A stretch of DNA of 64,000 nucleotides from Escherichia coli. Lineage in GTDB: Bacteria > Pseudomonadota > Gammaproteobacteria > Enterobacterales > Enterobacteriaceae. The notes below the pieces were generated by a model that searched no databases, was not told the origin of the DNA, and was given only the letters and a program-made list of their open reading frames with translations. A program made the translations under genes and the position numbers. How positions within the stretch are numbered: position 1 is the stretch's first letter; the number at the start of each line of letters is the position of its first letter. Of this stretch, positions 1 through 64,000 are shown piece by piece. Location of the stretch: assembly GCF_003334385.1 (NCBI RefSeq), contig NZ_QOWN01000007.1; one strand, 5' to 3'.

Positions 1-128
1 TTATCGTGAGAGTAATTCATCGGCACGTTAAATCATATCAGGCGTAATACCACAACCCTTAAGTTAGCGCTTATGGGCTTATCACCCTCTGGCACTACGA
101 TGCATCGGACCGTATCACACACCGCACA

Positions 129-2243
129 GTGAACGGCGAACCGGCAGAGCAGTGGCGGTATAACGACCACGGCTGGCTGACAGAAATCAGCCATCTCAGC
201 GAAGGCCACCGGGTGGCGGTGCATTACGGTTATAACCGTAAGGGACGTCTCACAGGCGAGCGCCAGACGGTACATCACCCGGAGACGGGGGAACTGCTCT
301 GGCAGCATGAGACGAAACACACTTACAACGAGCAGGGGCTGGCAAACCGCTTTCAGGCAGACAGCCTGCCACCGGTGGAGTGGCTAACGTATGGCAGCGG
401 TTACCTGGCGGGAATGAAACTGGGCGACACGCCGCTGGTGGAGTACACACGGGACAGACTGCACCGGGAAACGGTGCGCAGCTTCGGCAATAATGCATAT
501 GAACTGACCAGCACATACACTCACGCAGGCCGGTTACAGAATCAGCACCTGAACAGCCTGGTGTATGACCGTGACTATGGCTGGAATGACAATGGCGACC
601 TGGTGCGCATCAGCGGCCCGCGGCAGACGCGGGAATACGGCTACAGTGCCACGGGCAGGCTGGAGAGTGTGCGCACCCTCGCACCGGACCTGGATATCCG
701 CATCCCGTATGCCTCCGACCCGGCGGGAAACCGCCTGCCGGACCCGGAGCTGCACCCGGACAGTACACTCACGGCGTGGCCGGATAACCGAATCACCGAA
801 GACGCGCACTACCTGTACCGCTATGACAGGTATGGCAGGCTGACGGAGAAGACGGACCGCATCCCGACGGGTGTGATACGGACGGACGACGAGCGGACCC
901 ACCACTACCACTACGACAGCCAGCACCGGCTGGTGTTTTATACGCGGATACAGCATGAGGAGCCACTGGTCGAGAGCCGCTATCTCTACGACCCGCTGGG
1001 CCGCCGGACGGGGAAACGGGTGTGGCGTCGCGAGCGTGATCTGACAGGATGGATGTCGCTGTCGCGTAAACCGGAGGTGACGTGGTACGGATGGGACGGC
1101 GACCGGCTGACGACGGTACAGACCGACACCACGCGTATCCAGACGGTATATCAGCCGGGGAGCTTCGCGCCGCTCATCCGCATCGAGACAGAGAACGGCG
1201 AACTGGATAAAGCGCAGCGGCGCAGCCTGGTGGAGAAGTTACAGCAGGAAGGGAGTGAGGACGGTCACGGTGTGGTGTTCCCGGTGGAACTGGTGAGGAT
1301 GCTGGACAGGCTGGAGGGGGAAATCCGGGCAGACCGCGTGAGCAGTGAGAGCCGGGCGTGGCTGGCGCAGTGCGGGCTGACGGTGGAGCGGCTGGCGGCA
1401 CAGATAGAGCCGGTTTATTTACCTGAGCGAAAAGTTCACCTTTATCACTGCGACCACCGGGGACTGCCGCTGGCGCTCATCAGCGAAGACGGCAATACGA
1501 TGTGGAGCGCGGAGTATGATGAGTGGGGAAACCTGTTGAATGAGGAGAACCCGCATCACCTGTACCAGCCGTACCGCCTGCCGGGGCAGCAGTACGATGA
1601 TGAATCGGGGCTGTGCTATAACCGTAACCGGTACTACGATCCGCTGCAGGGCAGGTATATCACCCAGGATCCAATCGGGCTGAGTGGCGGGTGGAATTTA
1701 TACCAATATCCTCTCAATCCGGTTCATAAAGTGGATCCTTTGGGGTTATCAGCATGGGATGATGCAAAATCTGGTGCGTGTCATGAAGGAATTTGCCGAC
1801 TGTTTTCTGTTTTCATTGGCCCGGATAAATTCGATAGCACCGATGATGCGGCATTCGAAGCATTAAAAAAAACAAATGGACATTCAATATGCCAAGGTGT
1901 TGAACATGCAGGCTTAGTGTGTAAGGATAAAAATAATAAATATTTCTATACGCCACCTAAACAGGGAAATGTGAATACATCTTATCCTTTTGAAAGTCCA
2001 TGTCCTAATGGAACAGAAACAGTTGCTATGTACCATACACACGGTTCAGATAGTAATGGAGTGTATGGAGATGAAGTTTTTTCTCCGGCTGACAAGGAAT
2101 TATCTAAAAATAAAGCTATTTCGAGTTACCTTGGTACACCTAAAGGTTCATTCCAGAAAGTAGAACCAAATGGTGATCAGCCAATGAATAAATCTGGTTT
2201 ACCAAGTCAGTGTAGAGTACATGCAAATGGAGAAATATATTAA
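129..2243 (+). CDS. Rhs family protein, 5'-truncated fragment: YD-repeat core end, DPxGL boundary (VDPLGL at 1731-1748) and a Cys-rich C-terminal toxin domain. Frame is open from nt 63; first in-frame start is GTG at 129
   Basis: YD-repeat text ([23 protein letters not shown]), conserved PxxxxDPxGL core end, then a low-GC variable tail with 8 Cys and an HTH...SPAD motif. All three forward frames have stops within nt 1-62, so it is not contiguous with upstream coding sequence. Confidence 0.8.
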
Positions 2244-2575
2244 TGAAAGTTATGATTATATTAATGTTATCAATACTTCCATTGTTACCAAGTTTTTCTC
2301 ATGGTGAATCGGCGGAATGTTCCCTTGAAAACTCAGACAGTAAGAGTAATTATTTCGTTGGAAATAAGGAATTAGTAGGTAAATTAGCAGAAATATATGT
2401 AGAGGACCGCTATGGCAAAGATAATGCCATGCGAGAGAAACCTTATCATATTAGCGATAAAGGTAACTTTTGGCAGGTAAGTGGAAACATAGACCCTAAT
2501 GCAACGGGAGGTGTTTTTGTAATAAAAATAGATAAGGTAAACGGGAGAATCATATCATTTACTCATGGGAAATGA
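2243..2575 (+). CDS. Putative Rhs immunity protein with N-terminal signal peptide ([21 protein letters not shown])
   Basis: Small AT-rich ORF whose start overlaps the rhs stop (TAATG); hydrophobic leader; position typical of rhsI genes. No recognisable family. Confidence 0.45.
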   Translation: MKVMIILMLSILPLLPSFSHGESAECSLENSDSKSNYFVGNKELVGKLAEIYVEDRYGKDNAMREKPYHISDKGNFWQVSGNIDPNATGGVFVIKIDKVNGRIISFTHGK

Positions 2576-2593
2576 TTTTTTTGTGCACAGAAA

Positions 2594-2622
2594 TGATCAG
2601 GCCATAGCACATGTCCTGATCA
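2594..2622. terminator. Hairpin (tgatcagg ... cctgatca) flanked by T-run and A-run, between the convergent immunity gene and the 708-aa ORF
   Basis: Inverted repeat read directly from sequence. Confidence 0.4.
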
Positions 2623-2651
2623 AAAATAACCCACGTTAAACGCTGATAAAA

Positions 2652-4778
2652 TTAGTTATGCAGCATCAGACGCGATATTTTTTCCAGAAGAGATGTCTGA
2701 CTGACTTCATTATAGCGTGTGGTATCGTAAGTTAAAGTTCGCAACAATAATTCAGTTGCTGGTTGCGCCATCACATCAACCTCTTTACCGTCAAATGTTG
2801 TCGCCACCAGATTATAAACTAAGGTTGCTCTGTCCATAATCTGGTTGGGCTGGTTACTTTTAGTACAAAAAAGTAATGCTTCATTACCTCGTTTTTCAAT
2901 AAAGAGTTGTTGATACTGGCTGACAGCATGACTTTTAGGTTTTGGCGTTAAATAGTAAGGCAAACATGTTTTATCCGCTGCACCAAATTTATTAATTTTA
3001 TCATGATTATCTTCTGCTACCTGAAGAGAACAACGCTCTGCAGAACCTAATAATCTCGGAATACGAACAGTATTGTATCGCTTAATCACAACCTGATTTA
3101 TTGTATCAACAAGATAGAAATTATCATCACGCAATTTATCAATACAGTTGATATTCATCCCTGGAACATTATTACGGAAATCGTTCTCATCGGTATACAT
3201 TTTCGGCTCTGCGATGTTCATTACGCCATGGCTGAATACTACCGGCGTAGCAACGCCATAAAAATCATTCCCTCTTCTGTTTCCGGAAGAGGAACACCGA
3301 ATTGAGACAAGAATATACTCACCATCGTTAATGCTAAAACCGGTAAGTTTCTTTCTCACCAGCACAGCTTCTTTTAGCCAGAGTTCGCTGCGAATCATTT
3401 CCAACTTAGCGACAGACACAGGATTAAGAACTTTTTTAACCACCAGGGTAACAGGATCTTTTTTATTCTGCTCTATGGCTTCAATATTACATCCCTGAAA
3501 AACTCGCTGATGATTTTTTTCAAAATCAAGGATAAAATCTACTTTTAGCCTTGAATAATAATCTAACAGACCTTTTTTACCCGCTTTTGCCTCATTCAGT
3601 GCCTGCCAGGTAGAGTTTAAAAAGGTATCTTCACCAAGGGAAATGCTGGACCCATTTATTTTTTTAGACTGATTCAGTACCAGATAGTTAACATCTTTAT
3701 CAAGATCAATAAGTTCCCGAGGTGAAATTATATCTACTGCATCTAATTCTTTTTTCAGATAGTGAATAAATCGTTGGTGCGCTTCTGGTTCTTCGCCATT
3801 ATCAAGATTGTCTATAATAACTAACGGGCGCTGAAGTGTTTTGATATTGGTCGTTAAAAAGTCTAACTGACTGTGGGTTGCACAAAAAACACGTGGTGAA
3901 AAAGCGATGTCAGCCTGAGACAGTATATCACCAAGCACGTTCTGAACCAGATTTTCTGCATGATTTTTGCACCCAGAATAAGCTTTACTGGCAAAACGCA
4001 TATAGGGCATTTTCCGGTATTTTCTACCATCTACTTTCTCAAGCAACTGCAATGATTTTTTGCCCTTAATCAGAATCCGACCATAATCGCTGAGTACACC
4101 AAGCTCTTCCGCTTTAGCTCTGAAGCAGATCCCTTTCAGGGTAAAAGTGAGGTCGCCATAATCCGGGCTGTAAAAGAGATCACTTTGCAATGCATCGACG
4201 TAATAGTTTCCTCTTTTGTCTGGCTCTTCTTTTTGTACGACGGCACCCAGAAAAATTTCGCTATTATAGGCCCCATGACTCACCTCAAAATACTTCCCGG
4301 CATTATCTAAAAAATGTAGTTTCAGACGCAGTCCGAGCACAGTTTGAGCAATTTTATATTGATCAAAGCCTTTTATTTTGAGTTCATTAACCCATTGATG
4401 ATACGGGCGAGCATCAGGTGACAGAAACATCACAAGATAGCTGTTTCCTTTTCTTAACGTTTGATACTGGAACTCCCTGTTATTCTTCGTTCCCAATTTT
4501 AACGATAATATATTTTGAATTTCTCTGTGCAATTCAATAAAAAAATCATCCCATTTCATGGAGTATTCTTTTACCTTGGTGATACAGATAGCATCAATTC
4601 CCCAACCATTTGTCGAGGGTAATTGTAAAAGTTTTTCCAACATTACATCTGCAGTATCATGGATATCAAAGAGCTGTGTTCGTGCTTTAGGTGCATAATC
4701 TGGAGGCTGAAGCCCCCATTCGGCAGCCATCACAACATCCGTTTCGTTATGCTGTTGACTTTCAGTTACATCAGTCAT
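2652..4778 (-). CDS. Hypothetical protein, 708 aa, second gene of the AT-rich two-gene operon; function unknown
   Basis: Long uninterrupted ORF; ATG overlaps the upstream gene's stop (ATGACTGA) with AGGAG 8 nt upstream; no motif I can assign by eye. Confidence 0.6.
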   Translation of the reverse strand: MTDVTESQQHNETDVVMAAEWGLQPPDYAPKARTQLFDIHDTADVMLEKLLQLPSTNGWGIDAICITKVKEYSMKWDDFFIELHREIQNILSLKLGTKNNREFQYQTLRKGNSYLVMFLSPDARPYHQWVNELKIKGFDQYKIAQTVLGLRLKLHFLDNAGKYFEVSHGAYNSEIFLGAVVQKEEPDKRGNYYVDALQSDLFYSPDYGDLTFTLKGICFRAKAEELGVLSDYGRILIKGKKSLQLLEKVDGRKYRKMPYMRFASKAYSGCKNHAENLVQNVLGDILSQADIAFSPRVFCATHSQLDFLTTNIKTLQRPLVIIDNLDNGEEPEAHQRFIHYLKKELDAVDIISPRELIDLDKDVNYLVLNQSKKINGSSISLGEDTFLNSTWQALNEAKAGKKGLLDYYSRLKVDFILDFEKNHQRVFQGCNIEAIEQNKKDPVTLVVKKVLNPVSVAKLEMIRSELWLKEAVLVRKKLTGFSINDGEYILVSIRCSSSGNRRGNDFYGVATPVVFSHGVMNIAEPKMYTDENDFRNNVPGMNINCIDKLRDDNFYLVDTINQVVIKRYNTVRIPRLLGSAERCSLQVAEDNHDKINKFGAADKTCLPYYLTPKPKSHAVSQYQQLFIEKRGNEALLFCTKSNQPNQIMDRATLVYNLVATTFDGKEVDVMAQPATELLLRTLTYDTTRYNEVSQTSLLEKISRLMLHN

Positions 4779-7700
4779 AATTCGCTCCTAAAAGATTAAG
4801 TAAGTATTGATTTACTCTTAATTCTGATTTTATTTTTGCATCATAAGGATTTTTGCCATTATCTTTTTCATAAGATGAAATATTTTTAAAAAGGTTATAA
4901 TAACAGACGCCCTTATGGTTAGAATGTTCGGCACGAATGTTGAGGCTGTTTAAAGCATATCGAGTATTAAGATAAACAACGTCAACACCATCAAACTGTG
5001 TTTTTGCTGTAATGATTTTCTGCAACTCACTGACTTTCCCCAATGAGTTATTATGCATTTTTTTCGCTAATTGTCGGTTATTTCCTTGCATTCGCCAGTT
5101 TTTTACATCGATTGCAACAATCCGGTTCTTGTTAATGCAATACACATCAAACAACTCATAACAAGAGCTATCCAGATAGTACGATAGCTCTTGTGGTGGG
5201 ATCAGCGTAATATTCATTTCCTGGAGAATCAGGTGTAATTGCCATTCACCAATATTGCCAATCAAAAGTGGCAACAATGAAGGAATGGGGATGTATTGTT
5301 GTAAAGGCGTGGCATCTAATCCCAGAATCTTCGCAAAAATACGCTGTTCAGTTCCGGATGACTCTTCAGCCATGGCTTCATGATATTGGGGTAAACAATA
5401 TTCCGGTTTGTATGGATTTGCTCCAGCTGAAATATCTGTTAATCCATAACCATCTAAGGTTTTAGCCAGTATTACATTTTCCCAATCGGCAGTACGCTCC
5501 AGATAAAAATGGCTTACACAGTCGCTAAGGTAAGCATTTTTCTTAATAATCGCGTTGCGTTTAAGACGTTTTATATATGACTGAGGATCGGTAAAACTGT
5601 CCCGGTGACGTAATGCTTCATTTAACTCAATTGCATCTCGATCACCTTGTCTTGCCAGTGGCAAAATTTTATTTTTCAGTTCAGCTTCAAAGTCGCTATA
5701 CATATCTATTGCTTTAGCAACTTTATTTTCAAATTCGCTACGTTGACTATCGGAAGAAAAGCTGGCTTTTAATAAATCCTCTTTTGAGCGTTTGAACCAT
5801 AGATGGTTATGCAGACTCAGGGAAGCAAGTAACGATTGTGCATTTGGATGACGATCCAAATCTCGAAAAACACACAATGCATTATGATGAACACCAGAAG
5901 GTAAACGAATAATCCCATTCATTTGGGCATCACGCCGTTCTGTACGGCCAATAGTTTGCATAGCAATTTTATGAAGCTCGACGGTATGTTCAGTATTCAG
6001 CAATTGGGCCGCATCAGAATCAACTAGATCCGTATCGAAATCACCAACCTGACGAGGTACACTTCCATGAGCATAATGCTTGAGTAAGGTAATATAATTT
6101 TCCAGCGTGTTTCGCGATGGAGTTGCATTAATCTGACTCCAGTAGCTACCGCAGACCATTGCTAATTCATCAAAGTCGATTTGTTCTAAATCTGCTTCTA
6201 CAGGTTCTGACGGTGCCGGATAAGTGACATAATAATTAAGCCCTGTCCCGGCCCCCTGGAAATGGGAAACCATGCATATTGCTAAATTTTGGTGATCGAT
6301 TTGCAGATAGTCTCTTACCGGATCTTCCCGGTTGAGTTTTGAATCAAACATGACGACACGCAATCTATGCCGCTCAGCAAAAGGGGTGATTTCAAATACT
6401 CGAGGTAAATCATTCCCCCGACGTGTTTCATTGTCAAGAATGGTAACCCCACGATAGGGATTTGCACTTAACTTATTGGCACGAAGAAAATTCCCGATAA
6501 TCGCAAAAAAACGGCTACTGATCCCGATACATAAAATGTGCCGACCAGTATAAGCAGCAAGTAACATACATTGTAACTGGCGATGAAACTCTCGTTTATG
6601 ATAGCGATTAAACTGAACTGCTTTAGAGTATGGTTCGAGCATTTTGAGCCAGAAACGATATGCATTCCTGAACTCAGACTCCTCGTTTTGTGGTAAAAAC
6701 TCTAGTACCTGATCGTCAAATACCTCCAACGCTACAGATCGATGAAGGTTTCTGTTGTCACGGATCGTCGACAAGGGCGAGGCAGAATCAACATCCCGCT
6801 GCCTGATGCGATAGTTCAACTCACGAGCGTATTTATCCAGAAACGGGCGGCTGTATTGCCCATTATACGTTGTAGGAAATCCTGCTGTAGCAGACAGCAA
6901 AATAATAGTATTACGCGTATTATAAAGCACACGTAATAATGCTATTTCAGGTAACTCCTTAATTAACTCCATCCGAAATTTGAGTAATACCCAACCCCTC
7001 AGTTGTTCAGCCTCAATTCTTACCTGTTCACGTGGCGAAAGGGAAAACAATGTCTTGGGTTGAAAATAGGTAAAAAAATCATCTATCAACTGTTCTTTCT
7101 GAGGCTCACTGGAAGATAAATGAACTATATCTCCTTTAATACTTTGGGCTTTACGAATGAAAACTGATAATGGGTTATTCTGATTTGCCATCTCCTGCTG
7201 TGCCAGCAAATCGCAGACATGTTTGGGTGTTTCCAACCGGGCAGAGGCTAATAATAGAGCAGTCAGTGTCTGATACAGTTCATATAAGTTAAATTCATCT
7301 GGAACTTTTTTGTCATCTTCAGAAACATAGACTTCAGTGTATGAATGACGCCCGTGACTACGTAAATGAATACGACGAAGGTCTGACTCACGGTAAAATC
7401 GCTGAATCTGATAACTGAAAATATTACCAATTAACGCGATAACCTGCTCAGCATTACGACTATCGACGACGATATCAAGCAAACTATTTCTAAAGAGTCT
7501 GGTCAGCTTCTTAAGATCGAAATCAGGTCGTAAATCACATTGTAATAAAGCTTTGTTGATCTCATCGACATAATTTTTCAGAGGGGTATACCCTGGTGCT
7601 CTTTCATCTGAAGAACATTCATCCACATATTCCAGTACACGATGTAAAATTGCCAGTAACGAAGGAAGTTGCTGATCGTCGTTCATTAATGTCTGGCAAA

Positions 7701-8775
7701 CATTCTGCTGGAAGATACGGTAGGCTTCGTGCTCTTCGTCCAGAACTAATGTGAAACGAATATCACGTTGTGCAAAAGGTGAGTCTTCGTCGGTTATCCA
7801 ATATTGCTCTTTTAAGCTCTCAATTCGCTGTGGATTAGTCTGGTTAGCAATCTCGCCTAACGGATTCACTTTGAGGCCTTTTTTCTGGCCCAGAACGTGG
7901 TCCAGTTGTTGTGAACTCCGGTGATAGTCGCCTTCTTTATCGCGTTTCAGTAACAGCACACTGCCATCGAACTTTTTCGTTGTAGCCAGCAGGATACATC
8001 GGCGATACAGTGCAATCTGAAATGGGAAAAGATGTTTAACCATTTCCGTAGCCAGTGCATATCGAGGATTAGTCGCTTCCCCATCAAGTAAAACCGCCAG
8101 ATCCTGATTCAAGGCATTAAGCATCGCCACAGTCGCTTCCTGTAAGCGACCTGCTAAATGAAAACTATTGAGACGTAACTCATCCTCCAGACGTTTTTGT
8201 TCAAACGTTGCCCCTACTTTAATCTCTGTTTCCAGACGTACTTCCAAACTATTACGCGCATCAACTTCAGCTTTCAGGCGTTGAAAAATAAGCTGAATTT
8301 CACCCGACATCAATTCGTTGGCTTGCTTGATCCAGCGACGATAACGTTCCCGGTTTGTGGGTGTTTTCCCTTCAGGAGATTTGACCCATGACGTAAAACC
8401 AAGATCTGCGATATCCCCTTGCGAAAGATAAGGTAACAATTCAATCTTCTTATCTCGGGCGCGAGCGATGAGTTGTTCCGGGATGTCAATTTGTGATTTC
8501 AAGGGTGTGATAAACACCAGATTGCGATGACTATTGCCAGGGTTGATTGCTGGATTTACGCTTTCGATGTATTGAGCGAAAACGTTATAGCTTTTACCGC
8601 TCGCCGTACCATCCTGGGATTGAATCAGTAGTGGTGTATCTGCTTCGGTAAAAGCGTAAAACGTACCGGCCTGTTTTCTTGCTGCGGTAATGGCTTCTCT
8701 GACACTTTGTGGTAATGGAAGATGTCGAATGTTGTGATTTAGTTCGGATTGCATGTCTTCAATTCCTTCTGGCAC
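4771..8775 (-). CDS. Large hypothetical protein, 1334 aa: P-loop GTASGKS (res 56-62), Walker B-like LVLDEE (res 343-348), C-terminal PD-(D/E)xK-like motif (D1210 ... D1223-V-K1225). Start is GTG at 8775 or ATG at 8754
   Basis: 4 kb ORF in a low-GC region; motifs verified by back-translation of nt 8590-8610, 7729-7749 and 5101-5148. Confidence 0.6.
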   Translation of the reverse strand: MPEGIEDMQSELNHNIRHLPLPQSVREAITAARKQAGTFYAFTEADTPLLIQSQDGTASGKSYNVFAQYIESVNPAINPGNSHRNLVFITPLKSQIDIPEQLIARARDKKIELLPYLSQGDIADLGFTSWVKSPEGKTPTNRERYRRWIKQANELMSGEIQLIFQRLKAEVDARNSLEVRLETEIKVGATFEQKRLEDELRLNSFHLAGRLQEATVAMLNALNQDLAVLLDGEATNPRYALATEMVKHLFPFQIALYRRCILLATTKKFDGSVLLLKRDKEGDYHRSSQQLDHVLGQKKGLKVNPLGEIANQTNPQRIESLKEQYWITDEDSPFAQRDIRFTLVLDEEHEAYRIFQQNVCQTLMNDDQQLPSLLAILHRVLEYVDECSSDERAPGYTPLKNYVDEINKALLQCDLRPDFDLKKLTRLFRNSLLDIVVDSRNAEQVIALIGNIFSYQIQRFYRESDLRRIHLRSHGRHSYTEVYVSEDDKKVPDEFNLYELYQTLTALLLASARLETPKHVCDLLAQQEMANQNNPLSVFIRKAQSIKGDIVHLSSSEPQKEQLIDDFFTYFQPKTLFSLSPREQVRIEAEQLRGWVLLKFRMELIKELPEIALLRVLYNTRNTIILLSATAGFPTTYNGQYSRPFLDKYARELNYRIRQRDVDSASPLSTIRDNRNLHRSVALEVFDDQVLEFLPQNEESEFRNAYRFWLKMLEPYSKAVQFNRYHKREFHRQLQCMLLAAYTGRHILCIGISSRFFAIIGNFLRANKLSANPYRGVTILDNETRRGNDLPRVFEITPFAERHRLRVVMFDSKLNREDPVRDYLQIDHQNLAICMVSHFQGAGTGLNYYVTYPAPSEPVEADLEQIDFDELAMVCGSYWSQINATPSRNTLENYITLLKHYAHGSVPRQVGDFDTDLVDSDAAQLLNTEHTVELHKIAMQTIGRTERRDAQMNGIIRLPSGVHHNALCVFRDLDRHPNAQSLLASLSLHNHLWFKRSKEDLLKASFSSDSQRSEFENKVAKAIDMYSDFEAELKNKILPLARQGDRDAIELNEALRHRDSFTDPQSYIKRLKRNAIIKKNAYLSDCVSHFYLERTADWENVILAKTLDGYGLTDISAGANPYKPEYCLPQYHEAMAEESSGTEQRIFAKILGLDATPLQQYIPIPSLLPLLIGNIGEWQLHLILQEMNITLIPPQELSYYLDSSCYELFDVYCINKNRIVAIDVKNWRMQGNNRQLAKKMHNNSLGKVSELQKIITAKTQFDGVDVVYLNTRYALNSLNIRAEHSNHKGVCYYNLFKNISSYEKDNGKNPYDAKIKSELRVNQYLLNLLGANYD

Positions 8776-9219
8776 AACTGCATTTTGAAAATCGGGTATG
8801 GACGTATTAACGCACCAAACACAGCGTTAAAGGGCTATGTGAAATACTCGCTGAGACGGCTTGTATTCGAAAGGTGGTACGGGCACTTATTATGCTACGC
8901 CCAATCGCAACCGTTATGGTAGTTAAGTGCGTATTTTACCTGACATTATGCAAACGTCAGAAACTTAATCCCATATTTTTATATGGTTAAAAATTCATGT
9001 CTGCTGCTGATTGATTTGCTTCGAATTGGTTCATATCTCACCGCTAAGCTACGTCTGGATATGCGGGCAAATATGGTATAGATGATATGCTGGTTCATTG
9101 TACTTGGCTTGCATGACGGAAGGAAAAGTCAGTAGTAAAAAGGTGGTCATTCTGGAGGTCTTGACAAACAGGGAATTCAGGTTTAGCTTACTTATTAGCC
9201 AGTTACTGGCAAAGGCGAT

Positions 9220-9236
9220 CCCAGTCAGAGGAGCCA
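9220..9236 (+). repeat. Direct copy of the tRNA-Asn 3' end (cCCAGTCAGAGGAGCCA) without the rest of the tRNA; att-like island boundary scar
   Basis: 16-17 nt identical to the 3' acceptor/T-arm end of E. coli tRNA-Asn as I recall it; no full tRNA nearby. Confidence 0.5.
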
Positions 9237-9241
9237 AATTC

Positions 9242-9270
9242 AAAAAAGCCTGCTTTCTAGCAGGCTTTTT
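9242..9270. terminator. Bidirectional rho-independent terminator (A-run, gcctgc/gcaggc stem, T-run) downstream of the minus-strand PTS operon
   Basis: Perfect 6-bp stem with flanking A6/T5 runs. Confidence 0.55.
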
Positions 9271-9294
9271 GCTTTCTAATTACCAACTCTTTGG

Positions 9295-9855
9295 TCATTC
9301 CAGATCAGCGTGTCGGGTAAACATTGTGGCACTGCTTTCACCCAGTTCAGACATCAACTCCAGAACAATTGCATCATAAGTAATAAAGCAGAGTTGCTCA
9401 AAAGCTGAGCCCATTGGTTGTGCGAAAGCGCCTGCAACACGACTGTTATCGTCTTTCACACTTCCTGGTAGTACCAACACAGATTGAGCTAATTTACCGA
9501 TCGTCGAATCTGCTTTCATAGTTACCAGAGCTACGTTTACTCCGCTATCAACTGCTTTTTGTGCCAGACTTTTCAAACTGGTAGTTTCACCACTGCCTGA
9601 CCCAATAATTAATAGATCTCCAGGTTGGGTATGCGGGGATGATATTTCTCCCACAACGCTTACTGAAAAACCTAAATGCAGCAAGCGATTAGCAAAAGCG
9701 CGAATAGCAATGCCACTGCGACCAGCTCCCTGCAAAAAAATATGCCGGGCATTTCTGATTTGCGAAATAAACTGTGCAGCCTGAGCATCGTCAATCTTCA
9801 GCGCATTACTCTCTAATTCATGCAGAATATTAATAGTATTTTCCTGAACACTCAT
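9295..9855 (-). CDS. SIS-domain sugar-phosphate isomerase (6-phospho-3-hexuloisomerase-like)
   Basis: 186-aa translation has SIS-fold hallmarks (GAGRSG, IGSGSGET). Confidence 0.65.
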   Translation of the reverse strand: MSVQENTINILHELESNALKIDDAQAAQFISQIRNARHIFLQGAGRSGIAIRAFANRLLHLGFSVSVVGEISSPHTQPGDLLIIGSGSGETTSLKSLAQKAVDSGVNVALVTMKADSTIGKLAQSVLVLPGSVKDDNSRVAGAFAQPMGSAFEQLCFITYDAIVLELMSELGESSATMFTRHADLE

Positions 9856-9870
9856 TTTTTCTCTCCCTTT

Positions 9871-10623
9871 TTAAGCAATAGTCCGGCCACCATCCATTAA
9901 AATGGTTTGTCCCTGAATATAAGAGTTATCTTTATCTGCCAAAAATATTGCCAGGTTAGCCACATCATCGATAGTCCCCAGACGACGGACGGGTATTTTT
10001 TCCAGGACAGCGTCTAAATCGGCTTGTGTTGGATAGTTGACCCGCATCATCTCTCCGGTGTCTATTAAGCGGGGAGCAATCGCATTGACATTGACGCCTT
10101 TTGGTCCTAACTCTTTTGCCAGCCCACGAATCAATCCTTCGCCTCCCGCTTTACTGGCAGGATAACTGACACCGCCCCCAGTCCCCGAAAGCGCTGATCC
10201 CGATGAGATATAAACAATAGATCCCTTATTTGTCAGGAAATCATCATAAAACGCCTTAACGGTATTAAATAATCCTGATAAGTTAATTGCGATAGTCTTA
10301 TTCCATTCCTCAAAAGAAATATTGTTAACTTTATTGGCAAATGCCACACCGGCATTTAATATCAACACATCAATGCGACCAAAGGTAGCAAATACCTTTT
10401 CCCGAACATCCACTAATGCCTGTGGATCGGAGACATCTGTTTTAATAAACAACGATTTAACATCGCCAAAAGTTAACTCTGCTGCAGTGGCCTTGCCGTT
10501 CTCTTCGTTATAGTCAACAATAACAGTATGTGCACCACGATCAGCAAATTGTTTAGCTATCCCTTTGCCAATACCGTGAGCACCTCCGGTAACTAAAACC
10601 ACTTTACCTGCAAAATTACTCAT
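9871..10623 (-). CDS. Short-chain dehydrogenase/reductase (SDR) family oxidoreductase
   Basis: N-terminal TGGAHGIGKG Rossmann motif and YxxxK-type catalytic region. Confidence 0.75.
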   Translation of the reverse strand: MSNFAGKVVLVTGGAHGIGKGIAKQFADRGAHTVIVDYNEENGKATAAELTFGDVKSLFIKTDVSDPQALVDVREKVFATFGRIDVLILNAGVAFANKVNNISFEEWNKTIAINLSGLFNTVKAFYDDFLTNKGSIVYISSGSALSGTGGGVSYPASKAGGEGLIRGLAKELGPKGVNVNAIAPRLIDTGEMMRVNYPTQADLDAVLEKIPVRRLGTIDDVANLAIFLADKDNSYIQGQTILMDGGRTIA

Positions 10624-10720
10624 TACTTTTCTCCATTAAAGACATTTTTTAGCTGAGGTTTTCCTCCCGATATGAAATCGAAAACCTCACTTAACTGGAT
10701 GTGAAATTTTTAGATTGTGA

Positions 10721-11365
10721 TCACTGAACAGCGATTTTTAATGCCTGATAACTTTCACGAGGCTGTTTGTTAAATAAGGCACCACCAACAACAATAAGGT
10801 CAGCCCCTGCTTCTTTAACTTGTTTTACATTATCAAGATTAACGCCACCATCCACTTCAATTTGAATATCTCTGGCAGATATCATTTTTTTGGTATTACG
10901 GATTTTCTCCAGACTTTTATGAATAAATGTCTGGCCTGGTTGCCCTGGGTTAATTGTCATTAACAATATATAATCAATATCATCTAATAAATATTCGATT
11001 ACAGATTCAGGTGTCCCAGGATTAAGCACAACACCTGCTTTGCGACCCGCCTTTTTGATTTTTTGAATAATATAATGTACATGTGGCGTCGATTCATAAT
11101 GTACAGAAATCATCTCCGCCCCGGTATTGATTACATCATCAATATGTCGCTCAGGATTTGCCAGCATCATGTGTACGTCAAAGATCATCGAACTGGCTTT
11201 TTTCATTGCTGCTATTTGATTTGGGCCAAAGGCAATATTACTGACATAAGTGCCATCCATTAAATCAACGTGCAATATTTCGGTTTGTTCCTCTTCCAGA
11301 AAATGAATTTCATCTTTCAGGCGTAAAATATCCGCGCCAAATATAGAAGGTAATATTTTTGCCAT
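10721..11365 (-). CDS. Ribulose-phosphate 3-epimerase family protein (SgcE/AlsE-like hexulose/pentulose-phosphate 3-epimerase)
   Basis: 214-aa TIM-barrel epimerase-like sequence (HVDLMDG ... DGG). Confidence 0.7.
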   Translation of the reverse strand: MAKILPSIFGADILRLKDEIHFLEEEQTEILHVDLMDGTYVSNIAFGPNQIAAMKKASSMIFDVHMMLANPERHIDDVINTGAEMISVHYESTPHVHYIIQKIKKAGRKAGVVLNPGTPESVIEYLLDDIDYILLMTINPGQPGQTFIHKSLEKIRNTKKMISARDIQIEVDGGVNLDNVKQVKEAGADLIVVGGALFNKQPRESYQALKIAVQ

Positions 11366-11387
11366 GTTAAAACTCCAGAATATTAAA

Positions 11388-12641
11388 TCAATGTAATACG
11401 GTACTCAACCAATAGGTTAAAATTTCCCACGGGCCGGTTAATACAAAATCAGTACCTTGTCCTTGCAAGCCTACACCGGCTCCAGCTAAAAATTGCGTTG
11501 CCCCTGGTGCGACATAACCGCCTAAATACATCACTACAACGCAGAATAACAAGGTCGAGATAATCGAACGAATCACGTTACCGTTGCTCGCCATTACGGT
11601 CATGGTGGTCATATAAATAATTGACATCAATACGCCAATTGGGAAGATCTTAATATCAGGTAATACCAGAGCACATAGCATGGTTAAAGGAATGGTAATG
11701 ACTGTCACGGTGACCGTCGCCGGATCCCCCAACGCTAGTGCACAATCCATACCGATGTTTAATTCAGCATCTTTACCCATCTGTTTTTGCATGATTTCTT
11801 TGGCACTTTTCCCTATTGGGTTAAGACCTTCCATCAGCACACCGACCACTTTAGGTAACAATACCATTACGCCAGCAACCCCCATCGCCATGGGAACAAT
11901 TGTGGTAATTGCCTGTTTCGTTAAAACTCCGAGTAATGCGCCAACGATAACACCGATAATTGCAGGTTCACCAAAGACACCCAGGCGTTTTTGCACACTG
12001 TTTAAGTCAACATCTAACTTATTTAACCCTGGGATGTAATCAATGATTTTATTTACTACCCAGGCGAACGGTAGAGTCCAGCCGATATGAATCATCGTGG
12101 TACAGGTCGTTCCCTCGAGTCCATAATATTTTTGCCATCTGGGCGCAATCAAATCGCCAATAAACAGAGCCGCAATACTCAAAGCCACCGCGACAGAGAA
12201 GCCGATGATAAAACTGTCGAACACAAAATATGCCAGAGCACCCGGAACTAAAAAATGCATATAGTTCCAGATATCAACATTTAACGTTTTGGTTAATTTC
12301 AGACGCACCAGAATCAGGTTAAGTACGATGCCAACTGGTATCACCAATGCGGCGAAAGGTGCCACCCATGCAGCAGCACCGACTGCAGGCCAACCAATAT
12401 CTGCTACCGTAAAGCCACTACCTACTTTTGAGTAATACTCAATAGCTGGCTGTAATGAACTATTTAATAAACCAACAACCAGACCTAAACCAATAAAACC
12501 AATACCGACTGTGATGCCCGACTTGATCGCGGCACCGGGTTTCATTCTGAACACCAGACCTAAAATAAATATCACCAGCGGCAGTATTGCAGTTGCCCCC
12601 ATTCCGGTGATTGTTTCCATTAAATTTTTCAACATTTCCAT
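11388..12641 (-). CDS. PTS EIIC component, galactitol (GatC/SgcC) family
   Basis: 417-aa polytopic membrane protein with GatC-like sequence. Confidence 0.75.
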   Translation of the reverse strand: MEMLKNLMETITGMGATAILPLVIFILGLVFRMKPGAAIKSGITVGIGFIGLGLVVGLLNSSLQPAIEYYSKVGSGFTVADIGWPAVGAAAWVAPFAALVIPVGIVLNLILVRLKLTKTLNVDIWNYMHFLVPGALAYFVFDSFIIGFSVAVALSIAALFIGDLIAPRWQKYYGLEGTTCTTMIHIGWTLPFAWVVNKIIDYIPGLNKLDVDLNSVQKRLGVFGEPAIIGVIVGALLGVLTKQAITTIVPMAMGVAGVMVLLPKVVGVLMEGLNPIGKSAKEIMQKQMGKDAELNIGMDCALALGDPATVTVTVITIPLTMLCALVLPDIKIFPIGVLMSIIYMTTMTVMASNGNVIRSIISTLLFCVVVMYLGGYVAPGATQFLAGAGVGLQGQGTDFVLTGPWEILTYWLSTVLH

Positions 12642-12661
12642 TTTTATTATTCCTGTCAGGT

Positions 12662-12955
12662 TTAGCTATTTGCTAATTCAGTTAATAACTCTCCTAATTT
12701 CTTGCGTAATGCTCCTTCATTAATGCCCGTTACAAAACCTGCAACGCTCATATGTGGTTTCCCAATATCACCTTTATAGTTATTAGTTGTGAGTACAATA
12801 TCTGCATGAGCCATCTCAGAAGAAAGTTCAGCCATACTGCATTTGTTGATTTTAAATGCCGTAATACCATATTCAGCACATACTGACTTCACTTCATCAG
12901 CAGCAAGCGTAGAGGTAGCGACACCGCTACCACAAGCAACAAGAATATTAATCAT
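12662..12955 (-). CDS. PTS EIIB component, galactitol family (active-site Cys in VACGSG)
   Basis: 97-aa GatB-like sequence. Confidence 0.7.
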   Translation of the reverse strand: MINILVACGSGVATSTLAADEVKSVCAEYGITAFKINKCSMAELSSEMAHADIVLTTNNYKGDIGKPHMSVAGFVTGINEGALRKKLGELLTELANS

Positions 12956-12973
12956 AATAAACTCCAGTTTTTA

Positions 12974-13417
12974 CTATTGGATTATTTTGGATACAAAAAG
13001 TGCTTTTGCATCATCGACGGGAAGTGTCAGTAAGTTTTGGTAAAATTCTTCATTTTGGAGATGGTTAAATAATGGCTTTAACAATCGAAGCTGGTCAGCA
13101 GGATCCGTAACAATAAGATTAACGACGAGTCTGACCCACAATATTCCATCTTCATCAGCCCTGTTCACAGGTATTGCGTCTGGCAGACGGATGATATAAA
13201 TAGCAGGTTGATTCGCATGTTCACTATCACAGTGTGGTATAGCGATAGAATAACCTTCCAGTTCTATTCCTGTCGGATATTCCGCTTCGCGTTTACGCAT
13301 AGCATTGAGCCAGCTCTCTTTCACCGTATTCGTTGTACGGTGCGTGTTAAAAATATGCTCAAGCACGGCATCGTAATTCTGCAGTCCCGCACCATCGGCA
13401 ACACTGATCGATATCAT
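12974..13417 (-). CDS. PTS EIIA component (mannitol/fructose-type EIIA, SgcA-like)
   Basis: 147-aa EIIA-like sequence with GYSIAIPH motif. Confidence 0.7.
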   Translation of the reverse strand: MISISVADGAGLQNYDAVLEHIFNTHRTTNTVKESWLNAMRKREAEYPTGIELEGYSIAIPHCDSEHANQPAIYIIRLPDAIPVNRADEDGILWVRLVVNLIVTDPADQLRLLKPLFNHLQNEEFYQNLLTLPVDDAKALFVSKIIQ

Positions 13418-13744
13418 ATCCTTTCCCCCTCACCCAAAAATGCTCACATGAGCATTGAGCAATATTCATATGAGCAGTTATAGCACAACGATCCTGTGGA
13501 TAAATAACGAGATCTGAGAAATTAAATCCAGATCACAAAAAAGCACATAATGGCGTCAGTATTTATGCTCATATGAGCAAATCGTGATTTCTTCGCAAAA
13601 AAGTAACTGAAACTGGCAATAGGCAGAGGATGTATTCAATAGAGGGCGCTAAGCAAGCATCGCCATGGATGCTCACTTGATAATTGGGAAATGATTACAT
13701 TTGGCAAAGCTGATTCGAAGGGAGAAGGCGTGTCGTAGTGAGTT

Positions 13745-14500
13745 CTAACAGGTTATTACTGACGTGTATTTTGCGACTTCGGCAATCCCCTCTTTGTCGG
13801 CATGATCGTTGGTTATAAGTGCGGTGATCTCCGACCAGTCGCAGATCTTAAATAAACTGCTGCGCTCAAACTTGGTGTAATCACCGAGGATATATTTTTT
13901 GTCTGAGTGCGAAATTATCGTACGATCCAAAAACGCATCAGAAGAAGAAGGCGTCGATGGACCAGTCATGTTACTAAAGCCGTCGGTTCCAATAAAACAG
14001 AGATCAACATGTATATCGTTGATCATAGATACCGCCCACCCCCCAAACACTGAGGAACTCTTTCTACGCAGTTCGCCGCCAAAGAGAAAAACCTGGTTGT
14101 CAGATTCAATCAACACACTGGCAACGGGGAGCGAATCTGTGAAGATTTTAAACCCAGACTTCATACATAACAGGTTAGCCAGCTCAAAAGTGGTACTGCC
14201 CGTACCGATAATCATCGAACTATTAGGCGGAATGAAATCAAGCGCTTTACGAGCTATCGCCTTCTTATAAGAGTTATTTTCTTTTTCCCTGACCTGAAAG
14301 GGATGCTCTATAGCCCTTTGCTTTAAAGTCGCCCCACCATGGCTTTTGATCAGCAGCCCTTTTTGTTCAAGATGGGTCAAATCTTTCCTGATGGTCTCAT
14401 ACGTTACTTCATACTTTCGTGCAAGATCACTGACATAGACCGTACCTGCCGACATTAAGTCTTCAAGTATTAACTTTCGCCTTTCATCAACCAGATACAT
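13745..14500 (-). CDS. DeoR-family transcriptional regulator (GatR/SgcR-like)
   Basis: N-terminal DeoR HTH and C-terminal sugar-phosphate-binding domain. Confidence 0.75.
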   Translation of the reverse strand: MYLVDERRKLILEDLMSAGTVYVSDLARKYEVTYETIRKDLTHLEQKGLLIKSHGGATLKQRAIEHPFQVREKENNSYKKAIARKALDFIPPNSSMIIGTGSTTFELANLLCMKSGFKIFTDSLPVASVLIESDNQVFLFGGELRRKSSSVFGGWAVSMINDIHVDLCFIGTDGFSNMTGPSTPSSSDAFLDRTIISHSDKKYILGDYTKFERSSLFKICDWSEITALITNDHADKEGIAEVAKYTSVITC

Positions 14501-14692
14501 CCTTCCTCCTGAAATCTATTACCCATCTTAGAAAACGCCAAGCATAGCACAGATGATACAAACAAAAACAAACACTAACAGTGGAAAGTACAAATAAACC
14601 CAATAAAGACAATAGTTCAAAAACCATATATACGATTGATAATAAATGAGTTTTTATTATTCATTACAACGCCACTGTACAATCCCAATTTG

Positions 14693-14797
14693 TCTCAATT
14701 GGCTTATTTTATTTTTTATTTGTTTTTATTGGTTTTTAATTTCATAAAAATCAATTAGTTATAAATTTTGTGATTCAGATCTCAATTGGAAACCAAT
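14693..14797. promoter_or_regulatory. AT-rich divergent control region with a direct 10-mer repeat TCTCAATTGG (14693-14702 and 14780-14789) and palindrome ATTGG-AAA-CCAAT (14785-14797); candidate operators
   Basis: Repeats read from sequence in the gap between the DeoR regulator and the divergent PTS cassette. Confidence 0.3.
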
Positions 14798-14848
14798 ATT
14801 TACCAACAGCATACTTGGCTTTAGTTACTTAACGACAGGCAAAATGAA

Positions 14849-15385
14849 ATGAAAACAAAGATTGCTATCGCAAGCGATGATGTAGGTTTTGCACGTAAAG
14901 AGGAGATCAAAAAATACCTCATAGAAGAGAAAAACATGGAGATCGTGTACGATCCCGTCACATGTAAGGAACAAGGTGTCAATAACTTCGCGCGTCTGGC
15001 CGACGAAATGGCAGGCATTATTCAACGCGATGAGTGCCGTCTGGGAATTTACATTTGTGGGACTGGCATTGGCTTTACTTGTCAGATCAACAAACACTGG
15101 GGCATAAGAGCCGTTGCGGTTACTAACCCCTACTCCGCAAAGCGGGCGCGACTCAGCAATAACGCACAAGTTATTGGACTGGGTTGCCGGGTCAACGATC
15201 TCGAATACAGCAAAATGATTGTCGATGCATGGTTGGATAACCCATTCGACTTCACCACCGCCAGAGAAAATTCTAAAAAGAACTTGCTAGAAGCTGAACG
15301 TAACGATAATGCATTGCTGGTTAAGCCCGCTGATGTACGCTGGAATATGGGTTTCCGACCAGATGATGAAAAATCTGAGGGTTAA
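14849..15385 (+). CDS. RpiB/LacAB-family sugar-phosphate isomerase
   Basis: 178-aa translation resembles the ribose-5-P isomerase B / galactose-6-P isomerase family. Confidence 0.6.
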   Translation: MKTKIAIASDDVGFARKEEIKKYLIEEKNMEIVYDPVTCKEQGVNNFARLADEMAGIIQRDECRLGIYICGTGIGFTCQINKHWGIRAVAVTNPYSAKRARLSNNAQVIGLGCRVNDLEYSKMIVDAWLDNPFDFTTARENSKKNLLEAERNDNALLVKPADVRWNMGFRPDDEKSEG

Positions 15386-15388
15386 TGT

Positions 15389-16759
15389 ATGGAACTGATC
15401 ACGCAATTTATAAACGATCTGGGAAATTTTATATTTATCCCGGTCATCTTCCTGATACTGATGAAGATACTTGGCCGTCCTCTTTCAGAATGTATCTCGT
15501 CTGCCATCAAAGTCGGCATTGGTTTCATTGCGCTAACCATGACCATCAAACTGATGCTGGAAAAAATGCAACCGGCAGTCACTGGATTAGCAGAAGCAAC
15601 AGGTTCCTCGCTCAGTGCCATCGATGTTGGTGGCGCAGCAACTGCGGTTATGGGATTTGGCTCCAGCATGGGCGCTATCATTATTCCCCTCTGTGTTGCG
15701 GTAAATATTGCAATGCTGGTCGCCCGTCTGACTGACTGTGTTAACGTTGATGTTTTCAACCTTCATCAAAATGCGTCAATGGGGGCAATTGTTGGCGTCT
15801 ATTCTGGTAGCTTCCTGTATGGCGCATTGACCGCCGCGCTATTCCATGTATGGGCGCTGATCGCTGCCGATCTTGGTGCTAAAAATAACGAAAAATTCTT
15901 TAACCTGCCAAAAGGTGTTGCGATCTGTCACCCGGTTGCCAATACCTACTTACTTTTCGCTTATCCATTCAACTGGATTTATGATCGCATCCCAGGCTTC
16001 CGTAATCTGAATGTGACCGCCGAAACTATTCAAAAACGGTTTGGCATTCTCGGCGATCCAACTATGGTTGGTTTTATTATTGGTATTTTGTTGGGCTTTT
16101 GTGGTTATGGCTGGAAATCCCCATACCACACCATAATCGCCAGCCTACAGTTAGGGATGTATCTTGCTGCAGTCATGCTTCTGTTGCCACGTATGACCTC
16201 TATCATGATGGAAGGGCTTGTTCCGCTTTCCAACGTAGCACGCAAAAAACTGGTCAAACGTTTCCCGGATCGTCAAATCACTGTTGGTATGGACACTGCT
16301 CTGATTGTGGGCCATCCATCAGTTATCGCCCCTGCATTATTGCTGATCCCGGTGATTGTGATCCTCGCCGTGATCTTGCCCGGCAACCGCGTTATGCCAC
16401 TGGGTGATCTCTCTCAGTTTGTGTTTTTCATTGCCTGCATGGTACCTGTTTTCAATGGCAACATTATTCGCACCTGGGTGACCTCGATCATTTTGTTTGG
16501 TGGTGGTTTGTATATTGCATCATGGATGGCACCGGCTACCAACGAAGTCTTCCAGAAGTTTGGTACAAACCCGGATGCCAGCGTGATGTACTCTTCGCTT
16601 AACCCGTCAGCGAATCCATTTACTGGTCTGTTTGCCGCCCTGAGCCATGTTGGAATCATTGGCTATGTGATGGCAGGTATCCTTTTGTTATCTATTGGAT
16701 ACTTAATTAAACAAAAATCACGTCGCCAGATTGAAACGGATTTGGAAAAAGCGCTTTAA
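15389..16759 (+). CDS. PTS EIIC component, galactitol family (second cassette)
   Basis: 456-aa polytopic membrane protein paralogous to the 11388-12641 product. Confidence 0.75.
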   Translation: MELITQFINDLGNFIFIPVIFLILMKILGRPLSECISSAIKVGIGFIALTMTIKLMLEKMQPAVTGLAEATGSSLSAIDVGGAATAVMGFGSSMGAIIIPLCVAVNIAMLVARLTDCVNVDVFNLHQNASMGAIVGVYSGSFLYGALTAALFHVWALIAADLGAKNNEKFFNLPKGVAICHPVANTYLLFAYPFNWIYDRIPGFRNLNVTAETIQKRFGILGDPTMVGFIIGILLGFCGYGWKSPYHTIIASLQLGMYLAAVMLLLPRMTSIMMEGLVPLSNVARKKLVKRFPDRQITVGMDTALIVGHPSVIAPALLLIPVIVILAVILPGNRVMPLGDLSQFVFFIACMVPVFNGNIIRTWVTSIILFGGGLYIASWMAPATNEVFQKFGTNPDASVMYSSLNPSANPFTGLFAALSHVGIIGYVMAGILLLSIGYLIKQKSRRQIETDLEKAL

Positions 16760-16782
16760 ATCTTTTACAGAGGAATAATCAA

Positions 16783-17067
16783 ATGAAAAAAATCTTAGTA
16801 GCTTGCGGAAACGGAATTGCCTCATCTTCCATCATGGTCTCTGTACTGCAGGACTTCCTGAAAGAAGAGAAAATTGAAGCGCAAGTCGATAAATCTTCGT
16901 TAATGGCATGCACCAGCGATACCTTCAACAGCTATGACCTGGTGGTTTCATCAACCAAACTCGATAACCCGGCCATTACTACTCGTGTCATCGTTGGCGC
17001 TGGATTACTGACTGGTCTGGGCGAAGATGAGATTTTCGCTGCAGTTAAAGAAGAGATGTTGAAATAA
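16783..17067 (+). CDS. PTS EIIB component (VACGNG active site)
   Basis: 94-aa GatB-like sequence. Confidence 0.7.
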   Translation: MKKILVACGNGIASSSIMVSVLQDFLKEEKIEAQVDKSSLMACTSDTFNSYDLVVSSTKLDNPAITTRVIVGAGLLTGLGEDEIFAAVKEEMLK

Positions 17068-17077
17068 CAGGTGTGCA

Positions 17078-17536
17078 ATGAAATTTGAAATTCTGGTGAA
17101 TGATGTTGATAACAGCATCAGTGACTATCAAACGGCGATCACCTTTGCTGGTACGCAATTATTGGAAAAAGGCTACATCACTGCAGAATACATTGACGCC
17201 TGCCTGGAACGTGAAAAAAGCTATCCGACAGGACTAATGATGGCAAACGGTCAGGGTATCGCCATTCCCCATGCCGATTACACGCTGGTAAATGTAAACA
17301 GTATCAGTATTGTTCGTTTCGCCAATGATGTCACTTTCGGACAGATGGAAGATGCTGATTTAACAGTTGATTGTAGCATTATGTTTAACCTGGCATTTGC
17401 CACCAGTGATCAACATATGTCGATATTGCGTCGTTTATTCACACTGTTTCAGGATAACGCCTTTGTTGAGACTTGCCGCAATTTACCTGCAACGCGCGTG
17501 GCTAAATATGTAGAGGATACGCTCGCAGCGTCCTGA
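17078..17536 (+). CDS. PTS EIIA component (GIAIPHAD active-site His)
   Basis: 152-aa EIIA-like sequence. Confidence 0.7.
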   Translation: MKFEILVNDVDNSISDYQTAITFAGTQLLEKGYITAEYIDACLEREKSYPTGLMMANGQGIAIPHADYTLVNVNSISIVRFANDVTFGQMEDADLTVDCSIMFNLAFATSDQHMSILRRLFTLFQDNAFVETCRNLPATRVAKYVEDTLAAS

Positions 17537-17587
17537 AATTAAAAGGGCAGAATCAGCGGTACTGCCCTTTCTTCACTGATATGGCTA

Positions 17588-18565
17588 TTAATCCAGAAGT
17601 TTAATGGCCGTATCAAAATCAGTAATTAAGACATTTAAAAGTCCAGATTTCAGCGAAGCAAGAATGCCTTCATATTTTTCTTCTCCTCCAGCGACACCAA
17701 TCACTTTTTTGGCTTTTTGTAGTTGATCCGTCGAAATGCCAAATCCCAGACGTTCAATAGGACTATGAAGAATCTTCCCTTCCCTGCTGACCAACGAGAT
17801 ACACACATCCGCAGCGATATCTTGTTGAAACAAAGCTTCGCACCAGGTATCCGGAAATATTTTACACAAGCTTGAAGAACCTGATTTCCAGTCACCTATC
17901 CCGGTGATAACCACATCCAACTGTGAGTAATATTGCTGTGTATCTAATACCGCAGGATCACCTGCCAGTCTGGCAGCAAGCTCTTCGTCATCGACCCACA
18001 TCGGCACGTACATTGGGTGCGCTTTTCCCTGCGAAATGGCAGCGATCTTATGAATAAGATCTATTGGCCCCTGACTAAACTCGATCCCCGGATGTACGCC
18101 AGATAACTGCACAACGTCTAAAGGAGGCAACTTGCTCAACTTACTGACCGTGCTTGATAATACACGTCCCCAGGCGATCCCCACTTTCATATCTTCATGA
18201 AGAGATTGCATAAGATATTCAGCGGTGACTTCACCCAATTTGTGATTGAGTTCTTCTTGCGTCGTCCAGGATTCAGCAACTGAAAGAACAATTGCATCTT
18301 CCAGATGAAATTTTTTCCGTAGATTATTAGCGATTTCTTCATCCATCGCTTGCTGCTTAGGGAAGATAAACCTCACGTATTCCTGTTCGATCGCCTCATC
18401 GATCAATCTGGCAACTTTAAAGCGGGAAACGCCAAGCTCCTCTGCAATCTCAATCTTGGTTTTCATATCCGCAAAATAACGTCTGACCACGAGCGAGTAT
18501 ATGTAGCGAGGATCGTAACCCTGCCAGCGGCTGTTTTTTTTCTGTTTCGTCATTCTCTTTTCCAT
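17588..18565 (-). CDS. SorC/DeoR-type sugar-binding transcriptional regulator
   Basis: 325-aa protein with N-terminal HTH and SorC-like effector domain. Confidence 0.65.
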   Translation of the reverse strand: MEKRMTKQKKNSRWQGYDPRYIYSLVVRRYFADMKTKIEIAEELGVSRFKVARLIDEAIEQEYVRFIFPKQQAMDEEIANNLRKKFHLEDAIVLSVAESWTTQEELNHKLGEVTAEYLMQSLHEDMKVGIAWGRVLSSTVSKLSKLPPLDVVQLSGVHPGIEFSQGPIDLIHKIAAISQGKAHPMYVPMWVDDEELAARLAGDPAVLDTQQYYSQLDVVITGIGDWKSGSSSLCKIFPDTWCEALFQQDIAADVCISLVSREGKILHSPIERLGFGISTDQLQKAKKVIGVAGGEEKYEGILASLKSGLLNVLITDFDTAIKLLD

Positions 18566-18726
18566 TGATCATGTCATCAGCAAACATGTATAAATCAGAA
18601 GAGTATAACGATTATGCTCATAAGAGATGCGCATATGAGAAGAAAATTATCATTTGTATGATTCGAAACAACCTGTTCTGCATGACGTAATGCTTACACA
18701 GACCGAAAAACCAGACGTTTTGAATG

Positions 18727-19653
18727 TCAAAATCCGTTACGGTTGATATTCACAGGCATTCCCGTTCGTCGTTGCAACGCAGCATTTGCGCGATTCACAT
18801 CAACTTCTTGACCGTTGATAAACGCCCGCAAAGATGGGGTTACCGGCAATGGCACTTTTCGGTCAGACTCATATTCTGCACGATTGCGCGACAACGGCTC
18901 ATGAACTTCCAGCCAGTTCGAGCCATCTGGTTCAGTGGTGTATTTTACTGGCTGGTCGATAATTTGCACACGCGTCCCAACAGGAACATTATCAAACAGA
19001 TATTTGATATCGTCATTGCGCAGACGAATACAGCCCTGACTTACCCGGAGCCCAATACCAAAATTGGCATTGGTACCATGGATGGCATACAACCTGCCAA
19101 TATAAATCGCGTACAGCCCCATGGGATTATCGGGGCCCGCAGGAACAAATGCGGGCAAACTCTCCCCTCGTTTCGCATATTCGCGCCGAGTGTTCGGCGT
19201 TGGCGTCCAGGTTGGAGCTTCTTGTTTACGTTCAACGGTAGTCACCCAGTTACGCGGGGTTTCTCGCCCAGCCTGGCCGATACCAATAGGAAAGACTTCC
19301 ACAGTATTACTGTCTGGTGGGTAGTAATAAAGACGCATCTCAGCGACGTTAACCACAATCCCTTTACGAACAGTGGCGGGCAAAATCAGTTGCTGCGGAA
19401 TGGTGAGTTGCGAGCCAGACTTCGGCAAAAAAACATCAGCGCCCGGGTTCGCTTCCAGCATGTTACTTAACCCTTGCCCGTATTGTGCGGCAAAAGTCTC
19501 CAGCGGCTGGGTATTGTGATCAGGAACAGTTACAGTAAACGACTGCCCCACTAAACGGCTACCCTCTGGAGGTAATGGATAAGTTACAGCCAGGCTAGTA
19601 TGGCTGGCAAAAAGCAGAGCAAATGAGCAAAAAATATTTACACGACGCATCAT
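18727..19653 (-). CDS. ldtA: L,D-transpeptidase LdtA (ErfK)
   Basis: Signal peptide plus YkuD domain; matches recalled E. coli ErfK; lies beside cobT as in K-12. Confidence 0.85.
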
Positions 19654-19714
19654 GTCCCTTTCCTAAGTCGCGAAAGCTATCCGTTAAGTATAGCTTTTAT
19701 CAGACTTTTCGTTT

Positions 19715-31411: not shown

Positions 31412-31751
31412 AGAACATACGCCCGCTATTGTCGTTACGGAAATAGGTGACTGTATCAGTACATGGAATGAGGTGCTTCTTGGCATTGAAGAGGAAGGCA
31501 TCCCCTTTCGCATTCAACACATTCCGTCAGGTGAAGTTATCGATAGCGCCTGGCTGGCTGCTCGTCAATCTCCCCTGTTGGTTGGCATTGCCTGCGATCA
31601 GGAAAAACTGATTGTGCATTACAAAAACTTACCGGCATCAGCGCCACTGTTTACGCTGATGTATCAACAAGATAACCATGCCCGGCGCAGCATTGGCTCT
31701 AACGCAGCCCGCCTGGTAAAAGGGATTCCCTTCCGGGAATTCCACACATAA
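31401..31751 (+). CDS. pduH: Diol dehydratase reactivase small subunit
   Basis: 116 aa, matches PduH. Confidence 0.85.
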
Positions 31752-31770
31752 TCCACAGGAGAAACGCAGT

Positions 31771-32046
31771 ATGAACAACGCACTAGGACTGGTTGAAACA
31801 AAAGGGTTAGTTGGCGCAATTGAAGCTGCAGATGCCATGGTTAAATCCGCCAACGTGCAACTGGTTGGCTATGAAAAGATTGGTTCGGGTCTGATTACGG
31901 TGATGGTCCGCGGTGATGTTGGCGCAGTCAAGGCCGCCGTGGATGCGGGGAGCGCTGCGGCAAGCGCAGTTGGCGAAGTGAAATCCTGCCATGTCATCCC
32001 GCGCCCACACAGTGATGTTGAGGCTATTTTACCTAAATCGGCATAA
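31771..32046 (+). CDS. pduJ: BMC-H shell protein
   Basis: 91 aa PduA paralogue. Confidence 0.9.
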
Positions 32047-32069
32047 CCCCATTTGCTAAGGAGCACAGC

Positions 32070-32492
32070 GTGAAGCAATCACTGGGATTACTTGAAGTCA
32101 GTGGTCTGGCTCTCGCCATCAGTTGCGCAGACGCTATGGCAAAAGCCGCGTCCATCACGCTGGTTGGCCTTGAGAAGACCAATGGCTCAGGCTGGACGCT
32201 CATCAAAATCACCGGTGACGTCGCCTCGGTTAATGCGGCGATCGCGACGGGAGCCAGTTTCGCCGGACAGCGAAATGGCCTTGTCGCACACAAAGTGATT
32301 GCCCGCCCGGGAGACGGCATTCTGCCCCACACAACTGAAGCATTGACCGTGACGGTTGAAACAAGCAAAACACCAGCAACAACCGTCACCTCAGAGATTA
32401 TCAGTTGTAATTTGTGTCTTGACCCGGCATGTCAGCGGCAAAAAGGTGAGCCCCGCTCACTTTGCCTGTACGCCAATAAGCGAGGGGAGTAG
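32070..32492 (+). CDS. pduK: BMC shell protein with C-terminal extension
   Basis: BMC domain plus Cys-containing tail. Confidence 0.8.
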   Translation: MKQSLGLLEVSGLALAISCADAMAKAASITLVGLEKTNGSGWTLIKITGDVASVNAAIATGASFAGQRNGLVAHKVIARPGDGILPHTTEALTVTVETSKTPATTVTSEIISCNLCLDPACQRQKGEPRSLCLYANKRGE

Positions 32493-32494
32493 CA

Positions 32495-33127
32495 GTGGAT
32501 AAACAAACCTTGCAGGAAACAGTGAACCAGATTCTGGATGAGATGCGCGAGCGCCCTATCCCACTGGGCGTTTCCAGTCGCCATATACATCTTTCAACAG
32601 CGGATTATTTGCGTCTTTTTCCTGAACAACCGATTAGCGAGAAAAAGCCGTTAATGCAACCTGGCCAATACGCTGCGGAACAGGTTGTTACGCTGGAGGG
32701 ACCAAAAGGCAAATTGCACAACGTTCGCTTGTTGGGGCCGCTACGCAATGCAAGTCAGGTGGAAATTTCCCGGACGGACGCCAGAACGTTAGGGATCACC
32801 GCCCCGCTACGCATGTCAGGCGATCTCAGCGGCACTCCGGGGATTCGTTTGATAAGCCCATTTGCGGAACTGGAGATCACATCTGGCGTTATTGTCGCGC
32901 AACGGCATATTCATATGTCTCCGCTGGATGCCCTGATTTATGGCGTTACGCATGGCGATAAAGTGGCGGTTGCCATTGAAGGTGATGAGCGACGACTGAT
33001 ATTCGAAAACGTCGCTGTTCGCGTCTCTCCGGATATGCGTCTTGAAATGCATATTGATACCGATGAGGCCAACGCCGCAGGCGCTGATAGCCCTGACGTT
33101 TTTGCCACACTGGTGTCAGTGCCATGA
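32495..33127 (+). CDS. pduL: Phosphate propanoyltransferase
   Basis: 210 aa, matches PduL. Confidence 0.85.
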   Translation: MDKQTLQETVNQILDEMRERPIPLGVSSRHIHLSTADYLRLFPEQPISEKKPLMQPGQYAAEQVVTLEGPKGKLHNVRLLGPLRNASQVEISRTDARTLGITAPLRMSGDLSGTPGIRLISPFAELEITSGVIVAQRHIHMSPLDALIYGVTHGDKVAVAIEGDERRLIFENVAVRVSPDMRLEMHIDTDEANAAGADSPDVFATLVSVP

Positions 33128-33615
33128 ATAACATGCTGATGCAACGTATTGTTGACGAAGTGGTTTTTCGCCTTAAACAACGTGCGGGAAAAACACTCGT
33201 GCTGACTGTTTTTCAACTGCGAGACGCCAGCGTTCAAGAGAGCGTTCATCAGTATGCGTCATTACAAATCCGATATGTCGATCTGCCGCTGCTGCGACAA
33301 CTTGCGGAGAACGAAACGTCAGATCGAGCAGCGATTCAGATACACGAAGCGTTAGCCTGGGGATTGCACATTCAATTGTCGTTGCAGCGTCATTTCCTGA
33401 ACGCCATTGAATTGAAGACTCTCGCCCGTCTACCGCTAAGCTGGTGCGACGAACAAGGGCAACCGATCTACCTTCATCGTGATCGACTTTTAAGTTATGC
33501 CGATATCGCACAGTTAAGCTCGGGAATACTGGTTTTACAGCGGAAATGTTGTGTGACCGCACTGGCTCGTGAAGCGGCAATTACCCGAAATATTCAGTTA
33601 ATCAGGCAGGAGTAA
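33124..33615 (+). CDS. pduM: Microcompartment structural protein PduM
   Basis: 163 aa, position and sequence. Confidence 0.75.
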   Translation: MNNMLMQRIVDEVVFRLKQRAGKTLVLTVFQLRDASVQESVHQYASLQIRYVDLPLLRQLAENETSDRAAIQIHEALAWGLHIQLSLQRHFLNAIELKTLARLPLSWCDEQGQPIYLHRDRLLSYADIAQLSSGILVLQRKCCVTALAREAAITRNIQLIRQE

Positions 33616-33618
33616 CTT

Positions 33619-33894
33619 ATGCATCTGGCTCGAGTCACTGGCGCGGTAGTATCCACGCAAAAATCACCTTCTCTGATCGGGAAAAAACTGCTGCTGGTTC
33701 GCCGGATCAGTGCTGACGGCGAACTGCCTCTCACGCCATTAACCGGCGACGAAGTTGCCGTTGATTCAGTCGGCGCAGGCGTTGGTGAGTTGGTACTCCT
33801 CAGCAGTGGTTCCAGCGCCAGACATGTGTTTTCAGGCCCTAACGAGGCCATCGACCTGGCAGTGGTCGGCATTGTCGATACGCTTTCGCGCTAA
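33619..33894 (+). CDS. pduN: BMC vertex (pentamer) protein
   Basis: 91 aa EutN/CcmL-like. Confidence 0.85.
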
Positions 33895-33905
33895 GGAGCT
33901 AAAAG

Positions 33906-34913
33906 ATGGCAATTTATACCCGAACAGGTGATTCAGGAAGTACGTCTTTATTTACCGGACAGCGCGTCAGCAAAACTCATCTACGTGTCGAAACCTATGG
34001 CACGCTGGATGAACTGAACGCGACACTCAGTCTGTGTTATTGCGCCACCGCCATCGAAAGCCATCGCATCTTACTGGAAGCCATTCAACAACAGATATTT
34101 TGGTTTAGCGCCGAACTCGCCAGTGAAAGTGAACAGCCGTCAGCGCAACAGCGTTACATCGGTACGGAAGAAATTGCTGCGCTGGAAAACGCGATCGATA
34201 GCGCAATGAACGCCGTCCCCCCAGTTCACAGCTTCATTCTGCCTGGTCGATGTGAAGCCGCGAGCCGCATGCATTTCGCCCGCACAGTGGCTCGACGGGC
34301 TGAAAGACGTCTGGTTGAACTGACAACGGAAACCACCGTCCGGAATGTTTTGCTGCACTATATCAACCGACTTTCCGATTGTCTGTATGCCCTCGCCCGC
34401 GTGGAAGACAACGTTGCTCATCAAAACCTGATGATTCAGGAAATCACAAAACGTTATCACGAAGCCAACCACATACCAGCATTGAAGGAACGCACAATGC
34501 CGCTCACTTTTCAGGATCTTCACCAGCTCATTCGTAGTGCGGCAATGCGCGCGGATGAACTGCATATTCCCGTTGTCATCAGCATTGTTGATGCCAACGG
34601 AACAGAAAGTGTTACCTGGCGGATGCCTGATGCCCTGTTGGTCAGCAGTGAACTGGCACCGAAAAAAGCCTGGACCGCCGTGGCGATGAAAACGGCAACC
34701 CACAAACTTGCTGATACCGTGCAACCCGGCGCGCCGCTTTACGGGCTCGAAAGCCATATGCAAGGCAAAGTCGTCACTTTTGGTGGCGGCTTCCCCCTCT
34801 GGCGTGACGGAAAATTGCTTGGCGGGCTTGGCATCAGCGGCGGTAGCGTTGAACAAGACATGGATATTGCTCAAAGCGCAATGGCGGCAATTAACGTGGG
34901 AGTAAACCAATGA
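33906..34913 (+). CDS. pduO: ATP:cob(I)alamin adenosyltransferase with C-terminal DUF336 domain
   Basis: 335 aa, matches PduO. Confidence 0.85.
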   Translation: MAIYTRTGDSGSTSLFTGQRVSKTHLRVETYGTLDELNATLSLCYCATAIESHRILLEAIQQQIFWFSAELASESEQPSAQQRYIGTEEIAALENAIDSAMNAVPPVHSFILPGRCEAASRMHFARTVARRAERRLVELTTETTVRNVLLHYINRLSDCLYALARVEDNVAHQNLMIQEITKRYHEANHIPALKERTMPLTFQDLHQLIRSAAMRADELHIPVVISIVDANGTESVTWRMPDALLVSSELAPKKAWTAVAMKTATHKLADTVQPGAPLYGLESHMQGKVVTFGGGFPLWRDGKLLGGLGISGGSVEQDMDIAQSAMAAINVGVNQ

Positions 34914-36295
34914 ATAACTCTGAATTAGAAACACTGATCCGCAATATTCTGCGCGAGCAACTTGTCCCCGCTACACCACGAACGCTAAGAAACGCTATTT
35001 TCCAGACTGTTGATGAAGCGGTCTGCGCAGCACACCAGGCCTTTTTACGCTTTCAACAGTGCCCGCTTAAAACCCGTAGCGCCATTATCAGTGCTATTCG
35101 CGAAGAATTAATGCCCCGCCTTACCGAACTGGCAGAAGAAAGCGCCAAAGAAACGGGGATGGGAAATAAAGAAGATAAGTACCTAAAAAACAAAGCGGCA
35201 CTCGATAATACGCCAGGAGTTGAAGATTTAACCACCACTGCACTAACCGGTGATGGTGGCATGGTTTTGTTTGAATACTCCCCGTTTGGGGTTATTGGCT
35301 CGGTCACGCCAAGCACCAATCCCACGGAAACCATCATTAACAACAGCATCAGCATGCTGGCAGCAGGTAATAGCGTCTACTTCAGTCCACACCCGGGAGC
35401 CAAATACGTTTCGTTAAAACTGATTACCACAATCGAAGACATCGCGTTTCGCTGTAGTGGCATTCATAACCTGATCGTTACCGTATCTGAACCGACCTTT
35501 GCTGCTACCGAACAGATGATGGCGCACCCTAAAATCAGCGTTCTGGCGATTACCGGCGGTCCGGGGATCGTCGCCATGGGAATGAAAAGTGGCAAGAAAG
35601 TGATTGGTGCCGGAGCGGGTAACCCTCCGTGTATCGTCGATGAAACGGCGGATATTGTGAAAGCCGCCGAAGATATCATCAACGGCGCTTCATTTGATTA
35701 CAACCTGCCGTGTATCGCTGAAAAAAGCCTGATTGTCGTAGCATCAGTGGCAGAGTATTTAATTCAGCAGATGCAAAGTTTTGGCGCGCTTCTTCTTAAC
35801 TATGAGCAAACGGAGAAATTGCGTGCAATTTGCCTGCCAGACGGTAGCGCCAACAAAAAACTGGTTGGGAAAAGCCCATCAGCCTTGCTGGAAGCGGCAG
35901 GCCTCCCTTTGCCCGCAAAAGCGCCGCGCCTACTGATTGCTGTTGTCGACGCCAATGATAGTTGGGTTACTTGTGAACAACTGATGCCAATGCTGCCCAT
36001 TGTGAAGGTCAACGATTTTGATAGCGCTCTCACCCTGGCGCTGAAAGTGGAAGACGGCTTGCACCACACGGCAATTATGCACTCGCAGAACGTCTCACGG
36101 CTCAACCTTGCCGCACGCGTTATGCAAACCTCAATCTTTGTCAAAAACGGCCCCTCCTGGGCGGGTATTGGCGTCGGCGGCGAAGGCTTTACGACCTTTA
36201 CCATTGCAACACCGACCGGAGAAGGGACAACGTCAGCCCGGACTTTTGCCCGCTCACGACGCTGCGTGTTAACCAGCGGCTTTTCAATTCGCTAG
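34910..36295 (+). CDS. pduP: CoA-acylating propionaldehyde dehydrogenase
   Basis: 461 aa aldehyde dehydrogenase with N-terminal encapsulation helix. Confidence 0.85.
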   Translation: MNNSELETLIRNILREQLVPATPRTLRNAIFQTVDEAVCAAHQAFLRFQQCPLKTRSAIISAIREELMPRLTELAEESAKETGMGNKEDKYLKNKAALDNTPGVEDLTTTALTGDGGMVLFEYSPFGVIGSVTPSTNPTETIINNSISMLAAGNSVYFSPHPGAKYVSLKLITTIEDIAFRCSGIHNLIVTVSEPTFAATEQMMAHPKISVLAITGGPGIVAMGMKSGKKVIGAGAGNPPCIVDETADIVKAAEDIINGASFDYNLPCIAEKSLIVVASVAEYLIQQMQSFGALLLNYEQTEKLRAICLPDGSANKKLVGKSPSALLEAAGLPLPAKAPRLLIAVVDANDSWVTCEQLMPMLPIVKVNDFDSALTLALKVEDGLHHTAIMHSQNVSRLNLAARVMQTSIFVKNGPSWAGIGVGGEGFTTFTIATPTGEGTTSARTFARSRRCVLTSGFSIR

Positions 36296-36305
36296 AGAAA
36301 CGGAA

Positions 36306-37418
36306 ATGAATACTTTTTCACTGCAGACGCGTTTATACAGCGGACCGGGAAGTCTCAAGGTACTTAGCCGTTTCTCTCATAAACACATCTGGATTATTTG
36401 CGACGTCTTTCTGGCACGCTCACCACTCATTAACACGTTGCATCAGGCGCTGCCCGACAGTAATCGTCTTAGTATTTTTAGCGAAATAACGCCCGACCCA
36501 ACTATCCAGACCGTGGTGAAAGGCATTGCGCAAATGCAGACTTTACGCCCGGATGTGGTTATCGGTTTTGGCGGCGGTTCTGCCCTGGACGCCGCAAAAG
36601 CGATTGTCTGGTTCGGTCGCCAGTGTGGCATTGAAATTGAAACCTGCGTAGCCATTCCTACCACCAGCGGTACCGGTTCCGAAGTGACCAGTGCTTGTGT
36701 CATCAGCGATCCTGAGAAAGGGATTAAATATCCCCTTTTCGATAATGCACTTTATCCGGATATTGCGATCCTTGATCCATCTCTGGTCGTCAGCGTGCCA
36801 CCGGCGATAACGGCCAATACCGGGATGGATGTTTTAACCCATGCGCTTGAAGCTTATGTTTCTCCTCGCGCCAGCGACTTCACGGATGCACTGGTCGAAA
36901 AAGCCGTGCAAATTGTTTTTCAATACCTGCCCACTGCAGTGAAAAAAGGCGATTGTCTTGCCTCCCGTGGCAAAATGCATAATTCATCGACGCTTGCAGG
37001 AATGGCCTTTAGCCAGGCCGGACTCGGTTTAAACCATGCAATTGCTCATCAACTCGGCGGACAGTTTCATCTGCCGCACGGACTGGCGAATGCGCTCCTG
37101 CTCACGGCAGTTATCCGCTTTAATGCTGGCGATCCGCGCGCTGCCAAACGCTATGCCCGGCTGGCGAAAACGTGCCATTTATGCCCGGACAACGCCAATG
37201 ATACCGCCAGCCTGAATGCACTTATTCAACATATTGAGCAGCTTAAAACAACCTGTACGCTGCCGACTCTTGCCAATGCGCTGAAAGAAAAAAAAGCAGA
37301 ATGGTCAATACGCATACCAGATATGGTTCAGGCGGCGCTGGCGGATGCAACGTTGCGTACCAACCCGCGTGCGGCTGATGCCTCCGCGATTGCAGAACTG
37401 CTCGAGGAGTTGTTATGA
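36306..37418 (+). CDS. pduQ: Propanol dehydrogenase (iron-containing ADH)
   Basis: 370 aa Fe-ADH family. Confidence 0.85.
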   Translation: MNTFSLQTRLYSGPGSLKVLSRFSHKHIWIICDVFLARSPLINTLHQALPDSNRLSIFSEITPDPTIQTVVKGIAQMQTLRPDVVIGFGGGSALDAAKAIVWFGRQCGIEIETCVAIPTTSGTGSEVTSACVISDPEKGIKYPLFDNALYPDIAILDPSLVVSVPPAITANTGMDVLTHALEAYVSPRASDFTDALVEKAVQIVFQYLPTAVKKGDCLASRGKMHNSSTLAGMAFSQAGLGLNHAIAHQLGGQFHLPHGLANALLLTAVIRFNAGDPRAAKRYARLAKTCHLCPDNANDTASLNALIQHIEQLKTTCTLPTLANALKEKKAEWSIRIPDMVQAALADATLRTNPRAADASAIAELLEELL

Positions 37419-38758
37419 ACGTCGAGTTAACCTCCTGCGACGACCAGATCATCCGCGAGCGAGTACAAGCAGCAGGTGTCGTGGGTGCTGGCGGCGCAGG
37501 TTTTCCAACCCATATTAAGCTACAAGCGCGTGTTGACACTTTCCTGGTGAATGCGGCGGAATGCGAACCCATGTTGAAAGTGGATCAACAGTTAATGGCG
37601 CAGCAAGCCAGTCGCCTGCTTCGCGGTGTTCACTATGCGATGAAAGCCACCGGGGCCAGTAGCGGAATCATCGCGCTGAAAGAGAAATATCAACTGGCAA
37701 TAAACGCACTCACACCACTGTTACCACCGGATATCCGCCTGCATATTTTGCCCGATGTTTACCCCGCAGGAGACGAAGTGCTGACCATCTGGATGGCAAC
37801 TGGTCGCCGCGTTCCACCCGCTGCATTACCCGTTAGCGTCGGTGTGGTGGTCAATAATGTTCAAACCGTACTTAATATTGCCAGAGCCGTCGAGCAACAG
37901 TATCCAGTGACGCACCGCACACTCACCGTTAATGGTGCAGTGGCGAAACCAATAACGGTAACCGTCCCCATCGGCATGTCTTTACGTGAAGTCCTGGCGC
38001 TGGCGGGCGGCGCAACAGTGGATGCTCCTGGTTTTATCAATGGCGGGCCGATGATGGGAAGTTTGATCACATCGCTCGACACACCAGTCAGCAAAACCAC
38101 TGGCGGCTTGCTGGTTTTACCCAACTCTCATTCACTGATCCAACGTCGAATGCAGAATGACCGCAGCGTACTTGCCGTCGCGAAAACTGTTTGTGAGCAA
38201 TGCCGCTTGTGTACCGATCTCTGTCCACGTCATTTAATCGGCCACGAACTGGCTCCCCATTTACTAGTACGTGCGGTTAACTACCAACAGCTCGCTACGC
38301 CGCAACTGTTACTGACGGCGCTCACCTGTTCAGAGTGCAACGTCTGCGCCAGTGTCGCCTGTCCGGTAGGAATTTCACCAATGCGCATAAACCGCCTGCT
38401 TAAGCAGGAATTACGCGCAAAAAATCTCCGTTACGAAGGTACCTTAAATCCTGCAGATCCCATGGCAAATTATCGACTGATTCCCGTAAAACAGCTGGTA
38501 ACCAGACTTGGCTTAACCCCGTGGTATCAGGATGCGCCATTGTCTGAACAGGTGCCTCAGCCCGAAAAAGTGACGTTATTGTTACGCCAGCACATCGGTG
38601 CCAGCGCAATTGCGTGTGTACAAAAAGGCGATCGCGTCGTTCATGGGCAATGTGTAGGTCAAATTCCACACGGCACATTAGGTGCCCCCATTCATGCCAG
38701 TATTGATGGCATGGTCAGCGATGTGACAGAAAACGCGATTACGCTTGTGAGAGGTTAA
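37415..38758 (+). CDS. pduS: Cobalamin reductase (Fe-S flavoprotein)
   Basis: 447 aa, Cys clusters [12 protein letters not shown] and CSECNVC. Confidence 0.85.
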
Positions 38759-38760
38759 CC

Positions 38761-39315
38761 ATGTCGAAAGCGGTAGGTATTTTAGAACTTAGCAGTATCG
38801 CGAAAGGGATGGAAACCGGCGACGCCATGCTGAAAAGCGCCAACGTTGAGTTACTGGTCAGCAAAACGCTATGCCCCGGAAAATTTCTGCTGATGCTCGG
38901 TGGCGATGTGGGCGCGGTGCAACAGGCCATCAACAGCGGAGCGTCCCTTGCTGGTGAAATGCTGGTCGACAGTCTTGTCCTGCCGAATATTCATCCCAGC
39001 CTCCTTTCTGCAATCAGCGGACTTAACCATGTTGAACAGCACCGGGCTGTCGGCGTAGTCGAAACCTGGAGTGTCGCCGCCTGCATTGACGCTGCCGATT
39101 GTGCTGTCAAAGCTGCGAATGTCATTCTCGTTCGCGTACATATGGCTTTTGGCATTGGCGGTAAATGCTACATGGTGGTTGCTGGCGATATTTCAGATGT
39201 TAATAACGCGGTCTCTGTCGCCAGCGAGCGTGCGGGGGAAAAAGGTTTGTTGGTCTATCGGTCGGTGATTGCCCGTCCACATGAAGCCATGTGGCGTCAG
39301 ATGGTGGAGGGATAA
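38761..39315 (+). CDS. pduT: Tandem-BMC shell protein
   Basis: 184 aa, two BMC domains. Confidence 0.85.
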
Positions 39316-39665
39316 TGACAACTCAGCACACAACTGAACGGATGATTCAGGAATATGTCCCTGGTAAGCAGGTCACGCTGGCACATGTCATCGCCAATCC
39401 AGGGAAGGATCTGTTTAAGAAATTGGGTTTACCAGACACCATTTCCGCTATTGGCATTCTGACGATTACCCCCAGCGAAGCATCTATCATCGCATGCGAT
39501 ATCGCCACAAAATCAGGCGCTGTAGAGATCGGTTTTCTTGATCGTTTTACCGGTGCCGTAGTGCTGACTGGTGATGTTTCTGCGATCGAATATGCACTTA
39601 GCCAGGTTACCCGTACGCTGGGTGAAATGATGCGCTTTACCGCCTGCCCCATTACGCGAACCTGA
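39315..39665 (+). CDS. pduU: Permuted BMC shell protein (start at [12 protein letters not shown], overlapping the pduT stop as TAATG)
   Basis: 116 aa, matches PduU. Confidence 0.8.
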
Positions 39666-39669
39666 CGTT

Positions 39670-40113
39670 ATGCAACGTATGATGCTCATCGGCCCCAGCC
39701 AGTGCGGAAAAACGTCACTCACGCAATGTCTGCGTAGCGAAAATATTCATTATCAGAAAACGCAGGCAATCGTCTGGTCCCCGACCACCATTGATACACC
39801 AGGCGAATACCTCGAAAACCGCAGCCTCTACAGTGCACTGTTGGTCAGTGCCTGCGAAGCAGACATTATCGCGCTGGTGCTTAATGCGGACGCACCGTGG
39901 TCACCTTTTTCGCCAGGCTTTACCTTGTCAATGAATCGCCCGGTCATTGGAGTAGTAACCAAAGCAGATTTAGCCAGCATGGAACAAATATCTTTGGTGA
40001 AATGTTGGTTACGGGAAGCTGGAGCGCACAACGTGTTAGTAACCAGTGCGGTTAATAACAATGGAGTGGCAGAACTTTTAGCCTTGCTGCATACAGAAGA
40101 AGGCTGTCGCTAA
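39670..40113 (+). CDS. pduV: Small GTPase-like protein PduV
   Basis: 147 aa, P-loop GPSQCGKTS. Confidence 0.8.
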
Positions 40114-40172
40114 TTTCGACAGGTTATCAGATGGGAATGATGACGGTGATACACAGAAAAGAATCAATGAAC

Positions 40173-40200
40173 ATTGAGGGTTGCCAGGCAACCCTCAATG
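40173..40200. terminator. Long inverted repeat (cattgagggttgcc / ggcaaccctcaatg) between convergent pduV and yeeX; U-rich tail on the minus strand
   Basis: Perfect 12-14 bp stem read from sequence. Confidence 0.55.
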
Positions 40201-40213
40201 AATAAAACAGGAA

Positions 40214-40543
40214 TTACTTCGCTTCGCCGTTTTTCATTTCGCCCATAGCTTTCAGCTTTTTGGAGATATCACGGCGTTCTTTGGAGAGCTCGGCATTTTT
40301 GATGATGTAATCGTCAACACGATCTTCATAGTCACCCTTCATGCTGGCGATGATGCCCTGGATTGCTTCAACGCTCATCCCCGGCTTGATGTAATCGCTC
40401 AGGTTGTCCAGCAGCAGGACGCGCTTCTGGTTGTCACGGATCTTTTTCTCAACGTCCTGAATTTCACGTTGCAGTTTGTTCTTACGACGGAACAGACGAA
40501 CAAATTCCAGTACGTCCTGGAATGAAGGCTTGGTAGTTTCCAT
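40214..40543 (-). CDS. yeeX: DUF496 family protein YeeX (start at METTKPSF)
   Basis: Matches K-12 YeeX. Confidence 0.85.
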
Positions 40544-40714
40544 TTTTATACCCCTGATAATGTGAGAGTCGGATTCGTTTAAGCAACCGCTATTCGTTAG
40601 GGCCAACATTACTCATAGCTGCCGCAGATGACAATGCTTTTATCCCTTTTCACTATCATACCCTTTATCCTTGCTGAATCGAAGCAGCAGCAAGATGATT
40701 CTGAAGTTCAGGAA

Positions 40715-41773
40715 TTATTTGCGCAAGGCCCGGCAAATCAGATTCGATAGCAACTCAAGCTGATGTGCCGTTTCCATGTTCAGCCACACATAACCATAGA
40801 TTGGTGTTTCCACAACCTTCAGGTCATGGTGGTTATTGAGCAACTGACGCAGCTCTTCCACAGCATCGTTCAATTTTTCCGTATTGGCAAAAACCGGCTG
40901 CGGATTACCTTCGTACAGCGCATGAACAAGGCTCAGCAGTATTTGCTGCATCATGTGCTGGGTATCACGAAGTTTTTGCGCGTTCAATAACACGAAATGG
41001 CTGGGGCGCGTGGCCCAGTACGCATTGATTTGCAACTCCAGCATACAAACCAGATTGCGGTTAATGGTCTGGATACCTTCATATATCGATTTTGGAATAC
41101 GGGTTTCTTTGCTGGCGGGCGCAATCAGCCCACGCATTTTCACGGCATCGGTCAGGAGTTTTTGTAGATGGCTTTCCAGACGTGGGCGTTCGAGTAAGTT
41201 CGGTGAGAATGCTGATTGATAGACCCGATTATACTCGGTCAGACTTTTCGCCAGTTGAATGCGCCAGTGGATGAACGCCCGTTGTGGCCAGATACCGGTA
41301 AACAACATTGCCAGTAAAGAGCCGAGGATCACATCGCCGCTTCGCCATAACGCCGTATCAATTTCACCTGTCGGGGAACCCACAACAATTGCCAGCGTCA
41401 CCCCAATCAATAAACCTTGATACGGTTTCTTGCCCAGCGCCAGCCAACCGCAAAGGAACATGGCCGCCGCGCACCAGACTAACATCAGCGGTAACGAGAT
41501 TAACTCCAGTTGCAGAGCGATAAGACCTAATATCGAACCCAACACCGTACCGCCAATACGTTCGAAGGCACGAGGGACAACGTTACCCCAGAACGAGATT
41601 GGCCCCATAATCACCACCATGGTGACCAGCGGCCAGGTGCTTTCAGGGATAGTAAACAGGCGGATAATGAGAAAAGTGAGCAGGAATGCCAGCGCGACCC
41701 GAGTACCATGCACAATGCGGTAATGGCGGTATACCCGGATTTCAAACGGGCTTAATGACTTATCGGCAAGCAC
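40715..41773 (-). CDS. yeeA: Inner membrane protein YeeA (putative fusaric-acid-resistance/ArAE family)
   Basis: 352 aa, synteny with sbmC. Confidence 0.85.
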   Translation of the reverse strand: MLADKSLSPFEIRVYRHYRIVHGTRVALAFLLTFLIIRLFTIPESTWPLVTMVVIMGPISFWGNVVPRAFERIGGTVLGSILGLIALQLELISLPLMLVWCAAAMFLCGWLALGKKPYQGLLIGVTLAIVVGSPTGEIDTALWRSGDVILGSLLAMLFTGIWPQRAFIHWRIQLAKSLTEYNRVYQSAFSPNLLERPRLESHLQKLLTDAVKMRGLIAPASKETRIPKSIYEGIQTINRNLVCMLELQINAYWATRPSHFVLLNAQKLRDTQHMMQQILLSLVHALYEGNPQPVFANTEKLNDAVEELRQLLNNHHDLKVVETPIYGYVWLNMETAHQLELLSNLICRALRK

Positions 41774-41971
41774 GCAGAAACTCCGTAATGAAAATTAAAA
41801 GCGCTCATAACACATCTGTCGGCCAGAAGGCGCGCCTCTGAATTATCCGACGGACAAACCGGGAACAGTGTAATTTCCCGGCAGGAGCGAAAAATTTGAA
41901 AGGCGCATCTTACTCTTTTCGCTTTCAAAAAAAAGAGTGGTCATCGCGTTAACACACCGCCCTGAGATGAA

Positions 41972-42445
41972 TTAGTGATGTTTTGGCTGCACCGCAACAT
42001 ACATTTCGATATCCCAGTACCCATCTTCCGCGCCATTGTTCAAATAAACCTCGAAGCAGGGCTTTGGTAACATTTCATAAGCACTGTCCTGCAAGAGGCT
42101 ATTAAAGAACTGATACCAGGGTTTAGCAAAATCATCACCGACTACACGAGCCACCGCAACCGCATACTGACCACCTGAAATTTCTGTCAGAATGACGCCC
42201 TCACTGTTTTCGGGGAGCGTAAAGTTATTCGGTACCGTCACGACGGTGTCGCAGCGTAATTTTTCGGCGGGTGTTTCATCTGGATTGTCGTAATAGACAG
42301 CAACCCACTCCTTCGGCACAATATTTTGGCTATCTACCCACATCATCAACTGCTCAAAACCTTTCTTTACCGTCTGTTCCCACGGGCCAACGAGATGGAA
42401 ACCTGCAACGGTACGTTTATCTTCCTGCTTAATCTCGTAGTTCAT
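41972..42445 (-). CDS. sbmC: DNA gyrase inhibitor SbmC (GyrI)
   Basis: 157 aa, matches SbmC. Confidence 0.9.
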
Positions 42446-42563
42446 GACGCCTCCATTAATACTGTTTTTATATACAGTATAGTTGCAATATTAAAACCAC
42501 AAGGAATGAGTGTTGATTATGCGAGCAGACTCGCACTCCTGCCAGTCTGCTGCAAAAGAAAGG

Positions 42564-43736
42564 TCAGGCCTTATGGTGGAAATAATCACTCAGGCGAGAA
42601 AACATGCTGCCTTCCCCGACAGATTCCAGGGTAACCAGCGGCCAGTGCGCCACCTGTTTATCACGGTCGTAAAGTTCAATTTCCCCTACCCGCTGATGGG
42701 CGCTAATTGGCGCGGTGAGTTCTTTACCATCAAGGGTATATTTGGCTTTGATATGTGGAATTTCGGCTTTCGGTAGCACCATCCAGAACTCTTGTTCCGT
42801 TCCCAGGGCGATATTTTCTTTATCGCCATACCAGATGCGTTCCGTACCGACCTTTTTCCCACGGTGCAAAATTTGCACCGTAGTAAAGTTTTGTTGCCCC
42901 CAACGCAGTAATTTTCTTGCCTCTTCCTCACGACCTTTTGCGCTGTCAGCACCCATTACCACTGCAATGAGACGACGCTGCCCATCTACAGCCGAAGCAA
43001 TGAGATTAAACCCGGCACCAGAAGTATGACCCGTTTTCAGGCCGTCAACATTCATGGTTTTATCCCACAATAACCCGTTACGGTTTTGCTGGGTGATACC
43101 GTTCCAGGTGAGGCTTTTCTCACTGTACATATGATAAAACTCGGGCTCGCCGTGGATGATAGCACGAGAAAGCACAGCTAAATCATAAGCCGAGCTATGC
43201 TGACCTGGCGCATCCAGGCCATGCACTGTTTCAAAATGCGTATCCTTGAGATGCAGCTTCTCGGCATAGTTGTTCATCATTTCAACAAACTGCCGTTGCC
43301 CACCGGCAATATAGTCAGCCAGAGCAACACAAGCGTCATTTCCGGAATCAACAATTAAACCACGGCTTAAATCACGTACCGATACGCGATCGCCCTCTTT
43401 CAAAAACATCAGTGAAGAACCGACAAACACCGGATTATCTTTCGCCCACGCATCGCGCCCCACGGTGACAATATCGTCTGGCGTAATGCGATGACTATCG
43501 ATAGCGCGATCCACGACATAACCCGTCATCAGCTTTGTCAGGCTGGCGGGATTGCGCTGTTGATGCTCATTACCCGCGGTGAGGATCTGTCCGGTGGTGT
43601 AATCCATCAGTACCCAGGACCCGGCATGAATCTCTGGAGGCTGAGGTGAAAAAGGAATGTTTTCCGCCGCAAAACCAGACGATAAGTTAAAAACGAACAA
43701 AGAAGCAGCAATAATAAGACGGCGTTTCAACAGCAA
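42564..43736 (-). CDS. dacD: D-alanyl-D-alanine carboxypeptidase DacD (PBP6b)
   Basis: 390 aa, SxxK motif (ASLTK), matches DacD. Confidence 0.9.
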   Translation of the reverse strand: MLLKRRLIIAASLFVFNLSSGFAAENIPFSPQPPEIHAGSWVLMDYTTGQILTAGNEHQQRNPASLTKLMTGYVVDRAIDSHRITPDDIVTVGRDAWAKDNPVFVGSSLMFLKEGDRVSVRDLSRGLIVDSGNDACVALADYIAGGQRQFVEMMNNYAEKLHLKDTHFETVHGLDAPGQHSSAYDLAVLSRAIIHGEPEFYHMYSEKSLTWNGITQQNRNGLLWDKTMNVDGLKTGHTSGAGFNLIASAVDGQRRLIAVVMGADSAKGREEEARKLLRWGQQNFTTVQILHRGKKVGTERIWYGDKENIALGTEQEFWMVLPKAEIPHIKAKYTLDGKELTAPISAHQRVGEIELYDRDKQVAHWPLVTLESVGEGSMFSRLSDYFHHKA

Positions 43737-43938
43737 ACCCTCAGGAGTTTCAAATAGCTGTTCTTTTTACGGAAATACTTATGAACTGGCTGGAATAAAG
43801 TGCAAGAAAATGTGACTACCCTCTCATTTTTATCTGACATGATCTGTTGCCACTCGCTGCCAAATTGTGGCGCTAAAGCTGATTAGCACGGTGATATTTG
43901 ATACTCTGGCAGACAGCAGAAATAACGGATTTAACCTA

Positions 43939-45366
43939 ATGATGAATGACGGTAAGCAACAATCTACCTTTTTGTTTCACGATTACGAAACCTTTGGCAC
44001 GCACCCCGCGTTAGATCGCCCTGCACAGTTCGCAGCCATTCGCACCGATAGCGAATTCAATGTCATCGGCGAACCCGAAGTCTTTTACTGCAAGCCCGCT
44101 GATGACTATTTACCCCAGCCTGGAGCAGTATTAATTACCGGTATTACCCCGCAGGAAGCACGGGCGAAAGGAGAAAACGAAGCCGCGTTTGCCGCCCGTA
44201 TTCACTCGCTTTTTACCGTACCGAAGACCTGTATTCTGGGCTACAACAATGTGCGTTTCGACGACGAAGTCACACGCAACGTTTTTTATCGTAATTTCTA
44301 CGATCCTTACGCCTGGAGCTGGCAGCATGATAACTCGCGCTGGGATTTACTGGATGTTATGCGTGCCTGTTATGCCCTGCGCCCGGAAGGAATAAACTGG
44401 CCTGAAAATGATGACGGTCTACCGAGCTTTCGCCTTGAGCATTTAACCAAAGCGAATGGTATTGAACATAGCAACGCCCACGATGCGATGGCTGATGTGT
44501 ACGCCACTATTGCGATGGCAAAGCTGGTAAAAACGCGTCAGCCACGCCTGTTTGATTATCTCTTTACCCATCGTAATAAACACAAACTGATGGCGTTGAT
44601 TGATGTTCCGCAGATGAAACCCCTGGTGCACGTTTCCGGAATGTTTGGGGCATGGCGCGGCAACACCAGCTGGGTGGCACCGCTGGCGTGGCATCCTGAA
44701 AATCGCAATGCCGTAATTATGGTGGATTTGGCAGGAGACATTTCGCCATTACTGGAACTGGATAGCGACACATTGCGCGAGCGTTTATATACCGCAAAAA
44801 CCGATCTTGGCGATAACGCCGCCGTTCCGGTTAAGCTGGTGCACATCAATAAATGTCCGGTGCTGGCCCAGGCGAATACGCTACGCCCGGAAGATGCCGA
44901 CCGACTGGGAATTAATCGTCAGCATTGCCTCGATAACCTGAAAATTCTGCGTGAAAATCCGCAAGTGCGCGAAAAAGTGGTGGCGATATTCGCGGAAGCC
45001 GAACCGTTTACGCCTTCAGATAACGTGGATGCACAGCTTTATAACGGCTTTTTCAGTGACGCCGATCGTGCAGCAATGAAAATTGTGCTGGAAACCGAGC
45101 CGCGTAATTTACCGGCACTGGATATCACTTTTGTCGATAAACGGATTGAAAAGCTGTTGTTCAATTATCGGGCGCGCAACTTCCCGGGGACGCTGGATTA
45201 TGCCGAGCAGCAACGCTGGCTGGAGCACCGCCGCCAGGTATTCACACCCGAGTTTTTACAAGGCTATGCAGAAGAGATTCAGATGCTGGCGCAGCAGTAT
45301 GCCGACGATAAAGAAAAAGTGGCGCTGTTAAAAGCGCTTTGGCAGTACGCGGAAGAGATTGTCTAG
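43939..45366 (+). CDS. sbcB: Exodeoxyribonuclease I (start at MMNDGKQQ; the ORF extends upstream to 43867)
   Basis: 475 aa, matches SbcB. Confidence 0.9.
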   Translation: MMNDGKQQSTFLFHDYETFGTHPALDRPAQFAAIRTDSEFNVIGEPEVFYCKPADDYLPQPGAVLITGITPQEARAKGENEAAFAARIHSLFTVPKTCILGYNNVRFDDEVTRNVFYRNFYDPYAWSWQHDNSRWDLLDVMRACYALRPEGINWPENDDGLPSFRLEHLTKANGIEHSNAHDAMADVYATIAMAKLVKTRQPRLFDYLFTHRNKHKLMALIDVPQMKPLVHVSGMFGAWRGNTSWVAPLAWHPENRNAVIMVDLAGDISPLLELDSDTLRERLYTAKTDLGDNAAVPVKLVHINKCPVLAQANTLRPEDADRLGINRQHCLDNLKILRENPQVREKVVAIFAEAEPFTPSDNVDAQLYNGFFSDADRAAMKIVLETEPRNLPALDITFVDKRIEKLLFNYRARNFPGTLDYAEQQRWLEHRRQVFTPEFLQGYAEEIQMLAQQYADDKEKVALLKALWQYAEEIV

Positions 45367-45408
45367 TTTGAAGCCTCCGCCGCTGATACGGCGGAGGACA
45401 ATGTTGGG

Positions 45409-45636
45409 TCAGGCTTTTTGAACGGTGATGCTCCACGCAGCATCGCCAATCTGCTGATAATCGGTGATGGCATGTCCTTCTTCTGCCGCCCATTGTGGGA
45501 TTGCTTCTGTTGCCTGGGTGCAATCAAACTCAATTACCAACTCATCGCCGCTGGTCATTTCTGCCAGTGCTGCTTTTGCTTCTATGAGTGGAAACGGACA
45601 GACCTGCGTCACCACATCCAGCTTTTTAATCGCCAT
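45409..45636 (-). CDS. yeeD: TusA-like sulfurtransferase
   Basis: 75 aa with CPFP motif. Confidence 0.85.
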   Translation of the reverse strand: MAIKKLDVVTQVCPFPLIEAKAALAEMTSGDELVIEFDCTQATEAIPQWAAEEGHAITDYQQIGDAAWSITVQKA

Positions 45637-45649
45637 CTTTACACCTTAC

Positions 45650-46708
45650 TTAATTTGCCGCAGCAGTCGCCAGTCGCGCCTTACGCTGCGGTCGAACATA
45701 CACAAGCCAGGACGCAGTCCAGACACCGAGAATCATAAATACAAGGCCAACCCAGCCCTGCCAGGTCATCATTGCAGTCATAACCAGTCCATTACCGATA
45801 GAGCAACCACCTGCAATACTGGCACCGAAGCCCATCAGTACACCACCTAACCCGCTACGTAATGTTGTTTGTGCATCAGCTGCGCGAACGCGGAACTCAC
45901 GGCTCCCTTTGGCTGCAATAAATGACCCCACGAAGATCCCTAACACCAGGAAAACGCCCCAGTTAATGTATTTCACGTCACCCGCGACCAGAAATTGCAG
46001 AATATTGGCCGTTGGGGAAGTGATTCCTAACCCAAACATGCGTCCGGTTGCTTCACTCAGGGGCCAGGCTAAAAGCGCAATCAAACCGATGAGTACAGCA
46101 GTGACAAAGGGATGCCAGCGTTTTTCAAACAGAATATGAGCGATACCGGTTCGGCGCGGCGGTAAGGTCGCGACTTTGAGTTTTGGCTTCTTCAACTCTT
46201 TCATCACCACCCAGAGCGTTATCACCAGCAAAACGGTAACCAACGGCCACACAGACAAATTAAAAGTCTCAGCAATAGAGTTATGTTCAGTACTGTAGTG
46301 CTGCAAGGTTTGATTTAAACCACTGGCATGTGGAGAACGCATCACCGCACTCATCACCATATAAGTGAAAAGCGCGATCCAACTGCCGATCAATCCCTCC
46401 CCCGCGCGATACCAGGTCCCGGTGGCACATCCACCCGCCAGAACAATTCCCAGCCCGAAGATATACCCACCTATAACAGTACCAAGCCACGGGAACGCCC
46501 CGGCTTCGTAAGTCAGTAGGCCCGCCTGAATTAACGCAAAAACCCCCACGCTTTGTACCGAAATTGCAATCAGCAGGGCATAAAACATGCGATTATTTTT
46601 CGCGATATACATATCGCGAAAACCACCAGTCAGGCAAAAACGCCCACGCTGCATGACAAATCCCAGCAGAGCACCACAAATTAGCCCGCTTAATATCATT
46701 GAAAACAT
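45650..46708 (-). CDS. yeeE: Thiosulfate transporter YeeE
   Basis: 352 aa membrane protein, synteny. Confidence 0.85.
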   Translation of the reverse strand: MFSMILSGLICGALLGFVMQRGRFCLTGGFRDMYIAKNNRMFYALLIAISVQSVGVFALIQAGLLTYEAGAFPWLGTVIGGYIFGLGIVLAGGCATGTWYRAGEGLIGSWIALFTYMVMSAVMRSPHASGLNQTLQHYSTEHNSIAETFNLSVWPLVTVLLVITLWVVMKELKKPKLKVATLPPRRTGIAHILFEKRWHPFVTAVLIGLIALLAWPLSEATGRMFGLGITSPTANILQFLVAGDVKYINWGVFLVLGIFVGSFIAAKGSREFRVRAADAQTTLRSGLGGVLMGFGASIAGGCSIGNGLVMTAMMTWQGWVGLVFMILGVWTASWLVYVRPQRKARLATAAAN

Positions 46709-46886
46709 AAATTAATTAACCAGATGAATGTTAATAGGGAAATTATTCATGACCGGTGGAATGCAGACCAATAACCAAATTCTCTAAATTAGAACAAATG
46801 GTTATTAATGAGGATGTCGATAAAAAAGAATAAAAAAACCGGAGCCCAATATTCATTCGACTCCGGTTTATTATTACAAAAGATGA

Positions 46887-48245
46887 TTACGCTACGTCTT
46901 CGTACTGCGGAACCGGATTACGGAAACTCTTGGTGACGCAAGCCAGGTAAATCAGACCGATAGCCGCCCAGATCAGACCCAGAACCATTGAGCTTTCTTC
47001 CAGGTTAACCCACAGCGCACCAACGGTCAGCGCACCACACATCGGCAGGAACAGATACTGGAAGTGATCTTTCAGCGTCTTGTTACGCTTCTCACGGATC
47101 CAGAACTGCGAGATGACCGACAGGTTAACGAAGGTGAACGCCACCAACGCACCAAAGTTGATCAGCGCTGTAGCCATTACCAGGTCGAAGTTGATTGCCA
47201 GCAAGGCAATCGCGCCAACCAGGATGATGTTCATCGCCGGAGTACGCCATTTCGGGTGTACATAACCGAAGAAGCTTTTCGGGAATACGCCGTCACGCCC
47301 CATTACGTACATCAGACGCGCAACGCCTGCATGCGCCGCCATACCGGACGCCAGTACGGTAATGGTGGAGAAGATCAGCGCACCAACCTGGAATGCTTTA
47401 CCTGCAACATACAGCATGATTTCAGGCTGTGACGCATCCGGATCTTTAAAGCGAGAGATATCCGGGAAGTACAGCTGCAGGAAGTAAGTTGCAAAGATGA
47501 AGATCATGCCGCCAATCAGCGCGGTCAGGAAAATCGCACGCGGGATCACGCGCTCTGCATCTTTGGTTTCTTCCGACAGGTTGCTGATGCCGTCAAAGCC
47601 GGTAAAGGAGAAGCACAGGATTGTCGCCCCGGTAATCATCGGGATAACATGCGCATCGCCAGACCAGAATGGACGAGTGCTCGCCAGCGTACCAGCGCCT
47701 TCACCTTCAAATACGCCATAAACAACCATGCCCAGAATCACCGCGATCAGCACTACCTGCAACACGACGATTACAGTGTTGAAGTTCGCTACGGATTTCA
47801 GACTACGCAGGTTAAAGGCGGTCATAAAGGCCACCAGCGCCACCACAAACATCCACGATGGGATGGAAGGCACCAGAGCTTCAAAATAAATTTTCGCCAG
47901 CAGAATGTTGATCATCGGCGCGAACAGATAGTCGAGCAGAGAAGACCAACCCACCATAAAGCCGACAGTCGGGCTAATGGATTTCTGGGCGTAAGTGTAT
48001 GCAGAGCCAGCAGAAGGATAGCGGCGAACCAGCTTCCCGTAGCTCAGAGCCGTAAACAGGATCGCAATCAATGCGAACGCATAGGCTGTCGGCACATGAC
48101 CATCCGTGAGGCCTGAAACGATACCAAAAGTATCAAACAGCGTCATCGGCTGCATATAGGCAAGACCCATCATTACAACCGGAACTAACGTAAGCGTTTT
48201 ACGCAATTCCACGCGAGAGGTGTTTGGAGTAACGTTATGCGACAT
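46887..48245 (-). CDS. plaP: Putrescine importer PlaP (YeeF), APC family
   Basis: Membrane transporter matching PlaP. Confidence 0.85.
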
Positions 48246-48511
48246 GGTCATTCTCCTTTACGGTGATAACCGTCGCGTAAGCAAAAAATTGCCCCATTTT
48301 TTTGGATTCCTCAGCGACAACAACTGTCGATTTTTAGTAAATATCTATCCGGTACGAAGCCCGGCCTCTTGGTATGAATGATTGGTTTGAAGCAAAAAAT
48401 AACCGACGCTGATGAAACGTCGGTTTTTAGTCATTTTTTGACAGCGGCGCATTGTGCCTAAATGGGGGGGAAATGACAAGAGAATGAGAGGCTTGTCATA
48501 ATAATTTTTCT

Positions 48512-49441
48512 TTAAATGGCTGATTTTCCGTCATCAGATTTTGCATAAACACCGGCGATCGCACTATTTGCTAAAATTTCATCTCGCCACCAGCCGCTGG
48601 CAAGGCCTGCGGTCTGTTCGTTCCAGCCAATCCAGACGGGTTCAAAGAGAGTTTGGGCGACCACTTTCTTCTCGATTAACGCGCCACTATCGAGAAACCG
48701 TTGCGCCAGATAACGGGGTAAATAGCCGCAGCCGAGGCCGCTAATTTGCAGCTCCAGCTTGGTTTTAAAATCGAAAACGGTAATGGCTTCTTGTTCGTCG
48801 AGAAGTTGTGAGGCCGTAGAAGCGCCTGCCTGCGCAGTATCCCCCACCACAATCGCCCGATATCGCTTAATAATACGACGGTTTAACGGCTCTTCTTCCA
48901 GGGCTAACGGATGATGAGGCGCGACCGCAAAGACTTGTTCCAGATCGCCCAACCGTGAAAAACCAAACTCACTGGAAGATGGTGGCTCATGCATCGCGCC
49001 AACAATAATATCCGCTCGCCCCTGAGTCAGGGCATCCCAGGAACCACCGAGTACGCCATTGATAAACTTCAGGCGCGTCACGCTATGATGTTGATAAAAA
49101 GCTTCAATCAGTGGCGCAAGCAGAGAAAAAGGAAACGTGTCGTCCACGCCAATCACCAGCTCGTTTTCCCAGCCTTCATGCAGTTTGATCGCCTGCTTTT
49201 CCAGTTCTCGCACGGTATGCAGAACTTCCCGCCCTTTCTCTAATAACATTTTTCCGGTACGGGTGAATTTAGCGCGGTGACCGCTACGATCAAGCAATTG
49301 AATATTAAGGTCGCTTTCCAGCTTGTGAACGGTATAACTCAGAGCGGACGGCGTCTTATAGAGTTTGGCCGACGCCGCCGCAAAACTGCCTTCTTTTTCT
49401 AAGGCATCGAGGATCATCAACACATCCAGCAGTGGTTTCAT
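48512..49441 (-). CDS. yeeY: LysR-family transcriptional regulator YeeY
   Basis: LysR HTH; synteny. Confidence 0.85.
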   Translation of the reverse strand: MKPLLDVLMILDALEKEGSFAAASAKLYKTPSALSYTVHKLESDLNIQLLDRSGHRAKFTRTGKMLLEKGREVLHTVRELEKQAIKLHEGWENELVIGVDDTFPFSLLAPLIEAFYQHHSVTRLKFINGVLGGSWDALTQGRADIIVGAMHEPPSSSEFGFSRLGDLEQVFAVAPHHPLALEEEPLNRRIIKRYRAIVVGDTAQAGASTASQLLDEQEAITVFDFKTKLELQISGLGCGYLPRYLAQRFLDSGALIEKKVVAQTLFEPVWIGWNEQTAGLASGWWRDEILANSAIAGVYAKSDDGKSAI

Positions 49442-49486
49442 ACACGCCCCCTTGCAGTGCATGCGGCGTCCTGCTGGCGTGATCGT

Positions 49487-50311
49487 TTACTCCAGCGGCA
49501 TTACCAGCGGATCGGGATACTGGTATTCAAATCCCAGTTCATTACAAATCCGACTGCCATCAATAATCTTACCTTTGCCGCTGTCCAGACTATTTCTGAA
49601 CTGCGGAGGCTCCAGCCCCAGTAAACGGGCCATCTGCGGATAGAAAACATTACGCGCAGGGTGAGCTGGCGCACATATATTATAGATGTGTCCGCCTTTA
49701 GGTGCCTGTAACAACAGAGTGATAGCGCCAATAACATCTTCTAAATGGACTAAATTAACACCATGTTCACCATCAGGCGCGGTTTTTCCGGCAAAGAAGC
49801 GTCCGGGATGACGTCCCGGTCCGACCAGCCCCGCAAGACGCAGAATATCGACCGAAGTACCGGGTAAATTGTGCAGCCAGTCTTCGAGTTCTTCTAATAC
49901 TCGTCCACTGTTGGTCACCGGATTACGCGGGGTGGTTTCTTTCACCGTGCCTTGCGCGTCGCCATAGACAGATGTTGAGCTGGTGAAAATAATGCGGGGA
50001 ATACGATGGGCCAGCGCGCTATCCACTAACTCTTGTACCGCTTGTAAATAGAACTCATCGCCGGGGCCGCTACGACGTGCCGGAAGCGTAATGACCAGCG
50101 CGTCGGCATCCATCAGGGCATCCAGATCGTCAGAATCGCAAACTAGCTCAGGCTCCATGCGAAGCAGATAGCTATCAATGCCACTCATTCGGGCCGCTTC
50201 GACACCATCTTGTGTGGTTTTACTCCCGGTGACTTGCCAGCCTCGCGCTGAAAGTGACATCGCCAGCGGCATGCCTAACCACCCTAACCCGACAATTGCG
50301 ACCTTTTTCAT
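49487..50311 (-). CDS. yeeZ: NAD-dependent epimerase/dehydratase family protein YeeZ
   Basis: 274 aa Rossmann protein; synteny. Confidence 0.85.
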   Translation of the reverse strand: MKKVAIVGLGWLGMPLAMSLSARGWQVTGSKTTQDGVEAARMSGIDSYLLRMEPELVCDSDDLDALMDADALVITLPARRSGPGDEFYLQAVQELVDSALAHRIPRIIFTSSTSVYGDAQGTVKETTPRNPVTNSGRVLEELEDWLHNLPGTSVDILRLAGLVGPGRHPGRFFAGKTAPDGEHGVNLVHLEDVIGAITLLLQAPKGGHIYNICAPAHPARNVFYPQMARLLGLEPPQFRNSLDSGKGKIIDGSRICNELGFEYQYPDPLVMPLE

Positions 50312-50393
50312 CCGTTATCTCCTGATACACCTTAGATCTATAAGGCTACGCTAGCGTATCAAAACTGACAATTCATTCTATGAATGAATCTGT

Positions 50394-50648
50394 TCAATAA
50401 TGATAACGACATGCTGCAATGAGCAGTGAATCGTCGGTAACCGCGTATACCAGACGGTGCTCCTCTGTAATGCGTCGGGACCAGAAACCTGACAAATTAT
50501 GTTTCAGGGGTTCTGGCTTCCCCTTACCTTCAAATGGCGTTCTGCGGGTATCTTTGATAAGTTCATTGATCTTTTTAACAATTCGCTTATCTGTTTCCTG
50601 CCAGTACAGATAATCGTCCCATGATTCCTCAGACCAGATTAGTTTCAC
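50394..50648 (-). CDS. yoeB: Type II toxin YoeB (ribosome-dependent mRNA interferase)
   Basis: 84 aa, matches YoeB. Confidence 0.9.
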
Positions 50649-50896
50649 TCAATGATGTCCTTTTCCGTTCCTTTGCCTGATTTCAGGCTATCGATTGAGT
50701 CCATCAATCTCCGGGCGTTAGCGGGGGAACGCAGTAGATAAGCCGTCTCTTCCAGGGAGTTATATTCTTCGAGTGACATCAGAACACAAGCCTCTCCATT
50801 CTGACGAGTAATAAGGATCGGGGCATGATCTTCAACGGCTTTCATCATTGTTGCCGACAAATTCTGACGCGCTTCGCTGTAGCTAATTGTACGCAT
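50645..50896 (-). CDS. yefM: Type II antitoxin YefM (start at [11 protein letters not shown])
   Basis: 83 aa, matches YefM; 4-nt overlap with yoeB. Confidence 0.9.
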
Positions 50897-50911
50897 GTCA
50901 ATCTCCTCTTT

Positions 50912-50929
50912 TGTACAGTTCATTGTACA
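50912..50929 (-). promoter_or_regulatory. yefM-yoeB operator: palindrome TTGTACA-N6-TGTACAA upstream of the yefM RBS
   Basis: TGTACA-core palindrome read from sequence; consistent with the known YefM/YoeB autoregulation site. Confidence 0.55.
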
Positions 50930-51179
50930 ATGATGGGCGTTAATTAACTATTTATTAATTAGTTTGTAGATCAAGATATTGTCAGTGAGACGAAAAATCC
51001 AGGCTTCGCTATTTTGGGTACCGTCAGGTTAGAGGACAGTCCTCTTAGCCCCCACCTTTCCCCGCTCATTCATTAAACAAATCCATTGCCATAAAATATA
51101 TAAAAAAGCCCTTGCTTTCTAACGTGAAAGTGGTTTAGGTTAAAAAACATCAGTTGAATAAACATTCACAGAGACTTTT

Positions 51180-51230
51180 ATGACACGCGTTCAATTTAAA
51201 CACCACCATCATCACCATCATCCTGACTAG
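51180..51230 (+). CDS. hisL: his operon leader peptide (MTRVQFKHHHHHHHPD)
   Basis: Seven consecutive His codons immediately upstream of the attenuator hairpin. Confidence 0.9.
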   Translation: MTRVQFKHHHHHHHPD

Positions 51231-51293
51231 TCTTTCAGGCGATGTGTGCTGGAAGACATTCAGATCTTCCAGTGGTGCATGAACGCATGAGAA

Positions 51294-51327
51294 AGCCCCC
51301 GGAAGATCACCTTCCGGGGGCTTTTTT
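51294..51327 (+). terminator. his attenuator terminator (agcccccggaag / cttccgggggct followed by TTTTTT)
   Basis: Perfect GC-rich stem and T-run read from sequence. Confidence 0.85.
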
Positions 51328-51375
51328 ATTGCGCGGTTGATAACGGTTCAGACAGGTTTAAAGAGGAATAAGAAA

Positions 51376-52275
51376 ATGACAGACAACACTCGTTTACGCA
51401 TAGCTATGCAGAAATCCGGCCGTTTAAGTGATGACTCACGCGAATTGCTGGCGCGCTGTGGCATTAAAATCAATCTTCACACCCAGCGCCTGATCGCGAT
51501 GGCAGAAAACATGCCGATTGATATTCTGCGCGTGCGTGACGACGACATTCCCGGTCTGGTAATGGACGGCGTGGTTGACCTCGGGATTATCGGCGAAAAC
51601 GTGCTGGAAGAAGAGCTGCTTAACCGCCGCGCCCAGGGTGAAGATCCACGCTACTTTACCCTGCGTCGTCTGGATTTCGGCGGCTGCCGACTTTCACTGG
51701 CAACGCCGGTTGATGAAGCCTGGGATGGCCCGCTCTCCTTAAACGGTAAACGTATCGCCACCTCTTATCCTCACCTGCTCAAGCGTTATCTCGACCAGAA
51801 AGGTATCTGTTTTAAATCCTGCTTACTGAACGGTTCTGTTGAAGTCGCCCCGCGTGCCGGACTGGCGGATGCGATTTGCGATCTGGTTTCCACCGGTGCC
51901 ACGCTGGAAGCTAACGGCCTGCGCGAAGTCGAAGTTATCTATCGCTCGAAAGCCTGCCTGATACAACGCGATGGCGAAATGGAAGAATCCAAACAGCAAC
52001 TGATCGACAAACTGCTGACCCGTATTCAGGGTGTGATTCAGGCGCGCGAATCAAAATACATCATGATGCACGCACCGACCGAACGTCTGGATGAAGTCAT
52101 CGCCCTGCTGCCAGGTGCCGAACGCCCAACCATTCTGCCGCTGGCGGGTGACCAACAGCGCGTAGCGATGCACATGGTCAGCAGTGAAACCCTGTTCTGG
52201 GAAACGATGGAAAAACTGAAAGCGCTGGGTGCCAGTTCAATTCTGGTCCTGCCGATTGAGAAGATGATGGAGTGA
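51376..52275 (+). CDS. hisG: ATP phosphoribosyltransferase
   Basis: 299 aa from [11 protein letters not shown]; matches HisG. Confidence 0.9.
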
Positions 52276-52280
52276 TCGCC

Positions 52281-54651
<2,371 letters not shown>

Positions 54652-54652
<1 letters not shown>

Positions 54653-55718
54653 TGAGTCAGAAGTATCTTTTTATCGATCGCGATGGAACCCTGATTAGCG
54701 AACCGCCGAGTGATTTTCAGGTAGATCGTTTTGACAAACTCGCCTTTGAACCGGGCGTGATCCCGGAGCTGCTGAAGCTGCAAAAAGCGGGCTACAAGCT
54801 GGTGATGATCACTAATCAGGATGGTCTTGGAACACAAAGTTTCCCGCAGGCGGATTTCGATGGCCCGCATAACCTGATGATGCAGATATTCACCTCGCAA
54901 GGCGTGCAGTTTGATGAAGTGCTGATTTGCCCACACCTGCCCGCCGATGAGTGCGACTGCCGTAAACCGAAAGTAAAACTGGTGGAGCGTTATCTCGCTG
55001 AGCAAGCGATGGATCGCGCCAACAGTTATGTGATTGGCGATCGCGCGACCGACATTCAACTGGCGGAAAACATGGGCATTAATGGTTTACGCTACGACCG
55101 CGAAACCCTGAACTGGCCAATGATTGGCGAGCAACTCACCAGACGTGACCGTTACGCTCACGTAGTGCGTAATACCAAAGAGACGCAGATTGACGTTCAG
55201 GTGTGGCTGGATCGCGAGGGTGGCAGCAAGATTAACACCGGCGTTGGCTTCTTTGATCACATGCTGGATCAGATCGCCACCCACGGCGGCTTCCGCATGG
55301 AAATCAACGTCAAAGGCGACCTCTATATTGACGATCACCACACCGTCGAAGATACCGGCCTGGCTCTGGGCGAAGCGTTAAAAATGGCTCTTGGCGACAA
55401 ACGCGGTATTTGCCGCTTTGGTTTTGTACTGCCGATGGACGAATGCCTTGCCCGCTGTGCACTGGATATCTCTGGTCGCCCGCACCTGGAATATAAGGCC
55501 GAGTTTACCTACCAGCGCGTGGGCGATCTCAGCACCGAAATGATCGAGCACTTCTTCCGTTCGCTCTCATACACCATGGGCGTGACGCTACACCTGAAAA
55601 CCAAAGGTAAAAACGATCATCACCGTGTAGAGAGTCTGTTCAAAGCCTTTGGTCGCACCCTGCGCCAGGCCATCCGCGTGGAAGGCGACACCCTGCCCTC
55701 GTCGAAAGGAGTGCTGTA

Positions 55719-55719
<1 letters not shown>
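54652..55719 (+). CDS. hisB: Bifunctional histidinol-phosphatase / imidazoleglycerol-phosphate dehydratase
   Basis: 355 aa. Confidence 0.9.
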
Positions 55720-57797
<2,078 letters not shown>

Positions 57798-57804
<7 letters not shown>

Positions 57805-58409
57805 CAGAACAACAACGTCGCAAACTGGACTGGGAAAAAACCGACGGACTTATGCCGGTGATTGTGCAGCACGCGGTATCCGGTGAAGTGTTAATGCTGG
57901 GCTATATGAACCCGGAAGCCTTAGATAAAACCATCGAAAGCGGCAAAGTCACCTTCTTCTCGCGCACTAAACAGCGACTGTGGACCAAAGGCGAAACGTC
58001 GGGCAATTTCCTCAACGTAGTAAATATTGCGCCGGACTGCGACAACGACACGTTACTGGTGCTGGCGAATCCCATCGGCCCGACCTGCCACAAAGGCACC
58101 AGCAGCTGCTTCGGCGACACCGCTCACCAGTGGCTGTTCCTGTATCAACTGGAACAACTGCTCGCCGAACGCAAATCTGCCGACCCGGAAACCTCCTATA
58201 CCGCCAAACTGTATGCCAGCGGCACCAAACGCATTGCGCAGAAAGTGGGCGAAGAAGGCGTGGAAACCGCACTGGCAGCGACAGTACATGACCGCTTTGA
58301 GCTCACCAACGAGGCGTCTGATTTGATGTATCACCTGCTGGTGCTGTTGCAGGATCAGGATCTGGACTTAACGACGGTGATTGAGAACCTGCGTAAACGG
58401 CATCAGTGA
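57798..58409 (+). CDS. hisI: Bifunctional phosphoribosyl-AMP cyclohydrolase / phosphoribosyl-ATP pyrophosphatase
   Basis: 203 aa. Confidence 0.9.
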
Positions 58410-58458
58410 GTTGCGGGGTAAGCGGATGCGATATTGTTGTAGCATCCGGCAAAAAAAA

Positions 58459-58489
58459 CGGGCAAGGTGTCACCACCCTGCCCTTTTTC
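58459..58489. terminator. Bidirectional terminator between hisI and wzzB (A8 run, GC-rich imperfect hairpin, T5 run)
   Basis: Hairpin with flanking A and T runs. Confidence 0.5.
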
Positions 58490-58505
58490 TTTAAAACCGA
58501 AAAGA

Positions 58506-59486
58506 TTACTTCGCGTTGTAATTACGCAGAGCGTTACGCCCCAAGACAATCCCCGCGCCAACCATGCCGCCCAGCAGCACCGCCAGAATCAAGGTAATTG
58601 CCTTTTTCGGGCTATCGCGACGAATAGGTAACGTCGGTTTCATCACATAACGGTAAGCATGAATATCAAGATCATCAACCTTTAAGTTTTCGATATCCAG
58701 CAGGTTTTGACGTGTCTGATAGTAGTTTGGTGAGAACACTAACGGACGTGTCGCCTCATGCTTAATCATCGACTCCAGAGCTTCGCTCCCCAAAAGGAAC
58801 AACGTATCTTGCGTCACATCTTCAGTCTGCTGAACCTGTGGCTTTGTCACCTGCGCCTGATTCGCATACTGCAACGCTTCCTGAATCTGACGGATACGCA
58901 GATCTTTCTGCTCCTGCGCAACCACTTCCTGGGTCTTCAGCGAATCCTGCAAGTTTTTCATACGCAGCGCGATGTTGTCTTTCAGGTCTTTTTCCAGTTC
59001 TTCGTTTACCTGGTCGTCAACTTGCTGGATATACTTCGCCAGCTGCTTCTGCGCACCTTCAGGTGTTTCACCAACATAAGACACCGCCAGTGGTAACGGC
59101 TGGTTTTTAACGGTAGGCTCAATGGTCAGCTTCTCTGCTTCTTCCTGGTTATCCAGCGTTTCCGCTAATGCTGAGAATGCAGTGCTGTAACGTCCGATAA
59201 GTGAAGCCTGAATGTCGGAGACTTTCGGTACAGCCGGACCGTAAATCACATTCATCGCGTTGGTATAACCAGCGATTTGCCCCACATCAGGTTGAGTAAC
59301 GATAGCTGTGGAAGTCCACTTTTCTTTGGCAACGGCCAGATACCCTATAGCCAGGGCAATAGCCACAATGACAGAGATGATAATTGTCATCTTGCCACGC
59401 CACAACTGCACCAGTAAATCAATCAAATCAATCTGTTCCGGGTCATGGTTTTGCCCAGAAACATTATTATTTTCTACTCTCATCAT
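58506..59486 (-). CDS. wzzB: O-antigen chain-length determinant Wzz (start approximate; the ORF extends to 59540)
   Basis: Matches WzzB/Cld; two TM segments flanking a periplasmic coiled-coil region. Confidence 0.85.
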   Translation of the reverse strand: MMRVENNNVSGQNHDPEQIDLIDLLVQLWRGKMTIIISVIVAIALAIGYLAVAKEKWTSTAIVTQPDVGQIAGYTNAMNVIYGPAVPKVSDIQASLIGRYSTAFSALAETLDNQEEAEKLTIEPTVKNQPLPLAVSYVGETPEGAQKQLAKYIQQVDDQVNEELEKDLKDNIALRMKNLQDSLKTQEVVAQEQKDLRIRQIQEALQYANQAQVTKPQVQQTEDVTQDTLFLLGSEALESMIKHEATRPLVFSPNYYQTRQNLLDIENLKVDDLDIHAYRYVMKPTLPIRRDSPKKAITLILAVLLGGMVGAGIVLGRNALRNYNAK

Positions 59487-59632
59487 TACCCTAACGGACG
59501 AAATAATTTTAAGTCGCCATAGTTTAGCGATAATCGCCATGAATGCTATAGGATAAATGATAAAAATAATGAATTATTACAAAGGGAACATAAGAGAATC
59601 AGGGCGAAAATCGCCCTGATAACATGATGTTA

Positions 59633-59737
<105 letters not shown>

Positions 59738-59908
59738 CTAATAGTCAGCTTGGAACAGCTTTGATTGTAAAATGAGCACGTTACCAGAAAAAACAGCCAG
59801 GTTTAGAACTGATACCGATTATCTTTTTTTCTTGTCTAACGGTATGATTTAACTTTCAGTTATGCCAGATGAAGATTGGCTATATTCTAGCCTGAGCGAG
59901 GATTATAA

Positions 59909-60913
59909 ATGAAATTTCTGGTTACGGGAGCTGCTGGCTTTATCGGTTTCTATGTAAGTAAACAGCTTCTTGCAGCTGGTCATCAGGTTGTAGGCATTGA
60001 CAACTTAAATGATTATTACGATGTCAACCTCAAACAAGCACGACTTGATTTACTCAAGCACGACAATTTCAGTTTTTATAAAATTGACCTGGCCGATCGC
60101 GAGATAATGGCGGCACTGTTTGCAGACGAGCGGTTCGATCGCGTAATAAACCTCGCTGCGCAAGCCGGTGTACGTTACTCCCTTGAAAATCCCAATGCAT
60201 ATGCAGATGCAAACCTGATTGGATTCCTGAACATACTGGAAGGATGTCGCCATAATAATGTTCGGCATCTACTTTACGCTTCCTCCAGTTCTGTTTATGG
60301 CATGAACCGCAAGATGCCTTTCTCTACAGATGACTCTGTAGATCATCCTGTTTCGCTGTATGCAGCAACTAAAAAGGCGAATGAACTCATGGCCCATACG
60401 TATTCTCATTTGTATGGCTTACCGACCACAGGGCTGCGTTTCTTTACGGTTTATGGTCCATGGGGACGTCCAGATATGGCATTATTTAAATTCACTAAAG
60501 CCATGCTGGAAGGTAAAAGCATTGATGTTTACAACTTCGGCAAAATGAAGCGTGACTTTACTTATATTGATGATATTGCCGAAGCTATTATTCGCTTACA
60601 GGATGTTATTCCAGAAAAAGATCCACAGTGGGCTGTAGAAACAGGCTCGCCAGCAACAAGTTCAGCACCATATCGTGTCTATAACATTGGTAATAGTTCG
60701 CCTGTGGAGTTAATGGATTATATCAATGCCTTAGAAGAGGCTCTGGGTATTGAAGCCAACAAGAATATGATGCCTCTCCAACCCGGTGATGTACTGGAAA
60801 CCAGTGCTGATACAAAAGCACTGTATGACGTAATAGGATTCAAACCTGAAACGTCAGTTAAAGAGGGGGTAAAGAACTTTGTAGAATGGTATCGTAACTT
60901 CTATAAAGTTTGA
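59909..60913 (+). CDS. gla: NAD-dependent UDP-glucuronate 4-epimerase
   Basis: 334 aa SDR-type epimerase (GAAGFIG, YxxxK); location between wzz and ugd as in gla-carrying O-antigen flanks. Symbol is tentative. Confidence 0.7.
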
Positions 60914-60936
60914 TTTTATAAAACCATAATAAATAT

Positions 60937-60960
60937 CCTCCGGCATAGCCGGAGGTTTTT
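60937..60960 (+). terminator. Rho-independent terminator after the epimerase gene (cctccggc ata gccggagg TTTTT)
   Basis: Perfect 8-bp stem plus T-run. Confidence 0.6.
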
Positions 60961-61645
60961 CAAATGCGCCTATAAGGCTCTCTTACCAGCCGCGCCCTAA
61001 CAGGCGCACACGATCTGACATTTGCATCCAACTTCGTTACTTACGGCCCGTAAACGGGCTGCCCGGATAGGGAATCGATAACTGCTCTCCCATTTTATCC
61101 TCTTCAAGCTGGTGCTTTATGTAATCCTGTATCTTCGCCGTGTTCTTACCCACCGTATCGACGTAGTACCCTCTGCACCAGAACTCCCTGTTCCTGTATT
61201 TGAATTTCAAATCACCAAACTGCTCGTAAAGCATCAGACTGCTTTTCTCTTTCAGATATCCCATAAAGCCGGATACGCTCATTTTGGGCGGGATCTCCAC
61301 AAGCATATGGATATGATCTGCACAGCATTCAGCTTCAAGAATCCGTACGCTTTTCCACTCACACAGCTTTCTCAAAATACAGCCTATTGCTCTACGCTTC
61401 TCTCTGTAGAACACTTGTCTTCGGTATTTTGGCGCAAAAACTATGTGATATTTACAGTTCCATCGGGTGTGCGCTAAGCTCTTTTCGTTCCCCATTGGGA
61501 CCCCCTTTTGATTTCTTGTTTGACACTTGCAGTTGCCAGACCGCAAGGTGTTTTAACAAATCAAAAGGGGTTATAATAACTGGCTCAAAGCTGAAAGCTT
61601 TCCGGAACCCCCAGCCTAGCTGGGGGTTTTCTTAGTATGAAACAA
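60961..61645 (-). mobile_element. IS200-family insertion sequence (boundaries approximate)
   Basis: Contains an IS200 tnpA; stem-loop ccccagc/gctgggg near 61596-61614; about 0.7 kb between the epimerase terminator and the ugd stop. Confidence 0.6.
61037..61495 (-). CDS. tnpA: IS200 transposase TnpA (Y1 HUH family), 152 aa from MGNEKSLAHTRW
   Basis: HUH motif (HIHMLVE) and catalytic Tyr region (RGYYVDTVG); near-identical to IS200 TnpA as I recall it. Confidence 0.9.
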   Translation of the reverse strand: MGNEKSLAHTRWNCKYHIVFAPKYRRQVFYREKRRAIGCILRKLCEWKSVRILEAECCADHIHMLVEIPPKMSVSGFMGYLKEKSSLMLYEQFGDLKFKYRNREFWCRGYYVDTVGKNTAKIQDYIKHQLEEDKMGEQLSIPYPGSPFTGRK

Positions 61646-61650
61646 AATAA

Positions 61651-62817
61651 TTAATCATTGCCAAACAAGTCGCGCGTATAAACCTTATCTGCTACATCAG
61701 CCAGATCGGCAGACATACGGTTAGAAATAATAACATCAGCTTCTTGTTTGAACGCATCCAGATCACGTACCACGCGCGAACGGAAAAAATCGACCTCTTT
61801 CATCGCTGGCTCATAAACGATTACTGGCACACCTTTAGCCTTGATTCGCTTCATAATACCCTGAATCGAGGAAGCACGGAAATTGTCTGAACCACTCTTC
61901 ATAATCAAACGATAGACGCCAACAACTTTCGGTTTACGTGCAAGGATAGAATCGGCAATAAAATCTTTGCGCGTGCGGTTGGCGTCAACAATTGCCGAGA
62001 TCAGGTTATTCGGCACAGACTGGTAATTTGCCAGTAACTGCTTAGTATCTTTCGGCAGACAATAACCACCATAACCGAATGACGGGTTGTTGTAGTGATT
62101 ACCGATACGCGGGTCAAGGCATACGCCCTCAATAATCTGGCGTGAATTAAGCCCCAGGCTTTCAGCATAACTATCAAGTTCATTGAAATACGCTACACGC
62201 ATCGCCAGATAGGTGTTGGCAAAAAGTTTAATCGCCTCAGCCTCGGTTGAGTCAGTAAACAATGTTGGTATGTCTTGCTTAATAGCGCCTTCCTGTAATA
62301 ACGCTGCAAAACGTTCTGCGCGGTCGGATTGCTCGCCAATCACAATGCGTGATGGGTGTAAGTTATCATAAAGTGCTTTACCTTCACGCAAAAACTCAGG
62401 CGAAAAGATCACATTTTCAATACCAAACCGTTCTTTAATGGACTCTGTAAAACCAACAGGGATAGTTGATTTTATAATCATTACAGCATTGGGATTAATT
62501 TCTGTCACATCGCGAATGACCGCTTCCACGCTTGAGGTATTAAAATAATTTGTTTTCGGATCATAATCGGTAGGTGTGGCAATAATAACGTAATCGGCAT
62601 TTTTATACGCGTCATACTTATCTGTCGTAGCGCGGAAATTGAGATCTTTAGTCGCCAGATACTCTTCAATCTCCTTATCAACAATCGGTGACTGCTTCTT
62701 GTTAAGCATGTTCACTTTGGCCTGAACGATATCCAGTGCAACCACTTCGTGATTTTGCGCAATCAGAATACCATTTGAAAGACCAACATAACCTGTTCCT
62801 GAAATTGTTATTTTCAT
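61651..62817 (-). CDS. ugd: UDP-glucose 6-dehydrogenase (start at [12 protein letters not shown])
   Basis: 388 aa, matches Ugd. Confidence 0.9.
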
Positions 62818-63065
62818 TAGCTCTGACTTCTTCCGGTTAAACATTTAGAGTGGTCATTAATCCACCACCACAACTTCATCTACTGCGGGATTTTTAACGC
62901 TGATGTAGATGAACTGTCAAGGCAGCGATCCTGCTGTGCGGCGCTGTATTATATCGCGTTTTTAACTATAAATTATAAAAAAAGGCCATAACCTGCCGCT
63001 TTGTATAATAAAAAAGCCCGGAGGGTTTCTCCGGGCCTTGTGTTGGTTAATTGATTTAAATCAGA

Positions 63066-64000
63066 TTAATCCAGCCATTCGGTATGGAACACACCGTCTT
63101 TATCAATGCGCTTATAAGTATGCGCACCGAAATAGTCACGCTGTGCCTGGATCAGGTTCGCAGGAAGAACAGCGGCACGGTAGCTATCGTAATAGGCAAC
63201 CGCAGCGGCGAAGGTCGGAACCGGGATACCGTTCTGTACTGCATAAGCAACGACATCACGCAGCGCCTGCTGGTAGTCATCGGCAATTTGCTTGAAGTAC
63301 GGAGCCAGCAGCAGGTTAGCGATCTGCGGATTTTCGGCATATGCATCGGTGATTTTCTGCAGGAACTGCGCACGGATGATGCAGCCAGCACGGAAAATCT
63401 TCGCGATTTCGCCGTAGTTCAGATCCCAGTTGTATTCTTCAGACGCAGCACGCAGCTGAGAGAAGCCCTGAGCGTAAGAAACGATTTTGCCCAGATACAG
63501 CGCACGGCGAATTTTTTCGATGAACTCAGCCTTGTCGCCTGCTGGCTGTGCTTGCGGGCCAGAGAGAACTTTAGATGCGGCAACACGCTGATCTTTCAGA
63601 GAAGAGATATAACGTGCAAACACAGACTCGGTAATCAGCGACAGCGGTTCGCCGAGATCCAGCGCGCTCTGGCTGGTCCATTTACCGGTACCTTTGTTAG
63701 CCGCTTCATCCAGAATCACATCAACCAGGTAGTTACCGTCTTCATCTTTTTTGGTGAAGATATCTTTGGTGATGTCGATCAGGTAACTGCTCAGTTCACC
63801 GTTATTCCACTCGGTAAACGTCTGCGCCAGTTCTTCGTTAGAAAGATTCAGGCCACCTTTAAGCAGAGAATAGGCTTCAGCAATCAGCTGCATATCGCCG
63901 TATTCAATACCGTTGTGAACCATCTTCACATAGTGACCTGCGCCATCGGCACCAATATAGGTAACGCATGGCTCACCGTCTTCAGCCACTGCGGCGATTT
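63066..64000 (-). CDS. gnd: 6-phosphogluconate dehydrogenase, decarboxylating; 3' portion only, 5' end lies beyond the window
   Basis: Translation matches the Gnd C-terminal two-thirds. Confidence 0.9.

Follow-up and report, generated by a model that had tools for sequence, protein, structure and literature searches.

If the 3' end of a tRNA gene stands alone in a genome, is it the scar of an integrated island, and to which of its neighbours does it belong? This question is raised by a short sequence at positions 9220-9236 of a 64,000-nt stretch of Escherichia coli DNA (contig NZ_QOWN01000007.1 of assembly GCF_003334385.1). This whole stretch, at its full length, is called the window here. 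An earlier note on the window had read the sequence as a partial copy of tRNA-Asn left behind by an island, located between a block with rhs and two further genes and a PTS block. We analysed the piece itself, both ends of the presumed island, its empty site, its relatives and its cargo.

The orphan tRNA-Asn end and its repeat

The 17-mer CCCAGTCAGAGGAGCCA (9220-9236, + strand) occurs only once in the window, even if three mismatches are allowed (0.05 occurrences expected). Its equation with the 3' end of tRNA-Asn held for 16 of the 17 bases. Positions 9221-9236 (CCAGTCAGAGGAGCCA) are the last 16 nt of E. coli tRNA-Asn including the CCA, and base 9220 is a mismatch (C in the window, T in tRNA-Asn). 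That no complete tRNA surrounds the piece was borne out by ARAGORN, which found none in the whole 64-kb window. An Rfam scan of 8700-9400 returned no family above threshold, only sub-threshold, terminator-driven matches, and no tRNA even at E <= 10. With only 16 matching nt and no recognised cloverleaf, the orphan is classed neither as a tRNA gene nor as a tRNA pseudogene. The start of the large gene, which lies to the left, had been placed about 450 bp away; the distance is 445 bp from GTG 8775 or 466 bp from ATG 8754.

The match to the asnV locus extends 7 nt beyond the CCA (AATTCAA). At 9221-9243 (+ strand) the window thus contains an exact 23-bp direct repeat of the asnV end (CCAGTCAGAGGAGCCAAATTCAA), composed of CCAGTCAGAGGAGCCA, the 16-nt tRNA-Asn end, and of AATTCAA, 7 nt of downstream flank. 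Within these 23 bp, a 17-bp core (CCAGTCAGAGGAGCCAA) is present at both island ends. The two copies in sister islands at asnW agree over 20 bp and differ beyond. Given this divergence point, 23 bp overstates the true core; the repeat reaches that length at asnV because the gene's own flank happens to match the island's AATTCAA. We detected no extra or degenerate att copies in the window or in the island of strain ATCC 8739 (23-mer with up to 5 mismatches; adjoining island arm by short-word BLAST). In the loci read, each copy of the core repeat lay at an asn tRNA gene or an island right end; none lay at unrelated positions, which the earlier note had named as a finding against a scar.

An intact asnV gene and an integrase gene at the left end

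The left island end was read in relatives that are 99.3-99.9% identical to the window and not in the source strain. The identity is 99.3% for ATCC 8739 and 99.925% for 2017.03.02CC; the latter figure is over 25.3 kb and takes in the IS421 junction at window 1-74. On the left, both strains share the order yeeN, asnW, yeeO, asnU, cbl, nac, asnV. After asnV follow a tyrosine integrase pseudogene, a second integrase-domain gene and small ORFs, and then rhs, an immunity gene, two large genes annotated as 'hypothetical', the orphan sequence and hxlB. This shared gene order identifies the intact tRNA gene as asnV, downstream of nac, one of four asn tRNA genes in this E. coli region. From the intact asnV to the orphan we measured 16,792 bp in ATCC 8739 and 18,131 bp in 2017.03.02CC, which has an extra IS421. 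The intact asn-tRNA gene and the integrase that the earlier note had expected to the left were thus found in the closest genomes, as asnV and an adjacent P4-type integrase gene, and the repeat is exactly duplicated at the other end, by the 23-bp copy at asnV.

The integrase gene lies 161 bp after asnV, comprises 420 codons and is of the P4 type (PHROG integrase, E 1.6e-60). Codon 177 is a premature stop in both ATCC 8739 and 2017.03.02CC. The second integrase-domain protein gene of the ATCC 8739 island (294 aa, locus positions 7041-7925) is encoded on the opposite strand.

The empty site and the displaced terminator

We searched complete E. coli genomes with an empty-site query, a synthetic join of the 400 nt ending at the asnV CCA and window positions 9237-9636. 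Among the matches listed, the query aligned end-to-end at 97.9-99.5%, and at least 80% of it was covered in 143 of the 5,426 genomes. The occupied junction was found in about 37-41 genomes. In island-free genomes asnV is joined straight to the terminator and hxlB, as in ET474, where hxlB directly follows asnV; the empty site that the earlier note had proposed to define therefore exists. Aligning K-12 and ET474 with the two left junctions and the window placed the insertion exactly between the repeat copies. In the same alignment, the DNA to the right of the orphan is the native asnV flank with its terminator, and the DNA to the right of asnV in occupied genomes is island DNA.

A bidirectional terminator had been noted beside the orphan. 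The hairpin is real (9243-9270, + strand, -18 kcal/mol, z -5.5), with an A-run on its left and a T-run on its right, so that it is bidirectional in form, and it also lies at the 3' end of the convergent hxlB. Since K-12 and ET474 have this sequence right after asnV, it is asnV's own terminator, displaced by the insertion, and not a feature of the island. The first gene outside the island is hxlB (9295-9855, - strand), which abuts asnV in the empty-site genomes.

The repeat, the intact asnV, the integrase gene and the empty site all favour the integration scar of an asn-tRNA island that had been proposed. Positions 9221-9243 are almost certainly attR, the right junction of a 17-18 kb island integrated in the asnV tRNA-Asn gene. 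Relying on what is known of P4 and HPI integrases, we infer how this junction would have formed. The P4-type tyrosine integrase, encoded at the left end beside asnV, would have recombined two sites, the 3' end of asnV (attB) and an island attP in which AATTCAA follows a duplicate of the final 16-17 nt of tRNA-Asn. A crossover inside the shared core would have left asnV intact at the left junction, with island DNA now following it. The original downstream DNA, that is the asnV terminator and hxlB, would have been pushed 16.8-18.1 kb away, behind a second core copy. The orphan would be this second copy, with the island arm on its left and native chromosome on its right.

Integration is an event of the past, the integrase now being a pseudogene, and the catalysis is proposed by analogy. 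The stop at codon 177 likewise makes the island probably immobile. Other parts have decayed as well: rhs is interrupted by IS421 in the window and, in ATCC 8739, by an internal stop, and a segment of ~200 bp with a small HTH gene, present in SJC33 and WW2, is deleted in ATCC 8739 (locus ~8818). The lost HTH gene might encode an excision factor. Judged from this decay in the integrase, the HTH gene and rhs, the island is probably fixed now unless helped in trans, and the integrase pseudogene predicts that no circular excised form arises without such help.

A conserved right arm is shared by sister islands

Directly inside attR lies a conserved, attP-derived right arm (9134-9220, + strand). It is 81-83% identical to the right ends of three islands with different cargo, those of SJC33 and WW2 at asnW and of ESDR8 at asnT. 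All four islands end in the same ~85-nt arm, AAAGGTGGTCA.TCTGG.GGTCTTGACAA...TTTAGCTT...GGCGATC, then CCAGTCAGAGGAGCCAA, and after arm and core each continues with the native flank of the asn tRNA used. About 68 further genomes have only ~78 nt of the arm in common with the window.

Read by eye, the arm contains a perfect TTGACA (9161-9166), a 17-nt spacer and a weak -10-like TAGCTT (9184-9189), facing attR; a promoter scan did not call this element. In the pks island, integration puts the integrase gene under the tRNA promoter in place of its own (PMC8209727), and the outward-facing TTGACA fits such a replacement. By analogy with HPI and pks, the element may be the integrase promoter of the excised form.

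The integrase is more widespread than the arm. About 480 genomes have integrase copies of at least 90% DNA identity, far more than carry this island's right end, and ~2,100 genomes have a copy at 72-73% DNA identity. Where inspected, the 72-73% copies were the HPI integrase next to asnT and ybtS, with 69% protein identity to the island integrase. We examined three sister islands from the group with at least 90% identity (SJC33, ESDR8 and WW2). SJC33 has a frameshifted integrase at asnW and an Rhs module and is devoid of the large gene pair. In ESDR8, an intact integrase allele (413 of 421 positions matching) stands at asnT with T6SS remnants. WW2 has the integrase at asnW, Rhs fragments and, at its right end, a module with NACHT, DUF6375 and radical-SAM genes. 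The island family thus uses asnT, asnW or asnV, and combines a common integrase and the ~85-nt right arm with varied cargo.

In WW2, a truncated internal arm with ~12 nt of the att core was observed between the Rhs and the NACHT/DUF6375/radical-SAM modules (locus positions 31146-31260). It suggests that islands of this family have added cargo in tandem at their att site.

Relation to published asn-tRNA islands

Islands of this type are well described. Paauw et al. 2010 reported the same 17-bp sequence as the attO of asn-tRNA islands in Enterobacter hormaechei (PMC2801613, Table 1), and the left flank of repeat no. 3 of HPI-ICEEh1 in that paper, agttactggcaaaggcgatc, is identical to window positions 9201-9220. 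The HPI of Yersinia and E. coli (and the HPI-ICE elements ICEEc1 and HPI-ICEEh1) integrates in the same way at the 3' end of asn tRNA genes, with a tRNA-adjacent P4-type integrase. It shares the 17-bp repeat CCAGTCAGAGGAGCCAA with the asnV island, and the 20-nt flank at the right end is identical to that of HPI-ICEEh1. The HPI integrase has ~73% DNA and 69% protein identity to the island integrase, which differs in being a pseudogene. The asnV island carries Rhs and ApsAB-like genes, not yersiniabactin or conjugation genes. The right repeat is kept in the asnV island but deleted in the E. coli HPI (PMC8209727).

The same paper on the pks island describes 17-bp repeats, P4-type integrases and the interchangeable use of asnU, asnV and asnW (PMC8209727). 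The pks (colibactin) island, found at asnW, asnU or asnV, thus has the same type of integrative module, a P4-type integrase with 17-bp repeats. It differs in cargo and probably also in integrase lineage.

Hochhauser et al. 2023 catalogue hotspots at which defence islands integrate in E. coli. The erfK-nac interval with its tRNA-Asn is no. 13 in this list, with an insertion in 64 of 939 genomes, and asnU, asnW and asnT are hotspots 14-16 (PMC10121019, S1 Table for hotspot 13). Hotspot 13 (erfK/ldtA-nac) is the same interval as that of the asnV island, although the att structure is absent from the main text of that paper. A literature search for rhs with asnW, or for the RefSeq protein accessions, found nothing relevant. 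The scar is an ordinary attR: its asn-tRNA island occupies a catalogued hotspot and carries published cargo. Such a scar is already known in kind, and the result leaves the knowledge of tRNA-targeted integration unchanged.

Island cargo

The cargo in the window has a GC content of 0.36-0.41, versus 0.51 in adjacent core genes. It begins with an Rhs module. Positions 1-74 are the end of a copy of IS421 (IS4 family) that splits rhs; the same junction is present in 2017.03.02CC, and ATCC 8739 has no IS there. The 3' part of rhs follows at 75-2243 (+ strand), with the Rhs core, the core-associated domain and a DUF4329-type tip (NCBIfam RHS_core and Rhs_assc_core). It adjoins the NTF2-fold immunity gene of the module (2243-2575, + strand), as annotated by RefSeq in an identical region.

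The two large genes lie on the opposite strand. Nearest to attR is a gene for a predicted helicase-nuclease, which we call apsA-like (4771-8754, - strand, 1327 aa if read from ATG 8754, 1334 aa in the longest ORF, from GTG 8775). The start of its Argonaute-like partner gene (apsB-like, 2652-4778, - strand, 708 aa) overlaps the end of apsA. Neither large protein had a significant match in PADLOC-DB v2.0.0, NCBIfam, PHROGs, Pfam-A (three segments) or the PDB (single-sequence and profile searches), and the sole hint from sequence searches was NERD at E 0.7. Homologues are rare, with 16 clusters for the large protein and 7 for the partner, and come from Citrobacter, Vibrio cholerae, Massilia, Pseudomonas and others. 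The two genes stay paired, the stop of one overlapping the start of the other, and the partner lies downstream in Vibrio, Citrobacter and Massilia. The SF2 motifs GTxxGKS, TPxKxQ, DEEH, SAT and QxxGRxER are invariant in the large protein across 16 homologues, and its C-terminus has a conserved PD-(D/E)xK-like pattern (GE...FD...IDxK).

Structure prediction with AlphaFold gave a pLDDT of 76.9 for residues 1-1200 of the large protein and of 72.7 for the partner. Against the PDB, Foldseek ranked DdmD at the top for the large protein (E 2.7e-18), followed by DinG and XPD. For the partner it ranked DdmE at the top (E 3.4e-11), followed by the Argonautes TtAgo and hAGO2; a flexible protein of several domains is expected to give TM-scores as low as the 0.33-0.37 obtained. 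The supplement of the ApsAB paper prints ApsA and ApsB of the E. coli ST10 strain CNR81D10 (PMC11096173). These printed sequences (384 aa each) are 100% identical to the window ORFs, and the ApsA start corresponds to ATG 8754. The earlier note had called the operon novel, a claim that falls: given this identity to the printed residues, it is the anti-plasmid system already published as the ApsAB-like system of CNR81D10. By sequence identity and predicted fold, the operon beside the scar is taken to be this ApsAB-like helicase-nuclease and Argonaute-like system, matching CNR81D10 ApsA/ApsB in sequence and DdmD/DdmE in predicted fold, and hence related to DdmDE. The CNR81D10 operon is 28/25% identical to the ST38 prototype ApsA/ApsB and is reported to destabilise a ColE1 plasmid (PMC11096173, Fig. 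8c). The system is missed by current PADLOC, Pfam, NCBIfam and PHROGs models, and is identified via structure comparison or the supplement of the paper.

Of 5,426 complete E. coli genomes, ~46 have the ApsAB-like operon at 99% identity or more, and in each of these it is chromosomal. The island of the ST38 prototype is located at a tRNA-Leu gene (PMC11096173), whereas that of the window operon is located at asnV. No tRNA was detected near the homologous modules of Vibrio, Citrobacter and Massilia within the DNA read. In a Citrobacter locus (locus positions 36-17306), an apsA-like homologue of 62% identity adjoins a T6SS cluster, and its partner gene is interrupted by an IS. The same locus contains further defence-type genes, encoding an OLD-like ATPase/TOPRIM protein, AbiEii, TerB, and BrxC/D-like proteins with a DEAD helicase.

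Alternative readings of the scar

Two readings would deny that the orphan closes the island on its left. It could be a chance match, or the remnant of a decayed duplicate tRNA-Asn gene without any relation to integration; with four asn tRNA genes in the region, duplication and decay are conceivable. However, the chance expectation stated above is low even with three mismatches, the sequence to the left of the 16 nt is conserved island arm with no likeness to a tRNA body, and the match runs on into the asnV-specific downstream flank and terminator. Because the arm is conserved and the empty site precise, we treat this reading as excluded, its residual probability being negligible. Nearly as improbable is that the orphan marks the left end of an inserted PTS/sugar block (9291-18750) rather than closing the rhs/ApsAB block on the right. 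This sugar block, too, is accessory, since K-12 is devoid of 9291-18750 and has the asnV terminator joined almost directly to ldtA, and its GC content is low (0.425). But intact asnV abuts the terminator and hxlB in the 143 genomes without the island, so that the repeat copy belongs with the left block. The integrase, too, is on the left side and adjoins asnV, and the arm left of the orphan recurs in islands with unrelated right flanks. On the ldtA side there is no core copy, even with up to 5 mismatches. Lacking an att copy at its far end and abutting asnV in the empty-site genomes, the PTS block does not include the orphan.

A third reading accepts the scar as attR and divides the DNA behind it. 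Two elements may have arrived in tandem at asnV, an integrase-Rhs island and an integrase-less ApsAB module; the att site at their junction would have been lost, and the orphan would be the attR of the second arrival. Consistent with this, SJC33 has an integrase-Rhs island without ApsAB, WW2 has, between its Rhs and NACHT/radical-SAM modules, the truncated internal arm with the initial ~12 nt of the core, and integrase-less modules bounded by the 17-bp repeat are known from Enterobacter hormaechei (PMC2801613). Yet window positions 1-9100 and the ATCC 8739 island contain no internal copy of core or arm, and the immunity gene and the end of apsB are just 76 nt apart. We consider two arrivals improbable, and prefer a single island with attR at 9221-9243. 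More generally, integrase-less modules with defence genes may be captured one after another at the attR end of asn-tRNA islands, the resident integrase acting in trans, and the ApsAB-like operon may have been acquired so, with the inner att erased. This proposal is speculative and we hold it to be rather doubtful. If it is true, the attR-proximal slot would be a predictable place for unknown defence systems.

Neighbouring accessory regions

That the scar separates the rhs/two-gene block from the PTS block was upheld, with the refinement that the rhs block is the island and the PTS block lies outside this island. With the island boundaries fixed, the rhs and ApsAB-like genes can be regarded as horizontally acquired cargo and the PTS block as a separate accessory region. 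This sugar block (9291-18750, 9.5 kb) comprises hxlB, an SDR gene, rpe, two PTS IIABC sets, and DeoR and sugar-binding regulators. At its position K-12 has 34 unrelated nt, which include a different 3' end of ldtA. Since there is no att repeat at the ldtA side, the indel of 9291-18750 arose by another route.

Further to the right, window positions 22280-39936 are missing in ATCC 8739, where a EutP/PduV gene fragment alone remains at the junction. This is probably the pdu region, because its start in the closest relative has a cobalamin riboswitch, pocR and pduF.

Follow-up and report, generated by a model that had tools for sequence, protein, structure and literature searches.

An accessory Escherichia coli block apparently assembled from two mobile galactitol-family PTS modules, with a possible 6-phospho-3-hexuloisomerase route to fructose-6-phosphate

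Several described carbohydrate systems share components with the 9.3-kb accessory block analysed here. The orphan PTS locus sgc of E. coli K-12 (sgcR-E-A-Q-C-B-X) encodes, like the block, Gat-family EIIA, EIIB and EIIC proteins, an Rpe-family epimerase and a DeoR-family regulator. The galactitol operon gat (gatYZABCD-R) resembles it in coupling a Gat-family PTS for a hexitol to a hexitol phosphate dehydrogenase, while the als genes for D-allose, together with rpiB, take a rare aldohexose-6-phosphate to fructose-6-phosphate using, as in the block, an RpiB-type isomerase and an Rpe-family epimerase. The hxlA-hxlB ribulose monophosphate pathway of Bacillus subtilis and methylotrophs includes the enzyme with the nearest solved structure to the block's 6-phospho-3-hexuloisomerase (PHI). 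Firmicute D-arabitol and pentitol operons (Listeria lmo2659-2668, Enterococcus avium, Bacillus methanolicus atlABCD) also pair a Gat-family PTS with a polyol-phosphate dehydrogenase, and the Listeria operon presumably carries Rpe and RpiB genes too. Finally, the sgc-like, urovirulence-linked vpe operon of ExPEC is, like the block, an accessory E. coli carbohydrate PTS on genomic islands.

Gene content of the two cassettes

Within the window (the whole 64,000-nt stretch analysed, from contig NZ_QOWN01000007.1), positions 9295-18565 hold 12 intact ORFs with strong profile matches, and the RefSeq annotation of identical DNA gives the same gene calls. The two-cassette layout and gene families proposed by an initial annotation are thereby borne out, as is its assignment of both PTS sets to the galactitol (Gat) family. 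The features are as follows.

9221..9290, + strand: left boundary, the last 16 nt of tRNA-Asn (asnV) and a hairpin terminator (9243-9270)
9295..9855, - strand: PHI/HxlB-type SIS protein, 186 aa (TIGR03127 209 bits, cutoff 160)
9871..10623, - strand: classical SDR, 250 aa, putative sugar-alcohol-phosphate dehydrogenase
10721..11365, - strand: ribulose-phosphate 3-epimerase (Rpe) family enzyme, 214 aa (TIGR01163 235 bits, cutoff 212.6)
11388-12641, - strand: cassette 1 Gat-family EIIC (TIGR00827 EIIC-GAT, E value 4e-96, under the galactitol cutoff)
12662-12955, - strand: cassette 1 Gat-family EIIB (GatB-type match, under the equivalog cutoff)
12974-13417, - strand: cassette 1 Gat-family EIIA (GatA-type match, under the equivalog cutoff)
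13441..13579: cassette 1 promoter/operator region, three TGCTCATATGAGCA copies (13441-13454, 13463-13476, 13566-13579)
13745..14500, - strand: DeoR/GlpR-family regulator, 251 aa (AgaR/GlpR-like matches)
14501..14848: divergent DeoR/cassette 2 control region, CRP-like site TGTGATTCAGATCTCA (14769-14784) beside a -35-like element
14849..15385, + strand: RpiB/LacA/LacB-family sugar-phosphate isomerase, 178 aa, C-terminal extension (TIGR00689 99.7 bits, cutoff 88.3)
15389-16759, + strand: cassette 2 Gat-family EIIC (TIGR00827, E value 1e-104, under cutoff; 36 % identity to SgcC)
16783-17067, + strand: cassette 2 Gat-family EIIB
17078-17536, + strand: cassette 2 Gat-family EIIA
17537..17587: 51-bp gap, site of a fifth gene (SIS2) in complete versions of cassette 2
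17588..18565, - strand: SorC-family sugar-binding regulator (PF04198-type; RefSeq start 18553)

The cassette 1 PHI has B. subtilis YckF/HxlB as its nearest solved structure (1M3S, 151 bits), and orthologues share 74-84 % identity with it in other Enterobacterales and 62-68 % in Firmicutes. The SDR reaches no NCBIfam equivalog and its PDB matches are to generic FabG-like SDRs; its homologues (62-93 % identity across Enterobacterales, Gilliamella, Firmicutes and one actinobacterial MAG) almost always adjoin an Rpe-like gene and a PHI gene. The Rpe-like protein keeps the catalytic His and Asp motifs and scores higher with true Rpe (2FLI, 192 bits) than with AlsE (3CT7, 123 bits; AlsE model 178 bits, under the cutoff of 271), with identities of 33 % to K-12 AlsE and 31 % to SgcE. 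The cassette 1 EII proteins are 31-39 % identical to SgcC/GatC, SgcB/GatB and GatA, and only 28-29 % identical to those of cassette 2.

The isomerase of cassette 2 finds its best matches among RpiB proteins (40 % identity to K-12 RpiB) and scores 103.8 against the RpiB equivalog, under the cutoff of 138.65, with the LacA/LacB equivalogs far under cutoff. It retains the catalytic Cys-Gly-Thr motif, while the residues aligned with two His and the C-terminal Arg/His of K-12 RpiB, which we take to be active-site and phosphate-binding positions, respectively, are replaced.

SIS2 encodes a second PHI, which shares 51-53 % identity with that of cassette 1 and always scores above the TIGR03127 cutoff; the gene occurs in Pectobacterium (L012), Enterobacter (L013), Citrobacter (L020), Klebsiella oxytoca (L047), Vibrio (L016), Enterococcus (L045), Lactiplantibacillus plantarum (L055), Streptococcus gallolyticus (L057) and a Klebsiella pneumoniae plasmid (L058). 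In the window, tblastn with SIS2 matched the cassette 1 PHI only; the E. coli cassette has lost this gene. Every cassette 2 without SIS2 adjoins a cassette 1 PHI (E. coli, L021, L024, L025, L026 and L041), and the loss recurs in three other enterobacterial genera, one Enterococcus locus and Gilliamella, always beside cassette 1, which suggests redundancy rather than decay. Cassette 2 as initially described is the incomplete version.

Regulators and control regions

The initial annotation had placed the DeoR regulator with cassette 1 and the SorC regulator, which has B. subtilis DeoR-like and LsrR-like matches, with cassette 2. Loci in other genomes pair them the opposite way. In seven enterobacterial loci with cassette 1 and SorC but without cassette 2 (L019, L022, L023, L028-L031), the SorC gene immediately precedes cassette 1 and shares its strand. 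The DeoR and RpiB-like genes diverge throughout, also in the cassette-2-only loci of S. gallolyticus and the K. pneumoniae plasmid. Vibrio shows both pairings, with SorC preceding cassette 1 and DeoR diverging from cassette 2 instead of lying upstream of cassette 1. The earlier pairing was therefore probably swapped, SorC being the probable regulator of cassette 1 and DeoR that of cassette 2 rather than of cassette 1.

The promoter region of cassette 1 carries, besides the three copies of the 14-bp palindrome TGCTCATATGAGCA (four matches in the window, where chance would give 0.23), an extended -10-like element (TGcTATAAc) and a conserved TGTGATC motif. The aligned region upstream of EIIA, with the palindrome, is conserved in 10 genera. 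The palindrome is found upstream of cassette 1 in nearly all loci with SorC beside an intact cassette 1, the exception being Rahnella L027, which lies at a contig edge with only the SDR and PHI genes mapped; upstream of cassette 1 in loci without SorC it is absent throughout. We therefore propose the palindromes as candidate SorC sites. The sole palindrome match in SorC-less loci has two mismatches and lies inside the Rpe gene of L048. One copy upstream of the SorC gene itself (18628-18641, two mismatches) hints weakly at autoregulation.

The divergent control region between DeoR and cassette 2 contains repeated ACCAA/TTGGT motifs, representing candidate DeoR operators; conservation of these repeats and of the CRP-like site extends to Pectobacterium, Enterobacter, Citrobacter, Klebsiella (chromosome and plasmid) and Gilliamella. 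In E. coli the -35 element of cassette 2 reads TTGGAA, versus TTGACA in the other Enterobacterales.

Modularity, distribution and selection

Each cassette can be found by itself or with the other in Enterobacterales, Vibrio, Gilliamella, lactic acid bacteria and Clostridia, and also on conjugative plasmids. Cassette 2 with its divergent DeoR gene, but no cassette 1, is found in S. gallolyticus and, flanked by ISNCY, on a K. pneumoniae IncF plasmid; the RpiB-like gene was located on 39 plasmids (29 from Klebsiella) and the SDR gene on 36 (15 from Klebsiella). Rather than one sgc-type cluster with added enzymes, as first suggested, the block thus appears to join two independent, horizontally mobile catabolic modules, each found alone elsewhere. 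In E. coli, the DeoR and module 2 unit separates sorC from the module 1 operon, as though it had been inserted, and approximately 140 bp adjoining the cassette 1 EIIA gene are homologous to the SorC-EIIA spacer of cassette-1-only loci.

The block is carried by about 4-5 % of complete E. coli genomes, ATCC 8739 among them. At least 80 % of it is present in 226 of 5426 E. coli genomes and it is 100 % identical in several complete ones, excluding a chance pattern. All 12 ORFs are intact in two E. coli lineages (dS 0.02-0.14, about 0.09 for most), with similar dS in the flanking genes ldtA and cobT. Between these lineages, dN/dS is at most 0.13 in 10 of the 12 genes, and 0-0.02 in cassette 2 except for EIIB (94 aa, with a single change of each kind); the block genes are under purifying selection in E. 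coli. In approximately 50 genomes the SorC-ldtA junction is present while the block is less than 80 % complete. In one strain, an IS1-associated deletion has left only a 194-bp remnant.

At the left boundary, thousands of E. coli genomes contain a match to 9221..9290 in tRNA-Asn and the sequence following it, and the stretch aligns to positions 3001-3067 of locus L002 in a BL21-type strain, where ldtA follows directly. No intact tRNA was detected in the window by ARAGORN, and we regard this stretch as what a separate island left behind on integrating at asnV. Its hairpin terminator may double as the end of the cassette 1 operon.

Possible routes and comparison with known systems

PHI is the sole catabolic enzyme common to all variants, and each (cassette 1, cassette 2 and a Firmicute YjbQ type) has a protein above the TIGR03127 cutoff. 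The modules probably channel a rare hexitol and a related hexose to glycolysis via this methylotroph-type isomerase; the joint reading, in which both substrates take a 3-hexulose-6-phosphate/PHI route to fructose-6-phosphate, we favour only tentatively. From gene content, we infer the substrate class and the enzymatic steps as follows. EIIA-EIIB-EIIC of module 1 would take up and phosphorylate a sugar alcohol, most probably a hexitol; oxidation of the hexitol phosphate by the SDR would give a keto-sugar phosphate, for which we propose a 3-hexulose-6-phosphate; the Rpe-like enzyme would epimerise the carbon adjoining the keto group; and PHI would convert D-arabino-3-hexulose-6-phosphate to fructose-6-phosphate as the exit step. 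SorC would repress this module via the three palindromes around its promoter, a sugar phosphate probably relieving repression. Module 2 consists of a predicted DeoR repressor divergent from the RpiB-like isomerase and EIIC-EIIB-EIIA, to which complete versions add a second PHI. It may import an aldohexose related to the module 1 substrate, which the RpiB-like enzyme would turn into a ketohexose-6-phosphate for PHI to take to fructose-6-phosphate. Lacking its own PHI, module 2 of E. coli presumably depends on that of module 1, possibly supplied by read-through from the DeoR gene.

Related contexts point to hexitol and 3-hexulose metabolism, although in Anaerostipes and Erysipelotrichaceae either Rpe/PHI (37-46 % identity) or the SDR (62 %) is more diverged: the Anaerostipes operon adds a GatD-like dehydrogenase, a hexose or tagatose-6-phosphate kinase, a GatY aldolase and a psicose-3-epimerase-like protein, and in an Erysipelotrichaceae locus the SDR homologue adjoins an Rpe-like gene and a 3-hexulose-6-phosphate synthase (237 bits, cutoff 200). 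The PHI gene of Enterococcus is followed by one for a hexitol-phosphatase-like HAD protein. Against the hexitol/hexose reading, we know of no characterised precedent for an SDR oxidising C3 of a hexitol phosphate, and an aldose-ketose isomerase plus PHI alone gives no textbook path to fructose-6-phosphate; module 2 would have to rely on a PHI accepting a non-canonical ketohexose-6-phosphate, or on host enzymes. Database and literature searches returned no characterised orthologue of, or paper on, the cassettes, and no NCBIfam equivalog pointed to a substrate for the PTS or SDR, in line with the earlier view that the substrates have no known assignment; no orthology to a characterised operon with a known substrate was found.

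Pentose-phosphate chemistry fits two of the enzymes equally well, as the Rpe-like protein scores above the cutoff of the Rpe equivalog and resembles true Rpe more closely than AlsE, and the top matches of the RpiB-like protein are RpiB. Cassette 1 could then import D-arabitol, ribitol or xylitol, its SDR yielding ribulose- or xylulose-5-phosphate for a true Rpe, and cassette 2 a pentose or pentulose, with RpiB interconverting ribose-5-phosphate and ribulose-5-phosphate; both modules would feed the pentose-phosphate pathway, and the PHI-like proteins would act like arabinose-5-phosphate isomerase or be accessory. We consider this rather unlikely: it does not need PHI, whereas all variants retain one that scores above the HxlB cutoff; the extra Anaerostipes genes are those of hexitol and tagatose use; and no PTS for free pentoses is known to us. 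Sorbitol-dehydrogenase-type enzymes are medium-chain proteins, not SDRs. Characterised arabitol-phosphate dehydrogenases are annotated as that type (PMC6685057), a further point against the pentitol reading. In its favour, the same paper documents Gat-family PTSs for D-arabitol in Firmicutes (citing Kentache 2016 and Povelainen 2003). An allose/allulose/allitol system paralleling the K-12 als genes, a sub-case of the hexose reading, is likewise unlikely. Here, D-allose or D-allulose would enter through cassette 2, the RpiB-like enzyme giving allulose-6-phosphate, and allitol through cassette 1, with the SDR forming allulose-6-phosphate, the Rpe-like protein acting as its 3-epimerase and PHI as a secondary or alternative epimerising route. 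K-12 RpiB converts allose-6-phosphate to allulose-6-phosphate and AlsE converts this to fructose-6-phosphate (annotation; PMC12216980), the cassette proteins share 40 and 33 % identity with these enzymes, respectively, and a Clostridium innocuum Rpe-family protein encoded beside a PTS, 35 % identical to AlsE, complemented alsE (PMC12216980); on chemical reasoning, allulose-6-phosphate is the only ketohexose-6-phosphate sharing 3-hexulose intermediates with fructose-6-phosphate. However, the AlsE-model score is under its cutoff (178 versus 271 bits), PHI is left without a necessary role in cassette 1, and cassette 2 exists alone without any Rpe-like gene, indicating that it does not require the epimerase.

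The block, or at least the PHI-less cassette 2, might instead be non-functional and being lost in E. coli, given its presence in only about 4-5 % of complete genomes, the missing second PHI, the TTGGAA (not TTGACA) -35 element, the IS1-associated deletion to 194 bp in one strain and the approximately 50 genomes with the SorC-ldtA junction and an incomplete (under 80 %) block. This is very improbable, since 12 of 12 ORFs remain intact in two lineages at a dS of about 0.09, dN/dS in cassette 2 is 0-0.02 apart from EIIB, and loss of the second PHI recurs in other genera, always beside cassette 1.

Among the known systems, the likeness to sgc holds at the family level but not as orthology: identity to SgcC, SgcB, SgcE and SgcR is 26-36 % (26-40 % across K-12 Sgc, Gat, AlsE and RpiB), no block protein matches SgcA, and SgcQ and SgcX have no counterpart, ruling out an sgc orthologue. 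Moreover, sgc lacks the SDR, PHI, RpiB-like and SorC genes, all four of which the block has, and lies in the yjh region whereas the block lies at asnV-ldtA. The gat operon exits through the tagatose-bisphosphate aldolase GatYZ, not PHI; GatD, a medium-chain enzyme, is annotated as galactitol-1-phosphate 5-dehydrogenase, whereas the block encodes an SDR; and the gat EII proteins share 33-39 % identity with those of cassette 1 and 22-33 % with those of cassette 2. Uptake in als is by an ABC transporter and the AlsK kinase rather than a PTS, and the block proteins (33-40 % identity to als/rpiB) fall under the AlsE and RpiB equivalog cutoffs. Like Firmicute versions of cassette 1, the Firmicute pentitol operons have PRD-type activators. 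The pentitol products are passed to the pentose-phosphate pathway, with PHI unneeded. The dehydrogenases of these operons are annotated as sorbitol-dehydrogenase type (PMC6685057). The vpe operon occupies a different locus, next to deoK in another region of difference (PMC5382810). Lastly, the block PHI passes the HxlB model and is structurally nearest YckF/HxlB but, unlike in hxlA-hxlB systems, no 3-hexulose-6-phosphate synthase is encoded in the window; its linkage with a PTS and sugar-modifying enzymes implies sugar catabolism, not formaldehyde fixation.

Gene content and family assignment

ORF calling placed twelve ORFs at 9295-18565, all of them intact, which comprise two PTS cassettes and two regulator genes.

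ORFs of the two cassettes and their regulators (coordinates, strand, assignment)
9295-9855, minus, cassette 1 6-phospho-3-hexuloisomerase (PHI; TIGR03127 209 bits, cutoff 160)
9871-10623, minus, cassette 1 SDR dehydrogenase
10721-11365, minus, cassette 1 Rpe-like epimerase (TIGR01163 235 bits, cutoff 212.6)
11388-12641, minus, cassette 1 EIIC
12662-12955, minus, cassette 1 EIIB
12974-13417, minus, cassette 1 EIIA
13745-14500, minus, DeoR-family regulator
14849-15385, plus, cassette 2 RpiB/LacAB-family isomerase (only the broad model TIGR00689 passed)
15389-16759, plus, cassette 2 EIIC
16783-17067, plus, cassette 2 EIIB
17078-17536, plus, cassette 2 EIIA
17588-18565, minus, SorC-type regulator

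The ORF calls and NCBIfam matches bear out the gene families and the two-cassette content proposed in the initial annotation; RefSeq labels for the identical DNA are equally generic. Membership of the Gat family (TC 4.A.5), also proposed there, was judged by an EIIC-GAT protein (PF03611/TIGR00827) accompanied by a separate EIIB (PF02302) and EIIA (PTS_EIIA_2), and it holds for both cassettes, with each EIIC matching TIGR00827 at an E value below 1e-95 (4e-96 and 1e-104). GatA/GatB-type models are matched by both EIIAs and the cassette 1 EIIB, the sole match of the cassette 2 EIIB is an ascorbate EIIBC model, and the Pfam domains of Gat-type PTSs are present in the orthologues. Neither cassette reaches the galactitol-specific GatABC equivalogs (EIIC 322 and 350 bits vs a cutoff of 542; EIIB 50.7 bits vs 95 for GatB; EIIA 136 and 82 bits vs 139 for GatA).

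The PHI clears the equivalog-domain cutoff of the HxlB-type model TIGR03127, and a PDB sequence search showed that it and its relatives resemble the bona fide Bacillus subtilis enzyme. The Rpe-like protein clears the Rpe family model with its catalytic His and Asp motifs aligned, and falls below the AlsE model (NF007266, 178 bits vs a cutoff of 271). The RpiB-like protein passes the RpiB/LacA/LacB family model (TIGR00689, 99.7 vs 88.3 bits) and stays below the RpiB equivalog (TIGR01120, 103.8 vs 138.65 bits); it has Asp and Ser at the positions aligned with the two active-site histidines of K-12 RpiB and also differs at the residues aligned with the conserved C-terminal Arg/His residues that bind phosphate in the K-12 enzyme. 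PDB sequence searches with the SDR, RpiB-like, Rpe-like and PHI proteins returned family-level matches alone, with no clue to the substrate.

Distribution of the cassettes and setting in E. coli

An SDR-anchored scan of one genome per species, with genes mapped by ORF calling and BLASTP, recovered 31 loci, with SDR identities of 62-93 %. Cassette 1, ordered EIIA-EIIB-EIIC-Rpe-SDR-PHI and permuted in some loci, is found in the Enterobacterales (Citrobacter, Klebsiella, Enterobacter, Pectobacterium, Brenneria, Erwinia, Pantoea, Providencia and Izhakiella), in Vibrio, Gilliamella, Enterococcus, Paenibacillus, Streptococcus cuniculi and L. plantarum, in Clostridia (Enterocloster, Anaerostipes and Hespellia) and in an Austwickia MAG; at a Rahnella contig edge (L027), the mapped genes are the SDR and PHI only. 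Seven enterobacterial loci carry cassette 1 without cassette 2, and the converse arrangement occurs in S. gallolyticus and on a Klebsiella pneumoniae IncF conjugative plasmid, where cassette 2 is flanked by ISNCY copies. The RpiB-like gene is present on 39 plasmids of the plasmid collection and the SDR on 36. Locations of the modules include conjugative Klebsiella and Enterobacter plasmids, onion Pantoea plasmids and, in E. coli, a tRNA-linked hotspot. Judged by this distribution, the cassettes are separate, highly mobile modules.

The SDR of one locus, Enterococcus sp. CU9D (L024, 10001-10753), shares 92 % identity with its E. coli counterpart, compared with 68-74 % for its neighbours and 83-84 % for the SDR of other enterococci; this excess could reflect recent gene conversion, transfer of the SDR only or an assembly chimera.

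A third module type, found in Enterococcus and Streptococcus mitis, has the order PRD activator, EIIA, EIIC-GAT, EIIB, YjbQ (PF01894), Rpe-like and PHI (loci L006-L011 and L017), the YjbQ-family protein occupying the place of the SDR in cassette 1. With the PHI as query, the plasmid collection returned 146 Enterococcus records (H113-H117), all E. faecium with 49 % identity among the matches listed; gene order was inspected for a single E. faecium plasmid (L017), and it is that of this third type.

In E. coli, the block formed by the two cassettes and their regulators lies between asnV (tRNA-Asn) and ldtA-cobTSU. BL21-type strains have ldtA directly after asnV, and strain MCJCHV-1 has an intact asnV, the block and ldtA with nothing further between. 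No intact tRNA was detected in the window, in which 9221-9290 corresponds to the last 16 nt of asnV and its terminator, and asnV has served as the integration site of a further island on the left side. Of 5426 complete genomes, 226 contain at least 80 % of the block, and the SorC-ldtA junction occurs in 279; carriers include ATCC 8739, with an intact block, and NRG 857C. Two block lineages are separated by a dS of 0.02-0.14 (about 0.09 in most genes), similar to that of the flanking genes (ldtA 0.15, cobT 0.11). As all ORFs are intact and dN/dS is at most 0.13 in 10 of the 12 genes, the block is maintained by selection, with no decay. Strain TL012 (L060, 2082-4194) lacks the block and retains a 194-bp remnant matching 18507-18700 of the window (the SorC 5′ end and upstream sequence) that is immediately preceded by an IS1 and an integrase pseudogene, an arrangement that looks like an IS1-associated deletion scar.

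Approximately 50 genomes have the SorC-ldtA junction and less than 80 % of the block. The sole E. coli 'plasmid' record with the block, CP088875.1 (393 kb; RpiB-like 100 % and SDR 99.2 % identity), may represent either a plasmid of very large size or chromosomal sequence that was wrongly assigned. In TL012, the integrase pseudogene adjoins asnV. The separate island to the left of the block (129-8775 and 9221-9290, ending at the truncated asnV 3′ repeat) carries genes for three large proteins (704, 708 and 1334 aa), of which the 708- and 1334-aa ones are labelled hypothetical in related strains; PADLOC returned no match for any of the three. GC content is 36-44 % across 2001-9000, and related strains (L001) encode an RHS core protein and an immunity protein further left. 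To the right, approximately 23144-39315 holds two ORFs (23144-25109) downstream of cobUST followed by a long same-strand ORF run. As MCJCHV-1 has pocR and pduF at the matching position, this run is probably an accessory propanediol-utilization (pdu) operon; strains such as CFSAN061761 and ATCC 8739 have only an EutP/PduV pseudogene fragment there. Two further plus-strand ORFs, 9098-9379 (93 aa, overlapping the tRNA remnant and hxlB) and 18724-19470 (248 aa, antisense to ldtA), are almost certainly not genes.

Regulator pairing and the proposed PHI step

The SorC gene immediately precedes cassette 1 in the same orientation in 7/7 cassette-1-only loci and in Vibrio, and the DeoR and RpiB-like genes are divergently arranged in every case, standalone cassette 2 included; the DeoR-cassette 2 unit of E. 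coli therefore looks as though it had been inserted between sorC and the operon of cassette 1. Approximately 140 bp adjoining the cassette 1 EIIA gene is homologous to the SorC-EIIA spacer of cassette-1-only loci and contains three perfect copies of the palindrome TGCTCATATGAGCA (starts at 13441, 13463 and 13566). The window has four matches to this motif (0.23 expected), the fourth, weaker one preceding sorC. Alignment shows the motif to be conserved across ten genera. Nearly all loci that have SorC beside an intact cassette 1 carry it upstream of that cassette, and it is absent from this position in every SorC-less locus examined (Firmicute loci with a PRD-type activator or without a mapped regulator, plus Gilliamella). 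A PF04198 sugar-binding regulator thus co-occurs with a conserved promoter palindrome at cassette 1, and the palindrome is a predicted SorC operator. The control region of cassette 2 is built differently, with a conserved CRP-like site (14769-14784) beside the -35 element and repeated ACCAA/TTGGT motifs.

From gene placement, spacer homology, the SorC-linked palindrome and the distinct cassette 2 control region, we conclude that cassette 1 is probably controlled by SorC and cassette 2 by DeoR. The initial annotation had grouped DeoR with cassette 1 and SorC with cassette 2, a pairing that co-occurrence across loci and the distribution of the palindrome reverse. The revised pairing and the candidate operator provide promoters and repressors that could be used to find the inducer.

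The cassette 2 -35 element itself (14786-14791) reads TTGGAA in E. coli instead of the consensus TTGACA found in loci from Pectobacterium (L012), Enterobacter (L013), Citrobacter (L020), Klebsiella oxytoca (L047) and the K. pneumoniae plasmid (L058), so E. coli may express cassette 2 at a weaker basal level.

The last gene of a complete cassette 2, SIS2, encodes a second PHI, which shares 51-53 % identity with the cassette 1 enzyme and scores above the HxlB cutoff (189-204 bits; second-PHI proteins and clostridial variants together span 189-209 bits on TIGR03127). Both standalone cassette 2 examples have SIS2, and a copy at least 80 % identical to that of the Klebsiella plasmid is present on 34 plasmids, a set counted independently of the 39 with the RpiB-like gene. 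In E. coli, the corresponding position holds only 51 bp (17537-17587), and tblastn found no SIS2 remnant in the window. SIS2 is missing only beside cassette 1 (E. coli, Enterobacter wuhouensis, Entomohabitans, Providencia, one Enterococcus and Gilliamella), which suggests that the cassette 1 PHI can substitute for it; the two modules would then converge on the PHI step. As no terminator is predicted between the DeoR gene and the cassette 1 EIIA gene, read-through from the DeoR promoter could supply PHI upon induction of cassette 2.

Candidate route and comparison with known systems

PHI is the sole catabolic enzyme common to every variant, the third Firmicute type included. The simplest reading is that all modules would make D-arabino-3-hexulose-6-phosphate and exit as fructose-6-phosphate via PHI. 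In cassette 1, the SDR would oxidise a hexitol phosphate at C3 to a 3-hexulose-6-phosphate, the Rpe-like enzyme would epimerise this at the carbon adjoining the keto group and PHI would yield fructose-6-phosphate. Carbons 3-6 of 3-hexulose-6-phosphate would mimic carbons 2-5 of ribulose-5-phosphate, which would explain why the epimerase is nearer to true Rpe than to AlsE; a relevant precedent is the Rpe-family protein adjoining a PTS in C. innocuum, an allulose-6-phosphate epimerase (PMC12216980). In cassette 2, the RpiB-like enzyme would convert an aldohexose-6-phosphate to a ketohexose-6-phosphate ahead of PHI, a route that would be chemically easiest with the allose/allulose series. We count as supporting context the additional GatD-like, hexose/tagatose-6-phosphate kinase, GatY and psicose-3-epimerase-like proteins of the Anaerostipes operon, a hexitol-phosphatase-like HAD protein after PHI in Enterococcus and an Erysipelotrichaceae locus in which an SDR homologue adjoins an Rpe-like gene and a 3-hexulose-6-phosphate synthase.

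A pentitol or pentose route would fit the Rpe and RpiB signals equally well, and D-arabitol PTSs of the Gat family are known (PMC6685057). That the modules encode an undescribed entry to glycolysis for rare hexitols or hexoses, from PTS sugar phosphate through 3-hexulose-6-phosphate and PHI to fructose-6-phosphate, is a tentative proposal, possible and on balance rather unlikely. If the 3-hexulose-6-phosphate route is true, PHI would have a catabolic role in non-methylotrophs, serving sugar breakdown, apart from formaldehyde fixation, in bacteria of the gut, of food and in association with plants; the Rpe family would gain a new substrate class, and Rpe- and RpiB-family paralogues would act on sugar phosphates yet undescribed. 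Since the modules are highly mobile, the substrate could be a nutrient that defines a niche for commensals and for opportunistic pathogens, perhaps a rare sugar that has come into use as a sweetener.

Compared with the systems of E. coli K-12 by BLASTP, the block proteins show paralogue-level matches only. The EIICs are 31-36 % identical to SgcC and 33-34 % to GatC, the EIIBs 35-37 % to SgcB and the EIIAs 33-39 % to GatA; the Rpe-like protein is 33 % identical to AlsE and 31 % to SgcE, the DeoR-family regulator 26 % to SgcR and the RpiB-like protein 40 % to RpiB. Identity to the K-12 Gat proteins is 22-39 % overall, and between the two cassettes the EII proteins share 28-29 % identity. The description of the cassettes as sgc-like thus stands at the family level and fails as a statement of orthology, with about 26-36 % identity at best, differing gene content and no BLASTP match to the block for SgcA, SgcQ or SgcX.

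Other candidates were also rejected. The SIS_PHI, PtsG-like and RpiR locus of ExPEC and the 'hxlB' marker of an NEC study belong to a different, unrelated locus. The vpe operon adjoins deoK on another region of difference, and the D-tagatose cluster of E. coli B2 strains is, going by its abstract, an unrelated six-gene cluster with nothing matching the block.

Full-text literature searches, on topics including hexuloisomerase with galactitol PTS, lmo0502/lmo0508, allitol/altritol/3-hexulose with PTS and L. plantarum transcriptomics, returned no paper on the cluster. The sgc and GatABC comparisons likewise brought up no characterised operon of known substrate to which the cassettes are orthologous. 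This accessory locus is real, with every gene intact and under selection; among Gat-family PTS catabolic operons it represents a new form, set apart by PHI as the putative exit enzyme common to both modules, by an SDR that keeps 62-93 % identity from phylum to phylum and by modular, plasmid-borne spread.

Follow-up and report, generated by a model that had tools for sequence, protein, structure and literature searches.

A probable DeoR-type operator array in the divergent control region of an accessory PTS module of Escherichia coli

The gap between a DeoR/GlpR-family regulator gene and an RpiB-like/Gat-family PTS operon, lying in a 64,000-nucleotide stretch of Escherichia coli DNA (the window), is in our reading, held with a probability of roughly 0.7 from comparison of related sequences, the standard back-to-back control region of a horizontally mobile module in which a DeoR-family repressor faces that operon. 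An array of 10-bp ATTGGyTTT units in the gap is the probable operator of the DeoR-type repressor, and the exact repeat and palindrome seen there are likely by-products of lineage-specific mutations in the -35 hexamer, a coincidence of juxtaposition. The original prediction had read the repeat and palindrome as consistent with operator half-sites for the flanking DeoR or SorC regulator. Its view of the gap as a regulatory region is kept, very probably with DeoR-family operators; the 10-mer as a unit, the palindrome and probably SorC are given up.

The locus is chromosomal, with cobUST and ldtA (erfK) at 18727-22091 of the window, and 13700-15450 forms part of an E. coli accessory island (RefSeq annotation), matched in 240 of 5426 complete E. 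coli genomes at 95-99.9% identity. Carriers of the module include the strains ATCC 8739 and MP1, and in other E. coli strains the locus is inactivated by an IS5 insertion or a deoR frameshift. As first described, the gap is AT-rich: it spans 348 bp (14501-14848) at 29% GC, and the SorC-type gene stands 2.7 kb away (Table 1). Enzyme names in NCBIfam (RpiB-like, HxlB-type SIS, Rpe-like and SDR) suggest a rare hexose, hexulose or pentitol as the substrate of the pathway. In the literature searched for the island, its regulator or a ATTGGTTTT operator, we found only a list of accessory genes of Shiga-toxin-producing E. coli (STEC), which names the island genes as accessory between erfK and nac (PMC5359238), and the regulator is not described in the main text of a regulon reconstruction for lactic acid bacteria (PMC3616900).

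We compared 16 orthologous loci from three phyla, covering Enterobacterales, Vibrio, Gilliamella, Enterococcus, Streptococcus, lactobacilli, Paenibacillus and the actinobacterium Thermophilibacter. Those of Entomohabitans, Citrobacter, Enterobacter, Klebsiella oxytoca, Providencia and Thermophilibacter were retrieved with the DeoR protein, while those of E. faecalis, Gilliamella, Paenibacillus, V. cholerae, S. suis, Companilactobacillus, Lactobacillus, Bombilactobacillus and Cedecea were added by protein search and contig look-up. In all 16, the DeoR gene is divergent from a LacAB_rpiB, EIIC-GAT, IIB and IIA gene set, and in most of them a SIS-domain gene comes next after the PTS genes. DeoR is the sole regulator common to the orthologous loci; cassette 1 and SorC accompany it in some Enterobacterales only. 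Since DeoR faces cassette 2 in every locus, it is tied to cassette 2 and to this gap. The regulator orthologues are 82-93% identical within Enterobacterales and 49-93% identical across the three phyla.

When k-mer enrichment was tested without bias over 12 non-redundant gaps, with expectations from dinucleotide-preserving shuffles, ACCAAT/ATTGGT came out as the top 6-mer (36 occurrences against 3.9 expected, z = 16.6, about 9-fold), found in 12 of the 12 regions. A position weight matrix (PWM) built from these gaps reads wTrATTGGyTTT and matches the target gaps of all loci 67 times against 3.3 expected from the rest of the loci, clustered in every gap; the PWM is here scored on its own training regions, and independent support comes from the k-mer test and from the 64-kb window, where the gap is the densest PWM cluster (6 matches, against a background of 1.3 per kb). 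Units are spaced by 10 bp in nearly every taxon, and the layout is kept across taxa: a distal tandem pair, units in the promoter spacer and one unit over the -10. The distal pair R1-R2 includes the highest PWM score in the window (R2, 14.7) and lies about 70 bp upstream of the proximal units, the same spacing as in Paenibacillus and Vibrio. In Gilliamella, Vibrio, Paenibacillus, Bombilactobacillus, Lactobacillus, Companilactobacillus and Thermophilibacter, equivalent ATTGGttttnATTGGttttt pairs are separated from the rpiB-like ATG by about 120-150 bp. Proximal units R4 (PWM 10.8) and R5 recur in most orthologues, Firmicutes to E. coli, as a -35 (mostly TTGACA) followed directly by ACCAAy-N4-rCCAAy, degenerate in two, and equivalents of R6 are TATAATTGGTTTT in Bombilactobacillus, TAGAATTGGTTTT in Vibrio, TAAAATTGGTTA in Gilliamella and TAATAATTGGCTTA in Cedecea. 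Some Enterobacterales units are degenerate (R1 with TTTG, R6 with CTTGG, R5 with CCAAC). The auxiliary unit R0, probably a low-order DeoR-type repeat, keeps its position within Enterobacteriaceae only, and in Providencia it is shifted by 10 bp, or one helical turn. On the protein side, all 12 orthologues examined, from three phyla, share an unchanged recognition-helix segment V(T/S)YETIRKDL, which fits a shared DNA specificity.

Table 1. Features of the locus, in coordinates of the window.
Feature	Position	Strand	Remarks
Cassette 1: hxlB, SDR, rpe, PTS IIC, IIB, IIA	9295-13417	-	RefSeq annotation
DeoR/GlpR-family regulator gene	13745-14500	-	RefSeq annotation
Unit CTTGGCGTTT	14533-14542	-	PWM 12.7; directly after the deoR -10
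Extended -10 TGCTATGCT of probable deoR promoter	14541-14549	-	Inferred; conserved block, 7 Enterobacterales
Degenerate tandem pair GTTTGTTTTT-GTTTGTATCA	14554-14573	-	-35/spacer region of the deoR promoter
Additional unit ATTGGGTTTA	14595-14604	-	PWM 10.7; variable gap centre, unconserved between genera
Copy 1, TCTCAATTGG	14693-14702	+	Exact match; only its 3' half, ATTGG, lies in a conserved element
R0 ATTGGCTTAT, auxiliary unit	14698-14707	+	PWM 10.8; 30 bp (three helical turns) upstream of R2
Distal operator (predicted), tandem 10-bp pair R1 ATTTGTTTTT and R2 ATTGGTTTTT	14718-14737	+	Near-invariant, 7 Enterobacterales
IHF (integration host factor)-like site AATCAATTAGTTA	14749-14761	+	Exact WATCAANNNNTTR match; between distal and proximal operators
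CRP-type box TGTGA-TTCAGA-TCTCA	14769-14784	+	Half-sites 14769-14773 and 14780-14784; copy 2 opens with the five bases of the right half
Copy 2, TCTCAATTGG	14780-14789	+	CRP right half-site TCTCA, then A, then first four -35 bases
Palindrome ATTGG-AAA-CCAAT	14785-14797		Left arm, lineage-specific -35-region variant; right arm, unit R4
-35 hexamer, rpiB-like/PTS promoter	14786-14791	+	TTGGAA in the window
Proximal units R4 ACCAAT (14792-14797) and R5 ACCAAC (14802-14807)	14792-14807	-	10 bp apart, inside the 18-bp promoter spacer
-10 CATACT, rpiB-like/PTS promoter	14810-14815	+	Invariant, 7 Enterobacterales
R6 CTTGGCTTT	14814-14822	+	PWM 12.3; overlaps -10 and predicted +1
Cassette 2: RpiB/LacAB-family isomerase, Gat-family IIC, IIB, IIA	14849-17536	+	RefSeq annotation
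SorC-type regulator gene	17588-18565	-	RefSeq annotation

An alignment of seven Enterobacterales gaps is near-invariant over about 130 bp by the rpiB-like gene and over a block of about 40 bp by deoR, and the centre of the gap is unalignable. Such conservation might reflect recent ancestry, with the repeats arising from AT-rich, T-tract-phased curved DNA (H-NS/UP-element-like) that holds no specific operator. T-tracts phased at 10 bp make DNA intrinsically curved and H-NS-prone, and the gap has both the low GC content and T-runs every 10 bp across 14698-14740; exact 10-mer repeats are also frequent in its shuffles (24%), and the Enterobacterales orthologues are close kin by the identity of their regulators. 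T-tract curvature could account for part of the conservation in Enterobacterales. As an explanation of the whole pattern we consider it unlikely, given the roughly 9-fold excess of ATTGGT/ACCAAT over shuffles that preserve dinucleotides, the recurrence of the layout both in Firmicutes and in an actinobacterial region of 41% GC whose flanks are otherwise unalignable, and the behaviour of the seven-gap alignment itself, in which the G/C-containing cores are kept and the A/T spacers drift. Among six E. coli sequences, that of the window and five more, the SNPs spare the cores and are found in the spacers of the CRP and IHF sites and in the tails of the units.

If the array is an operator, its binder is most plausibly the DeoR-family protein. 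The flanking regulator (WP_000281586.1) has an N-terminal HTH_DeoR and a C-terminal DeoRC sugar-phosphate-binding domain (RefSeq annotation), and its orthologues carry Pfam PF08220 and PF00455. Among NCBIfam models it matches AgaR best, scoring 170.7 bits where the curated cutoff is 260, and it reaches 87.9 bits against the 244 of UlaR; the AgaR, UlaR, SrlR, GlpR, YgbI, YciT, FucR and DeoR models all remain below their equivalog cutoffs. Another factor, such as a SorC-type regulator or a global nucleoid protein, is quite unlikely to be what binds the ATTGGyTTT arrays. The E. coli locus does have its SorC-type gene close by, but arrays are present in Cedecea, Gilliamella, Vibrio, Firmicutes and Thermophilibacter, whose loci have no SorC homologue, and DeoR is the one regulator present at every locus. 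SorC co-occurs instead with a different palindrome. Two to three copies of ATGCTCAyATGAGCAT lie between deoR and cassette 1, at 13440-55, 13462-77 and 13565-80, a degenerate GCTCAyrTGAGC lies upstream of the SorC gene (18614-42), and no GCTCAyrTGAGC is found within 14501-14848; across the loci, the motif occupies the equivalent place exactly where a SorC homologue and cassette 1 are present, and nowhere else. On this co-occurrence SorC was rejected as a binder of the gap, so that half of the operator proposal is unlikely to hold. The same pattern makes it most likely that SorC regulates its own gene as well as cassette 1, and that cassette 2 is under DeoR, which probably also controls itself.

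The promoter of the rpiB-like/PTS operon has a sigma-70 layout, TTGGAA-18 bp-CATACT in the window and TTGACA-17/18 bp-TATAAT-like in orthologues. CATACT aligns with TATAAT, TATTAT or TAAAAT in other taxa (spacer 17-19 bp), and the +1 is predicted near 14821-14823. A generic promoter scan skipped this conserved promoter, which matches at 8 of 12 positions; the TTCAAA/GATAAT that it returned at 14616-14643 is weak and non-conserved and was set aside. A structured RNA or riboswitch leader was also rejected, as Rfam gave no match at E <= 1 within 14350-14950 and the element lies upstream of the predicted transcription start.

Abutting the -35 is what we regard as a likely CRP box, judging from conserved half-sites around a free spacer: the seven Enterobacterales share both half-sites without change and differ in the six bases in between. 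The E. coli sequence TGTGATTCAGATCTCA agrees with the TGTGA-N6-TCACA dyad at 9 of 10 core positions, perfect sites occur at the same distance from the -10 in Gilliamella (TGTGATCTTGATCACA) and Cedecea (TGTGATTTAAATCACA), and the CRP pattern is found twice in the 64-kb window against 0.15 expected. Firmicute orthologous regions have no CRP box at the corresponding place, and a search of them by eye gave nothing convincing for cre (CcpA) sites. The centre of the box (14776.5) lies 33.5 bp upstream of the first -10 base, a distance shared by E. coli, Gilliamella and Vibrio, and by Cedecea if its -10 is AATAAT. Canonical activating positions of CRP are centred at -41.5 (class II) or at -61.5/-71.5 (class I). 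Here the centre would fall near -45.5, if the predicted +1 lies 7 nt past the -10, and no alternative -10 that places the box at -41.5 was found; transcription may thus start at another base than predicted, or CRP may act in another mode. Between the distal and proximal operators, an IHF-like site matches the IHF consensus, WATCAANNNNTTR, exactly. Its ATCAA and the last two TTR bases (TA) are invariant and its N4 variable in the seven Enterobacterales, and the site also occurs in Cedecea and V. cholerae.

On the deoR side, the block conserved in Enterobacterales contains the -10 of a probable deoR promoter, with invariant alignment columns A41, A44-A46 and C48-A51; deoR transcription would be expected to begin near 14534 on the - strand. 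The unit CTTGGCGTTT next to it is partly conserved, reading GATTCGCTT or GATTTGGCC in other genera. The degenerate pair further upstream is conserved in Enterobacterales, is an inverted repeat of 14719-14733, and has a true ATTGGT at the aligned position in Providencia. Together, these partially conserved units suggest autoregulation of deoR.

Within this framework the repeat and palindrome can be taken apart. As reported originally, the identical 10-mer TCTCAATTGG occurs twice on the + strand, 87 bp start to start, and the 13-bp palindrome ATTGGAAACCAAT (5-bp arms, 3-bp spacer) sits at the second copy. There are no further exact copies in the 64-kb window, and at one mismatch or fewer the 10-mer occurs 6 times against 5.2 expected. 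Among 5000 dinucleotide-preserving shuffles of the gap, an exact direct 10-mer repeat appeared in 24%, one with at least four G/C, like TCTCAATTGG, in 1.4%, and at least one 5-3-5 palindrome in 56%, which makes the palindrome alone uninformative. Taken as a whole, the observation exceeds chance only weakly.

The two copies are of different make. Copy 1 is identical in the six E. coli sequences, yet its TCTCA half is conserved in no other genus of the seven-gap alignment, and its ATTGG(C/T) is kept in the same register in Citrobacter, K. oxytoca and Enterobacter wuhouensis; it is probably an auxiliary repressor unit preceded by arbitrary sequence. Copy 2 joins a CRP half-site to the opening bases of the -35. 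For its left arm, the palindrome needs G14789, where other E. coli lineages have TTGACA (14789 A, 14790 C), and the palindrome is found in no other genus (they read GTTGACAACCAAT) nor in at least 172 E. coli genomes. Two parts do fall on predicted repressor units, the ATTGG of copy 1 and the right arm of the palindrome, CCAAT. Of the proposed elements only the ATTGG core is conserved in orthologous intergenic regions, and neither the 10-mer nor the palindrome is.

Alleles of the -35 were counted as exact matches to a 45-mer around copy 2, so that the count of 172 below is a lower bound, with about 43 carriers matching none of the versions exactly. The version in the window (TTGGAA) occurs in 0 of 5426 complete E. 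coli genomes. TTGGCA, with the 10-mer intact, is exact in 18 E. coli genomes and is also the hexamer of the strain closest to the window. For TTGACA, 172 of the roughly 233 E. coli carriers match exactly; with it the repeat falls to 9/10 and the left arm is destroyed. The hexamer is TTGACA in every other genus of the seven-gap alignment and in nearly all other taxa examined. With TTGACA in all outgroups, both the repeat in its exact form and the palindrome count as derived states of a minority, brought about by -35 substitutions. The -35 of the window lineage has in all likelihood mutated stepwise, TTGACA to TTGGCA to TTGGAA, and has been weakened from a 6/6 to a 4/6 match.

These observations make it very unlikely that TCTCAATTGG is an operator half-site bound twice at this interval, with the palindrome as the primary DeoR or SorC dyad operator. 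An exact repeat and a palindrome do exist, a repeat this rich in G/C is rare in shuffles, and ATTGG, the core of the enriched motif, is in both copies. Yet the TCTCA of copy 1 is conserved in no other genus, that of copy 2 is accounted for by the CRP box, every other genus and at least 172 of the roughly 233 E. coli carriers have TTGAC where copy 2 has ATTGG, the exact version of the window is absent from complete E. coli genomes, the copy 2 unit is under the PWM threshold, and the SorC-linked motif differs. For the palindrome in particular, its frequency in shuffles and its absence from other genera and most E. coli led us to reject it as an operator. An eye-catching repeat and palindrome put together from a CRP half-site and a mutated -35 call for caution in sequence-only scans. 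It is barely credible that the -35 changes were selected, an extra ATTGG unit in dyad with R4 tightening repression, rather than being neutral promoter decay: two successive substitutions did hit one hexamer, and the first makes ATTGG exactly one unit-length upstream of R4, but the resulting unit ATTGGAAAC, without a T-rich tail, stays under the PWM threshold, the changes can equally well be put down to drift or to down-mutation of an accessory operon, and other strains inactivate the locus outright.

Under the operator array reading, the repressor would recognise 10-bp units wTrATTGGyTTT laid out in phase. Binding to the proximal units would occlude the -35, -10 and +1 and so block RNA polymerase, and the distal pair about 70 bp away could steady that binding through cooperative contacts or looping of an oligomeric repressor, perhaps assisted by a bend at the IHF-type site. 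A sugar phosphate of the pathway would release the repressor, as for UlaR (PMC5934670), and CRP-cAMP at the box abutting the -35 would add catabolite control in Gammaproteobacteria. As a tentative history of the region, repressor gene, phased ATTGGyTTT operators and core promoter (TTGACA-ACCAAy-N4-ACCAAy-TATAAT-TGGTTT) may travel as one self-contained cassette across three phyla; Gammaproteobacteria would later have written CRP and IHF sites into the inter-operator stretch of about 70 bp with its length unchanged, and the -35 of the E. coli lineage would then have mutated stepwise, possibly giving an extra repressor unit.

General principles are unchanged by these results, divergent DeoR-type control regions with CRP input being textbook. 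The control region is of ordinary DeoR type; what it adds is no more than an operator prediction for an unnamed regulator. AgaR, the aga operon repressor, is on the same DeoR/GlpR branch, and its operators are reportedly T-rich repeated elements (as attributed to Ray and Larson, 2004); the regulator here is no AgaR equivalog, its 170.7 bits being below the cutoff, and the context differs, as the locus has no aga genes. CRP and IHF are said to participate in ula control (by Campos et al., 2004). The ulaG/ulaABCDEF system of E. coli K-12 shares with the present locus a 251-aa DeoR-family repressor, a divergent region that the repressor binds and a PTS-type sugar operon, and differs in operator sequence, PTS family and substrate; UlaR responds to ascorbate-6-P, and it binds upstream of its own gene and is released by a phosphorylated sugar (PMC5934670), as the repressor here may be and do.

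The closest parallel in layout that we compared is TagR with Ptag-Preg, from the D-tagatose cluster of E. coli Nissle 1917 (PMC12226905). Both are accessory sugar islands with a DeoR-family gene divergent from a catabolic operon. The TagR divergent region, 341 bp long, carries operators across the transcription start and a predicted CRP site immediately ahead of the -35 (PMC12226905); the gap here, also about 340 bp, has its predicted CRP site in the same place and, like the TagR region, repeated operators in opposite orientations over the promoter and start. The TagR operator is instead of CTTTCAAAATGAAAG type, the TagR cluster has an ABC transporter rather than a PTS, and a distal tandem pair and an IHF-type site, present here, are not described for the TagR region; TagR repression was shown with reporters (PMC12226905), whereas the present system is known from sequence comparison. 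For the uncharacterised DeoR-family regulator, the units, coordinates and layout given here constitute a testable operator model, and the PTS module that it accompanies is widely distributed, in E. coli, E. faecalis, S. suis, V. cholerae and lactobacilli.

The module comprising the gene for the DeoR-family regulator, predicted DeoR operators, a TTGACA promoter, and genes for the RpiB-like protein, a Gat-type PTS and SIS proteins is held in common, as a whole, by Actinobacteria, Firmicutes and Gammaproteobacteria (orthologous loci L008 and L013-L021), with DeoR-family regulators that are 49-93% identical across orthologous loci. On these sequence comparisons, the presence of the module in several phyla with regulators at this level of identity implies that the genes would have moved horizontally along with their own control region. 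The Vibrio cholerae locus has a gene for a phage-type integrase at its edge (L016 1-130). The island in the window is flanked on its hxlB side by a gene for a 1327-aa hypothetical protein (72-4055 of L001, the window's own island; window approx. 4770-8750) and by a second hypothetical gene adjoining it.

Within the control region, we predict an IHF site whose core shows no variation across seven Enterobacterales, and the site is also found in Cedecea and V. cholerae. Within E. coli, the -35 hexamer occurs as three alleles: by exact match among 5426 complete E. coli genomes, TTGACA is present in 172 and TTGGCA in 18, while TTGGAA (0/5426) is seen in the window only. In one sublineage, the consensus -35 is thus weakened stepwise.

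Features of the island and its control regions (window coordinates)
Feature	Position	Description
ATGCTCAyATGAGCAT-type palindromes	13440-13455, 13462-13477, 13565-13580, 13669-13684	Upstream of PTS cassette 1
Predicted IHF site	14749-14761	Exact consensus match AATCAATTAGTTA; between distal operator pair and CRP box
-35 hexamer	14786-14791	
IS5 target in L022	14821-14824	TTAG; 6 bp past -10 hexamer
Mini-ORF	14844-14852	ATG AAA TGA, three codons; other frame, overlapping the annotated rpiB-like start codon (14849)
RpiB/LacAB-family gene	14849-15385	178 aa
G+C-rich hairpin	~17541-17572	AAAAGGGCAG...CTGCCCTTT; between convergent IIA and SorC genes
Degenerate palindrome copies, same type	18614-18642	Upstream of SorC-type gene

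Two other E. coli strains carry natural variants of the locus. In strain VTB97074v (L022), IS5, with a 4-bp duplication, places 1.2 kb between the promoter and operators and the rpiB-like/PTS genes, an insertion that may lead either to inactivation or to IS-driven expression. In strain 2015C-4136CT1, deoR is annotated as a frameshifted pseudogene (L023 246-1000) and, if the repressor model is true, would represent a natural derepressed variant.

Two or three copies of the ATGCTCAyATGAGCAT palindrome are kept at the equivalent position in orthologous loci L002-L009, and only in those with both a SorC homologue and cassette 1, a pattern that points to the palindrome as the probable SorC operator. 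The G+C-rich hairpin between the IIA and SorC genes is likely a bidirectional terminator.

The RpiB/LacAB-family protein has a C-terminal extension of ~35 aa compared with RpiB models of 143-150 aa, and its score of 103.8 bits does not reach the rpiB equivalog cutoff of 138.65 bits. The mini-ORF at the start of its gene is probably trivial.

Follow-up and report, generated by a model that had tools for sequence, protein, structure and literature searches.

The window, the whole stretch of 64,000 nucleotides of Escherichia coli DNA that was analysed, carries in its right part the genes hisA-hisF-hisIE (plus strand), wzzB (minus), a 3' remnant of ugd (minus), an epimerase gene (plus), tnpA (minus), ugd (minus) and gnd (minus). 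The epimerase gene, which is gla-like, and ugd are convergent, and the transposase gene tnpA lies between them within a copy of the insertion sequence IS200C (Table 1). The presence of IS200C between gla and ugd is ordinary and already annotated; RefSeq gives the same gene arrangement in four complete O48 genomes and names IS200C at this very site. What is new is the loss of the left tip of the element together with the native gla/ugd terminator.

Table 1. Features of the gla-ugd region of the window, and the position of a comparable insertion in an avian strain.
Feature	Position	Strand	Remarks
wzzB	58506-59483	-	
Hairpin with T-rich tail directly 3' of the ugd remnant	59598-59620	-	Terminator-like site; in occupied and empty strains
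ugd 3' remnant, pseudogene, K-12-like C-terminus	59630-59731	-	Shown by translation and by local alignment with the 3' end of the resident ugd; incomplete pseudogene in RefSeq
SDR epimerase gene, gla-like, 334 aa, intact	59909-60913	+	Stop codon 15 bp before the IS
IS200C copy, 704 of 710 bp	60929-61632	-	Aligned against three other copies and empty sites
IS right-end subterminal hairpin CCTCCGGCATAGCCGGAGG, then TTTTTC on the plus strand	60937-60955	.	In all IS200C copies aligned
tnpA, 152-aa Y1 (HUH) transposase, ORF intact	61037-61495	-	
tnpA leader/art200 (STnc490) module including the left-end hairpin	61505-61628	-	Rfam RF01405
IS left-end perfect hairpin CCCCCAGC-CTA-GCTGGGGG	61608-61626	.	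Unique in the window; about -22 kcal/mol
TTTTCT, 6-bp repeat holding the 38-bp deletion junction	61627-61632	.	Window against empty sites and full IS copies
ugd, UDP-glucose 6-dehydrogenase	61651-62817	-	NF011631, 793 bits (cutoff 757); RefSeq; stop codon 18 bp from the IS
Avian-strain IS200C insertion	L135 2530-3290 (E. coli CT30)		

The transposase scores 143.5 bits against NF033573, 'IS200/IS605 family transposase' (cutoff 55), and 8e-37 against the Pfam domain Y1_Tnp (PF01797). Its translation shows an HIH motif (DHIHML) and a C-terminal Tyr (QDYIKHQ), and its homologues in the PDB include Sulfolobus 2ec2 and ISHp608 2a6m. At the DNA level, IS200C with 95-99% identity to the element is present in 3164 of 5426 complete E. 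coli genomes, thousands of copies matching at 98-99%, and the E. coli records that span 80% or more of the query number 2087. It differs from the IS200C copy between dsbA and yihF by 5 substitutions in 704 bp (99.3% identity). The encoded protein departs from the common IS200C protein by S39C and G83E, the glycine at position 83 being found also in the Sulfolobus homologue 2ec2. The leader matches the Rfam model STnc490 over its full length, with 144 bits (gathering score 56) and an E value of 2.2e-30. Other Rfam matches between 58000 and 64000 (snoZ223, Trp_leader, sR035 and a second, weak STnc490) fall far below their gathering scores and were set aside as chance similarity.

From the transposase profile scores, the IS200C DNA matches and the Rfam leader match together, it follows that a sequence-only reading of this region was correct in its core observation: at the O-antigen flank, a minus-strand tnpA of the IS200 family separates an epimerase gene from ugd. 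That reading had named assignment to a different IS family as grounds for abandoning it, and both the protein and the DNA belong to IS200/IS200C. Its placing of tnpA about 150 bp from the ugd stop agrees with the 155 bp measured from the tnpA start, the IS end itself being only 18 bp from that stop. The interval it gave, 59909-61645, does hold the IS but spans the epimerase gene as well, and the element proper is confined to 60929-61632.

In its architecture the window copy is a typical member of its group. Like IS200C elsewhere in E. coli, it has the same 152-aa Y1 transposase, the leader/art200 module and subterminal hairpins at both ends and is without terminal inverted repeats, and a comparison of empty and occupied sites reveals no target-site duplication. 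The right-end hairpin CCTCCGGCATAGCCGGAGG occurs once in the window, is terminator-like on both strands and has a folding energy of -15.5 kcal/mol; no second IS200C copy, nor either of its hairpins, was found elsewhere in the 64 kb. Salmonella IS200 and Yersinia IS1541 share this architecture and the left-end hairpin 25-mer with the window element, which is about 87% identical to IS1541, but the left tip reads GTGCCCAG in Yersinia and GTGCACAG in IS200C. In Salmonella IS200 the left-end hairpin (nts 12-34) is described as a bidirectional terminator, which keeps outside transcription from reaching tnpA, and art200/STnc490 as an antisense regulator (PMC4513863). The STnc490 match in the window lies on the tnpA-sense strand, the same source placing art200 antisense to that stretch. 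Where the window copy does depart from IS200C is at its left end: the six terminal bases and the flanking hairpin with T-run, kept in every other copy examined, are missing. Lacking tip and target, it is therefore an IS200C member by descent, but a truncated one.

The epimerase is an extended SDR protein, with the Rossmann GxxGxxG motif as GAAGFIG and the catalytic YxxxK as YAATK, and a Pfam Epimerase domain is on record for the product. It is near-identical to the Klebsiella SDR structure 5u4q (E 2.9e-190), whose label is that of a dehydratase; the next-best match is Bacillus cereus 6zl6 (E 5.7e-44), a full-length homologue for which the PDB label reads only 'Epimerase domain-containing protein'. 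We take 6zl6 to be the B. cereus UDP-glucuronate 4-epimerase. No NCBIfam equivalog reaches its cutoff for this product, and one source names a member of its cluster UDP-glucuronate 4-epimerase. The extended-SDR fold and full-length homology are as in the Gla/Uge-type enzymes represented by these two structures, and the gene is adjacent to ugd, whose product makes the substrate. By homology and by this linkage, identification as a UDP-glucuronate 4-epimerase is plausible. The O48 and O113 polysaccharides presumably contain GalA.

Upstream of gla, between it and wzzB, lies the ugd remnant, a 102-bp segment about 76% identical to the 3' end of the resident ugd. The hairpin that follows it is probably the terminator of an original K-12-like ugd. 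The gla-positive genomes that were inspected carry the remnant too, annotated as a pseudogene, and it has the look of a trace left when the epimerase gene was imported along with a foreign ugd 3' end.

The ends of the element were defined by alignment, as had been proposed, using the copy between dsbA and yihF against the corresponding empty site of MG1655. The full element is 710 bp long and was inserted without target duplication. In the orientation of the window it reads ATAAATATCCTCCGG...GCTGGGGGTTTTCTGTGCAC, its ends also being quoted as ATAAATATCC...TTTTCTGTGCAC. The right end in the window is exact, with the junction between 60928 and 60929 reading ...aaaaccata/ATAAATATCC (slashes mark junctions throughout). 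At the left end, GGGGGTTTTCT stops at 61632 and is followed by host sequence, tagtatg, where GTGCAC is expected. A megablast alignment that began the IS at 60909, in the region of the epimerase stop, reflects chance AT-rich similarity, and the empty sites put the right end at 60929. The hairpin at the right end had been taken for the terminator of the epimerase gene; this attribution does not hold, since the hairpin and its T-run are present in every IS200C copy aligned.

Strains lacking the insertion were sought with a 1376-nt query, 59560-60935, comprising the ugd remnant, the epimerase gene and its flank, which was matched in 277 complete genomes at a coverage of at least 80%. In 265 of these the junction from the epimerase gene through the terminator to ugd is uninterrupted, and all are at least 95% identical over 311 nt. 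The empty site, as in LR-48 and an O113:H21 strain, reads ccata/agaaaaGGCCCTAATTTATTAGGGCCttttct/tagtatg. It contains a 36-nt perfect palindrome with flanking A- and T-runs, 16 pairs and a terminator-like score, and its folding energy is -23.9 kcal/mol in either direction; from its sequence it reads as a textbook bidirectional terminator serving gla and ugd, which converge on it. The comparison with insertion-free strains, another step that had been recommended, thus brought to light a 32-bp segment of native terminator that is absent from the window. An intact IS plus this segment would amount to 710 + 32 = 742 bp and 704 bp are present, so that 38 bp are missing. The repeat TTTTCT that ends the element in the window is common to the IS left end and to the tail of the native terminator.

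The preferences of IS200-group elements bear on how this arrangement arose. A scan for the left-end hairpin, restricted to one genome per species, recovered 120 loci, from Yersinia pestis, Vibrio, Brenneria, Pluralibacter, Dickeya, Edwardsiella, Mailhella and several MAGs. Nearly all copies have a lineage-specific tip of 6-9 nt ahead of the left-end hairpin, for example GTGCACAG, GTGCCCAG, GTATAGAG, GTGAAACG or GGTTAAAAG. Directly 5' of this tip, a GC-rich hairpin with a T-run is found in 97 of 125 IS200-group copies, compared with 56 of 5000 random positions (1.1%) at the same loci. This count rests on a strict perfect-stem criterion, and most of the other 28 copies visibly have imperfect hairpins. 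Set against these 125 copies, that of the window is the only one without both tip and hairpin. The native gla/ugd terminator, read in the orientation of the IS, is itself a site of this kind, GGGCCTTTTCT/TATGG, and insertion there reproduces the right-end junction observed.

In Yersinia pestis NCTC5923, there are tandem IS1541 copies (L070, L071, L073, L117) in which one copy has inserted with its left end right behind the right-end hairpin + ATATTTAT of another. To judge from these tandem junctions, the element would seem to choose targets that resemble its own right end. A tendency of IS200/IS605 elements toward such target sites has been reported statistically in a preprint (10.1101/2025.07.22.666184); a literature search for an explicit statement of the IS200 target found only this statistical one. 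With a GC skew of -0.033 for the plus strand of the window, the tnpA-sense strand falls on the lagging-strand template. This is the orientation expected for the IS200/IS605 family from IS608 and ISDra2.

The 25-nt left-end hairpin AAAACCCCCAGCTAGGCTGGGGGTT is also found, as an exact match, in MAG contigs assigned to Oxalobacter, Saccharibacteria, Bacillota, Peptococcaceae, Mailhella, Desulfovibrio and Elusimicrobiaceae (L008-L068). It usually lies some 15-200 nt from a contig end, the assemblies breaking within the IS, and here too the tip of 6-9 nt differs by lineage.

In the light of the missing 38 bp, the locus is most probably explained by a single IS200C insertion after the native terminator, followed by a 38-bp deletion between 6-bp repeats. 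An ancestral IS200C, with tnpA in the same direction as ugd, would have inserted just past the 3' side of the native terminator's T-run, TTTTCT, so that the plus strand then read GGGGG-TTTTCT-GTGCAC-agaaaa-GGCCC...GGGCC-TTTTCT-tagtatg. The left end of the IS and the native palindrome each contribute a TTTTCT repeat (AGAAAA when read along the IS), and a deletion between the two would have taken out the element's terminal GTGCAC (6 bp) and, with it, all 32 bp of the native terminator. The deleted stretch contains a strong hairpin, a feature that favours slippage (slipped-strand mispairing). Both junctions and the missing bases are read directly from the alignments; the order of events, and slippage as the cause of the deletion, we infer. 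The predicted intermediate, GGGCCTTTTCT/GTGCACAGAAAACC, had no exact match in metagenome contigs, and complete E. coli genomes did not show it in this allele either, which makes the two-step history a reconstruction and not an observation.

The first of the two proposed steps does occur in this intergenic space. In the avian strains CT30 (NZ_CP032078.1), APEC E956, EC31 and EC12, which came out of the search of complete genomes, an independent and intact IS200C follows a divergent gla-ugd terminator, reading ...GGCCTTTTTATT/GTGCACAGAAAACCCCC... The intergenic space, the orientation and the insertion point just after the T-run are the same as in the window. In contrast to the window, these strains have a divergent gla-ugd allele and other flanks, an internal stop makes their gla a pseudogene, and both the GTGCAC tip and the native hairpin are intact.

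Other histories have to be weighed against this one. The simplest would be an intact IS200 lying downstream of the epimerase gene's own terminator, with nothing lost on insertion. The terminator-like hairpin and T-run after the epimerase stop and the intact tnpA give it a certain appeal, but it is scarcely credible, as the hairpin belongs to every IS200C copy, the palindrome of the 265 genomes is absent and the left tip is missing. It could also be imagined that an IS variant already without its tip inserted into an ancestral site that had no palindrome, with no deletion taking place, or that the assembly is at fault. Such a history is conceivable only in a formal sense, because the intermediate was not recovered, and no support for it was found. 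It too is very improbable, given that the palindrome is present in all 265 uninterrupted sites, that other copies carry the tip next to a hairpin and T-run, and that both junctions agree base for base in fourteen independent assemblies. The last point, which rests on four complete genomes and ten further assemblies, also disposes of the assembly chimera that the sequence-only reading had allowed for.

A further history keeps the same insertion and changes the agent of the loss, the 38 nt being excised by the IS200C transposase instead of by replication slippage. TnpA would cleave the plus strand after two sites of the form hairpin + TTTTCT and rejoin the flanks, excising a 38-nt pseudo-element. 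The two sites would be the palindromic left-end hairpin, read on the other strand, and the native terminator, each resembling the element's own right-end cleavage context of hairpin + ATATTTAT/. In favour of this, hairpin + TTTTCT directly precedes the junction on either side, structures of this kind are followed by insertions of IS200-group elements (the right end of another copy in the Y. pestis tandems among them), and GTGCAC is its own reverse complement. On the other hand, cleavage of the bottom strand is, to our knowledge, not described for the IS200/IS605 family, and no second example was found among the 125 copies. Slippage between the 6-bp repeats would moreover leave the very same product, so that the two are not separable by sequence, and the activity of the IS200 transposase is reported to be extremely low (PMC4513863). 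Excision by the transposase in place of slippage is thus unlikely, and that the enzyme catalysed the loss by acting on two generic 'hairpin + T-run' sites is distinctly doubtful. If true, it would mean that Y1 transposases of the IS200 group treat intrinsic terminators of the host as pseudo-ends; terminators could then be erased or replaced, leaving IS hairpins as the 3' ends of host genes.

Whichever agent removed it, the native gla/ugd terminator is gone and IS hairpins stand in its place. Transcript termination, which the sequence-only reading had raised, was the right concern. The gla transcript reaches the right-end hairpin and UUUUUC 23 nt past its stop codon, and that of ugd meets the left-end hairpin 24 nt past its stop, where UUCCGG follows and there is no U-run. 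The right-end hairpin with TTTTTC would serve as the 3' end of gla mRNA and the left-end hairpin as that of ugd; judged from their positions, these IS hairpins would now form the 3' ends of both messages. As UUCCGG rather than a U-run follows the left-end hairpin, termination of ugd may be weaker than assumed, with some read-through into the tnpA leader. With gla and ugd convergent and an IS hairpin still in the path of each, any effect on function is probably slight. Both coding sequences are left whole, and because the genes converge, polarity has no downstream gene to act on. It is only for this reason that polarity is irrelevant here. The more general description of IS200 as usually polar-neutral was mistaken, IS200 having come to light through a polar mutation in hisD and bearing a bidirectional terminator (PMC4513863).

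The loss of the left tip is also expected to affect mobility. In the IS200/IS605 family the left cleavage site is the junction of target and tip, and from IS608-type biochemistry its loss should immobilise the element. The window copy, although its tnpA reading frame is still intact, would thus be immobilised by the loss of its left cleavage junction. Since the left tip was lost together with the native terminator, the IS is probably a frozen lineage marker. From the identical junctions of 14 assemblies it can be said only that the copy has not moved.

The same allele is shared by the O48 assemblies examined. All four complete genomes with an O48 wzy (at least 99% identity) carry the IS, and the other complete genomes are without it at this site. 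The exact Gla protein of the window was found in 644 blocks of a large collection, with a transposase gene at the same offset in all 24 contigs that were read (24/24). Ten loci recovered with 10-kb flanks have identical junction strings and an O48 wzy/wzx at 99.7% identity or higher, and their his-operon flanks differ from the window by 0.5-2.4%. As 14 of 14 O48 assemblies examined share identical junctions, IS200C at the O48 flank appears to be one old event and a usable marker, bearing out the earlier suggestion that its position may matter for strain typing. The window strain is itself inferred to be O48, its O-antigen cluster lying past the end of the window.

The junctions aaaaccata/ATAAATATCC and GGGGGTTTTCT/tagtatg accordingly offer a stable and apparently universal marker of the O48 O-antigen flank. 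For annotators, the locus is a reminder that the end hairpins of an IS are not to be taken for host terminators. Its significance for biology at large is slight, as IS200C is common and this copy was already annotated; it does, on the history favoured here, provide a clean natural example of an IS200-group element that targets an intrinsic terminator and is then frozen by a microhomology deletion.

Two sub-haplotypes can be distinguished by tnpA codon 83, which is GGA or GAA, the latter being found in the window and in five of ten further assemblies. In the window, position 61248 has T for C on the plus strand, the substitution that underlies TnpA G83E. The change is compatible with decay of a copy that is no longer mobile. 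In one O48-type cluster (OU349845.1; L143 15698-21005), that of one of the ten loci, wzy is cut to 216 aa by the insertion of fec-like genes, and genes for sigma-70, FecR and a TonB receptor replace the remaining O-antigen genes, a rearrangement which may render the strain rough.

Positions 59560-61660 are 100% identical to strain VE-T2, the window elsewhere being 98-99% identical in a whole-window BLAST, which showed the two strains to be distinct. The positions that differ from VE-T2 are at about 41221, 43958-43987 and 50388-51038. Compared with that strain, the window is without an IS621 copy and without a P22-like prophage remnant between dacD and sbcB. The gap between yeeZ and hisL is about 650 bp in the window against 207 bp in VE-T2, and the extra DNA may be a yefM-yoeB toxin-antitoxin pair, which is seen there in related loci.
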